IMG/VR virus record: IMGVR_UViG_3300044641_009778 | Direction: 5' to 3' (one strand) | From: an uncultured virus (IMG/VR IMGVR_UViG_3300044641_009778) | Lineage: Duplodnaviria > Heunggongvirae > Uroviricota > Caudoviricetes | Length of the DNA: 60,687 nucleotides | Part shown: piece by piece, positions 1 through 60,687 of the stretch | How the letters are laid out: each line of letters starts with the position of its first letter | Numbering within the stretch: the first letter of the stretch is position 1 | Made by a program: the position numbers and the translations under genes | Notes under the pieces: generated by a model | Seen by the model: only the letters and a program-made list of their open reading frames with translations | What the model was told of the DNA's origin: nothing | The model's database searches: none

Positions 1-728
1 CCTGGCTTGGCGGCAGCATAGATGGTACGGATAACTTCACGGTTGATTTCGAACAGGATTTCCTGGCTCAGGATGTTGCTCAGTTCGCCTTCGGCATCCA
101 GACCATGTACTGCCTTCAGGTCTTGTGCCAGTTCGACGGTGTACTCGGCCTTCAGTGCACGTGTCTTGGCAGTAACTGTGGTCTTCTCGATGGAGAATGC
201 CATCTGGTTGAACGCATAGGTATCGCCGAGTTGTTCAGCGTCGCCTGTGTCAATACCTACACCAGTGGTGTATGGACTAACAACTGGGTTAGTGCCAGCG
301 TGAGCTGTGAGGCTCGAACCAGCGAAGTCGGTGTCGGCTTCGTTGAACAGTGCTTCGGTGTTACCCTGGCTTGTATAGTTGCTCTTCATAGCGAAGATCA
401 AACCGGTTGGGCCTGTCATTGGCTGAACGCCGCAGACATCGTATGCCATCAAATTAGGCATTGCACGACGCACCAGGCTAATCAGGATAGGATCGTAACC
501 AGCCATGTTGGCGTTGGGCGAACCGTTGACTTGGCCGCTGAAACCGCCGCCAATGGCGTTGGCTGGAGTGGTTTCCCACAGAGCCTGACGCTCTTCCATC
601 AGAGCCTTTTCCTGGTTTTCCAGCAAAGTTGCTGTTACCGCACGACGGTACGGATCTTTAATTTCTGCAAGATCTGGGTGGTTGATGATACCTTCCCATT
701 TCTTTTGTGCTTGTTCGGATAGAAACAT
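1..728 (-). CDS. gp23: Major capsid protein (5' part; runs off the window edge)
   Basis: Not in the ORF track. Manual translation from ATG at 728 (RBS AAGGAG): MFLSEQAQKKWEGIINHPDL...LLENQEK...GYDPILISLVRRAMPNLMAYDVCGVQPMTGPTGLIFAM...FSIEKTTVTAKTRALKAEYTVELAQDLKAVHGLDAEGELSNIL, hallmark T4 gp23 motifs. Confidence 0.98.
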   Translation of the reverse strand, partial: MFLSEQAQKKWEGIINHPDLAEIKDPYRRAVTATLLENQEKALMEERQALWETTPANAIGGGFSGQVNGSPNANMAGYDPILISLVRRAMPNLMAYDVCGVQPMTGPTGLIFAMKSNYTSQGNTEALFNEADTDFAGSSLTAHAGTNPVVSPYTTGVGIDTGDAEQLGDTYAFNQMAFSIEKTTVTAKTRALKAEYTVELAQDLKAVHGLDAEGELSNILSQEILFEINREVIRTIYAAAKP

Positions 729-755
729 TTGTTGCTCCTTAGGTTGAATTAATCT

Positions 756-2015
756 TTACTTTTTAACTGCACGGCTAATGGTCTGCATGTAACGCTCCAT
801 GATGGGCGATGTGTCTGCAGGCTTGTCGCCATTCTGCACTGATTCCTCTAGCATGCGCTCTGGGCTGGCCGGAGCATTGGCCGGGAAATAATTTTCCTTG
901 ACTACTTTAACTTTCTCTTCGAAAAGTTTTGCATTGTCAAATTCCACACCTTCCAGCAGTTTGGCCAATTTTTCAGCATCGGTTGCTGTTAGGTTGCGGC
1001 TGGCTTCGGTTACGATCTGTTCACGCTTGATGGCATCAAGTTCAGTCTTCAAAGCAATGTTTGCTTCGATGGCTTCATCGAGAGCAGCTACAGCTTCGTC
1101 AACTTTCCCTGACATGTCAGCCAAGACGTCCACGCGATCTTCTGGCACTTCAAAGTAGTGTTCTTGGAATAGGTTCTTTAGACCAAGCATAAAGTCTTCC
1201 GCTACTTCAGTGCGGAGACCATTGTCCACAGCAACCTCATTTTCCTGCATCCATTGTTCAACAACATAATTTAGATATGAATCAACCTTTTCAACAAGAC
1301 CTTCTTTGATAGTTTCAATTTCCGCAGCAGCTTGTTCGGCAAGCTCTTCGGTAATCTTTTCGATTTCATTGTTGACACGAGCAATTACAGCGGCTTCAAA
1401 AATTGCGCCGGCCTGTGTCTTGAATTCTTCGCTGAGTGTTTCATCGCCGGCAAATACGCTGGCAATGTCTTTGCGGAGGTCTTCCAGTGCCATGTCAATG
1501 CGACGTGGCTCCACGACTTCCTCAATGTCTTCTTCGGTAATAACTTCGCCGTCCAGCTGGTCTTCCTCTTTGAAAGGAATTTCGCCTTCGCCGCTGGCAC
1601 CAGGCTGTTCAAATGTACCCGGAGTCACACCCTTGCCGGTGGCTACCTTGACTGCGGCCTTGCGGCTATTGCCCTGCATTGGCTGAGTGGTGTCACCGCC
1701 GCCCTTTTTCAGGCTAGTGTCCGGAGTATTGCTGTGCATGTTCTGAGCTTCGGTGCTCTGAACATCGGCTTTTTTGCTGCTGCCCTGCATTGGCTGAGTG
1801 GTGTCACCGCCGCCTTTTTTCAGCGAAGTATCTTCGCCAGTGGGGTTACCAGAATATGGATCGATTTCGGTCCAGCTGGCCTTTTGGCTGTCGCCCTGCA
1901 TGTGAGCATTCATGCTTTCGCCGTCGTTGGTTTTACCAGCGTCGGCTTCGTTCAAAGCCTGAGCCTTGACTTTTTTAGCTTCCATGAGCTCGCGAATTTT
2001 GCGTTCTACTGACAT
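756..2015 (-). CDS. gp22: Prohead core scaffolding protein
   Basis: Acidic coiled coil with LSEEFKTQAGAIFEAAV and VDSYLNYVVEQWMQENEVAV; lies between gp21 and gp23. Confidence 0.93.
   Translation of the reverse strand: MSVERKIRELMEAKKVKAQALNEADAGKTNDGESMNAHMQGDSQKASWTEIDPYSGNPTGEDTSLKKGGGDTTQPMQGSSKKADVQSTEAQNMHSNTPDTSLKKGGGDTTQPMQGNSRKAAVKVATGKGVTPGTFEQPGASGEGEIPFKEEDQLDGEVITEEDIEEVVEPRRIDMALEDLRKDIASVFAGDETLSEEFKTQAGAIFEAAVIARVNNEIEKITEELAEQAAAEIETIKEGLVEKVDSYLNYVVEQWMQENEVAVDNGLRTEVAEDFMLGLKNLFQEHYFEVPEDRVDVLADMSGKVDEAVAALDEAIEANIALKTELDAIKREQIVTEASRNLTATDAEKLAKLLEGVEFDNAKLFEEKVKVVKENYFPANAPASPERMLEESVQNGDKPADTSPIMERYMQTISRAVKK
1671..1823. repeat. Near-identical direct repeat (~42 bp, 111-bp period) inside gp22
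   Basis: gccctgcattggctgagtggtgtcaccgccgcc(c/t)tttttcag at 1671-1712 and 1782-1823, encoding DTSLKKGGGDTTQPMQG twice. Confidence 0.9.
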
Positions 2016-2043
2016 TATGCCTCCTAAGAATAGGTTTTCGAAT

Positions 2044-2051
2044 TATTTATA
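2044..2051 (-). promoter_or_regulatory. T4-type late promoter TATAAATA upstream of gp22/gp23
   Basis: Exact consensus in the intergenic gap, 28 nt before the gp22 ATG. Confidence 0.85.
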
Positions 2052-2058
2052 AAAATCT

Positions 2059-2718
2059 TTAGTTTGATATCTTACGAAGAAAATCCTGGAAAACTTTGAT
2101 CTGCTGCTCCTGCAGGTTGCCTGAGCGGGTGCGTTTAATGGTGTCACGAGCCTCTTCGTAGTCACGCGACATCCAACGACCTTCAACCATCATCCATTCC
2201 TTGCCTTCCATGATGCCGCGCACAAAAGCATCAGGGGCGCTTGGATCAGCGACAATATCAGCCGCAGTTGCCAGATAAAAATCATCCTGAACTTCGTTTA
2301 CTCCGTCCTTTGTTTCCTTCAATGAACCCATTCCACGAGAGCTAACACCGAGCTGCGCACCTTCGTCAATCAAATTTTTGACAATGCGACCCATGGGTGT
2401 TTCGGTCATTACCTTGGCGCGACCGATGTAGTTATTGCCATCTTCTTTGAGACTGTTGATCATGATGGCCACACGATCAAGATTGATGCCCGGGCCGTCG
2501 GGATGTCCAAGTTCACCAAAGGCTCGTTTGGTTTCTACAAACTCTCTGATGTAGCGTTGTACTTCGCGCTCCATGATGTGTTTGCGATACACACGATTGT
2601 TTTTATTGGCTATCTCGGTCTGAAGAAACGGACCTTCGATGTAATAGGCTTTGCCGCCCTCTTCCTTTTTTTCGGTAAGATAGCGAACTTCCTGTACTTG
2701 TTCTGTGATGAGTTTCAT
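2059..2718 (-). CDS. gp21: Prohead protease
   Basis: MKLITE start; RAFGELGHP, GVSSRGMGSL and DIVADPSAPDAFV motifs. Confidence 0.97.
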   Translation of the reverse strand: MKLITEQVQEVRYLTEKKEEGGKAYYIEGPFLQTEIANKNNRVYRKHIMEREVQRYIREFVETKRAFGELGHPDGPGINLDRVAIMINSLKEDGNNYIGRAKVMTETPMGRIVKNLIDEGAQLGVSSRGMGSLKETKDGVNEVQDDFYLATAADIVADPSAPDAFVRGIMEGKEWMMVEGRWMSRDYEEARDTIKRTRSGNLQEQQIKVFQDFLRKISN

Positions 2719-2721
2719 GGA

Positions 2722-3117
2722 TTATACTCCAACGTTGGTGTTGGGTCCTTCGAAGCCGCCAACCTTGCGAAGATCTAAAATAAACATACCGGGCTGTTGG
2801 AAGGTAACAACAATGCTGCTGCCGTTGTTTACTGCTATGGCTGGTAGATTGTTGGTGCCGGGATATTCGCTGATGGCGCGCATGTCCAGCACAGCGGTGC
2901 CGTTGCGTGTCACAACAATGCCGCTGGTGGCGTCGGTGACGTTGCAGTATGCCACTGCGATGTTTGCTGCTAAATTAGATGTAGTTGACAGCGCAATTTC
3001 ATCGCTGCGTCGCAAACTTAGCATTGTAATAGTGCTGGTGTCGCCGGCCGCGGTAGCAATGATTTGTATTACTGCACGCTGGCGATCGTTTTTAATTACA
3101 TTGGTAGTTACGGCCAT
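2722..3117 (-). CDS. Hypothetical virion/head-associated protein
   Basis: 131-aa beta-rich ORF with RBS GGAG, tightly packed between gp67 and gp21. Confidence 0.7.
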   Translation of the reverse strand: MAVTTNVIKNDRQRAVIQIIATAAGDTSTITMLSLRRSDEIALSTTSNLAANIAVAYCNVTDATSGIVVTRNGTAVLDMRAISEYPGTNNLPAIAVNNGSSIVVTFQQPGMFILDLRKVGGFEGPNTNVGV

Positions 3118-3120
3118 GTG

Positions 3121-3300
3121 TTAATTCTCCGTATCGTCGGAATTGTTTGATCCAAAATTCATGGCGATCTGTTGTTTACGATCATCCAATGCGGCGTTAA
3201 TTTTTGCACTCATTAGATCGTTGAAATTTTGCTGTGCTTCTGCAGGGCGATCGTCTTCGATGTTCTGCAGCATGGTATTAATTAATTCTTCGTGAGTCAT
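3121..3300 (-). CDS. gp67: Prohead core protein, gp67-like (59 aa)
   Basis: Not in the ORF track. Manual translation MTHEELINTMLQNIEDDRPAEAQQNFNDLMSAKINAALDDRKQQIAMNFGSNNSDDTEN; RBS GAGGAG; directly downstream of the portal gene as in T4. Confidence 0.8.
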   Translation of the reverse strand: MTHEELINTMLQNIEDDRPAEAQQNFNDLMSAKINAALDDRKQQIAMNFGSNNSDDTEN

Positions 3301-3301
3301 G

Positions 3302-4924
3302 TCAAGCTCCTCGTAATAATCTTACATTATTTATGGTGTCTTCTACAACCGGATTATTAGGATCGTACGGTGCCGGAGTCTGCGTTGTAGTCTGAGTCAA
3401 GGGCTGATCCTGGCCAGGTTGCGTCTGCTGTGCAGCCAGCATTTCCTGTAGTTTAGGATCGCTGTCAATTTCTTGTTGCATTTGTTCTATTTCTTCTTCG
3501 TCAAGATGCAGAATGTTGTTGTAAACATATTCGCGGCTGAAGTACGTACCAACATGCGGCTGAATAGCATTCAACAAATCTAAACGATTACGAAGTATTT
3601 CTGCATTCTTAGCTTCAGCAAAGTATACATCTTGAGTAAACTCATAGTAGATGTCTTCTTTGATTTTGTTCCAATCCTCTTCGCTCATGATGTTCTTGAG
3701 CAGGAGCTGGGTCTTTAGAAGATCGTCGAACAGTTCAGTGAACTTTTTACGAATGCGGCTGATGAATTTACTGAACTTAATTTCGTCGCGAGTGATTTCG
3801 CTCTGGCGTCCAAAGTTCAAGCTGTTGTCGGGTCGCATGCGACTGGCCGGAACATTCATGGCCTGATATAGTTTGTTCTGAAAATACTCCACATCCTCGA
3901 TGTTGCCGAGATTTTGACCGCCCTGTAGCGTGGTGATTTCCGTGCCCTTGCCGCCTTCGCGACGCGGCATCCAGAAGTCTTCCAGCATATTCAATGTGCG
4001 TTTTTCGTCGCGCATTTCACCGGTAGTTGCGTCATAGGTTGTTTTGTTGCGATAACGATCCATGATGTTCTTAACATACTGCTCGGCCTTGCCCGTAGGC
4101 AGATTGCCGACATCGATGTAGAAGATGCGACGCTCCGGAGCGCGGCTCATACGGTAAATAACCAGAGCGTCTTCGGTCATGCGCAGCTGGTTTACAATCT
4201 TGATGGCTTTGTGCAGGTGACTCAGCACCATGTTGCGGTCCAGGTCCAGAAGGCCGCTGGTGCAGTAGGTGATGCTGTCCGGCGCAATTTTGATGCCCTG
4301 AGCTGCTGTGGCTGTGCTAGGCACCGTAGCCATCAGACCTTTTTCATTGTAGACAAAAAATTCTTCGATGCTCTCGATGAACTCTACACCGGTGTTTTGA
4401 TCTTTTTTCTTGTTAATCTTGCGAACTTTTTTGATCTTGCGAGGATCGATGTAGCGAAGTTCTTGTATGCCTTTTTTGGGCTGACCAACATCTACAATTT
4501 TATGATAGTAGGTGCGTCCGTCGATGTACCAGCGTTTGAAGATGTCGTGGCTCTTGCTGTTGAAGTCCAGCAGTTTTAGCACACCGTCGAATTCTTCTTC
4601 GATCTGTTTTTTGATGTTCTTGCTGAGTTCAACTTTTTCCAGGTCCAGTTTGACAATGACTTCATCGTCGGCTGCGGCCACGGCTTCGTTGACAATGTCT
4701 TCGACAGCACTGTCGCAGTCTGGATAGCTGGCTACGTCACGATAACGACTGATGAGATCGTTTTCACTTTTAGCTACAGTATCAATATCTAAGTAGGTGC
4801 CGAAGAAGCCACTAGCATTAATACTAGTGGCTCCGTCGTCGTTAAGCGGAGGAATGAAGCTCTGTTTCTTTTCTTCGGGCTTCTTCTTCGTCAGGGTATA
4901 GCCAAATAATGTAAGATCTGCCAT
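3302..4924 (-). CDS. gp20: Portal vertex protein
   Basis: NQLRMTEDALVIYRMSRAPERRIFYIDVGNLP and LEDFWMPRREGGKGTEITTL motifs. Confidence 0.98.
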   Translation of the reverse strand: MADLTLFGYTLTKKKPEEKKQSFIPPLNDDGATSINASGFFGTYLDIDTVAKSENDLISRYRDVASYPDCDSAVEDIVNEAVAAADDEVIVKLDLEKVELSKNIKKQIEEEFDGVLKLLDFNSKSHDIFKRWYIDGRTYYHKIVDVGQPKKGIQELRYIDPRKIKKVRKINKKKDQNTGVEFIESIEEFFVYNEKGLMATVPSTATAAQGIKIAPDSITYCTSGLLDLDRNMVLSHLHKAIKIVNQLRMTEDALVIYRMSRAPERRIFYIDVGNLPTGKAEQYVKNIMDRYRNKTTYDATTGEMRDEKRTLNMLEDFWMPRREGGKGTEITTLQGGQNLGNIEDVEYFQNKLYQAMNVPASRMRPDNSLNFGRQSEITRDEIKFSKFISRIRKKFTELFDDLLKTQLLLKNIMSEEDWNKIKEDIYYEFTQDVYFAEAKNAEILRNRLDLLNAIQPHVGTYFSREYVYNNILHLDEEEIEQMQQEIDSDPKLQEMLAAQQTQPGQDQPLTQTTTQTPAPYDPNNPVVEDTINNVRLLRGA

Positions 4925-4927
4925 ACT

Positions 4928-5500
4928 TTAAAGTGTTGATATGGTTAATGGAACCGGTGAAGTTTCAAAATGCTGATACTGGAACGTCACTGTAAAGGTT
5001 TCAATGGTGTCGTTGTCACCAAAACTCAGAGCAATGTCACTAATGTCAACCGGAAACGCATTGATAATTTTGTAACTCTTGAGTGGCTGGCTATTACGAT
5101 CCAGTTGAGTAACACTAAGATCGGTCTGATAATTTCGGGGATTCTGCGCTCCTCTACCATCAAGAACAGAATTCATTGATTCCATCCATATCTCCATACG
5201 ATTACGTATGGTGAATTGAGAATCATTTAGCACGGTGATGGTCCAGGGTTGGAATACGCGTTCGCCGGCGAGTTTTACTTCCCTACCTCGATATTGGACA
5301 ATAGTAGGGTTGATTATGCTACCTGGCAATGCAGCTGCTGTTACTAAAAAATCTGAGCTCAACCCGTTTAAAGTTTGAAAAGCATCCGGAAAACTTTCTC
5401 CAGGATAATTTAATCGCACAAAGAACTGGTTGGCGCGAGCACCACCACCATTCAGTGCGCTTTTAAAAGCATCTATGTTAAAAAATGATGATTCCGCCAT
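4928..5500 (-). CDS. gp19: Tail tube protein
   Basis: GGARANQF, YRGREVKLAGERVFQPWTITVLND and IETFTVTFQY motifs; follows the sheath gene. Confidence 0.95.
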   Translation of the reverse strand: MAESSFFNIDAFKSALNGGGARANQFFVRLNYPGESFPDAFQTLNGLSSDFLVTAAALPGSIINPTIVQYRGREVKLAGERVFQPWTITVLNDSQFTIRNRMEIWMESMNSVLDGRGAQNPRNYQTDLSVTQLDRNSQPLKSYKIINAFPVDISDIALSFGDNDTIETFTVTFQYQHFETSPVPLTISTL

Positions 5501-5535
5501 TTATTTCTCCTGTTTAAAATTGTGACGACCTTTTA

Positions 5536-7461
5536 TTAAGCTCCGACTTCCTCGAAACTAATGCCCGAACGAGTCGCTACAAAATTCAAGGTAATAAAGT
5601 TAATTGAGCGTGACGGCTTGATAAAGATATCAGCCACAAATTCGTTACGGTCAATTACCTCCGCAGTATTGTTGGTATCATCGCAGACTACACGGAAATC
5701 GATGATGCCGCGACGACCCTGAACGTCACGCAGGAATGGTTCCACCAGCGCAAGAAACTGACTGCGAGTAAATGCATCATTAAACTCAAACAACTGGAAC
5801 TTGGCTGCAGTGGCAATGGTTTTTTCTAGCACAATGAACAAACGTCGTACATTGATGCGATCAAATGCGCTGGGTTTGGAGCTCAAAGTTTTATCACCGA
5901 ACAACAAGGTACCGAGACCAGGCTGCGTAATTACCGGATTGATTTGATTGCGATACAAAACATCGCGTTCGGTTTTACTTGGCGTCCAGTTCAGTTTAAC
6001 TACATTCTTGATTTGACCGCGTGAATAACCACCGGGACTGAACCAGGCTTCGGCAACCGAATCGGTGCGAGCGCAAAGTCCCGCAATGTCGCCAGCCAGG
6101 GGCATCCAACGATACAAATCGTTGTAGCGATCATATTGATATTTCCAACCGCTGTCATATACTGCATAGGTTGAATCTTTATTAAAAAACGTATTGCGAT
6201 CGTTGACTACTGCGGTAGCATTAACTAAATTCTGTGAAGTTGGTCCAGTGAATAATATGCAGTCACGACGTACATCCACAACATTGTCCAGCACAAATCG
6301 CGCTGTAGCATTGTCGGCATTGACACCAACCACAGGCAGCAAACTAATTTCATAGAGTTCTGCATTGGCTAATTTAATATATTCTGTTTGCAGTAGACCA
6401 TCGGTTGGTGTAACGTCGACGCCGCCGCTGAGGCTACGACTCTGTACACTGGCCATGGTGGTGAAACCGGTGCTAGCCGCAGGCATGGGACTACCCCAGG
6501 CTACTGCCGCAGTGCCAAGTATTGCTCCGCCGACATGACTGCCAAAACGAATCCAATCACTGTTATCGTTGATGCGGTTGCGATAATAATTGCCGCTGCC
6601 GTCGCTGGATACCGCGTCGCTGGCCTTGCTCAGACCAACAAATTTTTCCAGCACTGAACCGGCCGTTCCGGTGATGAGACCATCTTCATCAACAACCACA
6701 ACATGCAGTTCGTCGTAGATGGTGGTGCTGGAGCTTGCGCTGTTCTTTGTCAAAGCATAGCGACTGTTACTTGGGCGGCTTTCTACCTGATCCCAGAACT
6801 CCCAGAGTATAGTAGCATTGACTACACCGGTAACCGAAGTGCTAGCTCCAGTAAGATTGGTGAACACCAACGCAGTATCTCCGCTGCTGGCATCCGCAGT
6901 TGTCTGCCAACGATAGGTGACGCCGTTGACTATAAATTCTACCCAGCTACCCTTAGGCACTGGGCGACTCAATGCTGCCACAGTAGCTCCAGTGGTCAAC
7001 ACCGAACTAACCTGCGCATTGAAACTGTAGCTATTATAGTCGCAGACGCTGACCTTCAGGCTGTTGCCCAAGGTACCAGGGAAACGAGCAATGTATTCTG
7101 TGCTAGTCAGTGTAGGTGCAGTATAGCCTAGCGCACCATCGTAGTTATCGTCGTTGCGAACCAAGGGTGCGGTGCCGCCGGCACTGGCGTTGCGAGCTGC
7201 GCTGTCAGCAATGCGATTTACACTTAAATTGTTGCCGTAGCTCAGGAAGTTTGCAGCAGTGAACCAGAATTTAAAATTGTTGTCGTTCGGACGGCTATAG
7301 ATGTTGAATAAACTTTGTTCACCGTCGATCAACGTATACTCTTCGCACGGACCCCAGGCGAAGTTTCCGACAAAGGCGCCTGCGGTATTTGCAATCTGCG
7401 GTACGAACAAGCTAACGTCACGCTCTTGAACTAGAACGTTTGGCGAAACTTGGAAAGGCAT
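5536..7461 (-). CDS. gp18: Tail sheath protein
   Basis: FQVSPNVLVQERD, WFSPGGYSRG, FGDKT...SAFDRINVRRLF and FIKPSRSINFITLNFVA motifs. Confidence 0.98.
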   Translation of the reverse strand: MPFQVSPNVLVQERDVSLFVPQIANTAGAFVGNFAWGPCEEYTLIDGEQSLFNIYSRPNDNNFKFWFTAANFLSYGNNLSVNRIADSAARNASAGGTAPLVRNDDNYDGALGYTAPTLTSTEYIARFPGTLGNSLKVSVCDYNSYSFNAQVSSVLTTGATVAALSRPVPKGSWVEFIVNGVTYRWQTTADASSGDTALVFTNLTGASTSVTGVVNATILWEFWDQVESRPSNSRYALTKNSASSSTTIYDELHVVVVDEDGLITGTAGSVLEKFVGLSKASDAVSSDGSGNYYRNRINDNSDWIRFGSHVGGAILGTAAVAWGSPMPAASTGFTTMASVQSRSLSGGVDVTPTDGLLQTEYIKLANAELYEISLLPVVGVNADNATARFVLDNVVDVRRDCILFTGPTSQNLVNATAVVNDRNTFFNKDSTYAVYDSGWKYQYDRYNDLYRWMPLAGDIAGLCARTDSVAEAWFSPGGYSRGQIKNVVKLNWTPSKTERDVLYRNQINPVITQPGLGTLLFGDKTLSSKPSAFDRINVRRLFIVLEKTIATAAKFQLFEFNDAFTRSQFLALVEPFLRDVQGRRGIIDFRVVCDDTNNTAEVIDRNEFVADIFIKPSRSINFITLNFVATRSGISFEEVGA

Positions 7462-7521
7462 GGTAATCTCCTTATTTTAGAACCATCAAAGGTAAAGCCA
7501 GGTATTATTTTGATATCCGTT

Positions 7522-7529
7522 TATTTATA
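7522..7529 (-). promoter_or_regulatory. T4-type late promoter TATAAATA upstream of gp18
   Basis: Exact consensus in the gp17-gp18 intergenic region. Confidence 0.85.
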
Positions 7530-7540
7530 AAAAGCCTGGT

Positions 7541-9247
7541 TTAGAGCCAATTTTCGGCTCGTTTTTCGACGGTCCATAGATCTCCGGCTTCGTAGATGTA
7601 TTTAGGCTCTGTCGATCCCGAGCCGTCGTCTATGAAACCAAACGGGGTTAATTCTGATTCGATTTGACGAATTTGATTCTCAAACAAACTTGTGCGAATA
7701 TTCATGTCCGTAAGCTCACGGAAGTAACTGTTGGTGGTCATCCAGGCAAACAGCACCAAGGTCATCACTAGATCGTCGTGATAGCCTTCGTCCGCACTGT
7801 AGGTTCCCTTGTTGTCTTCCACAAAGGTCGAAAACTCGGAAATAATGTCCTTGTCCATGGCTTCCAGTCTGCCGCTTTCGATCAGAGTTTTCAGCATGCT
7901 GCAACCGATGCGTTTGACCTTTTTGTCGGTGCGCACACCGTTCTGTGTCTGACCGTGGCGACCAAATCCGCCACCCACCATCTGCCCGATCTGGGTATCA
8001 CGATTCACGAACAGGAGATTTTCATACTCCATTTCATTATAAAGAATGTCGGCAACCTGTTGTCCGTTGTCGTTAATCTCTACCAACACGAAGGCATTGT
8101 TGTAGTTCTTGGCTACGGTGTGAATAAAACTCGGATACAGCACCGGAGCTACACGGTTATTGCGATACTTGGCTACTACACGATAAGGCGTAGAGGTGAT
8201 GTCAATTACAGTGAATGCGTGATAATCGCCGCCTACGCCGCGACTGGTGTCGGCGCATATTACATAGGTATTGTCGGGTCGTACTATGTTGCCCGCAGCA
8301 TCCTTTTCACCTCGTATGGGCTCTTCGATGACATCAAAATCGTTTTTACTGTAAACATAGCTGCGCGGACTCATGTTGCCCAGTGTCTTGGCATCGATCA
8401 AAGTATAACTGGATCCCAGGAAGTGACACAAAACCTCCTGTGTAAATTTAACATCGCCCAATACGCCGCGCTGTTCGTCGGCCCATTTTTCGTCGCGACC
8501 CGGTATGGCAGTATAGGGAATATACAGCCGCACAAAATCGTTGATGCCCTGTTCGCTGTCGTTCCAGAACTTCCAGAAGTGATTGTAGCCCAAGGGCGTC
8601 GAACTCATCAACACCTTGGTGGTTTCACCGGCCATGATGGTTGGATAGGTACTGGTGAAGAACTCTTCGGCTATGTTGTTGGGTATGATGGCGGCTTCGT
8701 CGATGTACAACCAGTTTACGGACTTGCCTCGAATGCCGCTGGCTGCAGTGGCTGCGGTAAATACCTTGCTGCCGTTCTCCAGTTCAATGCTGCCCTTGTT
8801 CCATTCTTTGACGCCTTGCTGCAACCACAAGGGAAGATTCTCATACATGCCCTGATAACGACTCAGCACTTCGCGCGCTGCCGCGGCCTTGTTGGCCAAG
8901 ATGGCCACAGTCTTGTTGTCCTGGAATAGGGTGTACCAGAGAATGCAGGCCGCCGATGTAATGGTTTTACCCTGCTGTCGTCCCTCCATGAGAATAACCT
9001 TGCGATTATTCAGTATGGTATGAACCTTTTCTTTTTGACATTCATAGAGAGTGAAGGGCACCAGACCTCGATCCAGGCTCACAATCTTGCAGTAGGTTTC
9101 TATGAAGTAGATGGGATCATCGGTGCAGCGCAGTATTTCCTCGATCTGCCAGGCTTCATAGTCAATGGCAAAGCCAAGTTGTTTTAGGCGATTATTGCCG
9201 TTGTAACTAGGCCGTCTTTGAGGAAGGATTCTCAATGATGTGTTCAT
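7541..9247 (-). CDS. gp17: Terminase large subunit
   Basis: Walker A-like GRQQGKT, Walker B YIDEAA, SSTPLG, nuclease motifs ADTSRG and HDDLVM. Confidence 0.98.
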   Translation of the reverse strand: MNTSLRILPQRRPSYNGNNRLKQLGFAIDYEAWQIEEILRCTDDPIYFIETYCKIVSLDRGLVPFTLYECQKEKVHTILNNRKVILMEGRQQGKTITSAACILWYTLFQDNKTVAILANKAAAAREVLSRYQGMYENLPLWLQQGVKEWNKGSIELENGSKVFTAATAASGIRGKSVNWLYIDEAAIIPNNIAEEFFTSTYPTIMAGETTKVLMSSTPLGYNHFWKFWNDSEQGINDFVRLYIPYTAIPGRDEKWADEQRGVLGDVKFTQEVLCHFLGSSYTLIDAKTLGNMSPRSYVYSKNDFDVIEEPIRGEKDAAGNIVRPDNTYVICADTSRGVGGDYHAFTVIDITSTPYRVVAKYRNNRVAPVLYPSFIHTVAKNYNNAFVLVEINDNGQQVADILYNEMEYENLLFVNRDTQIGQMVGGGFGRHGQTQNGVRTDKKVKRIGCSMLKTLIESGRLEAMDKDIISEFSTFVEDNKGTYSADEGYHDDLVMTLVLFAWMTTNSYFRELTDMNIRTSLFENQIRQIESELTPFGFIDDGSGSTEPKYIYEAGDLWTVEKRAENWL

Positions 9248-9635
9248 TTCGCTGCCGCAGCATTTTTATTAGTTCAGTGGTGTTGCCAGAAAATACGATG
9301 TTGTTTTGTGTGCCAATCTGCTGTGGTTTGGCTTCTTCGGGCGCAACAAGATCACGTTTGGCTTTCTGTAGCGCCAGCAGGTCCTTGGCAGTCTCAGCCA
9401 CAGTCTTAATCAACTGCCCAGTAACTTCGAAGGCCCGCGGATGATCGCTTTGCCGAGCCACAGTCATCATATCGTCTAGAGCAGATTCACCTTTGTCAAT
9501 AAGTCGTTTCAAAGTTTGACGGGCCTGATCAAAATCGTCCTCCACCATGGGTGCGGTCAAAGGGCGTTCCGGCACCGGTGTAACGTCGGTGCCGAAGGCC
9601 TGATCCAGGGCAGCAAATGTATGCTTATCTTGCAA
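9207..9635 (-). CDS. gp16: Terminase small subunit
   Basis: DDFDQARQTL and HPRAFEVTGQLIKTVAE motifs. Start placed at TTG 9635 (GAGGG upstream) rather than the track's 9722; start uncertain. Confidence 0.9.
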   Translation of the reverse strand: MQDKHTFAALDQAFGTDVTPVPERPLTAPMVEDDFDQARQTLKRLIDKGESALDDMMTVARQSDHPRAFEVTGQLIKTVAETAKDLLALQKAKRDLVAPEEAKPQQIGTQNNIVFSGNTTELIKMLRQRNEHIIENPSSKTA

Positions 9636-11433
9636 AGTCAAAGCCCTCGCAGATGTAGTGCAGGCTATTACTGGTAATTCTCTGATTGGACGGCGAAACA
9701 AAAACCTGTCGAATGCGAGCACCCGTACTGGTGGTTATGATGTTGGAAATCTGAGTATCGCCAACCACATTATTATCTGGCGTCATGGGCACAGTAATGC
9801 TGTGATAGTTTAACACCGATGATGTCAATGAACGCACCACTTGATAGGTCGGTGCTCTCGAAGCCACACCGTTACTGCTTTGTTGCAACAACAAGGCTTC
9901 GCCAAACACAAACAACAAAGCAGTGCTGGTGCCGGGATTGTGTACAGCCTGCAGTCTCGCAGTAATGCCCGGTATGGGCGGAATCTGCGGAATTACTGCA
10001 GTACTAAAATCATTGTAATCGCTCAAAGTATTGCTGCTACCAATTACTCTTATAAAAACACTGGTTAGTGTCGCAGAAGTCATGAGTGCGGTAGTAATTC
10101 GTGGATCACCAAGAGCTACTCGCACACCAGCGCTAGTACCAGCTCCCAACAGAACTTGACTATTGGTGGCCAGCCAGTTAAATTTAATTACATTGCCGCC
10201 GCCACGTTGTGTAGTGAAGCGCAGGAAACTGCCGGTGGAGGCGGAATCTGTATAAACAGCGCCGATGCGACGCACGATTTGAAGGCTGCTGGTGGCAGCC
10301 GCAGTAAATACCTGACTACTTACCGTGGCGATATCGCGATTGGAGCTCATCACAAAATCCACGGCACCATTGGTGGCGTTGCCCAATAAGAATATGTAGT
10401 ACCAGGTGCTGAGTCGCGGACCATTGCCGCCAGGTATGGTATCAATAATGGCCGGTCCGCCGGCGGTTGTGGTCCACCCCGTAGTCCAGCTTCGAGTCAT
10501 TGATGCCGATGTACTGACAAAGGCTAGCATGCTGGTTTCGCTGATGCGAGCAGCACTGGTGGTGCTGTAGCTAAAGTGCGTTGCGCTGCCGGGCGACACT
10601 TGAATGGTGTTGGCCAAATCAACATCATATAAGAAGCCCTCGATGTGTTCTGGCCACAGTCTGGGATCAAGATAGAATGTGCGATTGGTGCTGAGATCTC
10701 CGCCGCCGATCAAACCATTGCCTGCGGATAATGCGATAGAACTCTGAGTAAATTTACTCAGATTGCTGCTCAGAGCGCCCTGCACCATGCCGGTGTGAGC
10801 CACCGAAAGCGAACTATCCGTAATGGCTTTTACAGCCAGTCCACTGAGTGCTGCGGCTTCCAACACCAAGGTATTGCCGGTGGTGAACATCAGTCTGGAG
10901 TAACTACTGACATCCTCGGCGCTAGCGGCATATACCCAGAGACCATCGCGACCGCGCACTACTAGACTGGTGGTATAAATGCTGACCGATGTAACCCAGT
11001 TTAGACCGAGGTTTACATTGATCTCGCCGCGAGTAAGCAGCGTTTCGCTGGTGTTGCGAGTAAGTATATTGAACAGACTGCGACCGTTTATGGTCAGCCC
11101 CACGCTGTTGGGTGCGGCGGTGATTTCGCTGTCCACGCCGGCCGAGCCAGAATTATTGGTGATGAACAGCGTGCTAACGCCGCTGCTACCCCAGGTTTTT
11201 ACCGCATCAGAACTGCCGCTGACAAATTTATTGCTAACTGTGCTCCAGCGTAGTACATCGCCCTTTTGTGGCGCAGTAGTACCGGTTAAATCAATTCTCA
11301 ATCCGTTGCTGGTTGATCCAGCCAGAGCATTGTAGAGCTCAATAAAATTGCTGTTGAGTTTCACACCCCCGGCGTACAAGCTGTCGCCGTCGTTGTTGTT
11401 GGGTGTGCCTAGTAGTATGGGTTGATAAGACAT
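9625..11433 (-). CDS. Virion structural protein with gp9/gp10-like N-terminal motif (fibre connector or short fibre)
   Basis: N-terminus YQPILLGTPNNNDGDSLYAGGVKLNSNFIELY resembles the T4 gp9/gp10 G-D-L-GG-KIN-NF-ELY motif; the rest is Ser/Thr-rich beta sequence. Confidence 0.65.
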   Translation of the reverse strand: MSYQPILLGTPNNNDGDSLYAGGVKLNSNFIELYNALAGSTSNGLRIDLTGTTAPQKGDVLRWSTVSNKFVSGSSDAVKTWGSSGVSTLFITNNSGSAGVDSEITAAPNSVGLTINGRSLFNILTRNTSETLLTRGEINVNLGLNWVTSVSIYTTSLVVRGRDGLWVYAASAEDVSSYSRLMFTTGNTLVLEAAALSGLAVKAITDSSLSVAHTGMVQGALSSNLSKFTQSSIALSAGNGLIGGGDLSTNRTFYLDPRLWPEHIEGFLYDVDLANTIQVSPGSATHFSYSTTSAARISETSMLAFVSTSASMTRSWTTGWTTTAGGPAIIDTIPGGNGPRLSTWYYIFLLGNATNGAVDFVMSSNRDIATVSSQVFTAAATSSLQIVRRIGAVYTDSASTGSFLRFTTQRGGGNVIKFNWLATNSQVLLGAGTSAGVRVALGDPRITTALMTSATLTSVFIRVIGSSNTLSDYNDFSTAVIPQIPPIPGITARLQAVHNPGTSTALLFVFGEALLLQQSSNGVASRAPTYQVVRSLTSSVLNYHSITVPMTPDNNVVGDTQISNIITTSTGARIRQVFVSPSNQRITSNSLHYICEGFDFAR

Positions 11434-11446
11434 GTCTTAATCCTGG

Positions 11447-12202
11447 TCAGAATGAGTCTTCGAAAGTTTGATCATAATCATAGTCATCTGCGGGCAAGGC
11501 CGTAGTTGGATCCGTTGTTACCGTATATTTAGTCAAGCGACCTTCGAGCTCGGGATCGTTGAACACCGACGCAATGGCTGTGCGAATAATTTCTTGACGT
11601 TCGATCGGTCCGTAATAATAGAGTTTCAGGGTAAAGGTATAGGTCCAGATGATCATTCGACGATTGGTCATGTCGCCCTCGTAGTCATCTTCGTAGGTTA
11701 CGCTGTTTAGAATTATGGGCAGATCGTGCTTGATGCCGAGCTCTGGAATATAATTCACCGTAACACTAAAGTCGGGGTTGAAGGCCGGAGCAATCTGTTC
11801 GAAGATCTGGAGGCCGTCTTCTTGATTCTTGGCATAGACATAGAGGTTCACCGTTAAATTATACGGAGTAGGTCCAAATACTCGGTTTGCAGAATATTCG
11901 CCGGTTATGCTCTTCAGGGTATTGATGCTGTTGATTTTACGTTGACCATCGTATTCGTAGCTGATGACTTCAAAACTCATGCGAGGCAACAACACATTGA
12001 ACTGTTGTTTGTCGGGATTGGGAGTCTGTACAATGCGCGCCAGCATTTTGCTCTTGGGAGCATAGCTCAGCGGCACCTTGATGGTTTGAATCTTTTGATC
12101 CTGCGCATTGCGACGTCGCACCTGCAGATTGTTGAACATCACACCAAAGGCCACAATGGCCTTGCGGGTAATGCCATGATAGAATAATTTACCGTCAAAC
12201 AT
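11447..12202 (-). CDS. gp15: Tail sheath stabilizer / tail terminator
   Basis: FYHGITRKAIVAFGVMFNN, KVPLSYAPK, LPRMSFE and RRMIIWTYTFTLK motifs; ATG at 12202 preferred. Confidence 0.95.
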   Translation of the reverse strand: MFDGKLFYHGITRKAIVAFGVMFNNLQVRRRNAQDQKIQTIKVPLSYAPKSKMLARIVQTPNPDKQQFNVLLPRMSFEVISYEYDGQRKINSINTLKSITGEYSANRVFGPTPYNLTVNLYVYAKNQEDGLQIFEQIAPAFNPDFSVTVNYIPELGIKHDLPIILNSVTYEDDYEGDMTNRRMIIWTYTFTLKLYYYGPIERQEIIRTAIASVFNDPELEGRLTKYTVTTDPTTALPADDYDYDQTFEDSF

Positions 12203-12962
12203 TGCGCAGCACCTCGCCAAATGGGTTTATTTCTGTGAAGTCCAGTATGTCCTGAGCATCCACGGTGAAGTCGTCGTTGTTGGCAATGGGGTCGCGTTGT
12301 TTGATTACAAAACTTTCTTGCATCAAATAACCATAGTCGTCGATGACGTTGGTGTCTAATAATAGATGATCGCCGCTCTCCAGCAATATAGTGTTCTGAT
12401 CCACATCCAGGCTGCGACCATCTTCCACATCGTCGATGCTGTCGATGCCAGTATCGAACCGTTCTGAACTGTACTGGTAGAGCTCGCACTGCAGACGCCA
12501 GACGTAGAGTTTGCCGAGCTGGAAGAAAGGATTGGTGCCATCGACTCGTTTGATCTCAAAATAATTGTCGGTCAAGGGCATGTAGATTATGTCGCCCTCG
12601 GCCGGTCGGTTGGGCAGTATTAGATCGCTTTTTCTGCCGCGTGCGCAGACATCTTCCCAGCGCAGACGGGCCACCATGAAGGTAGCGGTCTCACGAAACT
12701 CGATGCCGAATTTGCTCATGAGTTCGCCTTCGCCGCCAAAGCCGTCGACGTTCTCTAGATACATCTCCATGGGTATGGCGTTCTCGAATTTACTCAGGGT
12801 ATCTTCGAAGAACAAGGGATCTTTGTTTACTTCGGTGCGGGGCAAATAGTAGGTATCGAATCCATAGATTTTTATGGACTCGATGATTAAACTTTCCACC
12901 AAGCGTTGTTCGCTGGTGCGACCACCGGGTATGCCGCTCTGGAAGTAGAAATTGGTACTCAC
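12195..12962 (-). CDS. gp14: Neck protein
   Basis: LIIESIKIYGFDTYYLPR, SKFG, RPAEGDIIY and PFFQLGK motifs. Confidence 0.95.
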   Translation of the reverse strand: MSTNFYFQSGIPGGRTSEQRLVESLIIESIKIYGFDTYYLPRTEVNKDPLFFEDTLSKFENAIPMEMYLENVDGFGGEGELMSKFGIEFRETATFMVARLRWEDVCARGRKSDLILPNRPAEGDIIYMPLTDNYFEIKRVDGTNPFFQLGKLYVWRLQCELYQYSSERFDTGIDSIDDVEDGRSLDVDQNTILLESGDHLLLDTNVIDDYGYLMQESFVIKQRDPIANNDDFTVDAQDILDFTEINPFGEVLRNV

Positions 12963-12964
12963 GG

Positions 12965-13948
12965 TTACCCCAGATAGAAATTGGGCGGAGCCTGATAACG
13001 ACTCTCCATTTCATTTTCTAGGTTGTCAATTTCTGCTATGGCTTCTTCCCAGATTTTTTGACCGTTCAAGGTCACACCGCCCGGCATCTGTATGCCTTCG
13101 AACTTTTTAAGATTCTCGCCCCATTGACGTTTGATTAACGCAGTGGCATAGCGTTTCAGGAACCAGTCGTTGTAGACATCGGGGAATTCGTTGGGATCAA
13201 GAATGCGATAACATTCTACAATGACAAATTCTCCGGGATTGACTTCCTTGTCCCAGGCCATCTCCACATACAGTCTATTGGTGTGGCGACTGAATTCTAC
13301 GGTCTTTTGACCTACGAGCAGCATTTCAATTAAACTCAGATGCTGTTTGATCTGCTGGTAGTAAATAATGCTGGTGCTCAGCAGGTCGAATAGATCGTTG
13401 AGTCTGAGCTGATAGCGAAGATCGAACATGTAGTCCATGCCGGTCTTGGTGTCGGTAAAGGGCAGTACTCTGACAACATTGATGATGGCATCGTTGATTT
13501 GAATATAACGATTGTCCATGTCGCCTAGAGTGATGCTCACCATGGTGGCTGTACCGGTGCTGCGGTTGCCGGTCAGCACATCGCCGGCTACAAAGGTACC
13601 GCGAATGTTCTGCAGCAGCAAGGTAGTGCCGGTGCTGGTGTTGCCTGGACCTTCCTGTGTAATTAGGCCGGTTGCTCCGCTGATCGAACCCGTAATGGTT
13701 TCGCCGAGAGCAAATAAATTGACGGTGCTGGATACTGCGTTGGAAGTCACAGTCATGCGACTAGCGGTTATCATGTGTTTCATGAAGATCCGCTGAACCG
13801 CATCGTAGTGATAGTCGCGGTAGTATTGGAAAGCATCGTCGATGCGATCTTCAACCTGATCGTCATCGACGTTGATTTCGGTGACCGGATGCCCAAGTTT
13901 CCTCAGGCAATAGTCAATGAGCTGTTGTCGTGTTGCTGGTGCGGCCAT
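12965..13948 (-). CDS. gp13: Neck protein
   Basis: LIDYCLRKLGHPVTEINV and WFLKRYATALIKRQWGENLKKFEGIQMPGGVTLNG motifs. Confidence 0.96.
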   Translation of the reverse strand: MAAPATRQQLIDYCLRKLGHPVTEINVDDDQVEDRIDDAFQYYRDYHYDAVQRIFMKHMITASRMTVTSNAVSSTVNLFALGETITGSISGATGLITQEGPGNTSTGTTLLLQNIRGTFVAGDVLTGNRSTGTATMVSITLGDMDNRYIQINDAIINVVRVLPFTDTKTGMDYMFDLRYQLRLNDLFDLLSTSIIYYQQIKQHLSLIEMLLVGQKTVEFSRHTNRLYVEMAWDKEVNPGEFVIVECYRILDPNEFPDVYNDWFLKRYATALIKRQWGENLKKFEGIQMPGGVTLNGQKIWEEAIAEIDNLENEMESRYQAPPNFYLG

Positions 13949-13957
13949 GGCGCCTCC

Positions 13958-16867
13958 TTAGGCCTGGGCTTCTGTCCAGCTAACTCGCAGACCTCGAAGA
14001 ATTGTGTTTGATGTTGTTACACTGTTGGCTACTAGCACCAACACATCGGGACCATTGGGGAAGCCCGGCGTTGTATTACTGCCATCACCGCCCAGCATGC
14101 CATTGCCAAGATCTCGAACTTCGTCCAGTTCATAGGTCTGTACACCGGTGTCAGCAAAGAAACTAAAGATCTGTTCGCCGCCCTGTATGGTGGTGTTGTT
14201 GCTGGTATGATCGATGACCTGTGCCAAACTACCGGCACCAATGCTGCTCAGCACCGATGTAAAGCTCCAGGTATCGGGAATCACCGGAGCGCCCGCACCA
14301 GTATATCTTGTGGGGTTCAATACTCCAGTAATCAGCATTGGGCCAGTGGAATTAGTACCAATGCTGGTGAGCTTGAGCTGCATGCGATTAATGATTTCTC
14401 TGACGCCAAATTCGCCAACGTTGCTATTATCCACTGACGGTGCCAGACGAATACTTAAAATTGCAATACTAGTGTTGGCATTGACTGTGGTTTCGCGGCG
14501 TTTGCCGTAGCTGAAAACAATGCTTCGGTCATCATCATAACCACCGTCCATGATTACACTGGTGCCCCAGTGCATGATCATCGGAGCACAGGTACAGGTA
14601 ATGAAACTAACACTGCACTGCGAACTAGTATTGGTGGTGCCACCTTCGAATTCATTGGGCACAAAGGTCAGGTTACTAGTGCTTCCACCAAAGGCTCGGC
14701 GATCTAGACCAATGAGGTTCCAGGCATTGAGTGCGGCATTATAGGTTTTGGCGCCATAGGCCATGACCTCTACGCTGGCTCCCTGCTGCACCATGATTTC
14801 TCCGCTGCTGGGCCAGTATTCCGCGTCTTTGACCACCATGGTGGTGTCGCCGCTGGCCAGGCTAACGCCGTAGCTGCTGACACTGCCGGACATGAGTTTA
14901 GTATATGGACCAATGTTGGTTACTTCGTAGCGCACCGGCAAGTTACCGCTGCGCATGTAGGCCTGGTTGTTGATGTTGTTGTTGGCCACTTTGTGGCAGT
15001 AAACAACATTACCATCGGTCATGCGGAAACCAAATCTCACAAAGCCCGCACCATACCAGGTATAATCGATGTAGCACATCTGCATCTTGGTGACGTCCAG
15101 CACATAACCCGAAGGTCCTGTACCATCACATCGATCAAGATTCCATTGACTTTGTGGTGTTTTTACGTTGGTGGTGATGTTGCAACGAATGCCGGACACT
15201 GATGGTGCGCGATACGGCGGTGCAATTTCCATGCTGGTGGCGCTGTCAATCTGAGTAACTTGATAATTTTGACCTCGAATAACAACATAATCACCAGTAA
15301 CTAGATTTTTGTGGAATTTAGTATTAATGCCGGTTACTGTTGTAGAGCCACTGACTACATTTATAGTACCAGGAATTTCGCGTGTGCTGTTGCGACGCAC
15401 AGCAAACATGGTGGTGCCGTCGTATTCAAAATAGAATCCGTTCTGCATGTCGAACATGCCTACACGATTGGATGCGCCTTTCCAGTTCTTGACTGTGACC
15501 TGGCCAACGCCACCAGGATTGGTGTCTGTGGGTGTGCCACCCATGGTATAGGTCAAGGTTTTGGATGCGGAACTAACAAAGTTCGTAGTAAATGTACCGT
15601 TGTAGGTATTAGTAGTGCCGGCATTGACTTCAATGCCTTCCACCACAATGGTGGTGCCGCTGGCAATGCTGAGATACTGCTGCGTTGTAATTGCACACAC
15701 CGCAGTAGTGGACGATATGGTGTTGATGTCAAAACTCGGCGTAAACTTTGTGCCGGTGCTCATCTGAATACCCTTGCCGCTTTGATAGCGGAAGTAACGT
15801 CGACTCTGCCGCGCAGCCATGATGCCTTCCTGCACATTCACAGTATTAATCATCACACCGCCGTCGCTGGGTCGATGCACAAAATTGGCCTCGGGTCGCA
15901 TCAGAATGATCATGTTGCCGATGGTGGGGGTGGCGGTGCCGGTTTGAACGCCCGGTGTTTGAAATCGGAAAGTAGTGGCTGATGGTACGTCAAAAATTGA
16001 CCACGAACCGTTGATGGTGGTGGTGGTGGCACTGTTCACCAAAATCGGAGAACCGCGCAGCAGACCATGTTTACCAGTAGTGGTTACTGTGATGATCGAT
16101 CCTGGTGATGCGGCTGCATTGTCTGATGCAATGGAACTAACTATGACTCGCGCTGGAGCGTTGCTTCGATCCGTGAACAAACCACCGCCTTGTATGTTGG
16201 TGCTGCTGTTGGCAATGTTGCCGTTGATCTGCGCCTTGGCCGTATAGGTAAAGGTTGTGGCGCTGGGCACCGTAAGTATTGGATATGCACCCTCACCATC
16301 AAAATTGTTGGTGTAGCTAACGTTGACTAGATCGCTGGTGTTCAAACCATGCGGTATAGTTGTTGTCACCGTCATTGTAGACCGTGGAGCTTGATTTCCT
16401 CCGACAACAGTAAGCACCGGTAAAGTATTGGCGCCGCCGCGATAGAAATACGACGGATAGTTTTGAATTGTGGCCAGGCTTTCCCACTTAATGGGCTGCA
16501 GACCGTATTCAAAGTCGGTGTCAATCAAACTCTGCGGCGCAGCTACTCGAATTTTATTGGTGGGATCCTGCATGATCTCCGACACAGTAACAGTCTGGTC
16601 GGCCTGATCCTCCATGATCATGATGGGGTCGGCCGCACTCATGCTGCTGGTGTCGTAGTTCACTGTGAACTGAGTGCCAGTGCTGCTATACGGGCAGGTA
16701 TAGCTAGTGATGTTCAGGTCCGGATCGCTGAAATTATATAATACGGTGTTGCTACTTTGATTCACCACCAACAGCAGTTGTTCGCGCGGAATGATGCGGT
16801 TGGGTATGGTTATGGTCTTGGTAGACGGTGAAAAAGTATAATATTCGGCTACAACTCTTTTGGCCAT
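13958..16867 (-). CDS. Large virion structural protein (969 aa)
   Basis: Thr/Ser-rich beta protein with repeated TVTTxxxHGL modules; lies within the structural operon. Confidence 0.7.
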   Translation of the reverse strand: MAKRVVAEYYTFSPSTKTITIPNRIIPREQLLLVVNQSSNTVLYNFSDPDLNITSYTCPYSSTGTQFTVNYDTSSMSAADPIMIMEDQADQTVTVSEIMQDPTNKIRVAAPQSLIDTDFEYGLQPIKWESLATIQNYPSYFYRGGANTLPVLTVVGGNQAPRSTMTVTTTIPHGLNTSDLVNVSYTNNFDGEGAYPILTVPSATTFTYTAKAQINGNIANSSTNIQGGGLFTDRSNAPARVIVSSIASDNAAASPGSIITVTTTGKHGLLRGSPILVNSATTTTINGSWSIFDVPSATTFRFQTPGVQTGTATPTIGNMIILMRPEANFVHRPSDGGVMINTVNVQEGIMAARQSRRYFRYQSGKGIQMSTGTKFTPSFDINTISSTTAVCAITTQQYLSIASGTTIVVEGIEVNAGTTNTYNGTFTTNFVSSASKTLTYTMGGTPTDTNPGGVGQVTVKNWKGASNRVGMFDMQNGFYFEYDGTTMFAVRRNSTREIPGTINVVSGSTTVTGINTKFHKNLVTGDYVVIRGQNYQVTQIDSATSMEIAPPYRAPSVSGIRCNITTNVKTPQSQWNLDRCDGTGPSGYVLDVTKMQMCYIDYTWYGAGFVRFGFRMTDGNVVYCHKVANNNINNQAYMRSGNLPVRYEVTNIGPYTKLMSGSVSSYGVSLASGDTTMVVKDAEYWPSSGEIMVQQGASVEVMAYGAKTYNAALNAWNLIGLDRRAFGGSTSNLTFVPNEFEGGTTNTSSQCSVSFITCTCAPMIMHWGTSVIMDGGYDDDRSIVFSYGKRRETTVNANTSIAILSIRLAPSVDNSNVGEFGVREIINRMQLKLTSIGTNSTGPMLITGVLNPTRYTGAGAPVIPDTWSFTSVLSSIGAGSLAQVIDHTSNNTTIQGGEQIFSFFADTGVQTYELDEVRDLGNGMLGGDGSNTTPGFPNGPDVLVLVANSVTTSNTILRGLRVSWTEAQA

Positions 16868-16869
16868 GT

Positions 16870-17487
16870 TTAATCTCCAAATACTATGGTGTTCGGTGAG
16901 AAAGGATAACGACTTCGTGTCTGTCGACTAGCGGATACATTATTTATCCGTATGTCTGCGGTTTGTCGTGGTTTTATGGGGCGATAGAAATATATTTTCG
17001 AACCTGCGACTTTGAAGGTATAGGTTCGTTCAGCCTGATAATCCACAATCCAAGGCCCTAGGGTAGACACTTGCGGTACCGCAGGTGCATAGTTACGGTT
17101 ACCAATCATTACAGTAAAGTCACGATTATCACCATAGTCTAATCCTTCGGTAATGGCAGTCTGCCCTTTGCGAAGGGTAAAATTAAAAGTCTTGTTGTTG
17201 AAACTGTTGGATACATCGTTGATGGCAAACACCGCAGTATTGCTGCTGCCAGCGGTCGGCGTTTGCGGTATCCAGGCCGAACCATTCCAGGTCAGGGTCT
17301 GGCCAGTAGTAGGCGCAGTGCTGCTAACACTGCGGCCTCGCAATGATACAACTACCGGACTGCTGGTTGAGCCGCCGATATCACCGCCGAGCTGGATTTT
17401 GTTGTTGTCCAGCTCGGCGAAGTTATCATCAAGTTCAGCATTGGTGAGCGGCGATCCCTTTGGGATGCGCAGTATTAATGTAGCCAT
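16870..17487 (-). CDS. Putative tail fibre-associated structural protein
   Basis: N-terminal LRxxKGSPLTNAELDDNF motif and APTTGQTLTWNGSAWIP motif, both typical of phage fibre proteins; RBS AGGAG. Confidence 0.65.
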   Translation of the reverse strand: MATLILRIPKGSPLTNAELDDNFAELDNNKIQLGGDIGGSTSSPVVVSLRGRSVSSTAPTTGQTLTWNGSAWIPQTPTAGSSNTAVFAINDVSNSFNNKTFNFTLRKGQTAITEGLDYGDNRDFTVMIGNRNYAPAVPQVSTLGPWIVDYQAERTYTFKVAGSKIYFYRPIKPRQTADIRINNVSASRQTRSRYPFSPNTIVFGD

Positions 17488-17502
17488 GCTGCTCCTGAGT
17501 TA

Positions 17503-18054
17503 TTAGCTGACAGTAATGGTCCAGGTAATCTGCAGTGTATCGTCGTTACCTTTGTTCACTGGGTTGAAGGTTGTGCGGCAAAGCATGGTACCAGTCAATG
17601 TACCGGTGGAACTTGCGCTGTTGAAAATGCCGGCCTCGGTTACCGCAGTAGTGTTACTAGTAACAATACGTCGAGGATTAGCGGTAGTGAAGGTTGCTAC
17701 ATAGGTCACTACACCGGTGTTGGCAGTTGCACTCTGAACGTTGGCTCGGAAATATTGATCAATATCGCCGGCAATCACCACTTCGGTCAGCAGACTGGTG
17801 TCAGCCACAGCCACTGATGTGGTGCTGGTGCCGATGCCCATGTGCGTCATGCAGGATGTCAGGCTGATGGTGGTGGATACTGCGCTGACGTTGGCAGTAT
17901 TGCTGGTGCCCAGCATGCGGGTAGCAATGTAGTTTTTACCGTTTTGAACCACGAGGTTGGGGATGTAGCGAGTATCCTTTACTTGCCCGTCCGGTCCGAT
18001 AAGTTTGACATCAACGCTACCACGAATTTTTGTTTTCTCGTTGGTCAGATTCAT
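17503..18054 (-). CDS. Putative tail fibre / baseplate attachment protein
   Basis: NLVVQNGKNYIA...HMGIGT...AVTEAGIFNS...MLCRTTFNPVNKG..DTLQITWTITV pattern; RBS AAGGAG. Confidence 0.65.
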   Translation of the reverse strand: MNLTNEKTKIRGSVDVKLIGPDGQVKDTRYIPNLVVQNGKNYIATRMLGTSNTANVSAVSTTISLTSCMTHMGIGTSTTSVAVADTSLLTEVVIAGDIDQYFRANVQSATANTGVVTYVATFTTANPRRIVTSNTTAVTEAGIFNSASSTGTLTGTMLCRTTFNPVNKGNDDTLQITWTITVS

Positions 18055-18072
18055 GTTGATACACTCCTTGTG

Positions 18073-21000
18073 TTAAGAAATAATGCGCGATTCGCCGACA
18101 TAATCAAATTCAAAGTAATCGATATCAGCGACGTAATTAGTGATGCGTAGAGTTCCACGACTGATCAATGTATTTATATTATTCAATGGATCAAGATCGC
18201 CCATGGTTTCAGTGAATCCAATTACGCGTCCTGGAATTACTACGGTGCTGTCGGTGATCAACAACAGATCATCGATGTCGCGTTTAATGGGCGGCCGATA
18301 GAAGTTGCCCAATATGCGACTTTCGCCGATGTAGTCTTCGGCAAAATATTCAATGTCGGCATAGCTGGTCATGCGCACCGTACCACGGTCCAGCAGACTC
18401 ACAAAATATCCAAAAGGATCGGTTTCGCCGAAGGTGTCGTCGAAGAATCTCGGTAAAAGTCTCGACACACCTATGGCTTCCTGCATCACCAATGCATCGT
18501 CGAAAGTGCGCCGACCGCGCAGAGTGCGATTCAGCTCTTCCAGTACGGCTTGAGACTCTTCCAAGGGTCGGCGATAATTAACAGATCGTCGATCCGCATC
18601 GAAAATTTGTACTGCTGTATTGTTGAAGGTGCGGTTTGATATCAGCGGACCGTTCCAACCTCCGTCGTCACCCGACAGGCCTCCGTTGGCACCGCCGTTG
18701 CGCACAAATGTTCCGTTGGCGCCCGGTCCGTCGGGGCCGGCTGCTCCACCACCACCACAGGTGACCGTACTCGTTTGGCTAGACACCGCATTACCACCAC
18801 TGAAACGAACTACGCCGATGCTGCTGGCTGCGCTACCACCCAGTACTCGCTGACTCAAAGGACTGCCAGCCACACCCGCAGCCAGCACACCTTCGCTGGT
18901 GTTGGCGGGTATACTGTTGCTGACGATGTTGGCCCAGCTGCTGCCCGAAGTACCGCCTGAGCCACCGCCACCCTGAGTATTCACACCTTTGTTGCCAACA
19001 AAAACATAGATAGTTTGACCTGACGTTACCGCTATACTGCTGGTGGCAGCAAAAGCTCCACCGCCTCCACCAGTATAGGTATTTGGTGGCAACAGCGTAT
19101 CACGATGTCCGCCGGCTCCGCCGCCATAGGCATGCAAACTTATGCTGGTAACTCCGGCAGTTGCGGTCCAACTAGTAGCTCCGGCGTTAAAGAATACTAT
19201 GGGAGTAACGTCGTTAACATAAATTACTACAAGCCCGGTCGATCCATCATCTGTACCTCCGGAGGCGCCGGTGTAATGACCACCGCCACCAACCGCACGT
19301 GTATTATAGGAACGGCCACCACCGCGCGGACCAAAAAATTCGTTGTTGTAAAAATACAACGGAACAAGATCACCTACACCGGTGGCATCGCCCGCTATCA
19401 AACCGCCGCGTCCTGAAACAAAAATGCTGGAAGTTCTAGTTTTTAAATCTATGTTGACCTGATACCGCAGATTTTCCAAGGTCGCACCGCTGCGACGACT
19501 CTGTCCGGTGCTGGTAACTGGCAGCGCCGTAGGATCGCCGATGACAATGAAATCTGTGCCTGCGGCTGTGCCTGTAATGCTGGTGCCCCAGCCAGTAACC
19601 GTAATGCTGGTGCTGCGTTTTGCGGACTTTGTAAAATCAAAATTTACAATTTCGTTGCTGCCAAGGAATCTATTGTTGGCAGCAGTGGCGCCGGAACCTA
19701 TGACCTGAAGATCTCGTGTCAACAATGTTCCAGTATAGACTAAACCATCAAATACATTGGCCAAGTCTATGGCTATGGCGGCATCATCGCCCAAGAATTT
19801 AGTAATGAGGAACGACACTCGCTCCAGGGTGCTCTGTCGCTGTCCCAGGCCACTGCCGATCGCAACGGCTTCGGGGAAGTTGCGCACCGTGCTAAAGTTT
19901 GCTACATAGAAATCAAAGACGCCGAGCTGATCCAACTGCTGCGGAGCTACAGTAACCAGCACTGAACTTTGCGCATCGGTCAGTCCTTCCACAGTCTTGC
20001 GAGTAATGGTGTAGCTGGTGCTGGCTTTGGCTGGCAGGTTAAAGGTAAAGGCCGCAGTTTCTAGATCGCCGCTGAAACGCAGTGGTTGCGTCAAATAACC
20101 TGCACCTACGACCTGAGTATCGGTTTTTCTTTGTGTGACGGTTTTTCTCACATTTTCACGATCGATCACCACAGTTATCAATACTGCGCCCTGTCCAGCA
20201 TCGCCGGCGTTAACATTTGGAGAGGAGCCGGAACCACCGCCGCCACCGCCGCCATATACACCGCCACTGTGCGAAGGATCGCCGGCTCCATTGGTGCCAC
20301 TTGAACCACCACCACCGCCGCCTGGCGAAGCCGACGAAGTAGTAACCGCGCGGGCTCCACCAACACCGCTGTCAAGGCCAAAGAAACCTACACCACCACC
20401 GCCGCCACCGCCGGTACCAGTTGTATTATTGGCATACGAACCGCCACCGCCACCGCCACCACCGCCGCCGGAACCAGCTGCACCGTCGGTGGCAGTATCG
20501 GTGTTTGGATAGGTATCGGCCGCGCCGCCCGCGCCGCCCGCACCGTCGCGTCCGCCGGCCCCGCCACCACCGCCACCAAAATATGTTGTTCGACCATTGC
20601 CGCCGGCGCCGCCGTTGCCACCACCGTCTCCAACATAGTCACCGCCGGCACCGCCGTTGGCTGGTCCAGGAAATCCATAGGCGGCGGTGGCGCCGCCGCC
20701 GCCTTTGACCAAGGTACTTGAAATAAAATAACTATCGCCACCGTTGACCACACCAGAACCAGCATTCTTTTGACCCGCAGCACCAACCACTACGGTATAG
20801 GTCGCACCCGGTGTTATTGCGATGCCATTTTTCCATCCCAAACCGCCGCCGCCGCCACCACCGCCGCCGTTGGTGCCGCCACCGCCACCGCCGCCGATGC
20901 AGGTCACATCAACACTGACCGCACCGGCCGGCGCTGTCCAGTTGTTGGTTCCTACGCTTGTAAATACAATGCTGGTGGTGGTGCGACCGGACTGGAGCGT

Positions 21001-24000
21001 GTCGCCGATGCCACCTTTGCTGGCCACATAACGGAAGTTTTCTAAAGTAGCGCCGCTGCGACGACTCTGTCCGCTGGCTACTGTAGTGGGGTCTCCGATC
21101 ACAACATAATCACCGCTGCTTGAACCTCCGGCCACCGTAGTGCCCCAGCCAGCCACAGTACGTACTACTCCGAGTTTCGCACTCTTGTCAACAAAGTAGC
21201 TGACATTTTCCAACACATCGCCGCTGACACGCCGCGCCGGTACATTGGTGCCGATGAACAATCGATCGGTGTCGTTGGCATTCACCGTAGTGTTGCCGAA
21301 TACTGTACTAGTGTCCAGTCCTTGTTTAGCGCGTTTGAACAGGGTTAGGAACGGTCGTTCCAACAGCTCGGTAAAGTCCGGAGCACCATTCACACTCTGA
21401 CCATCGCCCATGCGACGCGTAATCAGGAACGATATGCGTTCCAAAGTGCTTTGTCGTTGGTCGATGCCGCTGCCGATGGCGACAAAGTCTTCGATGCCGC
21501 GACCCACAAAGATCAAACTATCAAAAAGGTCGAACACACCTACGGCATCGTTGTCGCGCGGAGCGATGGTGACCTGCACCGAACTTACTGCCAAGGCACC
21601 AAAACTGTCTATGGTTTTGCGAGTAATGGTGTAGCTAGTGCTGGCGCGAGCTATGGTGGTGAAGAAGAATGCTGCGGTTTCTAAGTCGCCGCTGAATCTT
21701 ACTTGCTGTGTTAAGTAACCTGCGCCTATGGTCTGTGTATCGCTGTAGCGATTAAAATTACTAAATCTGTTGCGATCGGCTACTTGAACACTATAGCGAC
21801 TGAATGGTGCGTTCCATCCACCTAAGTTACCAGGAAATCCGCCGTTGGCACCACCGCCGCGTTGGCCAACACCATCTGCACCAGGACCGTCGGGTCCGGC
21901 TGCGCCGCCGCCGGCGACGGCAGAGGTGGTTCCAGAAGAATCTATTTGTCCATTACCGCCGCCGAACACTACAACACCGATGCTGGAATCTACTCTACCA
22001 CCATCGCTCAGAGTGCCGGCGTCGGCCAACACACCTTGGCTGGTGTTGGTTGGTGCAGTATTGGTGGTTAAATTAATCCAAGTATTAATTTCATTGATAT
22101 CAATGTAGATGGTTTGACCAGAAGTAACTGCTATACCGGACGTGGCTGCATATGCCCCACCACCACCTGCGCTGGTCAATGAATTTCCAAAACCAAAAAC
22201 ACGCCCTCGACCGCCGGCACCATAGGCAGCCAGAGTTATGCTGGTTATTGTTTCAGTAACTGTCCAGGAAGTCTGACCCGAAGTAAAGAATACTATGGGC
22301 GAAGTATTGTTTGCAATAATTACAGCCAGACCAGTTCCGCCGGCTCGTGCGATGCCTGGCTCGCCGGGTCCACCGCCGCCGTAACCAACACCGCCGACAA
22401 GACCGCCACCACCGCCCGAAGGACCGTAGTATTCACCATTGTAGAAATACAGCGGTACCGAACTTGCCGCGACGGCGCCGGGTGATCCCACAAAGCCACC
22501 GCGTCCATAGGGTGAATCAACAGCGTCGATGTCGTTTTTATTGAAACCAGCGGTATAGCGGAAATTTTCCAAGGTAGTGCCGCTGCGACGACTTTGACCT
22601 GAAGCTACTGTAGTTGGATCGCCGATGACGATAAAATCGCGATCCAATGGACCACGACCGATGCTGGTACCCCAACCTGATATAGTAATGCTGGTGCTTT
22701 GTTTTGCGTCTTTGTTGAAATTAAATGCAATGACTTCACGTGGATCGGATCTACCCAAACGTGGTCCATTTAATCCTGGCGCGGTTCCTGTTGCATCAGT
22801 ACCACCGTTGGCTCCACCACCGCCACCTGCACCGGCATTGCCGCCGTTGCCAGCAGGACCAGCAGCACCGCCACCGGTTCCAGCAAATAAACTATGACCG
22901 CCGCGATGCACAACCGCACCAATACACAGCGAACTATCACCGCCATAGACCACCGATACGCCGGTGTTGTTTTGTCCGCTGGGTGCGCGCACACCATCAG
23001 AGCTAGTGGTTGGTTGGGTATTGGCGTTTAAATTGATCCAACTATATACTGCGGCCGAAGAACCAAATCCCTGGGTACCAGCGACGTTGATGTAGATTGT
23101 CTGGCCCGCAGTAACTGAAATGTTTCGCGTTCCGGCATAAGCCCCACCGCCACCACCATAGTTGCTGGATGGTCCTATAAACAATCCGCCGCCACCGCCG
23201 CCAATAACTTCGATGTTGATAGAACTAACACCGGCCGGTACAGTCCAGGTAGTTGGACCCGCTACGTTGAATACTATGTTGGTGGCACTGTTGGCCACAG
23301 TAATGACTGCGAGGCCAGTACTTCCAGTAAAGGTCGGCGATGCTGCACCAGCACCAGCCTGCAGCGGTATGGATCGAGGCGAACCAATCGAAGCACCGCC
23401 GGCTGGACCCCAAAATGTGCCCTGAGAATCTAAATATATCGGAGATATTGCAGCGTCGTTGTTATTGGATGCTCCGCCGCCGCTGAGAAAACCACCGGGA
23501 CGCACTATGTCAGTAAAACCATCGCGCACTCCGCGTATAGCGTTAAAGCTGCGAGCAAAGAAGTCCGGCTGAGTAAAATCATCGGTCTTGAGCATGATGG
23601 TCTGATACACCAGGCCATCAAATACACCGGTGAGATCCAGCATAGGCACGTTGTCGGCCAACACTTTGTCGAGGAACAGCTCACGCCGTACATCATCCAT
23701 TGTTACATCGCTGAATTTACCGAAATTTGGTAACAGGTCAGCGTCTTCGGTGATGGTGATGAAATTGTCCTGCTGCGGTATAAACTGAGATTGACCAAAA
23801 CTAATCAGTTCATTGATCAATGCAGCATCAAATAAACTTTTGCTACTCTGCAGCGACTTTTTATCAAACAGATAGACCTGACGCACTGGTGTCTGACTAG
23901 GATCTACCACATCATTGATGCGCACCACATCGGCCAGCGACATGCGTTGATTGTTGTTTACCCCGCCCGTAGAAAAAGCCCGCAGTATGGCATACTGGTC

Positions 24001-25980
24001 AAAGCCCGGATTGCTGTAATTAAACTGCGATATTCTCCAGGTAACACTGCTTTGATCTGCCAACGATATCGCCACACTGGTGGTTAAGGTGACGCTGGTG
24101 CCCACGGTGCTACCCCAATCCGCAGCACCGGCCCAGAGTGTGGCAGCTGTAGTGAAGGCTGCACCGTTGACGCTGTACATCAACACCAGGTCTTCACCAT
24201 TGTCGGGTTGCTCCAAACCATTGCTGCGGTTGGGCACACCACCGAGGAATTCTGTGGTGAATACATAGCTCCAGCTGCTGTCAACCAAGGTATTGCTTAC
24301 CGTAGGTGCAAAGGTTATCTGTCGTTCGCCACCAAACCCAGTAAACACCAGACGACCACCCTGGCTCGCAGCATTGTCGGCAATGTCTTCGGTGGAAATT
24401 GCAACATTGGTGCGACTGGTGATGACATCGGTCAACAATCGGAAGCCGGCATACACCGGAGCATCAAATGCCGCATACAGCGGCGGCTCGGGTCGATCCG
24501 GACTAATGAGTTCAGTTAGCAGCTTGGTGGCATCGTATCGATTTTGCGATGCCATGCCAAACACATCACCACGCAGTTTTATAAACAAATTCGATGCTGC
24601 ATCCGCTGGTGTGGTTAATGTGTCCCGCAGAGCAAATCCAAAACGCGTAGCAAAAACATCACTCAAAGAAAGTTCATGTTGTTTCGACACCGCCACCGAC
24701 AGGCTGCGTGTATCCTGAGTTTGCACGCTGTGCGCTCTTGGTTTGCTTATGGTGAGTGCGTTGACATCCGGTGTTGCCAGCGCATCCTGTCTGCGCATGC
24801 GCAGTACAAAGTTTTCAATGTCGGCAAAATCCAGCACATCATTGATGCCTCGACCAATGCTACGAACAGCGGCATCCTGTGTAGTCAAATCCGCACTCAG
24901 CACTGGTCGAGACAGAGCTTTGAAGATGCGTTGATCTATGATCTGTGAGTCTGCAAACCCATCGCGCTCACCGCGTATGACATTGAATGTGCGAGCCAAC
25001 ACATCGGTGACCGCATAGGCGTCACGCAGACTGTAGGTCATGGTATAGGTTAGACCATCAAAGGCTCGGAACAGATCAGTCAGTCCTTGATCGTCGCGTA
25101 TGCCTTTGCCAATGAAAAAACCCAGGCGATTATCGGTGATGGTGACGAGTTCAAACTTTCTAGGCTCGGGCTGCAGCGACGGCAGATCAGTGACAGTATT
25201 GTTGTCCAGCAGTGGACGTTGCAGCAGCAGTGCGCGTTGATCGCTGGCCGTGGCCAGGTCCTGCGACAGCTTGGTTATGCTGAAAGTTTTAACTGAGTCA
25301 ATGGATATGCTGTGACGTTTGTCTAGTCCAGCCAACCATGCCAATTTGGCGTCGGCCACTGCACCGTCGAACAGATTGCGAAGATTGGCAAACTCCAAGC
25401 GATCGTCAACCTGAGTTTGATCCTGCGAACTGCGTGCAATGGTGAATTGAGTTTGATCGGCAAAGTCAATGCTGTGCGACTTAAATGCCGCAATATCGAA
25501 CCGTTGACGGTCCAACAAATTCACTACGTCGGATTGATACTTGTCAAAGAACAACTGCAGTTCTTGGCCAATGATGATTTGATCATCTGCAGAACGATTG
25601 GCCAGCAGTATCAAGGAAACCAGGTCATCAACGGCCGCTACAGCATCCGCAAAATTTCTCTGCGGAGCATATTGGAGAAACAAATCGGTCACATCGAGCA
25701 GCGCTGTTCCATCCACCAATTGTTTTACGGTGGTGATGCCCAGCAGATCCAGCAGGGTGACAACATCGCGATAGTTGTTGAGATAACGATCAATGAAGCT
25801 GATGCCCGCTACTGGTTGTGCGGTGCGCCCGGCCGCTTTGATGATGCTGGTTTCGGTTACCTCGGCCGCCGTAACGCGATTCTGCGATACTGTGGCACGA
25901 TGTACAAAGGTAGTAGGCGTGCGAAGATCGGCCAGGGTTACCAGGCCGGAGGTGACATTGGTTATTTTGCGAATTGTCAC
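18073..25980 (-). CDS. Giant modular glycine-rich tail fibre-like protein (2635 aa)
   Basis: Uninterrupted ORF. N-terminal Asp-rich repeat shaft, four Gly-rich domains and duplicated linker modules. Confidence 0.75.
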   Translation of the reverse strand: MTIRKITNVTSGLVTLADLRTPTTFVHRATVSQNRVTAAEVTETSIIKAAGRTAQPVAGISFIDRYLNNYRDVVTLLDLLGITTVKQLVDGTALLDVTDLFLQYAPQRNFADAVAAVDDLVSLILLANRSADDQIIIGQELQLFFDKYQSDVVNLLDRQRFDIAAFKSHSIDFADQTQFTIARSSQDQTQVDDRLEFANLRNLFDGAVADAKLAWLAGLDKRHSISIDSVKTFSITKLSQDLATASDQRALLLQRPLLDNNTVTDLPSLQPEPRKFELVTITDNRLGFFIGKGIRDDQGLTDLFRAFDGLTYTMTYSLRDAYAVTDVLARTFNVIRGERDGFADSQIIDQRIFKALSRPVLSADLTTQDAAVRSIGRGINDVLDFADIENFVLRMRRQDALATPDVNALTISKPRAHSVQTQDTRSLSVAVSKQHELSLSDVFATRFGFALRDTLTTPADAASNLFIKLRGDVFGMASQNRYDATKLLTELISPDRPEPPLYAAFDAPVYAGFRLLTDVITSRTNVAISTEDIADNAASQGGRLVFTGFGGERQITFAPTVSNTLVDSSWSYVFTTEFLGGVPNRSNGLEQPDNGEDLVLMYSVNGAAFTTAATLWAGAADWGSTVGTSVTLTTSVAISLADQSSVTWRISQFNYSNPGFDQYAILRAFSTGGVNNNQRMSLADVVRINDVVDPSQTPVRQVYLFDKKSLQSSKSLFDAALINELISFGQSQFIPQQDNFITITEDADLLPNFGKFSDVTMDDVRRELFLDKVLADNVPMLDLTGVFDGLVYQTIMLKTDDFTQPDFFARSFNAIRGVRDGFTDIVRPGGFLSGGGASNNNDAAISPIYLDSQGTFWGPAGGASIGSPRSIPLQAGAGAASPTFTGSTGLAVITVANSATNIVFNVAGPTTWTVPAGVSSINIEVIGGGGGGLFIGPSSNYGGGGGAYAGTRNISVTAGQTIYINVAGTQGFGSSAAVYSWINLNANTQPTTSSDGVRAPSGQNNTGVSVVYGGDSSLCIGAVVHRGGHSLFAGTGGGAAGPAGNGGNAGAGGGGGANGGTDATGTAPGLNGPRLGRSDPREVIAFNFNKDAKQSTSITISGWGTSIGRGPLDRDFIVIGDPTTVASGQSRRSGTTLENFRYTAGFNKNDIDAVDSPYGRGGFVGSPGAVAASSVPLYFYNGEYYGPSGGGGGLVGGVGYGGGGPGEPGIARAGGTGLAVIIANNTSPIVFFTSGQTSWTVTETITSITLAAYGAGGRGRVFGFGNSLTSAGGGGAYAATSGIAVTSGQTIYIDINEINTWINLTTNTAPTNTSQGVLADAGTLSDGGRVDSSIGVVVFGGGNGQIDSSGTTSAVAGGGAAGPDGPGADGVGQRGGGANGGFPGNLGGWNAPFSRYSVQVADRNRFSNFNRYSDTQTIGAGYLTQQVRFSGDLETAAFFFTTIARASTSYTITRKTIDSFGALAVSSVQVTIAPRDNDAVGVFDLFDSLIFVGRGIEDFVAIGSGIDQRQSTLERISFLITRRMGDGQSVNGAPDFTELLERPFLTLFKRAKQGLDTSTVFGNTTVNANDTDRLFIGTNVPARRVSGDVLENVSYFVDKSAKLGVVRTVAGWGTTVAGGSSSGDYVVIGDPTTVASGQSRRSGATLENFRYVASKGGIGDTLQSGRTTTSIVFTSVGTNNWTAPAGAVSVDVTCIGGGGGGGTNGGGGGGGGGLGWKNGIAITPGATYTVVVGAAGQKNAGSGVVNGGDSYFISSTLVKGGGGATAAYGFPGPANGGAGGDYVGDGGGNGGAGGNGRTTYFGGGGGGAGGRDGAGGAGGAADTYPNTDTATDGAAGSGGGGGGGGGGSYANNTTGTGGGGGGGVGFFGLDSGVGGARAVTTSSASPGGGGGGSSGTNGAGDPSHSGGVYGGGGGGGSGSSPNVNAGDAGQGAVLITVVIDRENVRKTVTQRKTDTQVVGAGYLTQPLRFSGDLETAAFTFNLPAKASTSYTITRKTVEGLTDAQSSVLVTVAPQQLDQLGVFDFYVANFSTVRNFPEAVAIGSGLGQRQSTLERVSFLITKFLGDDAAIAIDLANVFDGLVYTGTLLTRDLQVIGSGATAANNRFLGSNEIVNFDFTKSAKRSTSITVTGWGTSITGTAAGTDFIVIGDPTALPVTSTGQSRRSGATLENLRYQVNIDLKTRTSSIFVSGRGGLIAGDATGVGDLVPLYFYNNEFFGPRGGGRSYNTRAVGGGGHYTGASGGTDDGSTGLVVIYVNDVTPIVFFNAGATSWTATAGVTSISLHAYGGGAGGHRDTLLPPNTYTGGGGGAFAATSSIAVTSGQTIYVFVGNKGVNTQGGGGSGGTSGSSWANIVSNSIPANTSEGVLAAGVAGSPLSQRVLGGSAASSIGVVRFSGGNAVSSQTSTVTCGGGGAAGPDGPGANGTFVRNGGANGGLSGDDGGWNGPLISNRTFNNTAVQIFDADRRSVNYRRPLEESQAVLEELNRTLRGRRTFDDALVMQEAIGVSRLLPRFFDDTFGETDPFGYFVSLLDRGTVRMTSYADIEYFAEDYIGESRILGNFYRPPIKRDIDDLLLITDSTVVIPGRVIGFTETMGDLDPLNNINTLISRGTLRITNYVADIDYFEFDYVGESRIIS
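18171..18178 (-). promoter_or_regulatory. Possible late promoter TATAAATA for the 183-aa gene
   Basis: Exact consensus ~117 nt upstream of the ATG at 18054, but inside coding sequence. Confidence 0.45.
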
Positions 25981-25984
25981 GGTG

Positions 25985-26323
25985 CTACCTTGTGACGCCG
26001 GGCATGACAGTCACAATACCTTCGGCTGCTCGAGTTTTTATGCCCGTAGAAGTGTCGGTAATTACGATGTCATACACATACCTCCCGGCGCGCAACAGCG
26101 CGGTAGTAGTGTCGGCTAGGCTCAGTGTTAATTCGCCGTTGGTGGGATTGGGTGATGTAATGGTGAATGCTGCGGAAGTGCTTTGCGATTCATAGCTTCG
26201 GCGAATCTGACCACTGAATCCATATCCCGTTAGATTCAATGCGTCGGTGTTGCTGCTATAAAGTTTTATGGTGGCTTCGAAATCCGCGCCTTGATCAACG
26301 CTTAAATTAATTGTTATGGCCAT
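25985..26323 (-). CDS. Small Ig-like virion structural protein
   Basis: INLSVDQGADF...LTGY...QIRRSY...LSLADTTTALLRAGRYVYDIVI...EGIVTVMPGVTR, a pattern I recognise from T4-like phage structural regions. Confidence 0.7.
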   Translation of the reverse strand: MAITINLSVDQGADFEATIKLYSSNTDALNLTGYGFSGQIRRSYESQSTSAAFTITSPNPTNGELTLSLADTTTALLRAGRYVYDIVITDTSTGIKTRAAEGIVTVMPGVTR

Positions 26324-26549
26324 GTTGATGTCCCAGCAATTGTTGCAACAGATGCTTTATTTCCGATAGATCGGTCTCGAAGTTATTTATCTTATTTTCC
26401 AGATGGTCCAATCTTTGTTGTTGCTGCTGTCGCCGGTTCTTAGATTGTACATAATTTTCATAGGCATCGACATTGACATCTACAATGGCATTGGTGCGAG
26501 GATCACGACGTAAATTTTCGTGATCCTCGACTCGTATCAAATTATGCAT
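26307..26549 (-). CDS. Conserved hypothetical coiled-coil protein
   Basis: RVEDHENLRRDPRTNAIV followed by a heptad region; start overlaps the upstream stop. Confidence 0.7.
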   Translation of the reverse strand: MHNLIRVEDHENLRRDPRTNAIVDVNVDAYENYVQSKNRRQQQQQRLDHLENKINNFETDLSEIKHLLQQLLGHQHGHNN

Positions 26550-29500
26550 GAGCAATTACTCGAAGATTTTTAAACTGCGGAACACGTCCACCATTGGTGG
26601 TGCGCATTACAATCTTAACCTGGAATGCCGTAAAGCTCGGTAAATCACGCGGGTTGCCCAAACTATCAAAATCCGTAATGTCTACGGTAAATTCCGTAAA
26701 GTCATTGCGCTTGGTAGTTTTATTGATGGTGGGTAACTGGTTGAATTTAGTCCAGGGGCGCAGAGTGAAGTCCGCAGTAGCCGGTCCGGTCTTGTAATAG
26801 ATATCAAAATCAGCTTCGTGCGGTATCGAGCCCTGGAAAATCATCTTCAACTGGCTGGCCGGATTGGTGAGATTGATTTTCTTACTGCAGTATTTGTTCT
26901 GCACCGATCCAAAACTCGTACCAATTTCATCAACATAGTTAGACAATTGAGTCACAGTAATGTTGAATCCAGACTGAACATTGATGACATTGCCGCTGAG
27001 GAACGCCGTACCGCCGTCGGCACTTATGCCAGTCACCAGGTAACCCGTACTGCTGTTCATGTTATAGCCACTGACCACATCACCGGTAGTTACAATATAA
27101 CTACCCGGCACCAGCGCACTGAAGGTGCCTGCGGTTGCCGATATGCTGCTGGTCACAGAATCAAAACTAATCGCAGTATTATTGGCAGTTATGACCTGTT
27201 TGATCAACACCGGTGCTGAACTGGAATTCAACGCCGGCAGTGTTGAACCTCCGTTATATAATCGTGACACTGCCGTAGGATTATTGACATTGTGTGTGAT
27301 GGTGCGTACATACAACGTGCTTAGATCGATTACTGGACTCACTTGATCTGACGTACTGTTCAACGTAAACTTACCTACATAGCTGTGCTGCCAGGTTTCG
27401 CCGTTGGTATAGGTACGCGATGCTGGATGCTTCAGAGCTTCATTAATGGGGTTCAATATAACCTTGGGTTCGTCGAAAACCGTAGCTACATTGATGTTAC
27501 CACCGTCGTTTTTCACACTATAGTCTGTGCTGTTATTATCAAAGTCATAGGTTATACCCTTCACAGTATCTACGTCAAACGATAATGATGTTTCCTGAAA
27601 GTTCATGACCTTGGCACCTGGCACAGCTACATGATACTGTAGATTGCCATAGCCAATGACATCATTGCCACCGGTGGCGCGTTGTGGCGGAATACTCACC
27701 GATCCCACTCCCAGGTCAGCTACAGTATCCACAAGGTCAATTACATAGCTGTTCAGGGTTACTTCACTGACTTGGAATCGCGCTACGGTATCGTCGTAAT
27801 ACACTTGATCGCGTTCCAGGGTGTTGCCAAAAATCTTGGAAATTTCTACGTTAACACCAGGGAATGTTGCAGTGGTGTTCAATGCAATTGCATTTTGATA
27901 TTGAGTTCTCCAATATTCACTGCCGAATCGTACGAAGTCTCCGTTGCGCAGCCCGTGATTAGGATGCGCTACTCTGACCAAGGTACTGCTGTGAGTAAAC
28001 AAGAAAGGATCTGTGGCCAAATTCTGACCCGGCAAAGGTTCATTGACTACATAGGCTGTGGCTGGGGTGCCAGCATTGAATACAGCGCGATTGACTCTAA
28101 ATTTAAGATCGCTGAACTGATCTTCGGTCCACAACGATCCGTCCTGTGATTTGAACAGGCTACCAAACAAAGTTTGGAAATTGTGCATCTTGTTGGGTTC
28201 GTTGATGTCAAATCCACCGAGAGTGGCGATCCAGACCTTATAATAAACGCTGTCGGATTTCAAACACACCGCATAATATTGATCCGGCAACAGATATACT
28301 GGAATTTCAAAAGTAAATTTAGTAGCTATACGTCCCGATGCATCCACCGTAATTTCTTCGGGATATTTGGTTACTACCGATCCAGGTATAATGTCGCTAC
28401 CGCTGGGACGACCAGTTAAATCGCAGGGGCGAATTTCCAGACGTATAGGCGCACGTTCAGCTTCGGGTTTCTGTGCAAAGAAAATATCCACGTCAGTGAT
28501 GAATGCACCGCTGCCAAAATTATCCGGTAGTTTAAAGCTCTGTGCGATTGGATCATAGGGCACGGCTCGGAAAGTCTTGGTAGAATGGAAACTGTTGGTG
28601 GTGGTAACAGTAAACCCTTCCACAGTATATGTTCCAGTAGCGCGGCTATCCCAGTTGTCCGCAGTATTTGACGAATCATCTACGATCACAATGGGTTTAC
28701 GACCGGTAATAAATCGAGCACCATCTTGATCCGGCAAATCCATCAATATAATTAGATTGCCTTTGTCATCGCTGAAGAACGTTCCAGCTGTGCTGTCGGT
28801 GCAGACATTGGCTGGAGTAATAGACGTTGGATTGCTCAGGGTACGAAGATTGTCGGTACTTACACCAACTCGGAAGGTCGCACCGCTGTAGTTGTAACCT
28901 GCGCCGCCGTTGGTGGTGGCGTTGGCTCGAATAAATTTAGCGCTGAGTTTGCCACGTCCGTTGACGATGTACGCAGTTGCACCTTCTTGATGCACAATGA
29001 TGCCACTACCAACTTCGGTTATCACGCCATTAACAGTTTCGTACATCAAAACCACTGCACCGCGACTCAAGGCCTTGCGATTCTGATCGCGGAAAGTAGT
29101 GCTGGGCATGCGATCGTCGTAGTCTGTGGGATAGTGAGTGCGACGCGAACCGCTGACGGTATAACTCTCAGCACCACTGCGCCAACGAGCATAACCACCC
29201 CATTCGCCCGCAGTACCGGCATTGGGGCGACTAGTAGTAACATCCAGTGTTTCAAGCGCGGTAAACGTCATTTTAACCGCGCCCTGGCAGTAATCACCGA
29301 CATCAAAATCATCGAAGAAAACATAGTGCTCGGCTCGAGGCTTCATGCCCTTCATTTTGAATACAATGGTCTGAGCTCGGCAGAACGGGATGAGTTCACT
29401 GACTGTTTCGCTTCTCAACAATGTATTGGTTATGGTTTCTTCGATGCGATATGGACGCCAGTCGCCAGTGGCGCGATAGTTGTTGATGGCCTGTTGTTGT

Positions 29501-32500
29501 GTGACCGCAGTATTTTCACTGACAATGTTGTTGATGGTTACTGGATTAACATAGATGTCGCTGTCTGGACTAATATCGATGGTCTGCTGGAACAACAGTT
29601 TCAAGAACGGTGTTACCGAAAGCGATGTTGTAGCCAGAAGTTGTTGCACCACTGGAGTAGTGCTATAATCCAAGGTCAATAAATCCCCAGTAACACGATA
29701 GCGCGAGCCCGCACCGGAACGTACTCCGTTGATTGCTGCTATTTCTCCGGTAGTGCTGGTTGGCGAAATAGCGCTAATTTTTTCGCGAAGAACAAACCCG
29801 TCGTCGGTAATGTGCGGATACAGAACCTGATTTTGGAAGTCTACGCTGAATGTTGAACCACTTTGAAAATCTGCGTTGGAAGTATCGCCGAAATTGTCAA
29901 CAAAGAAACCGGTCTTATACCGCTCCAAGGTAGGATCGTTATTGTCACGAATTTGCAGACTGCTGGCATTGGTTTCCAACAGACTTAGCGCAGTAGTAAT
30001 TTCGAGATTTTCCAGACGTTTGTCAATGCCGCCGATGTCCTTCATGGTGTAGCGACGATTATCGATTTTTTTAGTAGTGATCGATGGCCAGCCGGCAGTA
30101 CGTGTATAGGGTTCTAGAGTAAGATCATAGAGCTGCACACAATTTTCATTGTTGTATTCCGGCGTAGCAGGATTCAATGAACTAGCCGATGCCACGGTAT
30201 AGAACGTGCCGTTTTGATCCAACAATACTTTGTTTTTACGGCCCAGATAATAGGTTATATTGGTCAAAAATCCTGTGCCAAATCGCGGTGGTTCAAAATC
30301 AGCGGAATCCACACTTGGGCGGAAATCCAAACAATCTTTTAAATTAACGCCATTGAAGGTTGGAGCTTGTTCATATGGCACAAAGTCATTGTCATAGCTG
30401 TTGTAGGCAAAGTAGTCGCCCGCACTATGACTGAAGTAATCGTAGAATACTCGCACACTGCCGGTGGGCACTGGACGACCAGACTTCAATTTTAATGAGC
30501 TGTAGTCATAGTAGGCCGATCGTTGTCCATTGTCAAAATCATAGTTTTCAGTGATGTCCTGCACATCGGCCGCAGTATAGGTTGCGGGCCAAGACGCTTG
30601 AAAACTGCTAAGCATCAGTACTTTATTGAGACGATACACATCGGTGTTGTTGAGCGTGAGCGTAGATCGCTGTGCGGTTGAACTGGTTAAGAAGGTTGTG
30701 TTGGCATCCAACACCAGAGTTTTGGTGCGTCGGCCGCCGACCAATTCTGCGTTGGGATCGTTGGCGGTTCTTCGCACTGGATATAATAAGGTATAGTTAC
30801 CGGCACTGACTAGATTTTCTGCGAGATTCACAGTAACTACACCACCACCGCCGGCGGTCACGCTAACTACTCGTATTGGGTTGGCCAAATTAGCTTCATT
30901 GCGGCGCGCCAATAGGAAGTAATTGGGATCGTTGGTGGCCAGTTGGTCTGTATTATTGCCGCTGGTACCGGCCGACAATGTAAACGTAAAGGAACTTGTT
31001 CCAGCGGCCGCAGTAAATAGTACAGTGGTATATACTTCATATACATTGTTACGCATGCTCCGCACAGCGTCGGCTGCTCGATATACTAAACTATCGTTGT
31101 CGGGATCAATAATACTGTTGTTGATGCGAATAATGGGATACTGTGCAGTAGTGCTGCCCACAGTTGTGCTATCTGGGCGAATCGCAAATCCTACGCTGTT
31201 GCTGCTGATATAGGTCAACACCATGCGTTGGTCATTGATGCTGATGAGATCACCGGCTCGAGCTTCTAAACTTAAACGCGCATCTGTGGTGCCAGTGAGT
31301 CTGATGGCAGCGTGTGCTGGTATGGTGGTGGCGTTGCCGGTAAAATCTGTGATGGTGAACAAACCAGTAAGTCGTTTTGCATTGATACCGAGCGCATAAT
31401 TTGAATATACTTCGGTGGCAAATTTCGCTGTTTGTCCTTGATACAGAATATCGGGCTGTAAAAGACCGCTGCCTACCACCGTGCTGTTGGCTGACCCCAC
31501 ACCAATCACACCAATGGTTGCCGTAGTAATCACACTGGTGAGGAGCATGCGCGTATCACTTAATATTTGTGTTACTGTGCCGGTGTTGTTGGCGCCGATG
31601 CGCACTGTATCGCCGGTGCGCAGTTCACTTAAAAATTTGGTCTGCAATCCGCCAGGAGTAGATACACCCACCACAGTCTGCGGAGGTACAACAACAAACA
31701 TCGACGCAGCAGTAGCAATCATGGATGTTATGCTGCTGCCTACCACTGTCATGAGGGTTGGGCTGTTGATGGTCAGCACAGTATATCGATTGGCATTGCT
31801 GGTTGAATTAAATGTAACAACGTCGCCTACGTTCAATCCAGAAAAATTGGCATTTGCGCCCAGGGTACCGCTGGATACACTAATTATTGTACCTGCGGGC
31901 AATGTAACACCGGCGGTAGCTCCGCCGCTGTGATTTATTGCGCCAGGATATTGACACAATACGTTGCTGCCTCCGATGGTTCCGCCAACATATTTTGCGG
32001 CGCCGCTGAGATTATAGACCGAAGTACGCACAGCCGGAGTATCGTCAAACTGCACAATACCATCTACATCGCGATCGAATATTCGACCCGGATCCATGCG
32101 AACATCGTACAAACCAAGTTTTAATCCTCCGCTGGCATCATAGTCCATGAACTTGATGCGTCCCTGACCTACGCGTCGACCATAACCAAATCTGTATTGA
32201 TTGCTGAGATCAAATATCGGACGATCAAACATATAAACCAAACCACCGGTTTTAGTGTCGGGCAATCCATAGGTACGTGTGCGATCAACGTAGATGTAGT
32301 TGCCTTCCGGAGTTTGCAGTGTAATATTATTGCTGCTGGCTGTGGCTCGAGCCTTGGGTAGAGTGACAAAGCTATTGACCTCATTGTCAATTTCATAGCC
32401 TTTGACATAGGCTTTGCCGGGCCCAAAACTAAGCACTACATCACTGGAGCTGGCCAGAGCCTGAATGCTGGCATTGGTTGAACCTGGGTCATAGAGTCCG

Positions 32501-33669
32501 CGATTGCTGGTCGGATTAGGATTGAAACGCCAGATTGGTCCCGTGCCGGCGCCGTCGGTAACGCTGGAAGTTTGATCAAAACTAGCAAAGGATGTGGGCT
32601 CGGTACCTCCGCTGGTGCCGCTGCGAATACATTCATAGAAACGCCCCGTAGTGCTGGCCTGCACATAGTCGCCTACGGCATAATAAGTACTGGCTTTCCA
32701 AGCGCTGCGATCGTTTTTACGTGCTTCTCGAACATCGAATTTAAAATCATTGACAACATAGTTGCCGCTTTCGTCATAGGTGCGACGTGCCAGAGTATCT
32801 TCTAGGACATTGTAGAGAGCGCGATTCTGTAGTTTTAATACTACGCCATCGAGTATGCGAATCAGCTCGACAAACCCTTCGGGGCTTTCATCCAACGGCA
32901 AAGTAACAAATTCCGTGGAAATTCTATAGCGATGTGCGCCAGGTGCGGCAAAATTCAGACTGCCCGAGGCATTGTCGGTCAGACTGTTGTCTTCGCTTTC
33001 TGTGATGACTTCTTCGGTGTATTGAATACCAACCTTGGCAGAAATTGTCAACGGATCAGTAACATATTTTTCTACTACTGCGCTGGCAGCCGGAACGCTG
33101 ACAAAACAACCTGCAAGATAGTACACACCCTGTTGTATAGAGGCCACAGCGCTGAAGTCGTCAGTAACTGCGCTGGTGGCTGCGCTTACAATGACATTGA
33201 GTGCAGGTTCGTTGACTATGTAGAGTACCTGATCCGCAGTAAATTTAAATCCGGTGATTTGATTGGCACCGCCGCTGACCTGTTGATTGCCGCTGTTGTA
33301 GGTTACAATCAAGGTATCGGGATCGATGCCGTCGGTGGGTATGGCCTTGACAACAAAGGCTCGCAGACCAGTGCCATCGATTTCTGCGGCAATTTCCTTG
33401 CCTTCGAGATAGCTAAGTTCCTGCGCACCAAGATTAGTGCTGGCCAACTTAATATAACGAGCGCGTGGATGATAGGTCACCTGACCCGGAATAACCACGC
33501 TGCCTTCTTTGAATACATGGTTACCAAATTTGGTGATTTGATCCTGCAGTATGCTTTGCAGCTGATTCATTTCTCGAGCCTGCACAGCCACGCCGGGGCG
33601 GAACAGCACACGATAGAACTGTTTTAGTTCGTCAAAATCATCAAAATATGGTGATTGATTGAAATCCAT
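26542..33669 (-). CDS. Large virion structural protein, VrlC-like / DUF4815 type (2375 aa)
   Basis: N-terminus DFNQSPYFDDFDELKQFYRVLFRPGVAVQAREMNQLQSILQ; LARRTYDESGNY; NRRYTMKDIG; KTGFFVDNF; DPIAQSF; C-terminal FQVKIVM...KNLRVIA. Confidence 0.85.
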   Translation of the reverse strand: MDFNQSPYFDDFDELKQFYRVLFRPGVAVQAREMNQLQSILQDQITKFGNHVFKEGSVVIPGQVTYHPRARYIKLASTNLGAQELSYLEGKEIAAEIDGTGLRAFVVKAIPTDGIDPDTLIVTYNSGNQQVSGGANQITGFKFTADQVLYIVNEPALNVIVSAATSAVTDDFSAVASIQQGVYYLAGCFVSVPAASAVVEKYVTDPLTISAKVGIQYTEEVITESEDNSLTDNASGSLNFAAPGAHRYRISTEFVTLPLDESPEGFVELIRILDGVVLKLQNRALYNVLEDTLARRTYDESGNYVVNDFKFDVREARKNDRSAWKASTYYAVGDYVQASTTGRFYECIRSGTSGGTEPTSFASFDQTSSVTDGAGTGPIWRFNPNPTSNRGLYDPGSTNASIQALASSSDVVLSFGPGKAYVKGYEIDNEVNSFVTLPKARATASSNNITLQTPEGNYIYVDRTRTYGLPDTKTGGLVYMFDRPIFDLSNQYRFGYGRRVGQGRIKFMDYDASGGLKLGLYDVRMDPGRIFDRDVDGIVQFDDTPAVRTSVYNLSGAAKYVGGTIGGSNVLCQYPGAINHSGGATAGVTLPAGTIISVSSGTLGANANFSGLNVGDVVTFNSTSNANRYTVLTINSPTLMTVVGSSITSMIATAASMFVVVPPQTVVGVSTPGGLQTKFLSELRTGDTVRIGANNTGTVTQILSDTRMLLTSVITTATIGVIGVGSANSTVVGSGLLQPDILYQGQTAKFATEVYSNYALGINAKRLTGLFTITDFTGNATTIPAHAAIRLTGTTDARLSLEARAGDLISINDQRMVLTYISSNSVGFAIRPDSTTVGSTTAQYPIIRINNSIIDPDNDSLVYRAADAVRSMRNNVYEVYTTVLFTAAAGTSSFTFTLSAGTSGNNTDQLATNDPNYFLLARRNEANLANPIRVVSVTAGGGGVVTVNLAENLVSAGNYTLLYPVRRTANDPNAELVGGRRTKTLVLDANTTFLTSSTAQRSTLTLNNTDVYRLNKVLMLSSFQASWPATYTAADVQDITENYDFDNGQRSAYYDYSSLKLKSGRPVPTGSVRVFYDYFSHSAGDYFAYNSYDNDFVPYEQAPTFNGVNLKDCLDFRPSVDSADFEPPRFGTGFLTNITYYLGRKNKVLLDQNGTFYTVASASSLNPATPEYNNENCVQLYDLTLEPYTRTAGWPSITTKKIDNRRYTMKDIGGIDKRLENLEITTALSLLETNASSLQIRDNNDPTLERYKTGFFVDNFGDTSNADFQSGSTFSVDFQNQVLYPHITDDGFVLREKISAISPTSTTGEIAAINGVRSGAGSRYRVTGDLLTLDYSTTPVVQQLLATTSLSVTPFLKLLFQQTIDISPDSDIYVNPVTINNIVSENTAVTQQQAINNYRATGDWRPYRIEETITNTLLRSETVSELIPFCRAQTIVFKMKGMKPRAEHYVFFDDFDVGDYCQGAVKMTFTALETLDVTTSRPNAGTAGEWGGYARWRSGAESYTVSGSRRTHYPTDYDDRMPSTTFRDQNRKALSRGAVVLMYETVNGVITEVGSGIIVHQEGATAYIVNGRGKLSAKFIRANATTNGGAGYNYSGATFRVGVSTDNLRTLSNPTSITPANVCTDSTAGTFFSDDKGNLIILMDLPDQDGARFITGRKPIVIVDDSSNTADNWDSRATGTYTVEGFTVTTTNSFHSTKTFRAVPYDPIAQSFKLPDNFGSGAFITDVDIFFAQKPEAERAPIRLEIRPCDLTGRPSGSDIIPGSVVTKYPEEITVDASGRIATKFTFEIPVYLLPDQYYAVCLKSDSVYYKVWIATLGGFDINEPNKMHNFQTLFGSLFKSQDGSLWTEDQFSDLKFRVNRAVFNAGTPATAYVVNEPLPGQNLATDPFLFTHSSTLVRVAHPNHGLRNGDFVRFGSEYWRTQYQNAIALNTTATFPGVNVEISKIFGNTLERDQVYYDDTVARFQVSEVTLNSYVIDLVDTVADLGVGSVSIPPQRATGGNDVIGYGNLQYHVAVPGAKVMNFQETSLSFDVDTVKGITYDFDNNSTDYSVKNDGGNINVATVFDEPKVILNPINEALKHPASRTYTNGETWQHSYVGKFTLNSTSDQVSPVIDLSTLYVRTITHNVNNPTAVSRLYNGGSTLPALNSSSAPVLIKQVITANNTAISFDSVTSSISATAGTFSALVPGSYIVTTGDVVSGYNMNSSTGYLVTGISADGGTAFLSGNVINVQSGFNITVTQLSNYVDEIGTSFGSVQNKYCSKKINLTNPASQLKMIFQGSIPHEADFDIYYKTGPATADFTLRPWTKFNQLPTINKTTKRNDFTEFTVDITDFDSLGNPRDLPSFTAFQVKIVMRTTNGGRVPQFKNLRVIAHA

Positions 33670-33685
33670 GGTTATCCTTGATGCC

Positions 33686-35113
33686 TTAGAAGTTTATGAC
33701 AATATTTATTTTTTCGTTTTGGCCGGCCTGACGAGTTACGGGCTGGCGATAATCCAAGTATAATACTTCGCCGCTGTAGGGCTGCAGCTCCGGTGCATAC
33801 AATGTTGTTCCGTTGCTGGTGTTTATGGTGTTGCTGTAGCCTGCACCGGTTACGGACTCGCCGTTTTGGAACTGGCGCAGTTTGCCGGTGCTGGTATTGA
33901 TGACCGATGTTAAAATATTCTGCGGTACATCGGCCGGCACGGGCTGAATATATTGTAGCTGTGTAGTGCCGGAACTCACAAACACCGCAATACCGATGGC
34001 TCCGCTGCTACCACCGGCCAATACGATGTCCGGAGTAATGGTGGTGACCGATGTTACATTCAAAGATTTAGCGATGCGTCCCGTAGTGGCTGACGCGATG
34101 GTGCCGGTGCTGGTGATTTGATCTGTGCTGTACACCAAAGGATTTTTCACCAAAGCCACACTACGAAAATCTTGATTTACCGGAAAATCTGCGTTGGCAT
34201 AACCACTGATGGTGCCGGTGATCATAACATTAAAAGCCGAACATTCTTGTCGCAGGTTGTTGCCGTGTCCGCCCGCAGGAGCAATAATTGCTGAGGCGCT
34301 GGCCGAATTACCAACACCGTTGACCACAACCTTGGCCCAGGTATAGTTTCGACCTGGATTGGTTACTGTGATGGTGCTGAGACTCGATCCATTGAGTACC
34401 GCACTGGCAGCGGCTCCTTCGCCGTCGCCATAGATGGTCAATGTAGTATTGGAAGAATTATATCCTGTTCCGGCAGCAGTAACCAATACAACGTGTATGC
34501 CGTTGCTAGTAGCGACGTTCTGCGTTGTCGGTACCGGAATGTAGCTACCGGTGATGTAGTCGGCTTCGGCTGAACTGATGTTGTAGAGATATTTCCAAAT
34601 GTAGCCATCGGCAGCGACCTCCGGAGCAGCACCGGTGGTGGTGGGCTGCACGGTGCTGAAACTACCAGTGGGATTGAGTGCGCTGCGACCATTGAACAGA
34701 CACTTATAGACATTGCCCGTACTGGTGACGAACACAATCATGTTGCTGTCCGCAAGATTGAACACCCCATTAACGGTGGGGTTGGCAGCATTGATGTTGT
34801 GCTGATACATGTCATACTTGGTGTTGGGCAACCAATTGTATCTTGTAGTGGCCAGCCTTACATCGCTGTTGTTGAGTCGCAGACCGGCCATGGCATCGCG
34901 CCAGAACGCAGTCTCGTTGAGGTAGTTGTCGTACGGGCTGGGTGGATTGTTGTCGGCCGGCGTACCGTTGGTTTGATTACCGAACGTAGTACTATAGCTG
35001 GTATCGCTCCAGGCCTGCGGTCTACCAATTACAAGATACATGTAATCGGTGCTGAAACTTTGAGCAAAGCTGCTGGCTGCGGCTACGCGAAATTTATTGG
35101 TTACAATGGCCAT
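33686..35113 (-). CDS. gp8: Baseplate wedge subunit
   Basis: AIVTNKFR, VYKCL, DGYIWKYLY, GGHG and SGEVLYLDYRQPVTR...EKINIVINF motifs. Confidence 0.9.
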   Translation of the reverse strand: MAIVTNKFRVAAASSFAQSFSTDYMYLVIGRPQAWSDTSYSTTFGNQTNGTPADNNPPSPYDNYLNETAFWRDAMAGLRLNNSDVRLATTRYNWLPNTKYDMYQHNINAANPTVNGVFNLADSNMIVFVTSTGNVYKCLFNGRSALNPTGSFSTVQPTTTGAAPEVAADGYIWKYLYNISSAEADYITGSYIPVPTTQNVATSNGIHVVLVTAAGTGYNSSNTTLTIYGDGEGAAASAVLNGSSLSTITVTNPGRNYTWAKVVVNGVGNSASASAIIAPAGGHGNNLRQECSAFNVMITGTISGYANADFPVNQDFRSVALVKNPLVYSTDQITSTGTIASATTGRIAKSLNVTSVTTITPDIVLAGGSSGAIGIAVFVSSGTTQLQYIQPVPADVPQNILTSVINTSTGKLRQFQNGESVTGAGYSNTINTSNGTTLYAPELQPYSGEVLYLDYRQPVTRQAGQNEKINIVINF

Positions 35114-35141
35114 GTTTAAACCTGCGTTGAATGTATAGAGT

Positions 35142-35149
35142 TATTTATC
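35142..35149 (-). promoter_or_regulatory. Late promoter variant GATAAATA upstream of gp8
   Basis: Intergenic, 28 nt before the ATG; one mismatch to TATAAATA. Confidence 0.65.
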
Positions 35150-36925
35150 TTATTTTCCTACCGTTGTAATGGAAAGAAAATCTGAACTTGTAGTGGCAAA
35201 CTGCGAATCCGAACTTACCGATATGCTGATGGTGATGGTTTCTCCGGTGACTTCTGCGCTGCCCTGACTTAGTATGCTGAATCTGCTGTAGCTCTGCGAA
35301 CGATTGGCATTAAAGGGTCGGAAAAGATAACGCGCTGTAGTCACCAAAGAACTATCAACCTGCACAGTAATGCTGCTCACCGTTGTTATCATGTTGCTGC
35401 TGGTGTAGAATATGGATTTAGCATACAGCTGCGAACTACCCACCGATACGGCTCGGAAGTTTCTCTGTACTTCGTCGCTGATATTTATTGGGCCAGTGGC
35501 AATTAAATTCGCAGTAGAACTGGCAAATGCCGTAGATGTTACGTCAATGAGTAATACATTGGCCAGTTCGTTGCTGGCATTCACACCAGGATCTTTAATC
35601 CAGGTAATCATTGTTAATACGCCGCTGACATCCGTGATGCTGGTAGTGAAGCTTAATATAGATGTGTTGGCAGTCAATGTCATGGCACTGGTGTTGCGAT
35701 AGCGATCGTTGACTACATTGAAATCTATGCCCAGTCCCTGAGTGACAATTTGTTCACGATTGCCCACACCGGGTCGAATTTTATCCCAGCTTGGTCCTGT
35801 AGGTATGATGGTTTGACGAGACTCGCCGTAGATGGCATCATCGCCTTCTTTCTGCAAGGCAAACGTAACTTTTTCGCCGGGATAGGAATAAGCAGCATCA
35901 TAGGCAATGGCGCCCGCCAACGTAGTTGCGCTGGTGCCAGTGCGGAAGTCCGCAAGTCTGTCAAAACTATAACCCGGTGCAATATAAAAATCCTGTCGAG
36001 TGGGTATGCGCACCGTTGTTTCTACATTGACTGTGCGCAAGAAACTCGATGTATTGTTGGCAGCAATGGTGCTGTCCAGCAAAAGATCGCTGAATAGAAT
36101 TAGGCCCGCGGGATGCAGTTCTTTTAATACTGCCTGAGCCCAGTTTTCTCGACCGATGCGAGTACGAATTACATAACTGAACTGCTGGAAATAGTAACTG
36201 TCTTGTATGACCTGATCGCTGCTCAGCATGCTGCGAGTATTTAAAAATACTCCGGCCGACGTCTGTAATGCCTGTGTCAATGTCATGGTGACCAGACTGG
36301 TGGTGCGATCCGACCAATTTGTGGCTATGGTGGCTATGGTTTCGCCGCTGGTAAAGGTGCCCGTAACTGAACTGGGCTGCAGCACCAATTCCCAGTTATT
36401 TGTGCCTTCGACGCGACGTGTTGTATTAACTACGGCTCGCGCACCAGAACTCGAACCAACCACCACAGTATGTACAGAGCTGTCTGGATTGCCAGCCAGC
36501 CGTGAAATAGTTAATCGACGTTCGTTGTACCAATTGTTGTCCGATGGTTTGAACAAAATGGTGCGAGGATAAAACAACGTAATCTCATCGTTGAAGAATG
36601 CGCGGAAGAAAAATTTAAAGCTTTCTTCGCTGCCTTTCTTATCATAAAACTGCCGAATATATTTTAATACTATGCTGCGATCCGCGCTGGCCTGTAGGGG
36701 AAGATCCGGAGCATACATGGCCATGAATCGAGTCAGCAGACTACTGGCCACAGTATCGATGTCGTTGTTGTAGCGAATATTTTGAATTATATTCTGTGGA
36801 TTGCCACCCTGTTCCAACCATTCGTAATATTTGGTTACAAATATCACAAACATAGGATAATATTCCAGAACATAATCCGGAAACTGCTGTTCGATGAGTG
36901 CGGTTACAGTTTGGCTGGTGATCAT
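35150..36925 (-). CDS. gp7: Baseplate wedge subunit (gp7-like)
   Basis: QFPDYV...FVTKYYEWLE, FYDKKGSEESFKFFFR, IQDSYYFQQFSYVI and LHPAG motifs; lies between gp6 and gp8. Confidence 0.8.
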   Translation of the reverse strand: MITSQTVTALIEQQFPDYVLEYYPMFVIFVTKYYEWLEQGGNPQNIIQNIRYNNDIDTVASSLLTRFMAMYAPDLPLQASADRSIVLKYIRQFYDKKGSEESFKFFFRAFFNDEITLFYPRTILFKPSDNNWYNERRLTISRLAGNPDSSVHTVVVGSSSGARAVVNTTRRVEGTNNWELVLQPSSVTGTFTSGETIATIATNWSDRTTSLVTMTLTQALQTSAGVFLNTRSMLSSDQVIQDSYYFQQFSYVIRTRIGRENWAQAVLKELHPAGLILFSDLLLDSTIAANNTSSFLRTVNVETTVRIPTRQDFYIAPGYSFDRLADFRTGTSATTLAGAIAYDAAYSYPGEKVTFALQKEGDDAIYGESRQTIIPTGPSWDKIRPGVGNREQIVTQGLGIDFNVVNDRYRNTSAMTLTANTSILSFTTSITDVSGVLTMITWIKDPGVNASNELANVLLIDVTSTAFASSTANLIATGPINISDEVQRNFRAVSVGSSQLYAKSIFYTSSNMITTVSSITVQVDSSLVTTARYLFRPFNANRSQSYSRFSILSQGSAEVTGETITISISVSSDSQFATTSSDFLSITTVGK

Positions 36926-38769
36926 GATGTGGTGCTAATTACATTTACACTGATGCCGTTGATTGCAGCATCCACCGGATTGCCGCGTGTATCGTCAAGC
37001 ACAATGATTTCGTTGTTGCGAGGCAAAAGATCACGACTGGCCTGCTGTAGATTGCTGGTTAATCGAATGGTGGTGTCGCCAACATAACCAGAAATCGATA
37101 AATTATCTATGGTGACCAGCCCCGTAGCATAGTTTACTGTACCAACGGTGTCCAGCACTGTATTGGTGGCAGCATCGTAGATATTGAGCCGTCCCGTGCC
37201 TTCGTAGTTGGGCGGACTTTCATCGGGCTCGTCGCCTAGATAGGCATTAACAAAGTTCGCACCATCGTAGTAAACGAAGAAAGTGCTGATGAGTTCCGCT
37301 GGATGTATTTTGCCGGGATATTGAATATCGGCCGAAAACAGTTCGCCGATAACCGGCGAGAATCTTTTTTGCTGTCGTATCACCAAAATATTGCTGATGA
37401 TCGACGGATCCATGTTTTGGATGCTTTCCTGCAGCTGCGACGTATAAAAGCCGGCATTGAATTTTTCTAGGTTAGAGTCAAAATATTCCTGAACCTTTTG
37501 CAATGCCAAAGATTGAATTTGTTGTGCTGACCGTGTGGTGGTGGCAGTACGATATTTTAGATACACATCTACGCCAATATAGACATATTCCGGATCAACA
37601 AAGGCGTATTCCAGAGTTGGTAAACTGCGCGGCGCTAGTACGTTGTTGACCAGACGAATTTTTTCTAGGTCGGTGAGAACATACCCGTCATAGGGTTTGA
37701 CGCTGATGAAGATGGTGCCGTAGCGCGGCGGAACATTGCTTTCTCCGCCCCAGCAGTTCACACTCTGTGCGCCCGGTATGGCCTGTGTAATGGCATTGGC
37801 AAAATCTGAAGTAGTAATGGTGCGATTGCCGGCAACATAGTTATTGCGAGCATTGAATCTAAGCTGATCCGTGGTCTCCGCATCCAACCCGCCCGTGGGC
37901 GCAGTAATGGTGGTGATGATTTTGTCTACTGCGGTTTCGCCAAGGATGCTGTTGCTAAACCAGGTCAATGGTATATTGGCACTGACATTACCAGCCGCAC
38001 CGCTGGTGACAATATATCGGGCTCGTATGATGTCACCGGCCGAAAGATTTTCACCGAGTATGCCGTCACCAAAATAAATTTGATATAAGCCTTCGCTGTT
38101 TTCTTCTACAAAGAATACTTTGCTGTTGGGACTTAACTGTGTAATGTCGGTGACTCGAGTGTAAACATCGATGTAGGATCCGGATCCTCCGTATTGTACG
38201 GCAATCTGCAGACTTTCGATGTCGATATCAGCATTGGGAATTACAAACTTTGTTGCCGGAGTAGGCTGTGGCGGCACGGTCCAATAAAAGTCCAGCTCAC
38301 GACCTTCGTAGACATCGACGTTGTTCCAGGTGTACACACCGCCAATGGGCTCGGTTACATAGCTGTCGGTGGTGAAATAATTGTAGATGGTGTTGTCTAC
38401 AGCGATGCTGAATTTTGTAAATCGTTCCAATGTAGCATAGTTCGGTCCGTTGGGAATATTGAATACACTGACTGAAAGCCGAGCGCGCGCAGCTCGTCGA
38501 CTGCGCGGCGTATAGGCCAGCATCTTGGCTAGACTGGCCACCGAACTGCGTTTCAATGCAGTATCGATGAACATTTCATTGCTGGCCATGTTGGCCAATA
38601 CTGCATTGTAGTGAGTATTATAGGCCAGAAGATCCAGCAGTACATTGAGATTACTGCCTTCGAAATCATAGTCTGAAAATTGACTTTGGCTTTGCAGGAA
38701 GCTCTTTAGGTTTTCTTTGATCTGAGCAAAATCAAGTTCAGTGACTCTGACATAGGGGTTGGCGGCCAT
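36922..38769 (-). CDS. gp6: Baseplate wedge subunit
   Basis: ELDFAQIKENLK...FSDYDFEGSNLNVLLDLLAYNTHY, FGDGILG and WGGE...YG.IFISVKP motifs. Confidence 0.97.
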   Translation of the reverse strand: MAANPYVRVTELDFAQIKENLKSFLQSQSQFSDYDFEGSNLNVLLDLLAYNTHYNAVLANMASNEMFIDTALKRSSVASLAKMLAYTPRSRRAARARLSVSVFNIPNGPNYATLERFTKFSIAVDNTIYNYFTTDSYVTEPIGGVYTWNNVDVYEGRELDFYWTVPPQPTPATKFVIPNADIDIESLQIAVQYGGSGSYIDVYTRVTDITQLSPNSKVFFVEENSEGLYQIYFGDGILGENLSAGDIIRARYIVTSGAAGNVSANIPLTWFSNSILGETAVDKIITTITAPTGGLDAETTDQLRFNARNNYVAGNRTITTSDFANAITQAIPGAQSVNCWGGESNVPPRYGTIFISVKPYDGYVLTDLEKIRLVNNVLAPRSLPTLEYAFVDPEYVYIGVDVYLKYRTATTTRSAQQIQSLALQKVQEYFDSNLEKFNAGFYTSQLQESIQNMDPSIISNILVIRQQKRFSPVIGELFSADIQYPGKIHPAELISTFFVYYDGANFVNAYLGDEPDESPPNYEGTGRLNIYDAATNTVLDTVGTVNYATGLVTIDNLSISGYVGDTTIRLTSNLQQASRDLLPRNNEIIVLDDTRGNPVDAAINGISVNVISTTS

Positions 38770-39161
38770 TATCGTACTCTGCTTAATGTTGTGTTGAACC
38801 GAAGCGGTTGATTGGTGTTTATTATTCTGTACACAATTTCAACTTCCATGCTGATGTCATCGTCGCCCGCAGCAACATCGATGCTTAGAATAGTAATGCG
38901 GGGCTCGTATTTACTGAGAACATCAAAAATAGTTTTTTCTGCGACGTGTACGGTCAGCGGTGTTAGATTTTCAAACAGCAGTCCGTGTACCTGACATCCA
39001 AGATCGGGCTGAAAGGCCCGCTCGTAGTTTCTTGTTTGTATGAGATTGCGAATGCTGTTGCGAATCGCAGCTTCGTTGGTTTTAGTAGCAACATCGCGCG
39101 TGCGCGGATTCAGCGTAAACGCTGCATCTAAATCGGTGAAGGTGCGAGTATTTCTTGACAT
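38769..39161 (-). CDS. gp25: Baseplate wedge subunit
   Basis: FTDLD, AIRNSIRNLIQT..YERAFQPDLG, LLFE and YEPRI motifs. Confidence 0.95.
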   Translation of the reverse strand: MSRNTRTFTDLDAAFTLNPRTRDVATKTNEAAIRNSIRNLIQTRNYERAFQPDLGCQVHGLLFENLTPLTVHVAEKTIFDVLSKYEPRITILSIDVAAGDDDISMEVEIVYRIINTNQPLRFNTTLSRVR

Positions 39162-39166
39162 ATCGT

Positions 39167-39174
39167 TATTTATC
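39167..39174 (-). promoter_or_regulatory. Late promoter variant GATAAATA, 5 nt upstream of the gp25 ATG
   Basis: GATAAATA-ACGAT-ATG; no Shine-Dalgarno between the box and the ATG. Confidence 0.6.
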
Positions 39175-39487
39175 CACCGACGATGAAGGTTGTAGCACAG
39201 TTTGCTGCGATAATACTACCGCAGGGAAAACCAGTGCCGCCGCCGCCGGCTATGCCGTCACCCATTCTGGCTATGGGTTTACCGCCGATAAAAAATCTAC
39301 TGCTGCCACTGGCAACAATGCCGCCGTGAATATCATCGCCGCAGGCATGCACACCCCAGGGATCACCTACGACATGTGCGGCTCGACCTTCGATAAAAAA
39401 TGTAAGATTGGTGGTTCCTGCGCTGGGTCTGGGCGCATGACAACCGTGACCTGAACATACTGCACCTACTAATGCTGCCAAAGCCAT
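39170..39487 (-). CDS. PAAR-repeat spike tip protein (gp5.4-like)
   Basis: CSGHGCHAP, GRAAHVVGD...H, GKPIARMGD and CGS; metal-binding His/Cys residues. Confidence 0.92.
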   Translation of the reverse strand: MALAALVGAVCSGHGCHAPRPSAGTTNLTFFIEGRAAHVVGDPWGVHACGDDIHGGIVASGSSRFFIGGKPIARMGDGIAGGGGTGFPCGSIIAANCATTFIVGG

Positions 39488-39488
39488 G

Positions 39489-39755
39489 TTAGTTCTCCGT
39501 TGAAGATTCTTGATTTAAACTTTGTTCAATTAATTGTTTCAATTCATCATAATTGGGCAGAAGAGTACCATCTAAATTTCGCCAGGTCTGCGTACCGTCG
39601 GCGTTGATGGTGATTTCTGTTACCGGCGAATTATGTGTTAATGTTAGGTACGCATCCCAGGCTGCCTGGGCCAGTATTGTTGGTGTTTGTTCTAAAGTGT
39701 CTGCATCGGTGTAGACACCAGTATATGGTTGAAATACTCGATAGACTTTTTTCAT
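39489..39755 (-). CDS. Hypothetical protein
   Basis: 88-aa ORF coupled to the upstream gene by an ATGA overlap. Confidence 0.7.
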   Translation of the reverse strand: MKKVYRVFQPYTGVYTDADTLEQTPTILAQAAWDAYLTLTHNSPVTEITINADGTQTWRNLDGTLLPNYDELKQLIEQSLNQESSTEN

Positions 39756-42700
39756 GATACGGCTCCCCAGATTGTTCCTACTTTAAGATATGTTACGGTA
39801 TTGCCATTGAGTTGTATGCCACGCCCACCAAGGCCTGCGGGCGGAGCATTTCCGCCGCCGATATCGGTAAAGGCAGCTGCGCCCCAACCACCACCACCGG
39901 TGGACCAATTAAAGTCAGGCCCGATGGGGGCTCCGCGAAATATACGAGTGCTAGGCCCATTATTTGCACTGCCGCCGTCGAGCCCAATTCCGTTGTTTCC
40001 CTCGCCGCCAAATCCTCCTACACCGGGTATTACTCTGCCGCCGGCTCCACCGGGCGCCGGAAAAAATGCAAAAGGATTGGTAACTCTGCTGACACTTCCA
40101 CCACCACCGCCGGCTCCACCGGCTCGGCCCACCAAATTTAACTCTCCACCAAAGGTGTCAACGGCAGGCTGACCTGGTCCACCAGGAGTTCCTTGAGAAG
40201 CCTCGCCACCGCCGGCACCACCGCCACCGCTGAATGGATTAAGCCCAGTGCCACCGCCACCGCCTCCGGTAATATAACCAGAATTAAATAAAATTAGATT
40301 GCGAGTAATAGACAATGCTGGTCCGCCATTCCGCGTAGGGAAACCGCCTTTGCCCATGATGTATCCATAGTTATTTAGGCGTACTCCGCCGGGCCAAGAA
40401 CCGTCAACCACCAATCCAGCCACCGACGTTGTGTTTGACCAAACATAGACTCCGTTGGCTATGGTGAAGGATGCAGTGGCAGTTCCGTCCCAGCCAGCGC
40501 TGAGGGCAAATGTTCTAAGATTTAATTGAAGTCGATTAGAAGTTATTACCGTAGAAAAACTGCTGTCTGAAACCTTGGTGCCGCTGATTGCGCCATAAAT
40601 TGTACCCACACTGCTGAATACCACATCAAACCCTCGAGTTTCTATAGCCTTGCCACCGATACCACCAGCAAAGGCTGGTACTACAGTAGTTCCACCAGCC
40701 GCACCCCAACCACCACCACCGCCACCACCACCGATGTCACCTCCAGTACCGCCGCTCAGAGTAATTGTGCCATTGCCACCGTTGTTTGTTGACGCACCGC
40801 CGGCACCGCCGTTACCGTGATAAAGAAGTCCGCCATCCACTGTTTGTCGAGTAAAATAATAACCACCACCACCGCCGCCGGCACCACCACCACCGCCTGA
40901 CATAGTATTATTTCCGCTGTTTCCAACACCACCGGCGCCGCCAGTACCAGGGAGAATGCGACCTCCTCCGCCACCGGGACCGGCCGCAACAAACCATTGA
41001 ACTGACGGACCCATGCTTCGATTGGACAGGCTAAATGTTCCAGTAGTACCGGCCTGACCAGGCCCGCCACCGAGACCCGGAGCGCCAAAGCTTTGATTTT
41101 CTCCGCTTACTTTTAAATTACCGCCGTTGCCACCGCCGGCGCCACCGCCGCCGCCACCACTGCCACCGCCACCGCCGCCACCACCGCCGGCGATCGTGCC
41201 ATTGTTGGTAATAAACAATGGCGTGCTGTTTAGTAAAATAGCAGGGCTGCCTGGAGAAGGTGCTGTAACAGTTCCCAGAACGTTGGCAAATCCGTCACCA
41301 CCTCTGCCTATGATGTTGCCGTTGTTGACTAATTTTACAACACTATTGACCGGCAAATTATCGTAAGAAAACCCAGGACCACCAACAATGGTACTATAAA
41401 CATACACACCAGCAAACACCGTAATGGTAGCATCCAATGGTGTGGCGCCGTCCCAACCAAGTGCTAGAGCCTGAGTGCGAACATTGTAATCTGCTACGTT
41501 TACTGTAATATTATCAACAAATACAAATCGCGATCCCAGGTAATTAATTTCAATGCGACCAGGTTGACCGTCGCCGCCGGCCCAGGGCTGTACTGTGCCA
41601 CGTTGAGTGCCTGCTCCGCCGCCGCCTGCAGCAAAACCTGTACCGGGCAGACCTGTTACTCCGGTAGGCGCAGTTCTATCTCCACCGTCGCCGCCTTGGC
41701 CGATGTTTGAGTCAATACAATCCGCGCCGTCACCGCCGACTTGATCTGCAATGGCACCGCTGCCTTGAGATACACTACCAGGAGATCCGGACAATCCATT
41801 GGGAACTCCGCCGGCACCGCCGGCGACTGTAACAGATCCCTGTGATAAAAGTCCATCTGCACCGGGCTGTCCACCAAAGGCATAGTTATCACCAAAGTTT
41901 GTTGTTCCACCTATGCCTTTGTTGCTTTCCGTACCGCCTATGCCGACATTCCACAAAAATGTTTGACCTGCAGTAACTGATGTGGTGAACTCAACAAATC
42001 CACCACTGCCTCCACCACCACCACTGGCTGAATAGTTAGTTAGTGCATAACCACGTCCTCCACGTCCACCGCCGCCAAAAAGTCGCACTGTTATAGAACT
42101 TACAGTCAACGGCACATTATATGCACCGCTACCGGTGTCATATATTACGGTAACTGGAACCTGAGATAATCCAGTAGATGCACCGGGTTCAGGCAAATCT
42201 TGACCCACCGCACCACCCAAACTACCACCGGGAAATCTAAAGGTTTCGGCATCGATGTCGCCGCCCTGCACAAACGGTATGACCTGATTGCGTTTGCGGT
42301 TCCAGTTATTCTCCAGAGCCTGTGTTGGATATACTATTTCTTCGAAGTTACCCAGCGCCACAGTCCAGCGCGATGCTCGAACTCGTATTAATACTGTGGT
42401 GGATAGCGATGTATCGGCATTGTAGGCTCGCGCGGAAAAATACGGAGTACCGTCACTGACTACACTTTCGTAGTTGGCGAAGCTCGCCGTACTGGTGTTG
42501 CTGCTCGAAGGCTGAGTAACCCAGTTGCTGTTCAAAGTGTACTGTGGCCAACGACCCTGCAGGCGTATTTCTTTATAGGCTGCCGCACCGGTGCCGATGG
42601 TAATTAATTGTGAACTAACACCGCTGGGTAAGCTAAGATAATCGCCCGCTCCGCCAAGTTGATAATCTACGGTTATGCTGCTGATGTTATTAACCGCCGT

Positions 42701-42787
42701 AGTCCCCTCATAGAAGGTCAACGTACTAACAAACTGTTGCCGTTCGTAGACGGTATCAAACGTCGGTGGAACTAAAAATATCGCCAT
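39752..42787 (-). CDS. Glycine-rich adhesin / fibre-like protein (1011 aa)
   Basis: One Gly-rich domain plus two GWDG...ATITV..GVYV.S...L.N.G.I.G(R/K)GG domains resembling T2-type gp38 adhesins. Confidence 0.7.
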   Translation of the reverse strand: MAIFLVPPTFDTVYERQQFVSTLTFYEGTTAVNNISSITVDYQLGGAGDYLSLPSGVSSQLITIGTGAAAYKEIRLQGRWPQYTLNSNWVTQPSSSNTSTASFANYESVVSDGTPYFSARAYNADTSLSTTVLIRVRASRWTVALGNFEEIVYPTQALENNWNRKRNQVIPFVQGGDIDAETFRFPGGSLGGAVGQDLPEPGASTGLSQVPVTVIYDTGSGAYNVPLTVSSITVRLFGGGGRGGRGYALTNYSASGGGGGSGGFVEFTTSVTAGQTFLWNVGIGGTESNKGIGGTTNFGDNYAFGGQPGADGLLSQGSVTVAGGAGGVPNGLSGSPGSVSQGSGAIADQVGGDGADCIDSNIGQGGDGGDRTAPTGVTGLPGTGFAAGGGGAGTQRGTVQPWAGGDGQPGRIEINYLGSRFVFVDNITVNVADYNVRTQALALGWDGATPLDATITVFAGVYVYSTIVGGPGFSYDNLPVNSVVKLVNNGNIIGRGGDGFANVLGTVTAPSPGSPAILLNSTPLFITNNGTIAGGGGGGGGGSGGGGGGAGGGNGGNLKVSGENQSFGAPGLGGGPGQAGTTGTFSLSNRSMGPSVQWFVAAGPGGGGGRILPGTGGAGGVGNSGNNTMSGGGGGAGGGGGGYYFTRQTVDGGLLYHGNGGAGGASTNNGGNGTITLSGGTGGDIGGGGGGGGWGAAGGTTVVPAFAGGIGGKAIETRGFDVVFSSVGTIYGAISGTKVSDSSFSTVITSNRLQLNLRTFALSAGWDGTATASFTIANGVYVWSNTTSVAGLVVDGSWPGGVRLNNYGYIMGKGGFPTRNGGPALSITRNLILFNSGYITGGGGGGTGLNPFSGGGGAGGGEASQGTPGGPGQPAVDTFGGELNLVGRAGGAGGGGGSVSRVTNPFAFFPAPGGAGGRVIPGVGGFGGEGNNGIGLDGGSANNGPSTRIFRGAPIGPDFNWSTGGGGWGAAAFTDIGGGNAPPAGLGGRGIQLNGNTVTYLKVGTIWGAVS

Positions 42788-45700
42788 TAGGTGTAGCCCT
42801 GAGCCAACTGTACAAGGAATGGTCTATAAAGTTTGCCGCCCACCACAGTACCAACCTTGGGACCAACTTTGCCCTTTTGGAACACGCCTTCGGGCGGTCG
42901 ATTACCATCGAGACTGAAGCTGATGTGAATCCAGAAACGCTGCACGCCCTGTAGTATTTCGGTTTCCAACAACAGTTGATCGAAGGCTACATTGTCGCGA
43001 ATCCAGCGCGCAATTTCATAGTAATCCTTGTTGGGGCGTTTGGGGAAATGAATGTCTACGGCCTGGCCCGTTCCGTGCTGACCTTCGTGTCCGTCGAGAT
43101 AGCCCACCAATATTTTTACATCGGGATAGCGATCCGCAATGGGGTCCATGGTGTTCACTGCCAGAGCCTTGATGTTGGTGGCGATCTGTGCGCTGCTCAA
43201 TCGACGACCGTCGCCGCCAGTGCTGGAATTTGAACCACCCTGATAGTTACCACGTCGTCCCGAACGTCCCGCAATATTGTCGGAAGTTAAACTACCATCG
43301 ATGATGAGGTTTCTTGAAAATCCACCCAACAGGCCTGCGGTCTGCGCTGCCAGAGCAGCCGAACTGCCGCCGTAGGAATCTACGATGTTGTTGTACACAA
43401 GATCTGAAATATAGCTACCGGCAGCATAACCAATGAGTCGTCGATTGAGATCGCGCCGGCCCGCAATTTCATTTCTCACAACCTGACCCAATGTACGACC
43501 CAGCACAGTTATGCCCGATGCCTGTGCATCTGCTGCCAAACCATAGGCATAATTTAAAGTTCGCGTAATTGCTCGATCCACTACTGAGCCCAATGCAGCA
43601 CCGCCGAGGTTGCGCAGCAGTCGTTTGTTGGCTTCGTCGTCGCCGCGCAGAGCATTGCTGGCCAACACTACGCCGACCTGGCCCAAATAACGCTGAGTAC
43701 CGGTGCTTAGTATGCCGGTGTTCACACTATAGGTGTAGCCCGCACCCAAGACATTGAGGCCGACCTGCTGAGCAAAGTTCTTGCTGTTGATGTTGGGGTT
43801 GCTGGCAGCTGCGGATACTGCGGCTGCGCCTACGCCGATCCAACCCAGATTGCGACGCTGGTCGGCAGTTAGATTGGGGTTGCCCTTGCTGTAGGTATCG
43901 AGACCAATGTCCACAAAGGCCGGCAGACTCTTGGCCAACACAGTAAATCCCAGACCCAGCGGATAACCTTTTTCTCCGCGCAGTCGTGTTGTCGCAAGAT
44001 TGGCACCCAAGGTACCGATGATTTTCTGTGTATTGGAGGCGCCGGCAGTGGACAGCAGCGCTCTGCTGCCGGCCAGTACTGCGCCAAGACCGAGCTTCTC
44101 ACCGATGCTAAGGTTGCGATCACCGGCCGGCGTCAAGCCCACTACTACGGTGGTGGTTAAAAATGCCAGCTGACTTTTAGTTAAGAAATTACCGATTTTC
44201 CATTTTTTACTGACCTTGGCAGTTTCCTTGATGCCATCCTTCATGTTGGTGAGATCGCTGGCATCCACGCCTCTGCCCTGAATGGCAAAGGGTTGTTTGG
44301 GATCAAATTCTTTGAAACCCTGACTACGAATATCGTTGTCTGCGGCCTGATCGGCGAAAGTTTTGCCTTTGCCCGCACTACCGCCACGTATGTTGCGTGC
44401 ATCGATTTCTACGTCGGCAACCGCGTCGAGATTTTCGGACTGACCGTGTGCACTGGCGGCATCCGCCAGATCACCGACCTTTTGAAATACATAGTCAATG
44501 CCGTTTTCTATGAGCTGTTCAATGGTGGGTATGGATGGTTTCAGCCCAGTCAAAGGCGACACAGCCGGCGGAAACGCAGCAGCATTGGCCAATCCTATGC
44601 CCATCTGCCAGTACACCAGACCAGCATCCGCAGCAATTTGATTGGGCGAATATAAATTAATGCCCGCTATGGCGGTGTTGCTGATCTGACCAAGGCAATA
44701 GTTTGATACATCAAGAGCCACAAATAAATCATAGCTGCCGAGTCCAGTAAGTCTATAATCTCCAAAAGCATAGAAAGTTATGTTGCCGGGTTTGAGCAAC
44801 GGAGGGTTGCCGGTGAGGTCGGTTACTGCGTCGTCGGCATCGGGCACTACGTTGACGTCCAAGGTAGGCACGGCTTCGAACACCATGTTTTTAGCGCGAA
44901 CCTTGAAGTCGCCGTTGGCGTTCACCGTAAAGTCACCGCCGGTGTTGATGTTACAGCTGTTGTGTACATTGATGGTGGCATTGCCCTTGACCTGTACGTT
45001 GTAGGCGCTCTGCACCAATACGTTGTGTGCACCCTCTACCGTAAGATCGTATTGACCCCGCACATATACACGTTTATTGGCCAGTATGACGTGTTGATCG
45101 TCGCCCTCGGTGCGATACTGTACGGTGCCGTCGGGATGAATTTCTATGAAGGTTCCCGACGGGTGATATAAATGAAACCGTTCCCATTCTGGTGTATCGT
45201 CGAATTCAACAACATGACCGGCTTCGGTGGCAAATACTTTATTATATGGATAACGCGCATTGTAGCCCGTGGCAATTTGCGCCCAACGATTGGGCAAAAT
45301 AAACTCTGCTAGTTGTGCCTCGGCCAGGCCACTACCGATCAATCCAACTGTTGCTACCGGAATTTCGTCTATGGCTGTATCTACTTTATGCTGCACAATG
45401 GTGCTGACAATGTCTTGACCAGTGGCTAGTTTGTTGGTGTCGGGATGATCGGCATAGTCACAGGTTGGATACACGCTGTTGGGATCGTTAAAGCCTGGCT
45501 CGTTGCCCACGCGCGGATCATTCAAAGGACCCGCAGGATCGGCATTGGGCGGCGCCTGAACTCCGTTGTTGGGTGCGCGTTCTAGCACGTTGCGACCCGT
45601 CGGTGTGGTGTAGCTCAATCGGCCCTTGAGATAGTCATCGACTCGGTAGTATTGGCGACCACCTTCGTTCATGGTGGCATAACCAATGGCATAGTAAGCC

Positions 45701-47253
45701 AATGGAGTAGATTTATTGGCATCAGTCGGTCCGGGTTTGAGACCGCCTTTGTTGGAATTAAGCCAGGCCGAAGTACCGGGTGCGCCGGCGAGGTGCGCTG
45801 CCTGCAGTATGCCGGCTGCCTGTCGCTTGTCCATTGTGGGTGTTATGTGGCCGCGCTGCAACAAAAAATTATAGTTGTCTTCGAGAAAAGCAAACATAAT
45901 TTGTTCTTGCAGCGGTCCATTGGCCTTGAAATCTTCGGCGCTCTTGAGTCCATTTTTGCTGGCCCATACCGAAGGAGTGGTAGCCACGACATATTCGCTG
46001 TAGACCTTGCCTCGAGCTCCGTTCAACGGCGGCTGCGCCCATTTTACGTAGCCCAACTGAGTCAGAGCCTGTCCGCCAAATTGATACTTTCCTATGAAGT
46101 ATTGAAGATTTTGCGAGGCATAGTTTTGTTGGCGACCCGGCAGACTATCTGACTCCGGAAATCCTATGCCGTTCATCAGCAGCTGTACATCGCTTTTGTT
46201 TAACGGCGGCAGGTCGCGCAGCACATAGGGCGAAGGTATTATGTTGTTGGAAAGGTTGCCGCTGTCGCGTCTCTGCGGAGCATCCACTCCGGCGCCCTGA
46301 CGATCAAGTATTTTGATTACGTCGCGTGCTACTGCATTGTAGTCCTTGGGATGTATGCCGTCGGCGCTAGCATAGTTTAACGTATCAATGACTTGATCGC
46401 CATATTCGGCCGCTACTTGGCGTATGGCTTCGGCCGCAATTCGATTACGAGACAACAGCCAAACAACAGCAGCACCGGCATTGACTACTGTGCGAATTTG
46501 TTTTGCATTGGCCTTTACTGCGTCAATGCGATTCTTGGCTGCGGATAATCCAGTCGGAGTATCGGCGACAACATCGGCAAGATCATTGCCGCCACCACTG
46601 AGCACCGCAAATCTGGGATTGTGAGCGTTGGTCTGACGAGTTATGTCCTGTAAAATTCTTTTAGTGTTGATACCAACAGTAGCTACTACAGTAACACCGG
46701 CCTTGAGATTGGACAACGCAGCGCCCGTGCCGGCGGCCAGACTATCGCCCACTACCGTAATCACAGGACCAGTATTGTTGGTGGGTACAGTTACTACGGA
46801 ATTGCTGCTGTTCTGAATAATTTTAATCGGACGACCGGCTTCATCGGTCATGGGGTTACCACTGACGTCGCGTTTGGTGTCTGGTGCGTATAGATCTTCC
46901 TGCGCATTGTTGGCAGTACAGGCTTCGGTAGGCAACCTAAAGCCGGCCATGGTGCCCATTATCACTGGTTGTTGGCAATCCTTGCCGTCGGCGAAAAATC
47001 CCATGACCCAGGTTCCGGTCACCGGACCTACCGGTGAACCACCCACACCGCTGGTGGCTGCGCTGGTTACGGGCTGCAGTGGTATGGCCCAGGGCAGGTC
47101 GCGCGTTGGCAGCAAATCCTTGTTGTCGATGTGATAGCCAAAAATACGTACTCGGCAACGACCCAAGAACAGCGGATCTTCGCGGTCTTCGACCACACCC
47201 ATCCACCAGAAAAATCCGTCTCGGCCAAAAATGTTGTTAATTGGTGCGCTCAT
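42787..47253 (-). CDS. gp5: Baseplate hub / tail spike gp5 with additional enzymatic domains (1488 aa)
   Basis: OB-fold FFWWMGVVEDREDPLFLGRCRVRIFGYH...LPWAIPLQP...GTWVMGFFADG..CQQPVIMG; beta-helix entry YPYNKVFATEAGHVVEFDDTP..ERFHLYHPSGTFIEIHPDG. Confidence 0.93.
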   Translation of the reverse strand: MSAPINNIFGRDGFFWWMGVVEDREDPLFLGRCRVRIFGYHIDNKDLLPTRDLPWAIPLQPVTSAATSGVGGSPVGPVTGTWVMGFFADGKDCQQPVIMGTMAGFRLPTEACTANNAQEDLYAPDTKRDVSGNPMTDEAGRPIKIIQNSSNSVVTVPTNNTGPVITVVGDSLAAGTGAALSNLKAGVTVVATVGINTKRILQDITRQTNAHNPRFAVLSGGGNDLADVVADTPTGLSAAKNRIDAVKANAKQIRTVVNAGAAVVWLLSRNRIAAEAIRQVAAEYGDQVIDTLNYASADGIHPKDYNAVARDVIKILDRQGAGVDAPQRRDSGNLSNNIIPSPYVLRDLPPLNKSDVQLLMNGIGFPESDSLPGRQQNYASQNLQYFIGKYQFGGQALTQLGYVKWAQPPLNGARGKVYSEYVVATTPSVWASKNGLKSAEDFKANGPLQEQIMFAFLEDNYNFLLQRGHITPTMDKRQAAGILQAAHLAGAPGTSAWLNSNKGGLKPGPTDANKSTPLAYYAIGYATMNEGGRQYYRVDDYLKGRLSYTTPTGRNVLERAPNNGVQAPPNADPAGPLNDPRVGNEPGFNDPNSVYPTCDYADHPDTNKLATGQDIVSTIVQHKVDTAIDEIPVATVGLIGSGLAEAQLAEFILPNRWAQIATGYNARYPYNKVFATEAGHVVEFDDTPEWERFHLYHPSGTFIEIHPDGTVQYRTEGDDQHVILANKRVYVRGQYDLTVEGAHNVLVQSAYNVQVKGNATINVHNSCNINTGGDFTVNANGDFKVRAKNMVFEAVPTLDVNVVPDADDAVTDLTGNPPLLKPGNITFYAFGDYRLTGLGSYDLFVALDVSNYCLGQISNTAIAGINLYSPNQIAADAGLVYWQMGIGLANAAAFPPAVSPLTGLKPSIPTIEQLIENGIDYVFQKVGDLADAASAHGQSENLDAVADVEIDARNIRGGSAGKGKTFADQAADNDIRSQGFKEFDPKQPFAIQGRGVDASDLTNMKDGIKETAKVSKKWKIGNFLTKSQLAFLTTTVVVGLTPAGDRNLSIGEKLGLGAVLAGSRALLSTAGASNTQKIIGTLGANLATTRLRGEKGYPLGLGFTVLAKSLPAFVDIGLDTYSKGNPNLTADQRRNLGWIGVGAAAVSAAASNPNINSKNFAQQVGLNVLGAGYTYSVNTGILSTGTQRYLGQVGVVLASNALRGDDEANKRLLRNLGGAALGSVVDRAITRTLNYAYGLAADAQASGITVLGRTLGQVVRNEIAGRRDLNRRLIGYAAGSYISDLVYNNIVDSYGGSSAALAAQTAGLLGGFSRNLIIDGSLTSDNIAGRSGRRGNYQGGSNSSTGGDGRRLSSAQIATNIKALAVNTMDPIADRYPDVKILVGYLDGHEGQHGTGQAVDIHFPKRPNKDYYEIARWIRDNVAFDQLLLETEILQGVQRFWIHISFSLDGNRPPEGVFQKGKVGPKVGTVVGGKLYRPFLVQLAQGYT

Positions 47254-47256
47254 ATT

Positions 47257-48657
47257 TTATTCTCGATATAATCCCATGGGGCGTTGAACTGAGTCTTTGA
47301 CTATCTCCATGGTCATGGTGTGCTTTATCAAAGTAATTTTGTGTCGTATCGCAGTAACAAGATAAAATCCCGAAAAGATCGGATCTTCGTTACCCAAAGC
47401 ATAATCTTCGCTGTTACGAGGTCTAGCCATGGGATAACTTAAATATATGATGCTGCCAATCTCTGCGTCGGTGCGTCCCGGCACAGTAATTTGAAGTTTT
47501 AAATTTTCCATCTCATTCAATAGGCTGCGGCGCCGCGGTATGATTTCTTGAATTACTTCGCTGATATTTACATCTTGGTCATCGTGTAGGCCGAGATGTT
47601 TAGGGTAAAATGCCGTAGCAGCCGCTGGATTGCGCGCCGTGCCGGCCGCCATGGGCATGATGCGATCGTTGGGTAAAAAACCAATGTTGTCTAGATGAGA
47701 ATATACATTGTAGTTAGATACGTGATCATAATCATAGATGGCATAGTCTTTTCGCAGCATGTCTACGGTGTACAGTCTGTTGGCAAAATAACCGGCCTGA
47801 GTGGCCTTGACATAGTTTAGATTTTCTATGACTTCTAAACTTTCAATTCTCTTGTAATCTTTATCCACATCTCTGACCAGATCTTCTTTTGCGGAATCCG
47901 CAGAAATCTGATGAGCCATATAGACATATTGATTGTATATTGATTTATCTTGCACGCTCTGATTAATAATGGCTTCAATGTTGGCAAAATAAAATGCCTT
48001 GTTGCTTTCAAAGAATAGATAAGCCGGACTCTGCACGCTGTTGGACAGACTACGAGTGGCCAGCCAATTGATGTTCTGCGCCGGTGTCCAGCCCGGACTG
48101 ACGTATTTAATATTGTTCTTGGTTTCGTCTAGAATAATCAGCGGTGTATCATCGTCCTTCAAACCATTGCGACTGGTTTGAAGGTGATTTTTATAGATGT
48201 CTGCCACAACGTCGCTGACTCGACCTTTAAAAGATTTCCAAAGCGGACTCAGCATATCGATGTACATTTCTGCACTGCAAAAATGCAAGACAAAACTCTG
48301 CTTATTGGGCTCGCCGAGAAAACGTCGGTCTGTGGTGGAGTAAATTCTAAAGGTTTTAAATATCTCCGATGTCATGGTCGGAGTGCGGAGACGTATGCGG
48401 AGAAATTCTTCGCCTCGCAGCGGAACAACATCCGCAAGGTTCAGGGCATCAATCACCAGAATATTTCCGTAAAGCGCACTGCGAAACATATCTTCGTAGA
48501 GATTGAGTTCTGCGAGATAGAGTCGGATGTCGAATACGGTGCCTACCGCTGAAATGATTGCTAGTTCTACAATTTCAATATCACCGGCACTTAATACGCT
48601 GTTGCTACCGCCGCTGTCTTGGCGAAACTCTTTGGTTACTGTATTAAATTCAGCCAT
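47257..48657 (-). CDS. Baseplate hub protein (gp27/gpD-like fold)
   Basis: LNLYEDMF...G...D at the N-terminus; C-terminal ITVPG...G...SGFYLVTAIRHKI typical of hub/VgrG-like proteins; lies between gp53 and gp5. Confidence 0.65.
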   Translation of the reverse strand: MAEFNTVTKEFRQDSGGSNSVLSAGDIEIVELAIISAVGTVFDIRLYLAELNLYEDMFRSALYGNILVIDALNLADVVPLRGEEFLRIRLRTPTMTSEIFKTFRIYSTTDRRFLGEPNKQSFVLHFCSAEMYIDMLSPLWKSFKGRVSDVVADIYKNHLQTSRNGLKDDDTPLIILDETKNNIKYVSPGWTPAQNINWLATRSLSNSVQSPAYLFFESNKAFYFANIEAIINQSVQDKSIYNQYVYMAHQISADSAKEDLVRDVDKDYKRIESLEVIENLNYVKATQAGYFANRLYTVDMLRKDYAIYDYDHVSNYNVYSHLDNIGFLPNDRIMPMAAGTARNPAAATAFYPKHLGLHDDQDVNISEVIQEIIPRRRSLLNEMENLKLQITVPGRTDAEIGSIIYLSYPMARPRNSEDYALGNEDPIFSGFYLVTAIRHKITLIKHTMTMEIVKDSVQRPMGLYRE

Positions 48658-49153
48658 TTTTTACTGCTCTATCAAAAATTTTTAAAAACGATTCAATGAA
48701 CTGCGGACGAAGAACTTTGATTCTGCGTTTTTGTTCGTTCACGGATTCTTCGTATTCATAGTTGCTTATTGAGATCTTGGGGCCGGCCGCATAGCTAGAA
48801 TGCACTATGTCGCCATCGTTGTTGACATAATGATGTATATTGTACTCGTTGCCTATGCCGTATTTTTTAGTGACATAGTTATTTAGCGACATGGTGGACA
48901 ACGGCCAATCATAGCGAGGATCGATGATGTTGTTTACCACCAACAAAATCCAATGCAGCTCGGCATTGTTGTATAATCGATGCGCAGTAATTTCCGGTGT
49001 ATCCCCGTCGAGGATGTCGTATTCATCAAAGCTAGTCGATGTGGTTAGATTTTCTTCGGATATGGTGAATCGACGAAATATATCGGTAACCAAAAGCCCG
49101 GTGTCGCCACCATCCAGCGTGTAGACAATGCGAGGTAACGCAGCAAAATACAT
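48650..49153 (-). CDS. gp53: Baseplate wedge subunit
   Basis: MYFAALP, DGDTPEITAHRLY...LHWILLVVNNIIDPRYDWP and NYEYEESVNEQKRRIKVLRP motifs. Confidence 0.95.
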   Translation of the reverse strand: MYFAALPRIVYTLDGGDTGLLVTDIFRRFTISEENLTTSTSFDEYDILDGDTPEITAHRLYNNAELHWILLVVNNIIDPRYDWPLSTMSLNNYVTKKYGIGNEYNIHHYVNNDGDIVHSSYAAGPKISISNYEYEESVNEQKRRIKVLRPQFIESFLKIFDRAVKNG

Positions 49154-49162
49154 ATCTTTGTC

Positions 49163-50308
49163 CTATGTCGATTTTGTGGGTGTTTTCTTGTGCCAGGTTT
49201 CGATGCGCTCTCTAGTGAGAACTTCGAGTTCTCGGAATGTTAATCGCATGTTGATTTCCGTGGGTGCGCCCGTACCCTCAAAAACACTGTATCCTGAATT
49301 GCTGCCGTAATCTACGTTCATATCGGTAAGCACGCAGGTAGATATTTTATTGATCCAACGATTTTCAGCGCCTTTGTGATAGAATTGAATATTGAATTGA
49401 CTGGGGTAGATGTAAAACAATCCCTTGGCACTGAGTTCGGGATGCATGTGATAGGCAAATGTATATAGAATTTCTCTCACAACCTGACATTCAGCTTCGC
49501 TTTTCGGTAAAAATTTATAATCAAAAGTAAAAGTTCGAGTGTCGACATTTTGAAATATCTGTTCTCGAAACGGATTGGGGGTGAGTGCTCCGGTGGCGCT
49601 GGCCAGACCCTTGAGATCGATGTTTTCACCCACAGCCATGCCGGCTGCGGCGGCCGGTATTTGACCGAGATTCAACAGTCCTTTGCGAGCAAGTTCTGGT
49701 AACATTTCGTTCATGGACAACGCACTGGCGCCGCCGGCCAGGGCTCCGGTCAACGTACCCATGTCGGTGGCCATGTATTCCACACCGTAGCGCACGCTGG
49801 GGCGTTCCTGCATGGCCAGCATGATGGCGTCAGTGATGCGATAGCGTTTATCGGGCTCGAACAATTTTGCTATTTCTTCACCAAGTTTTGCCCCGCCGTA
49901 GGCAGCCACGCCAATGGTGGCGATGTTACCGATGGCTTTGACTGTGGTTGATGCGTTTTTTAAATTGGCTATATTCTTTGCATAAAAATTCTGAGCCAGC
50001 GCCACAGATGCAGCAATGGTGGCAATTTCAATGCCGTCCTGCAGGGTTTTACCGAGTTTATCTTTGTCAATGGGTCCGGAATCACTACCAGTGATATTTA
50101 CTGCCGTGCCTTTGTTTCTTGAATAGGCCTGACTTTTTCCTCGAACATTGATGAAAAATCCAATGTAGTTCTGTAGATCCGGCGATATGCTGGTGTCCAC
50201 CGGATAGACTCGGGTTCCTACATTGTAGGTAACCGATCCCTTCTTGAACGTATCAGTAAGCTTATTCTGTGAAAATTGTTCAACTTGTAGTTCGTTGGAG
50301 GTGGCCAT
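49163..50308 (-). CDS. gp48: Baseplate tail tube cap
   Basis: NPFREQIFQNVDTRTFTFDYKFLPKSEAE and CVLTDMNVDYG...PTEINMRLTFRELEVLTR motifs. Confidence 0.9.
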   Translation of the reverse strand: MATSNELQVEQFSQNKLTDTFKKGSVTYNVGTRVYPVDTSISPDLQNYIGFFINVRGKSQAYSRNKGTAVNITGSDSGPIDKDKLGKTLQDGIEIATIAASVALAQNFYAKNIANLKNASTTVKAIGNIATIGVAAYGGAKLGEEIAKLFEPDKRYRITDAIMLAMQERPSVRYGVEYMATDMGTLTGALAGGASALSMNEMLPELARKGLLNLGQIPAAAAGMAVGENIDLKGLASATGALTPNPFREQIFQNVDTRTFTFDYKFLPKSEAECQVVREILYTFAYHMHPELSAKGLFYIYPSQFNIQFYHKGAENRWINKISTCVLTDMNVDYGSNSGYSVFEGTGAPTEINMRLTFRELEVLTRERIETWHKKTPTKST

Positions 50309-50315
50309 ATAAATA
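50308..50315 (+). promoter_or_regulatory. Late promoter TATAAATA for gp4
   Basis: Exact consensus 28 nt before the gp4 ATG (50344). Confidence 0.75.
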
Positions 50316-50334
50316 TCCGGTTATAGAATCTTTT

Positions 50335-50342
50335 TATTTATC
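50335..50342 (-). promoter_or_regulatory. Late promoter variant GATAAATA for the gp48 operon
   Basis: Only candidate in the 35-bp divergent gap; 26 nt before the gp48 ATG. Confidence 0.7.
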
Positions 50343-50343
50343 G

Positions 50344-50796
50344 ATGTATTCACGAAATACGCATCAGGGTCGTTACGCAGTACAAAACACCGACAAATAC
50401 GTCGGCAACGTACGTGATGTATTTTATCGCAGCATGTGGGAACTAAAGTTCATGAAATGGTGCGACAGCAATCCCGCAGTGCTGCAGTGGGGCAGCGAAG
50501 AAATCGTCATACCTTATTTATCTCCGGTCGATGGGCGCGTGCATCGATATTTTGTGGACTTCTTCATAAAACTACGTAATCGACGCGGCGAAGAGCAGCG
50601 CTATCTCATAGAGATCAAACCCAAGAAATTCACCGAACCGCCGAAACGACCAACGCGACAGACCAGACGTTATGTGCAGGAAGCAGTAAACTATGCTATC
50701 AATCAAAGCAAGTGGGAACATGCTCAGCGGTTCTGCGAAAAACACGGATTAAAGTTTCTGGTGCTGACCGAACACGAACTCGGCATCGATAAATAA
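50344..50796 (+). CDS. gp4: Head completion protein (TnsA-like nuclease fold)
   Basis: YRSMWELKFMKWCD.NP.VLQWGSEEIVIPY.SPVDGRVHRYFVDF, EIKP and NQSKW motifs; true start is ATG 50344. Confidence 0.93.
   Translation: MYSRNTHQGRYAVQNTDKYVGNVRDVFYRSMWELKFMKWCDSNPAVLQWGSEEIVIPYLSPVDGRVHRYFVDFFIKLRNRRGEEQRYLIEIKPKKFTEPPKRPTRQTRRYVQEAVNYAINQSKWEHAQRFCEKHGLKFLVLTEHELGIDK
50788..50795 (+). promoter_or_regulatory. Late promoter variant GATAAATA, 5 nt upstream of the gp2 ATG
   Basis: GATAAATA-AACAC-ATG; no Shine-Dalgarno. Confidence 0.6.
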
Positions 50797-50800
50797 ACAC

Positions 50801-51352
50801 ATGGCCAATCCCTTTGACAATCTAAGAATCGATCCGGGCTCGGTGCAGCGCAGTCAAAGCTGGTATCGAGCTCAGGTACAACGGCTCGGCAATCTGCAGC
50901 GCAATGTGGATCGCAGCATTGCTCAGGCTCAGATGACTCGGCAGCCCAAGATCGGCAGTCTGTATATGTTTCACTACGATCCCAAACACAAGGATCGGTT
51001 GCCGTACTACGATACCTTGCCATTGGTGTTTCCGTTTGAAAAGGCTGCCGGTGGATTTTTGGGTCTAAATTTGCATTATTTGCCCTATACCATGCGGTTT
51101 CGTCTCATGTCGGCTCTGCAGGATCTAGCGGGTCGCGGCAACCGATCGGCCATTAGCTGGAATATTTTGCGCAGCAGCAGTCGTTATCCCGGAGCCAATG
51201 CCGCAGTCAAACACTACTTAACCGCTCAGCTGCGCAGCAGTTTTTTAGAAATCCCCGATGATCAATGGTTAGCTGCTAGCCAAATGCCGGTGGAGCGGTT
51301 TGTGGGCGCCAGCAAAGAAACCGTATTCAAACATACTCGTAGGATGCTATAA
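50801..51352 (+). CDS. gp2: DNA end protector protein
   Basis: GSLYMFHYDPKHKDRLPYYDTLPLVFP...GFLGLNLHYLP motif. Confidence 0.93.
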   Translation: MANPFDNLRIDPGSVQRSQSWYRAQVQRLGNLQRNVDRSIAQAQMTRQPKIGSLYMFHYDPKHKDRLPYYDTLPLVFPFEKAAGGFLGLNLHYLPYTMRFRLMSALQDLAGRGNRSAISWNILRSSSRYPGANAAVKHYLTAQLRSSFLEIPDDQWLAASQMPVERFVGASKETVFKHTRRML

Positions 51353-52065
51353 TGGCTCTAACTGTCAAAAGAGACTTTACCATACAAAATTTTTTAAGTG
51401 AGGTACGAACCAAAGGTTTAGCTCGCCCCATACATTTCGAGGTCAACTTTGGCCAACCCACTTGTGTAAAAAAATACGCTCAGGAAATAAGCCGGGTGTC
51501 TTTGATGTGTAAAAATGCGTCGTTGCCGATGACCAGAATTATTACCAGTCGTATGCAGTTTGCGGGCGCGCCGACCTATCGTCCCATCGGCGTAGACTAC
51601 GGCGGAGATAATTTAACCTTGACATTTTATGTTGACAGTCAAATGCGGGTAAAGGCGTTTTTCGATGAATGGGTTGATGGAATAGTAAATCGCGAAACCG
51701 GAAATTTGTATGATTCGAAAAACTATTTAAGTAATTTAAACGTAAAACAACTCAACTCTCAGGGGTTTGTTGAATACTACGCAAGTTTTGAAGACATCTA
51801 TCCAGTGGCAGTCAATCCATTGATACTAGATCATGGCAGCACTGGACAGGTTCACGAGCTTGCTGTAACCTTTAATTATCGACGCTGGAGATACGATCTC
51901 AGTGAATCTTCTTTGCAACCAGATGGCAAGTCATTGGTGCCGGAGAGTCAAACCAATAAACCGCCATCGGACGGAGGCGCCGGTGACAACAAAGGAAAAC
52001 GCAAACGCAATCGCGGCAATCGACGCGGCAATTCAATTAATCGAAATGTAGTTCGAAGTGCATAG
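51352..52065 (+). CDS. gp54: Baseplate tail tube initiator (gp19-fold)
   Basis: GLARP..FEV, LMCKNASLP, LTLTFYVD, IYPVAV and VTFNYRRW motifs; tube-protein paralogue at the gp54 position. Confidence 0.8.
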   Translation: MALTVKRDFTIQNFLSEVRTKGLARPIHFEVNFGQPTCVKKYAQEISRVSLMCKNASLPMTRIITSRMQFAGAPTYRPIGVDYGGDNLTLTFYVDSQMRVKAFFDEWVDGIVNRETGNLYDSKNYLSNLNVKQLNSQGFVEYYASFEDIYPVAVNPLILDHGSTGQVHELAVTFNYRRWRYDLSESSLQPDGKSLVPESQTNKPPSDGGAGDNKGKRKRNRGNRRGNSINRNVVRSA

Positions 52066-52087
52066 GTTTTAATTATCGAGGTGAATT

Positions 52088-52786
52088 ATGACATTACCAG
52101 TATTTGACGTACCGCAGTTTACTGCAATTTTACCCAGCAATGGCCAACGCGTAAGTTTTAGACCGTTTTTAGTTAAAGAACAAAAACAACTGCTCATGGC
52201 AGTTGCCGGTGGATTTGATGATCAGGTCACTGCGGTCAACAACATCATCGATGCCTGCACGTTCAATAAGTTAAATGCGCATCGGCTGCCATCGTTCGAC
52301 GTTGAATATTTGTTTCTGCAAATACGATCAAAAAGCATCGGTGAAAATGTGGAAATATTAGTAACCTGTGCTAACTGCGGGGAAAAGCACAAAAATATTC
52401 TGGACATTTCCAAGCTTGAAGCCAGTCGACCGGAAAATCACAGCAACACCATCGATCTCGGCAACAATGTGCTTGTGAAAATGGACTATCCTCGCCTAGA
52501 AGATCTAGAAATAGATCCCGATGTTCCCAACGTAGATCGCATAATTCAACTCATAGCAAGTTGTATACAAAGCATTTGGCAAGGCGAAGAAATGTTCGCG
52601 GCCGAAGATTACAGCATGGAGGAGCTCATTGAGTTTGTAGAGAATCTTAGTCCTGGTGGTCTGGAAAAGATCGAAGAGTTTTTCAAAACCATGCCGGTGA
52701 TTCAACACAAATTTATCTGGGACTGCGGTAAATGTGGGCATCACAACAACGTTGTCATGGAGGGACTACAAAATTTTTTCGGATAA
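52088..52786 (+). CDS. gp26: Baseplate hub assembly protein
   Basis: FRPFLVKEQKQLL, FDVEYLFLQIRSKSIGE, two CxxC pairs and EGLQNFF C-terminus. Confidence 0.92.
   Translation: MTLPVFDVPQFTAILPSNGQRVSFRPFLVKEQKQLLMAVAGGFDDQVTAVNNIIDACTFNKLNAHRLPSFDVEYLFLQIRSKSIGENVEILVTCANCGEKHKNILDISKLEASRPENHSNTIDLGNNVLVKMDYPRLEDLEIDPDVPNVDRIIQLIASCIQSIWQGEEMFAAEDYSMEELIEFVENLSPGGLEKIEEFFKTMPVIQHKFIWDCGKCGHHNNVVMEGLQNFFG
52774..52780 (+). promoter_or_regulatory. Candidate -1 ribosomal frameshift site T TTT TTC
   Basis: X XXY YYZ heptamer in the gp26 frame, one codon before the stop; the -1 frame is open into gp51. Confidence 0.6.
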
Positions 52787-52968
52787 TCCTTTCTCATGAA
52801 AGTCTGTTCAACTACTACCAAACTAATTTTGCTTTGATGCAGCATCATAAGTATAGCTTGACAGAACTAGAAAATATGCTTCCTTGGGAAAGGGAAATTT
52901 ATATAATGCTGTTGATAAACCACCTTGAAGAAGAAAATCAACGTCTACAACAAAAATCAAAGGGGTAA
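52780..52968 (+). CDS. gp51: Baseplate hub assembly chaperone (gp51-like); start uncertain, possibly expressed by frameshift
   Basis: HESLFNYYQTNFALMQHHKYSLTELENMLPWEREIYIMLL, matching the gp51 family of T4-like phages. Confidence 0.85.
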   Translation, partial: RIILSHESLFNYYQTNFALMQHHKYSLTELENMLPWEREIYIMLLINHLEEENQRLQQKSKG

Positions 52969-52971
52969 GAT

Positions 52972-53271
52972 ATGGCCGTAGTTAATCCTAAAGAAGACTG
53001 GATGCAGAACAAATGGCGTCCTGCCATGGGCTGGATGTACATGATCTGTTGTTTAGCAGACTTCGTAATTTTTCCCATCATGTTCACTATTGTGCAGTTC
53101 TGGGAAGCCGAAGCTGCCAATGATGCGTTCCGTCAATGGGCGCCCATTACGCTGCAGAGCGGCGGGTTCTTCCATATTGCCATGGGCGCTGTGCTGGGTA
53201 TTGCTGCTCACGGTCGCACCAAAGAAAAGACCGCAGCAATTGAAAACCACGTATCACAAGAAAAAGAGTAA
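52972..53271 (+). CDS. Putative holin (3TM / GTA-holin-like)
   Basis: W..KWRPAMGW motif, hydrophobic segments, C-terminal LG...GRTKEK; RBS AGGGG. Confidence 0.75.
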   Translation: MAVVNPKEDWMQNKWRPAMGWMYMICCLADFVIFPIMFTIVQFWEAEAANDAFRQWAPITLQSGGFFHIAMGAVLGIAAHGRTKEKTAAIENHVSQEKE

Positions 53272-53277
53272 TCCACC

Positions 53278-55263
53278 ATGGCGCGAGCACCCAAATCCCG
53301 AGGCATATCATTAGAAGAACTAATGGTGGCTCAACAACGCATGATCGAGGGCGGCAATCTAAGTGAACGTCAATCTGAGACAGCACAAAAGCAGATTGAA
53401 AAACTTACGGAAATTAAAACTGCCTTGGTTGGTCAGGAACAAGAAGCCGTCATGCTTAACAATGATGTGCGACGCATTACTCGACCTAAACGGGACTCGC
53501 GCAGCGTAGGCCTCGTAGATGTGCGCGATGAGATGCGAAATCTCAAAGACAATCTACGAGGTCTGCCCAAACTCATAGAAGACCAAAACGACAAAAACAA
53601 AAAAGTCGGAATGACCGACGATGAGGATCGCACCGCAGTGCTGCGCAGACTGGGCGACGTCATCGACGAAAAAATATCCCTGGATCGTGAAGGCAATCGC
53701 GATCAAGAATTAACGGCTCGCAACAAAGCCACGTTTGAAAAGTTTGTTGAAACAACCCAGCAACGTGAAAAGTTACTGGCCGATGCCGACGAAAAGCAGC
53801 GAGAGATATTCCAAAGTCTTGAAAAAACACTGCTAGAACTTCGCGAAGCCGGATCCGAAGACAGTGAAAAACTTCGCAAACAACTGGATAAACTTACCGG
53901 TAGACTTCAAGAAACCAAATCTAACGAAGCTCAGAAAAACATCAATGCTTTGCTGGAAAATGCCAAACGCACAGCCGGCCAAGGCGCCCGCGGTGACCGT
54001 GGAACCTTCGGCGATGCCCTGGCTGCGCTTACCGGACAGCGTGAAGTATTAAAGGCTGGTTATAGTCGTGAAGCGACTGCCTCCGGCACGCAGTATCGAG
54101 GACCACAGGGCATGGTTCGTCCCGAAGAAGCTCGTCAAGGACGAGTGCGAGGATTCGCCACCATTGTTGGCAATCTGGCTGCCGGCGGCTATGAACGCTA
54201 TCTTTCAAGCAAACGATCAACTCGAGTAGAAAACTTCTTTAATAGTTTCCGCACCACAGAAAGTCAAAACAGACTCGGTGAACTCCAGGGTCGCCAGGAA
54301 GAGTTGATGTCACGACTTGGCAGCGGCAACAATCAAGGCGAGCCCGCGGCGGCAGATCCCGGTGTATTCATGGGTAGACGCACACCGGCCGATGCCATGG
54401 CGCGCGACGGCGGAAAAAAACTAGCAGCCAATGTAGTAAACATCACAGCCAAGGCAGTCACGCTCAAAGGCCCAATTAAAACACCGGCAGCACCAACTTC
54501 ATCTGCAATGTCTGCCGCCACCAACAATCCGCTGTTTAGCGACGCCGGCGGCGTAAAATCCGAAAAAGAAGATGGTGCGGATCGCATTGTGCGCGCCATC
54601 AAAGAACTCACCGAAGAAATAAAAGGCAGTGCCATGGGTAGTGGTCCCGGTGGTCTTTTTGCTAGTTTATTAGATTTAATTACGGGACCAGGCAAAGGAC
54701 TTGCCTTACCAGTTATGCCGCTCGCAATAGCCGGCGGCATCGCGGCGACGGCGCTGATGGGAGCAGCAGTATCGACATACCAGGCCGGCGTAATGAATAT
54801 GCCGGGTGGGGAAAATCTGAAAAAATCCTATGAAAATCCCATGGTGGGTGCCATGGACCCCGACAATGCCATGGGTGCGCAAATACTTCAAAACATGCCG
54901 GCTGACCAACAAGAATATGAAGCTCGGCAAAAACAAATAGAAGAAAAACGCAAGAATCTTGAAAATGCTCCCTGGTATACTCGACTCTGGGGCATTGGTG
55001 AAAGTCAGTATCTGCGTGAACAGCAGCAGATTCAGGGTTCGGTACGAGAGGTCATGACTGGCCAAAATGTGCAGTCAAAGAGCACCATCAACAACATCAT
55101 GCGAGAGCAACCCAACCAACCAGTAATCATCACCACACCAGCACCGGCGGCAGCAGCGCCGAAGATTGAAAGCACCATCAACATGGCTCGTGCCGGTGTG
55201 CGTCCCGACGAAAACGGACTGCAACGCTACATGAACCGCACTCACGGTAGCTACATCTACTAA
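53278..55263 (+). CDS. Tape-measure-like baseplate hub protein (gp29-like)
   Basis: 661 aa, long coiled coil, one hydrophobic Gly/Ala segment, T4-like C-terminus; follows gp26/gp51. Confidence 0.6.
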   Translation: MARAPKSRGISLEELMVAQQRMIEGGNLSERQSETAQKQIEKLTEIKTALVGQEQEAVMLNNDVRRITRPKRDSRSVGLVDVRDEMRNLKDNLRGLPKLIEDQNDKNKKVGMTDDEDRTAVLRRLGDVIDEKISLDREGNRDQELTARNKATFEKFVETTQQREKLLADADEKQREIFQSLEKTLLELREAGSEDSEKLRKQLDKLTGRLQETKSNEAQKNINALLENAKRTAGQGARGDRGTFGDALAALTGQREVLKAGYSREATASGTQYRGPQGMVRPEEARQGRVRGFATIVGNLAAGGYERYLSSKRSTRVENFFNSFRTTESQNRLGELQGRQEELMSRLGSGNNQGEPAAADPGVFMGRRTPADAMARDGGKKLAANVVNITAKAVTLKGPIKTPAAPTSSAMSAATNNPLFSDAGGVKSEKEDGADRIVRAIKELTEEIKGSAMGSGPGGLFASLLDLITGPGKGLALPVMPLAIAGGIAATALMGAAVSTYQAGVMNMPGGENLKKSYENPMVGAMDPDNAMGAQILQNMPADQQEYEARQKQIEEKRKNLENAPWYTRLWGIGESQYLREQQQIQGSVREVMTGQNVQSKSTINNIMREQPNQPVIITTPAPAAAAPKIESTINMARAGVRPDENGLQRYMNRTHGSYIY

Positions 55264-55269
55264 GTAGAA

Positions 55270-55291
55270 AGCCCGGGCCGAAACCCGGGCT
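55270..55291. terminator. Rho-independent terminator between convergent gp29-like gene and gp32
   Basis: AGCCCGGG-ccgaaa-CCCGGGCT hairpin; on the minus strand the stem runs into TTTCT. Confidence 0.8.
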
Positions 55292-55308
55292 GTGCTGCTA
55301 AAACTACA

Positions 55309-56217
55309 TCAATCGTCGGAAGCTAGTTTGGCAAAATAGCTCAGACTTTCATCGTCATCTTCTTCGATGGCCGGTGCTTTAGGAGTCGGTGCTGCTGCTG
55401 TTTTAGCACGTGGCCGATCCGCTTCTTCCAGATCCATCGATTCAGCACGCTGCACAGCGGCCGAAGCGCCACTGAGTACAGCATCCAGCTTCCGCTTGAG
55501 CTCGTCGTAGCTCTTGAAGTTACTGGGATCAAGAAACTCCTGCAGACTGTGCTGGCTGTTCCAAACCTTCTCGATCTCTGCGTCATTGTCGTTCAACACC
55601 GACACAGCATCAAATTCACTCTTGTCGTAGTTGCGATAACCTTCGACATTGCGAATCTTGAGTTTAAAGTTTGCACCCTTCCAGAAGTCAAAAGGATTCA
55701 CCGGTGCTTCGTCTTCGAACTGCGGCTGCATAACATCCTTGATCTTGTCGAAGATTTTCTTGCCAAACTTAAACAGCTTGACCTTGCCTTCGTTTTCCGG
55801 ATGCTTGCTATCGCTGATGATTAAAACATTGCAAATGTAGCTAAGCTTGCGCTTTTGCTTACGTGCCACCTCTTTGTTGGCCTCGCTGCCGCTGTTCCAG
55901 AGCTCGTTGTTGAGTTCGGATACCGGATCAGGTTTGCCGATGGTGGTCAGTGAATTCTCAATGTACCACTTGCCGGTTGGACCCTGAAAGCCGTGATTCC
56001 AAATACGCACCCAAGGAAGCTCTTCACCTTTGGGCGGGGGCAGGAAACGAATTACTGCATAGCCATTGCCGGCTTTGTCAACTTCGGGTTGCCAAAAACG
56101 ATCGTCGTCCCGACTGTTGCTACCACCTTCGGGTTTGCCGATCTTTTCGACTTCCTTCATCAGATTGTCAAAATTGCCGCGGCTGCTGCGTAGTTCGCTT
56201 AGACTATTGAATGCCAT
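55309..56217 (-). CDS. gp32: Single-stranded DNA-binding protein
   Basis: DDRFW...DKAGNGYAVIRFLP, WYIENSLTT, FGKKIFDKI, PFDFWKGANFKLKIR..EGYRNYDKSEF motifs; acidic tail. Confidence 0.98.
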   Translation of the reverse strand: MAFNSLSELRSSRGNFDNLMKEVEKIGKPEGGSNSRDDDRFWQPEVDKAGNGYAVIRFLPPPKGEELPWVRIWNHGFQGPTGKWYIENSLTTIGKPDPVSELNNELWNSGSEANKEVARKQKRKLSYICNVLIISDSKHPENEGKVKLFKFGKKIFDKIKDVMQPQFEDEAPVNPFDFWKGANFKLKIRNVEGYRNYDKSEFDAVSVLNDNDAEIEKVWNSQHSLQEFLDPSNFKSYDELKRKLDAVLSGASAAVQRAESMDLEEADRPRAKTAAAPTPKAPAIEEDDDESLSYFAKLASDD

Positions 56218-56256
56218 TTTTGTTTCTCCTTGTATAAACGGTATATAAACGATGTA

Positions 56257-56433
56257 TTACTTGGTGTCGCCTTCATCTAGATCCAGCTCATCGTCGTCCT
56301 CAAAATCATCTTCTGAGGATAACATATTATATATGGTTTTAGGATGTTTGTCAATACGTCGTTGCTCTCTGAAATTCCGATAGCCTCGATGTTCTTCTTC
56401 GTAATCACTGTCACGAAACTTCCTTTGCATCAT
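56257..56433 (-). CDS. Small hypothetical protein with acidic tail (58 aa)
   Basis: Not in the ORF track. MMQRKFRDSDYEEEHRGYRNFREQRRIDKHPKTIYNMLSSEDDFEDDDELDLDEGDTK; RBS GAGGAG; fills the gap exactly. Confidence 0.75.
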   Translation of the reverse strand: MMQRKFRDSDYEEEHRGYRNFREQRRIDKHPKTIYNMLSSEDDFEDDDELDLDEGDTK

Positions 56434-56661
56434 TTACTCCTCGCTGCTTGACGAATCTACTCTGATGAACGGCCATTGACTGACACGTTGAGCTAGATAG
56501 GCCTGGTTCTTTCCTAATTGAATTATGAATCGGTGAGTGTCGCGCAACATATCGTGCAGGTGGTTAACCTCCAACAGCATGTCCTGCATTTTATGCTCCA
56601 ATGATGATAGGCGCTCCTCAGTCAGGTCCGGTAAATTCTCTGATAATTGATCGATATTCAT
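56434..56661 (-). CDS. Hypothetical coiled-coil protein
   Basis: 75-aa ORF packed between gp59 and the 58-aa ORF. Confidence 0.65.
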   Translation of the reverse strand: MNIDQLSENLPDLTEERLSSLEHKMQDMLLEVNHLHDMLRDTHRFIIQLGKNQAYLAQRVSQWPFIRVDSSSSEE

Positions 56662-57226
56662 TTTCTTTGATTTTTAGGAATGGACTGTATTTACGAATCA
56701 ATCTACGAAGGTCCGGCCACATCAGAGTATCGCTGCAGACCTGATCAACTGCATCGGTCCAATGTAAAACTTTGTCCAAAATAACCAGAGTTTCAATTTG
56801 AATTGAACGACGCAGATAGCAGCGCACAATCAAAGGATGCTGCCCACCTACGCTGATCAATGCATCCGCAATGTTATTTATTCCGGCTTCGTCGCATTCG
56901 GCCTGCAGAGCATGAAGATCCTGAGTAAATCTGTAGCGGAGACTTTCGCGTCGAGCCAGCCACTGCCGATAACATTCCGCAGCTTCGGCATCGTAAACAC
57001 CGCCCCAGCGATTGCCGTTGACAAAATTGGCTACAAAGAAGTCACAGATTTCTGCGTCTCGATACTGCGTAACCAGCTTTTTAAACACGCCTTGCTTTTC
57101 AGCAAATGTACGTCGACTGGCTCGAATGCGTCCCCGCATTTTAATGGCATCATAATCATCGGTTTGAAAATGATTGCGCAGAGCCAGGTACATTTTATAG
57201 GCTTCGTACTCTGTCATGTTCATCAT
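56618..57226 (-). CDS. gp59: Helicase loader
   Basis: EAYKMYLALRNHF...YD, FFVANF, HPLI, IETLVILD and KYSPFL motifs; gp33-gp59-gp32 synteny. Confidence 0.92.
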   Translation of the reverse strand: MMNMTEYEAYKMYLALRNHFQTDDYDAIKMRGRIRASRRTFAEKQGVFKKLVTQYRDAEICDFFVANFVNGNRWGGVYDAEAAECYRQWLARRESLRYRFTQDLHALQAECDEAGINNIADALISVGGQHPLIVRCYLRRSIQIETLVILDKVLHWTDAVDQVCSDTLMWPDLRRLIRKYSPFLKIKENEYRSIIREFTGPD

Positions 57227-57573
57227 AGCGGCAACCGACCACTGCGTTTCATCATATTGGCTTCCTCGGCTTCGATGCGAATTTTGTCTTTGAGACTGCG
57301 ATTAATCAGCGGTGCCACGACTTCAATGTCGATGTCTTTTTCTGCACAGTAATTGATCACAATCTCCATATAAGGCACTCCAGTTTCAACATGCTGTCGC
57401 TCCACGAACAAGCTAAACTCGTTGGCCGAACTAAACTCCCGACTAATGATGAACTGCGTAGTAATTTCCGGACCATTGTCGGGCACCAACCGCTCGTCTA
57501 CAATCTCACCTTTTTTATTTGTGAGCTGTAGACCGAGAATTTCTCTGGTGGCAATGCGTTCGTTGATGGGCAT
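57223..57573 (-). CDS. gp33: Late transcription coactivator
   Basis: FSLFVE...YMEIVINYCAEKDIDIEVVAPLINRSLKDKIRIEAEEANMM motif. Confidence 0.9.
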   Translation of the reverse strand: MPINERIATREILGLQLTNKKGEIVDERLVPDNGPEITTQFIISREFSSANEFSLFVERQHVETGVPYMEIVINYCAEKDIDIEVVAPLINRSLKDKIRIEAEEANMMKRSGRLPL

Positions 57574-57574
57574 G

Positions 57575-58492
57575 TTACACCGCCACTGGAGTTACATCAT
57601 TGGCTGGTTGTGGCTGGCGCTGCAGTTCCGGTATCGGACCCTGAGCAAAGGTAGCCACGGCTGCTAAATCGCAGACATACTCATAGGTTCCGACGTGTAC
57701 GGTGCGAGTCCAGGGAGCCAACCAAACCTTGCCGCCGAGTTGACGCCAGCGTTTGCAGAAGGTAAAATCCTCGCTGGTATAGGCTCGAGTTTCTGGATCG
57801 ATGCTGACATCAAAATAGGCATGCGCCTTGCGATGCGGATCCGTGATGCGAGTCATGGTCTTGGGATCCATGGTCTCTGAACCGCCGCTGATGATTTCAA
57901 TCTCCGGCAATTCTGCGGCCATCTTTTCAAATACTTCGCGTTTAACCAACATCAGGCCTGTGGCGATGCTTTCTACTTCTACGGGCTCATTGATGTTGAA
58001 GCTCATGGTTTCTCCCACGGGCTTGAAGGTGGATTCGGCCACTACAGCGTTGATGGAATGACCAGGAATACCAGGATTCATGTTCACTACATTCTTTACC
58101 ACTTCCCAGTTGATTTTTTTCTTGGCGTACTGACCGCCGATGATGTCCTTGTCCTGCTGGATCATGCGCATCACATCGTCGGGATCAAAGCCCAGGTCGG
58201 CGTCGAGGAACAGCAGGTGTGTGGCGTTGCTTTTGAGAAAGCCTTCCACTAGAATATTGCGAGCCTTGGTAATCAAACTTTCATTGGCAGCGATTTCAAA
58301 CATCGCTGGAATGCCGGCCTGGCCCAGTCGGTTCAGCAGGTTGATCAAACTGATCATATACATGTAGTTACACTGGCCGCCGAACATCGGTGTAGCAATA
58401 AAAACGCTTTTCTGCTTCGGTGGCTGTGGTTTGTTGATGAACAGCGGATTGATTTGACGATTAGGGTTGCGCTGCGGCGCCTTGAGTTTCAT
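57575..58492 (-). CDS. Putative GT-A fold glycosyltransferase
   Basis: VFIATP, ESLITKARN, HLLFLDAD (DxD), TGLMLVKREVFE, SEDFTFC and HVG motifs. Confidence 0.75.
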   Translation of the reverse strand: MKLKAPQRNPNRQINPLFINKPQPPKQKSVFIATPMFGGQCNYMYMISLINLLNRLGQAGIPAMFEIAANESLITKARNILVEGFLKSNATHLLFLDADLGFDPDDVMRMIQQDKDIIGGQYAKKKINWEVVKNVVNMNPGIPGHSINAVVAESTFKPVGETMSFNINEPVEVESIATGLMLVKREVFEKMAAELPEIEIISGGSETMDPKTMTRITDPHRKAHAYFDVSIDPETRAYTSEDFTFCKRWRQLGGKVWLAPWTRTVHVGTYEYVCDLAAVATFAQGPIPELQRQPQPANDVTPVAV

Positions 58493-58495
58493 GAT

Positions 58496-58696
58496 TTACC
58501 ATTCTCCATTGTCGATGTCGACATTTAGTTTAAAAAGCAAGCAATTCAATCGAACAGTGGGGTAGTCTTTGCGACAGCCCCAACTGTCTTCATAGTATAT
58601 ATCTAGTTTCCACCACCGCCAGTGTGCAGGATTTAGTATTATTATAAATTCGGCGGTGGTGTACGTCAATAGCTTTCGCCAATTTTTCATCTTCAA
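58496..58696 (-). CDS. Hypothetical protein
   Basis: 66-aa ORF filling the gap between neighbouring genes with overlapping start/stop. Confidence 0.55.
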   Translation of the reverse strand: MKMKNWRKLLTYTTAEFIIILNPAHWRWWKLDIYYEDSWGCRKDYPTVRLNCLLFKLNVDIDNGEW

Positions 58697-59250
58697 TAAA
58701 ATACGTGATTTCCAATTTTAGCCTTGGGTGGCTTTTTCCAGCCTGGATTAACATAGGTGGCATGGAAGTATTTTGCGCCGCGCAGTTCTGGTAACCGCAC
58801 GCCGTCCAACATGACTCGGCGCGCTACACGCAGGCTTTCATCATAGAGATGTGGTGCTCGGATGCGTTTGTTGCCTTCACAAACCCAGCTGAACTGACAC
58901 ACAGTTACGCCTTCGTAGTTGGTCTTTTGATGTACAACGCCGCAGACCGAAGCAGGAAATTGACCGCTGTGAACTCGGTTCATGGTGACCTGAGCTACGG
59001 CAATTTTACCTTTGATGGGCTCGCTGGCACTTTCAAAGTATACATTGCGAGCCAGGCAGGTAATTTCTCGATTAAGTTTGACCTCGGCCAGCTTCTTTTG
59101 ATGTCGCTGTTCCGCGATGCGTTGACTTTCCTGCTGCTGCAGCTGTCGAGCCTCGGCCTGGGTATGATACAATACATTGATGCCGGCGGCAAACACCGAC
59201 AATAGAATGGTTGCTACTAAAAAACGTCGAACAAAGTGTCTGTTCAGCAT
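58693..59250 (-). CDS. Cell wall hydrolase, SleB/Hydrolase_2 family, with N-terminal membrane anchor
   Basis: CLARNVYFES..EP..GKIAVAQVTMNRV...FP.SVCGVVHQ...CQFSW...YFHATYVNPGW...IGNHVFY; hydrophobic residues ~10-28. Confidence 0.92.
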   Translation of the reverse strand: MLNRHFVRRFLVATILLSVFAAGINVLYHTQAEARQLQQQESQRIAEQRHQKKLAEVKLNREITCLARNVYFESASEPIKGKIAVAQVTMNRVHSGQFPASVCGVVHQKTNYEGVTVCQFSWVCEGNKRIRAPHLYDESLRVARRVMLDGVRLPELRGAKYFHATYVNPGWKKPPKAKIGNHVFY

Positions 59251-59269
59251 GAGTTCTCCTTGTTAAGAA

Positions 59270-59287
59270 GGTACGCCGCGGCGTACC
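59270..59287 (-). terminator. GC-rich palindromic hairpin, possible terminator upstream of the hydrolase gene
   Basis: Perfect 18-bp palindrome GGTACGCCGCGGCGTACC followed by TTCTT on the minus strand. Confidence 0.6.
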
Positions 59288-59297
59288 GTTCCCCCAA

Positions 59298-59567
59298 TCA
59301 GGCAGATTTTTTGCTTACTTTATCTGAGGGTGTGTTGGAAACAAAACCATTGAGGCTTTGAGCCTTGGTAATGACTTCGTTTTCTGTGGGGTAGGGTGGC
59401 AGTGTTGGATGTTCAGGTATTGCTTGTCCGTGTATTTTGGCGGACTCTACCTTAACTTGCCAGTCTTGACTAATTTGATCACGCTTACCATAGTACTCTT
59501 CGGTAAGCATTTCCTTCGCCATTTTTAGAAGTTCAAGGCGAATCTCGAACGGTGTCAGATTTGACAT
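59298..59567 (-). CDS. Conserved phage hypothetical protein
   Basis: TPFEIRLELLKMAKEML...YPTENEVITKAQSLNGFVS; RBS AAAGG. Confidence 0.8.
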   Translation of the reverse strand: MSNLTPFEIRLELLKMAKEMLTEEYYGKRDQISQDWQVKVESAKIHGQAIPEHPTLPPYPTENEVITKAQSLNGFVSNTPSDKVSKKSA

Positions 59568-59657
59568 GGTATTACCTTTCTGTGTTGTGAGTGATGTAGC
59601 TGGTTTTAAAACAGGCCCAGCAACTGCTATTATTATATATCTATACTAGAAAGTCAA

Positions 59658-59732
59658 TCAACGATTGGCAATGTACATGGTGATTTCGAAACCAAAACGC
59701 ATGTCTTGAGCTGAGGGTGTGGTCCACTTCAT
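59658..59732 (-). CDS. pqqA: Pyrroloquinoline quinone precursor peptide (24 aa)
   Basis: Not in the ORF track. MKWTTPSAQDMRFGFEITMYIANR*, with the W-x-x-P leader and G-F-E-x-T-M-Y (ExxxY) core of PqqA; strong RBS AGGAG 6 nt upstream. Confidence 0.95.
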   Translation of the reverse strand: MKWTTPSAQDMRFGFEITMYIANR

Positions 59733-59832
59733 AGTCTTCTCCTAGGTTAATTAGGCATACGCCTGCGTATATCTATACAGGCATGTGCTGAATTTACATC
59801 ATGAAAATCATTATAAACAACTAAAGGCGTAT

Positions 59833-60423
59833 TTAAATTTTCGAAATTACTGGAAATCTAATGTCAAACGTTATATTAATTCTATGTCTGTCACTGCGAT
59901 TGGTTTCAGTTTCATGTGGTAGCCAAGCCGGCCAAATAAACAAATCACCGTCATTGGGTGAAACTGCATATGGACCAACGAACGGTGCACGAGAATTACA
60001 ACCTTCGGTCATAGCCGGGTTGCTAAAAATAATATCACCAGTGCCAGTTCCTTGCAGATAATAAACTGCTACGTATTGATATAGTTTATGATCATGCAAT
60101 TCGATTTTGCTACCAATTTGGTTAATGTTAGTACAATAACTTATGTGTGCGTCTTCAAAAAATCGACACTTGTCTTTGTAAATGGGATCATGTTGTTGAT
60201 AATAGGACACAGCTTCATTGACTGTTTGTTTGATTTCTGCTACTAACCATTCAAGATTACTGTAATTAAAATAACTACGCCAACACCCACGATAACTAAA
60301 TCCTATATTATCATCATTGTTGTTATACGCAGACCAAGCTTCATCAATCAACTGTTGCCGCTGTTCTGGAGTACCTACATTTTTTATAAACACATCGGCC
60401 TGTAGGATTGGAAGTCTTTTCAT
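59833..60423 (-). CDS. Putative 2OG-Fe(II) oxygenase
   Basis: HDH...AVYYL...GDIIF.NP...P.DGDLFIWPAWLPH...N...RINITFD double-stranded beta-helix motifs. Confidence 0.85.
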   Translation of the reverse strand: MKRLPILQADVFIKNVGTPEQRQQLIDEAWSAYNNNDDNIGFSYRGCWRSYFNYSNLEWLVAEIKQTVNEAVSYYQQHDPIYKDKCRFFEDAHISYCTNINQIGSKIELHDHKLYQYVAVYYLQGTGTGDIIFSNPAMTEGCNSRAPFVGPYAVSPNDGDLFIWPAWLPHETETNRSDRHRINITFDIRFPVISKI

Positions 60424-60446
60424 TACTAAAATATAAACCGTTTCTG

Positions 60447-60616
60447 AAAAATGCCGGGTATTCTGTTACGAGGAACCCGGCGAACCCTAAGCAGCGATTA
60501 GGCTGCTAATGCATAACTTTCGTCATTTGCATTTATGGTTTTGCTTGATTTACGGTCATCGCCTACCGTGCTGTCCACTTGCCTACTCCTGACCCTGTCG
60601 AAACCATGTCTGGCCC
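60447..60616 (-). ncRNA. ssrA: tmRNA, coding piece of a probable two-piece (permuted) gene
   Basis: 5' end GGGCCAGACATGGTTTCGACAGGG; pk1-like region; ATAAAT then resume codon GCA; tag ANDESYALAA* at 60530-60498; stop-codon hairpin; final GCCGGGT/ACCCGGC stem followed by a T run. Confidence 0.92.
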
Positions 60617-60687
60617 ATCAGAAGTGTCCTGCTGTTCACAGGTCGGGAATTCCAGTCCTCGGAGTCTTGTTAAACTCCTACATACCA

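Follow-up and report, generated by a model that had tools for sequence, protein, structure and literature searches.

PqqA is the substrate from which the cofactor PQQ is made, one peptide being used per cofactor, as is generally known and as set out in papers cited in two earlier studies (PMC7678222, PMC9851590). A viral PqqA has been described from the Lake Baikal viromes, where VP_266 carries it together with a viral methanol dehydrogenase and an enhancement of methanol oxidation was proposed (Coutinho et al. 2020, Microbiome, PMC7678222); in the account given there, VP_266 was assigned to methylotroph hosts. Viral PqqA was hence published as an auxiliary metabolic gene in 2020, and the novelty implied by a first, sequence-only reading of the locus described below does not hold. 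On the bacterial side, methylotrophs keep several pqqA copies, and Hyphomicrobium denitrificans is described as having five, three of them set apart, with one of those three among the most expressed; two of its copies, one of which is stand-alone, rise with PQQ synthesis (PMC9851590).

The DNA analyzed here, which we call the window, is a 60,687-nt stretch of an uncultured virus (IMG/VR record IMGVR_UViG_3300044641_009778). A pqqA coding sequence of 24 codons and a stop lies on its minus strand at 59658..59732, with the translation MKWTTPSAQDMRFGFEITMYIANR* and with Glu16 and Tyr20 placed within FEITMY; on the plus strand, 59658-59732 holds no ORF. The sequence-only reading had located this ORF exactly, giving no strand, and the strong ribosome-binding site that it reported is borne out by a Shine-Dalgarno AGGAG, read from the sequence 6 nt 5' of the ATG (59739..59743, minus). 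It had also named the peptide PqqA and suggested a profile search, in which both curated models score above their cut-offs: Pfam PF08042 gives 39.5 bits (cut-off 21.1, E 5.4e-10, profile positions 1-19 of 19) and the NCBIfam equivalog TIGR02107 gives 38.4 bits (cut-off 20, positions 1-21 of 21). The 24-residue product, whose length falls within the roughly 20-40 residues expected of PqqA, contains the Glu-X3-Tyr cross-linking pair (F-E16-I-T-M-Y20), and the leader residues W3, P6 and R12 are all present; the leader half of PqqA (W-x-x-P ... R) is the part thought to be recognized by PqqD. With both models passed at about twice their cut-offs, the profile scores rule out a chance ORF at 59658-59732, and on the evidence of its sequence the window ORF is a genuine, phage-maintained, stand-alone pqqA. 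Its GC3 of 0.54 falls among the window genes (0.27-0.61) and among bacterial pqqA copies (0.42-0.92) alike, and since these ranges overlap, composition separates neither a phage from a bacterial origin nor an old phage gene from a recent one.

Several candidate signals surround the gene. The 11-nt direct repeat GTATAGATATA has just two exact copies in the window, and they bracket pqqA on the minus strand: the upstream one (59768..59778) lies 36 nt before the ATG and contains TATAGATA, and the downstream one (59636..59646) lies 12 nt past the stop of pqqA and 71 nt ahead of where orf89, the next gene, starts. TATAGATA, 38 nt before the ATG, is one base from the T4 late-promoter word TATAAATA, and either TATAAATA or ATAAATA stands 27-61 nt ahead of several structural gene starts in the window. 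Similar ATAGATA words occur on both sides of pqqA in a related IMG/VR contig, L081, and the upstream repeat copy is predicted to fold into a local stem-loop. A late-promoter role for the repeat may be hypothesized. A sigma-70-like promoter match, by consensus only (TTTAAA, 16 nt, TATAAT; 10/12), is found at 59810..59837 on the minus strand, between the upstream oxygenase gene and pqqA. By its predicted RNA fold, the pqqA region does not stand out from shuffled sequences (z = -0.79).

PHROG searches with the 49 ORFs of the window mark it as a T4-like myovirus. The named head genes comprise the major head protein, scaffold, prohead protease, portal and both terminase subunits; the named tail genes comprise tail tube, sheath, baseplate wedge and hub proteins and a gp5-like hub-lysozyme; and a DNA end protector, gp32, gp59 and the gp33 late co-activator were also named. 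The window portal protein is at most about 55-56% identical to that of any isolate, its best matches being Pelagibacter phage Mosig, cyanophages and the OM43 phage Melnitz, and DNA of the window was found in lake or freshwater metagenomes, in 24 runs that belong to 13 studies, a count in which the source itself may be included; no RNA run is among the 24, a blank that says nothing either way about expression. The window phage is a freshwater T4-like, Kyanoviridae-like myovirus. Two very large structural ORFs lie on its minus strand, at 18073-25980 (2635 residues) and 26542-33669 (2375 residues, DUF4815), and the gp5-like hub with lysozyme occupies 42787-47253 on the same strand (1488 residues).

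Around pqqA all genes run on the minus strand, in the order tmRNA, 2OG-Fe(II) oxygenase, pqqA, orf89, SleB-type hydrolase, and then gp33, gp59 and gp32. The tmRNA (60498..60687) is of the two-piece, permuted type, carries the tag frame ANDESYALAA and is cut by the window end. The upstream neighbor of pqqA is the oxygenase (59833..60423; phrog_81, PF13759), and the downstream neighbor is orf89 (59298..59567), whose 89-residue product matches no family and is 71% identical to its homolog in L081. The SleB-type cell-wall hydrolase (58693..59250; PF07486) is likely the endolysin, and 19 viral loci have a homolog of it in the neighborhood of pqqA, namely 18 among the 80 loci with flanking sequence and one short locus. 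Permuted tmRNAs also occur in the related viral contigs L081 (3014-3385), L059 (2931-3220) and L089 (1-103), at 0.1-0.7 kb from pqqA.

The claim that the gene is phage-encoded is upheld both by the phage genes on its two sides, with gp32, gp59, gp33 and endolysin on one and the oxygenase and tmRNA on the other, and by synteny. The tmRNA on the upstream side of pqqA also sits in related viral contigs, and pqqA occupies the same slot in the window and in the IMG/VR contigs L081 (exonuclease, tmRNA, homing endonuclease, pqqA, orf89 homolog, endolysin, gp33, gp59) and L059 (exonuclease, tmRNA, pqqA, endolysin, gp33, gp59, gp32). No bacterial genes flanking pqqA were found by PHROG searches with the window ORFs or by tblastn with PqqB-E. 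The junctions were examined with contigs from four further runs, each belonging to a different study, aligned to window positions 57000-60687; these contigs are short, and the parts that they leave uncovered carry no meaning. In run X4, a 1239-nt contig from a relative of about 92% identity spans endolysin, orf89, pqqA and the spacer to 59813, and runs X2 and X5 hold identical pieces bridging orf89 and pqqA. Given the slot shared with L081 and L059, the bridging contigs from other studies and the lack of bacterial flanking genes, assembly chimerism, which had been named beforehand as a result that would overturn the reading, is rejected. In two contigs of other lake runs, the start region of orf89 is fused directly to the tmRNA (59561-60592), with neither pqqA nor the oxygenase; the matching side of these joints is only 26 bases long, and they are a weak hint of relatives without this cassette. 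In L059, positions 3288-3359 encode a different PqqA type in the same pre-endolysin slot as 59658-59732 in the window, which suggests allele replacement or host tracking.

The gene stands alone. PqqB, PqqC, PqqD and PqqE sequences came from translation of L003, a pqqBCDE-bearing contig filed as phage. Used as tblastn queries at E<=1e-3, with viral flanks of up to 4 kb on each side, they gave 0 matches in the window, in 80 flanked IMG/VR loci and at the Melnitz and P19250A loci, and the PHROG annotations of the 49 window ORFs include no pqqB, C, D or E. The absence of pqqB-E from the window that had been noted at first sight is thus confirmed by search with the bacterial proteins. As a positive control, the same queries found pqqB-E directly after pqqA, at 34-66% identity, in 71 of 80 flanked bacterial loci, against 0/80 flanked viral loci; the nine other bacterial loci comprise two that lack downstream room, six second copies in Limnobacter and one in Trinickia. 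A wider scan for pqq genes and PQQ-dependent dehydrogenases, also proposed at the outset, was run with curated models on five related viral records (one of 356 kb and 96% complete): PqqC, PqqD and the PQQ-dependent alcohol/methanol dehydrogenase (TIGR03075) were not found in them, and PqqE gave only two weak radical-SAM matches, at 22 and 17 bits where the cut-off is 381. These five records are mostly fragments and only two are near the window, L081 and, by peptide only, L043, so that the scan does not prove absence from the full genome of the window phage. The position directly upstream of pqqBCDE, which is usual and non-defining for pqqA, is not the one seen in the window; stand-alone extra copies also occur in bacteria, in Limnobacter and, as described, in Hyphomicrobium (PMC9851590), and the lack of adjacent pqqBCDE therefore leaves PqqA membership intact. 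The second pqqA copies of Limnobacter (L135, L145, L161, L167, L185 and L195) are of a distinct type, with peptides beginning MSWTTPQFV... or MTWTTPAFV..., and have no pqqB-E within their flanks; in Limnobacter MED105, the Pfam model finds two pqqA copies.

The survey of phage databases that the sequence-only reading had called for found ten GenBank phage records and, in each IMG/VR scan, at least 120 loci. A tblastn search of 50,697 GenBank phage records with the peptide matched 12, of which ten are phages: Melnitz (four records), P19250A, Venkman, MEP301, MEP401, MEP402 and one uncultured Caudoviricetes. None of these ten records annotates pqqA; five have no feature under the match, and the other five have a 'hypothetical protein'. 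In one of the Melnitz records (MZ577097.1 76100-76205, corresponding to L001 4967-5072) the pqqA frame is unannotated and an antisense 'hypothetical protein' is drawn over it. The remaining two matches were set aside: 'Acinetobacter phage MD-2021a' CAKLQF020000010.1 (L003), which carries fur, ppk and pqqBCDE beside an unannotated pqqA, looks like a bacterial chromosome contig, and the second record of that name, CAKLQH020000055.1, was excluded by its name.

Two pattern scans of IMG/VR extend this view. The first used the back-translated core G-F-E-[IV]-T-M-Y and gave at least 120 loci, of which all 120 listed hold complete PqqA-like ORFs of 23-25 residues. The second fixed the leader instead (W-T-[KTN]-P, four free codons, M-R-F-G-F) and gave at least 120 copies; Glu, Tyr and the exact length are kept in 120/120 of the viral copies listed. 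Since both scans fixed parts of the peptide, degenerate copies cannot be counted by them. When 80 flanked loci, the window, Melnitz and P19250A were grouped by context (at least three shared ORFs), 27 groups resulted, the multi-member ones having 32 (including P19250A), 11, 7, 4 and 3 members; the group of three consists of the window, L059 and L081. PHROG searches on 13 representative loci place pqqA in replication modules, beside the major head protein and near the terminase, and in the 356-kb phage it lies near another 2OG oxygenase. As a predicted gene, stand-alone pqqA is widespread in phages. The large viral contigs L061 (166 kb), L006 and L043 form a group in which an array of 18-21 tRNA genes ends 58-81 nt away from pqqA; in Melnitz the gene is flanked by tRNA-Arg and tRNA-Leu. 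The pqqA-bearing T4-like viral contig L082 holds a match to the ROSE_3 RNA thermometer (2198-2262; 52.5 bits, cut-off 43) directly before a phage Hsp20 gene.

Conservation was assessed in 120 sequences, the window and 119 viral copies, one copy containing N having been left out, and the selection test was limited to the 15 codons that the core pattern leaves unfixed. Among these positions, Trp, Pro and Arg are invariant in 120/120 sequences. Over 108 distinct DNA versions the mean pN/pS is 0.34, a rough value given 15 codons and synonymous sites that are saturated at a pS of 0.60. By these measures pqqA turns up repeatedly in separate phage genomes and is under purifying selection there.

The sequence-only reading had judged the peptide betaproteobacterial and its host possibly methylotrophic, and these two suggestions fared differently. 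The nearest peptides are viral, with 23/24 identity in L069 and in L061 with L006. Two viral records whose PqqA peptide is nearly identical to it are 148-166 kb long and rated 43-48% complete; these phages, linked to the window by the peptide alone, may greatly exceed the usual size of T4-like phages. A scan of bacteria, one genome per species, with M-R-F-G-F-E-I-T-M-Y-I-A-N gave at least 120 matches. The titled genera among the matches listed are Rhodoferax, Polaromonas, Limnohabitans, Hydrogenophaga, Albidiferax, Limnobacter and Thauera, with Rhodocyclaceae, Sideroxydans and similar bacteria also present. One truncated entry left out, the bacterial peptides among the matches listed are identical to that of the window at 18-22 of 24 positions, and none of them is identical to it throughout; the closest types listed come from Comamonadaceae, Limnobacter, Thauera and Rhodocyclaceae genomes. 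In one bacterial order, 3 of 401 genomes have the window-type motif, which does not narrow down the host; beyond the matches listed, Methylophilaceae may carry the allele as well. The betaproteobacterial look of the peptide is thus confirmed by its identity to Burkholderiales-type copies among the matches listed, and the predicted peptide type matches the Burkholderiales (betaproteobacteria). The tmRNA of L081 also passes the betaproteobacterial tmRNA model; that of Melnitz is described as alphaproteobacterial-like (PMC9004378). A betaproteobacterial host for the window phage is supported, as a prediction, by the nearest bacterial peptide types and by the L081 tmRNA. A methylotrophic host is not established: the closest types listed belong to bacteria that are not classic methylotrophs, and the peptide of phages grown on cultured methylotrophs is of another type. 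P19250A has the peptide MWTTPAATEMRFGFEVTMYVMNK, which is the dominant type among the IMG/VR matches listed, and Melnitz has MKWTKPVAQEMRFGFEVTMYIMTR.

We propose that the window carries a functional, phage-maintained, stand-alone pqqA that acts as an auxiliary metabolic gene, supplying a consumed precursor to the PQQ enzymes of the host, and we give this reading a probability of roughly 0.62. Its observed basis is family membership, phage location, the lack of pqqB-E nearby, recurrence across lineages and conservation; from these we infer expression of pqqA, processing of the peptide by host enzymes and a benefit to the phage. Upon infection, the phage genome would serve as template for the 24-residue peptide, and PqqD and PqqE of a host assumed to have pqqB-E would bind it and cross-link Glu16 to Tyr20, after which PqqF, PqqB and PqqC would process the cross-linked peptide into PQQ. 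Host transcription likely collapses after infection, and since one peptide is destroyed per PQQ, the phage would be replacing the sole consumable part of the pathway. The stable host enzymes would be reused, with the phage contributing the peptide that is consumed, and the periplasmic PQQ-dependent dehydrogenases, and hence respiration, would be kept supplied. PQQ is itself a reusable cofactor, which counts against a need for fresh synthesis within one infection cycle.

Other readings of the same gene have to be weighed against supply of the precursor. The peptide might be made into a product other than PQQ, or might be a phage-specific small peptide with a signaling, tmRNA-, tRNA- or lysis-linked role. 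RNA genes do adjoin pqqA, in the form of the permuted tmRNA in the window, L081, L059 and L089 and of the tRNA arrays in L006, L043 and L061, and the recurrence of a SleB-type hydrolase homolog nearby in 19 viral loci fits a lysis link. Nevertheless, the peptide satisfies an equivalog-level PqqA model, no co-located modifying enzyme was found in the window, the flanked loci or the related records, and the neighborhoods vary by lineage among replication, capsid and terminase modules, so that there is no fixed partner gene; we regard such a role as improbable. A second proposal, raised already in the sequence-only reading, is that the peptide is a decoy or inhibitor, which would occupy host PqqD and PqqE without yielding PQQ and thereby stop synthesis or divert the radical-SAM enzyme. 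In its favor, the leader half that PqqD is thought to recognize is conserved in all copies examined. Against it, a dead-end peptide should have lost Glu or Tyr in at least some lineages, whereas both residues and the length are kept in 120/120 copies listed, a result of the scan that fixed the leader only. Moreover, the viral peptides resemble ordinary bacterial PqqA, that of the window being identical to the bacterial copies listed at 18-22 of 24 positions. The decoy proposal is weakened accordingly, and we would assign it a slim chance. That pqqA is a non-functional passenger, captured recently with host DNA or joined by assembly, is very improbable, for although the gene is tiny and sits in a variable slot (a homing endonuclease or another ORF separates tmRNA and pqqA in relatives) and the two weak joints of 26 bases hint at relatives without pqqA and the oxygenase, it keeps its slot in L081 and L059, its junctions are bridged by contigs from other studies, its key residues are invariant over 120 sequences despite a pS of 0.60, and bacterial flanking genes are absent.

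Supply of a consumed precursor by the phage may have a wider bearing. It is possible, if rather doubtful, that stand-alone pqqA is a general 'consumable-part' auxiliary gene of many unrelated phage lineages, with the allele tracking recognition by host PqqD and PqqE. The Comamonadaceae/Limnobacter/Rhodocyclaceae-type allele of the window argues that such a gene would not be restricted to methylotroph phages, and allele tracking is suggested by the L059 type, which differs from that of the window and L081 in the same slot. If this generalization were true, a 75-bp pqqA could serve as a host marker, and PQQ supply would limit phage yield in lakes. If host PQQ synthesis does draw on the phage peptide, phages that infect abundant betaproteobacteria of fresh and marine waters would adjust alcohol and methanol oxidation through a 75-bp gene. 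Standard ORF callers overlook pqqA, and surveys of viral metabolic genes under-count genes of peptide size.

The window peptide shares its length, its leader and its Glu-X3-Tyr core with bacterial PqqA (PF08042, TIGR02107). The cyanophage psbA gene, encoding the D1 protein, is an auxiliary metabolic gene whose expression and function in infection have been shown experimentally. Its likeness to pqqA would be one of logic only, the phage carrying the fastest-consumed part while host machinery does the rest; protein and pathway are unrelated, and the function of psbA is experimental while pqqA is known here from sequence. Like VP_266, the window is a freshwater viral contig with a PQQ precursor gene read as an auxiliary metabolic gene; unlike VP_266, as compared by its published description, no methanol dehydrogenase (TIGR03075) appears in the five related viral records, and in contrast to the methylotroph hosts assigned there, the window peptide matches Burkholderiales families outside the classic methylotrophs (PMC7678222). 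The window also resembles the cultured methylophages Melnitz, P19250A, Venkman, MEP301, MEP401 and MEP402, which have an unannotated pqqA of 22-24 codons; in Melnitz and P19250A, as here, the locus lacks pqqB-E, and Melnitz is likewise T4-like, of the Kyanoviridae class, with a two-piece tmRNA. The window peptide is 75% identical to that of Melnitz and 64-68% identical to those of the other methylophages, and the Melnitz gene, between tRNA genes upstream of gp5, differs in placement from the window pqqA in its tmRNA neighborhood. In the text of the Melnitz paper, PQQ occurs solely as a medium additive, the published OM43 medium having 1 nM of it (PMC9004378), and a term search of the MEP401/402 paper finds no mention of PQQ (PMC10580990), although the supplements of these papers or the P19250A paper may name the gene. 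Going by these predictions, phage pqqA is much commoner and less annotated than the literature suggests. Viral pqqA as a kind is already in print, and the window contributes a further example and added breadth, with no new principle: what is added is a T4-like lineage from fresh water whose allele is of the Burkholderiales type.
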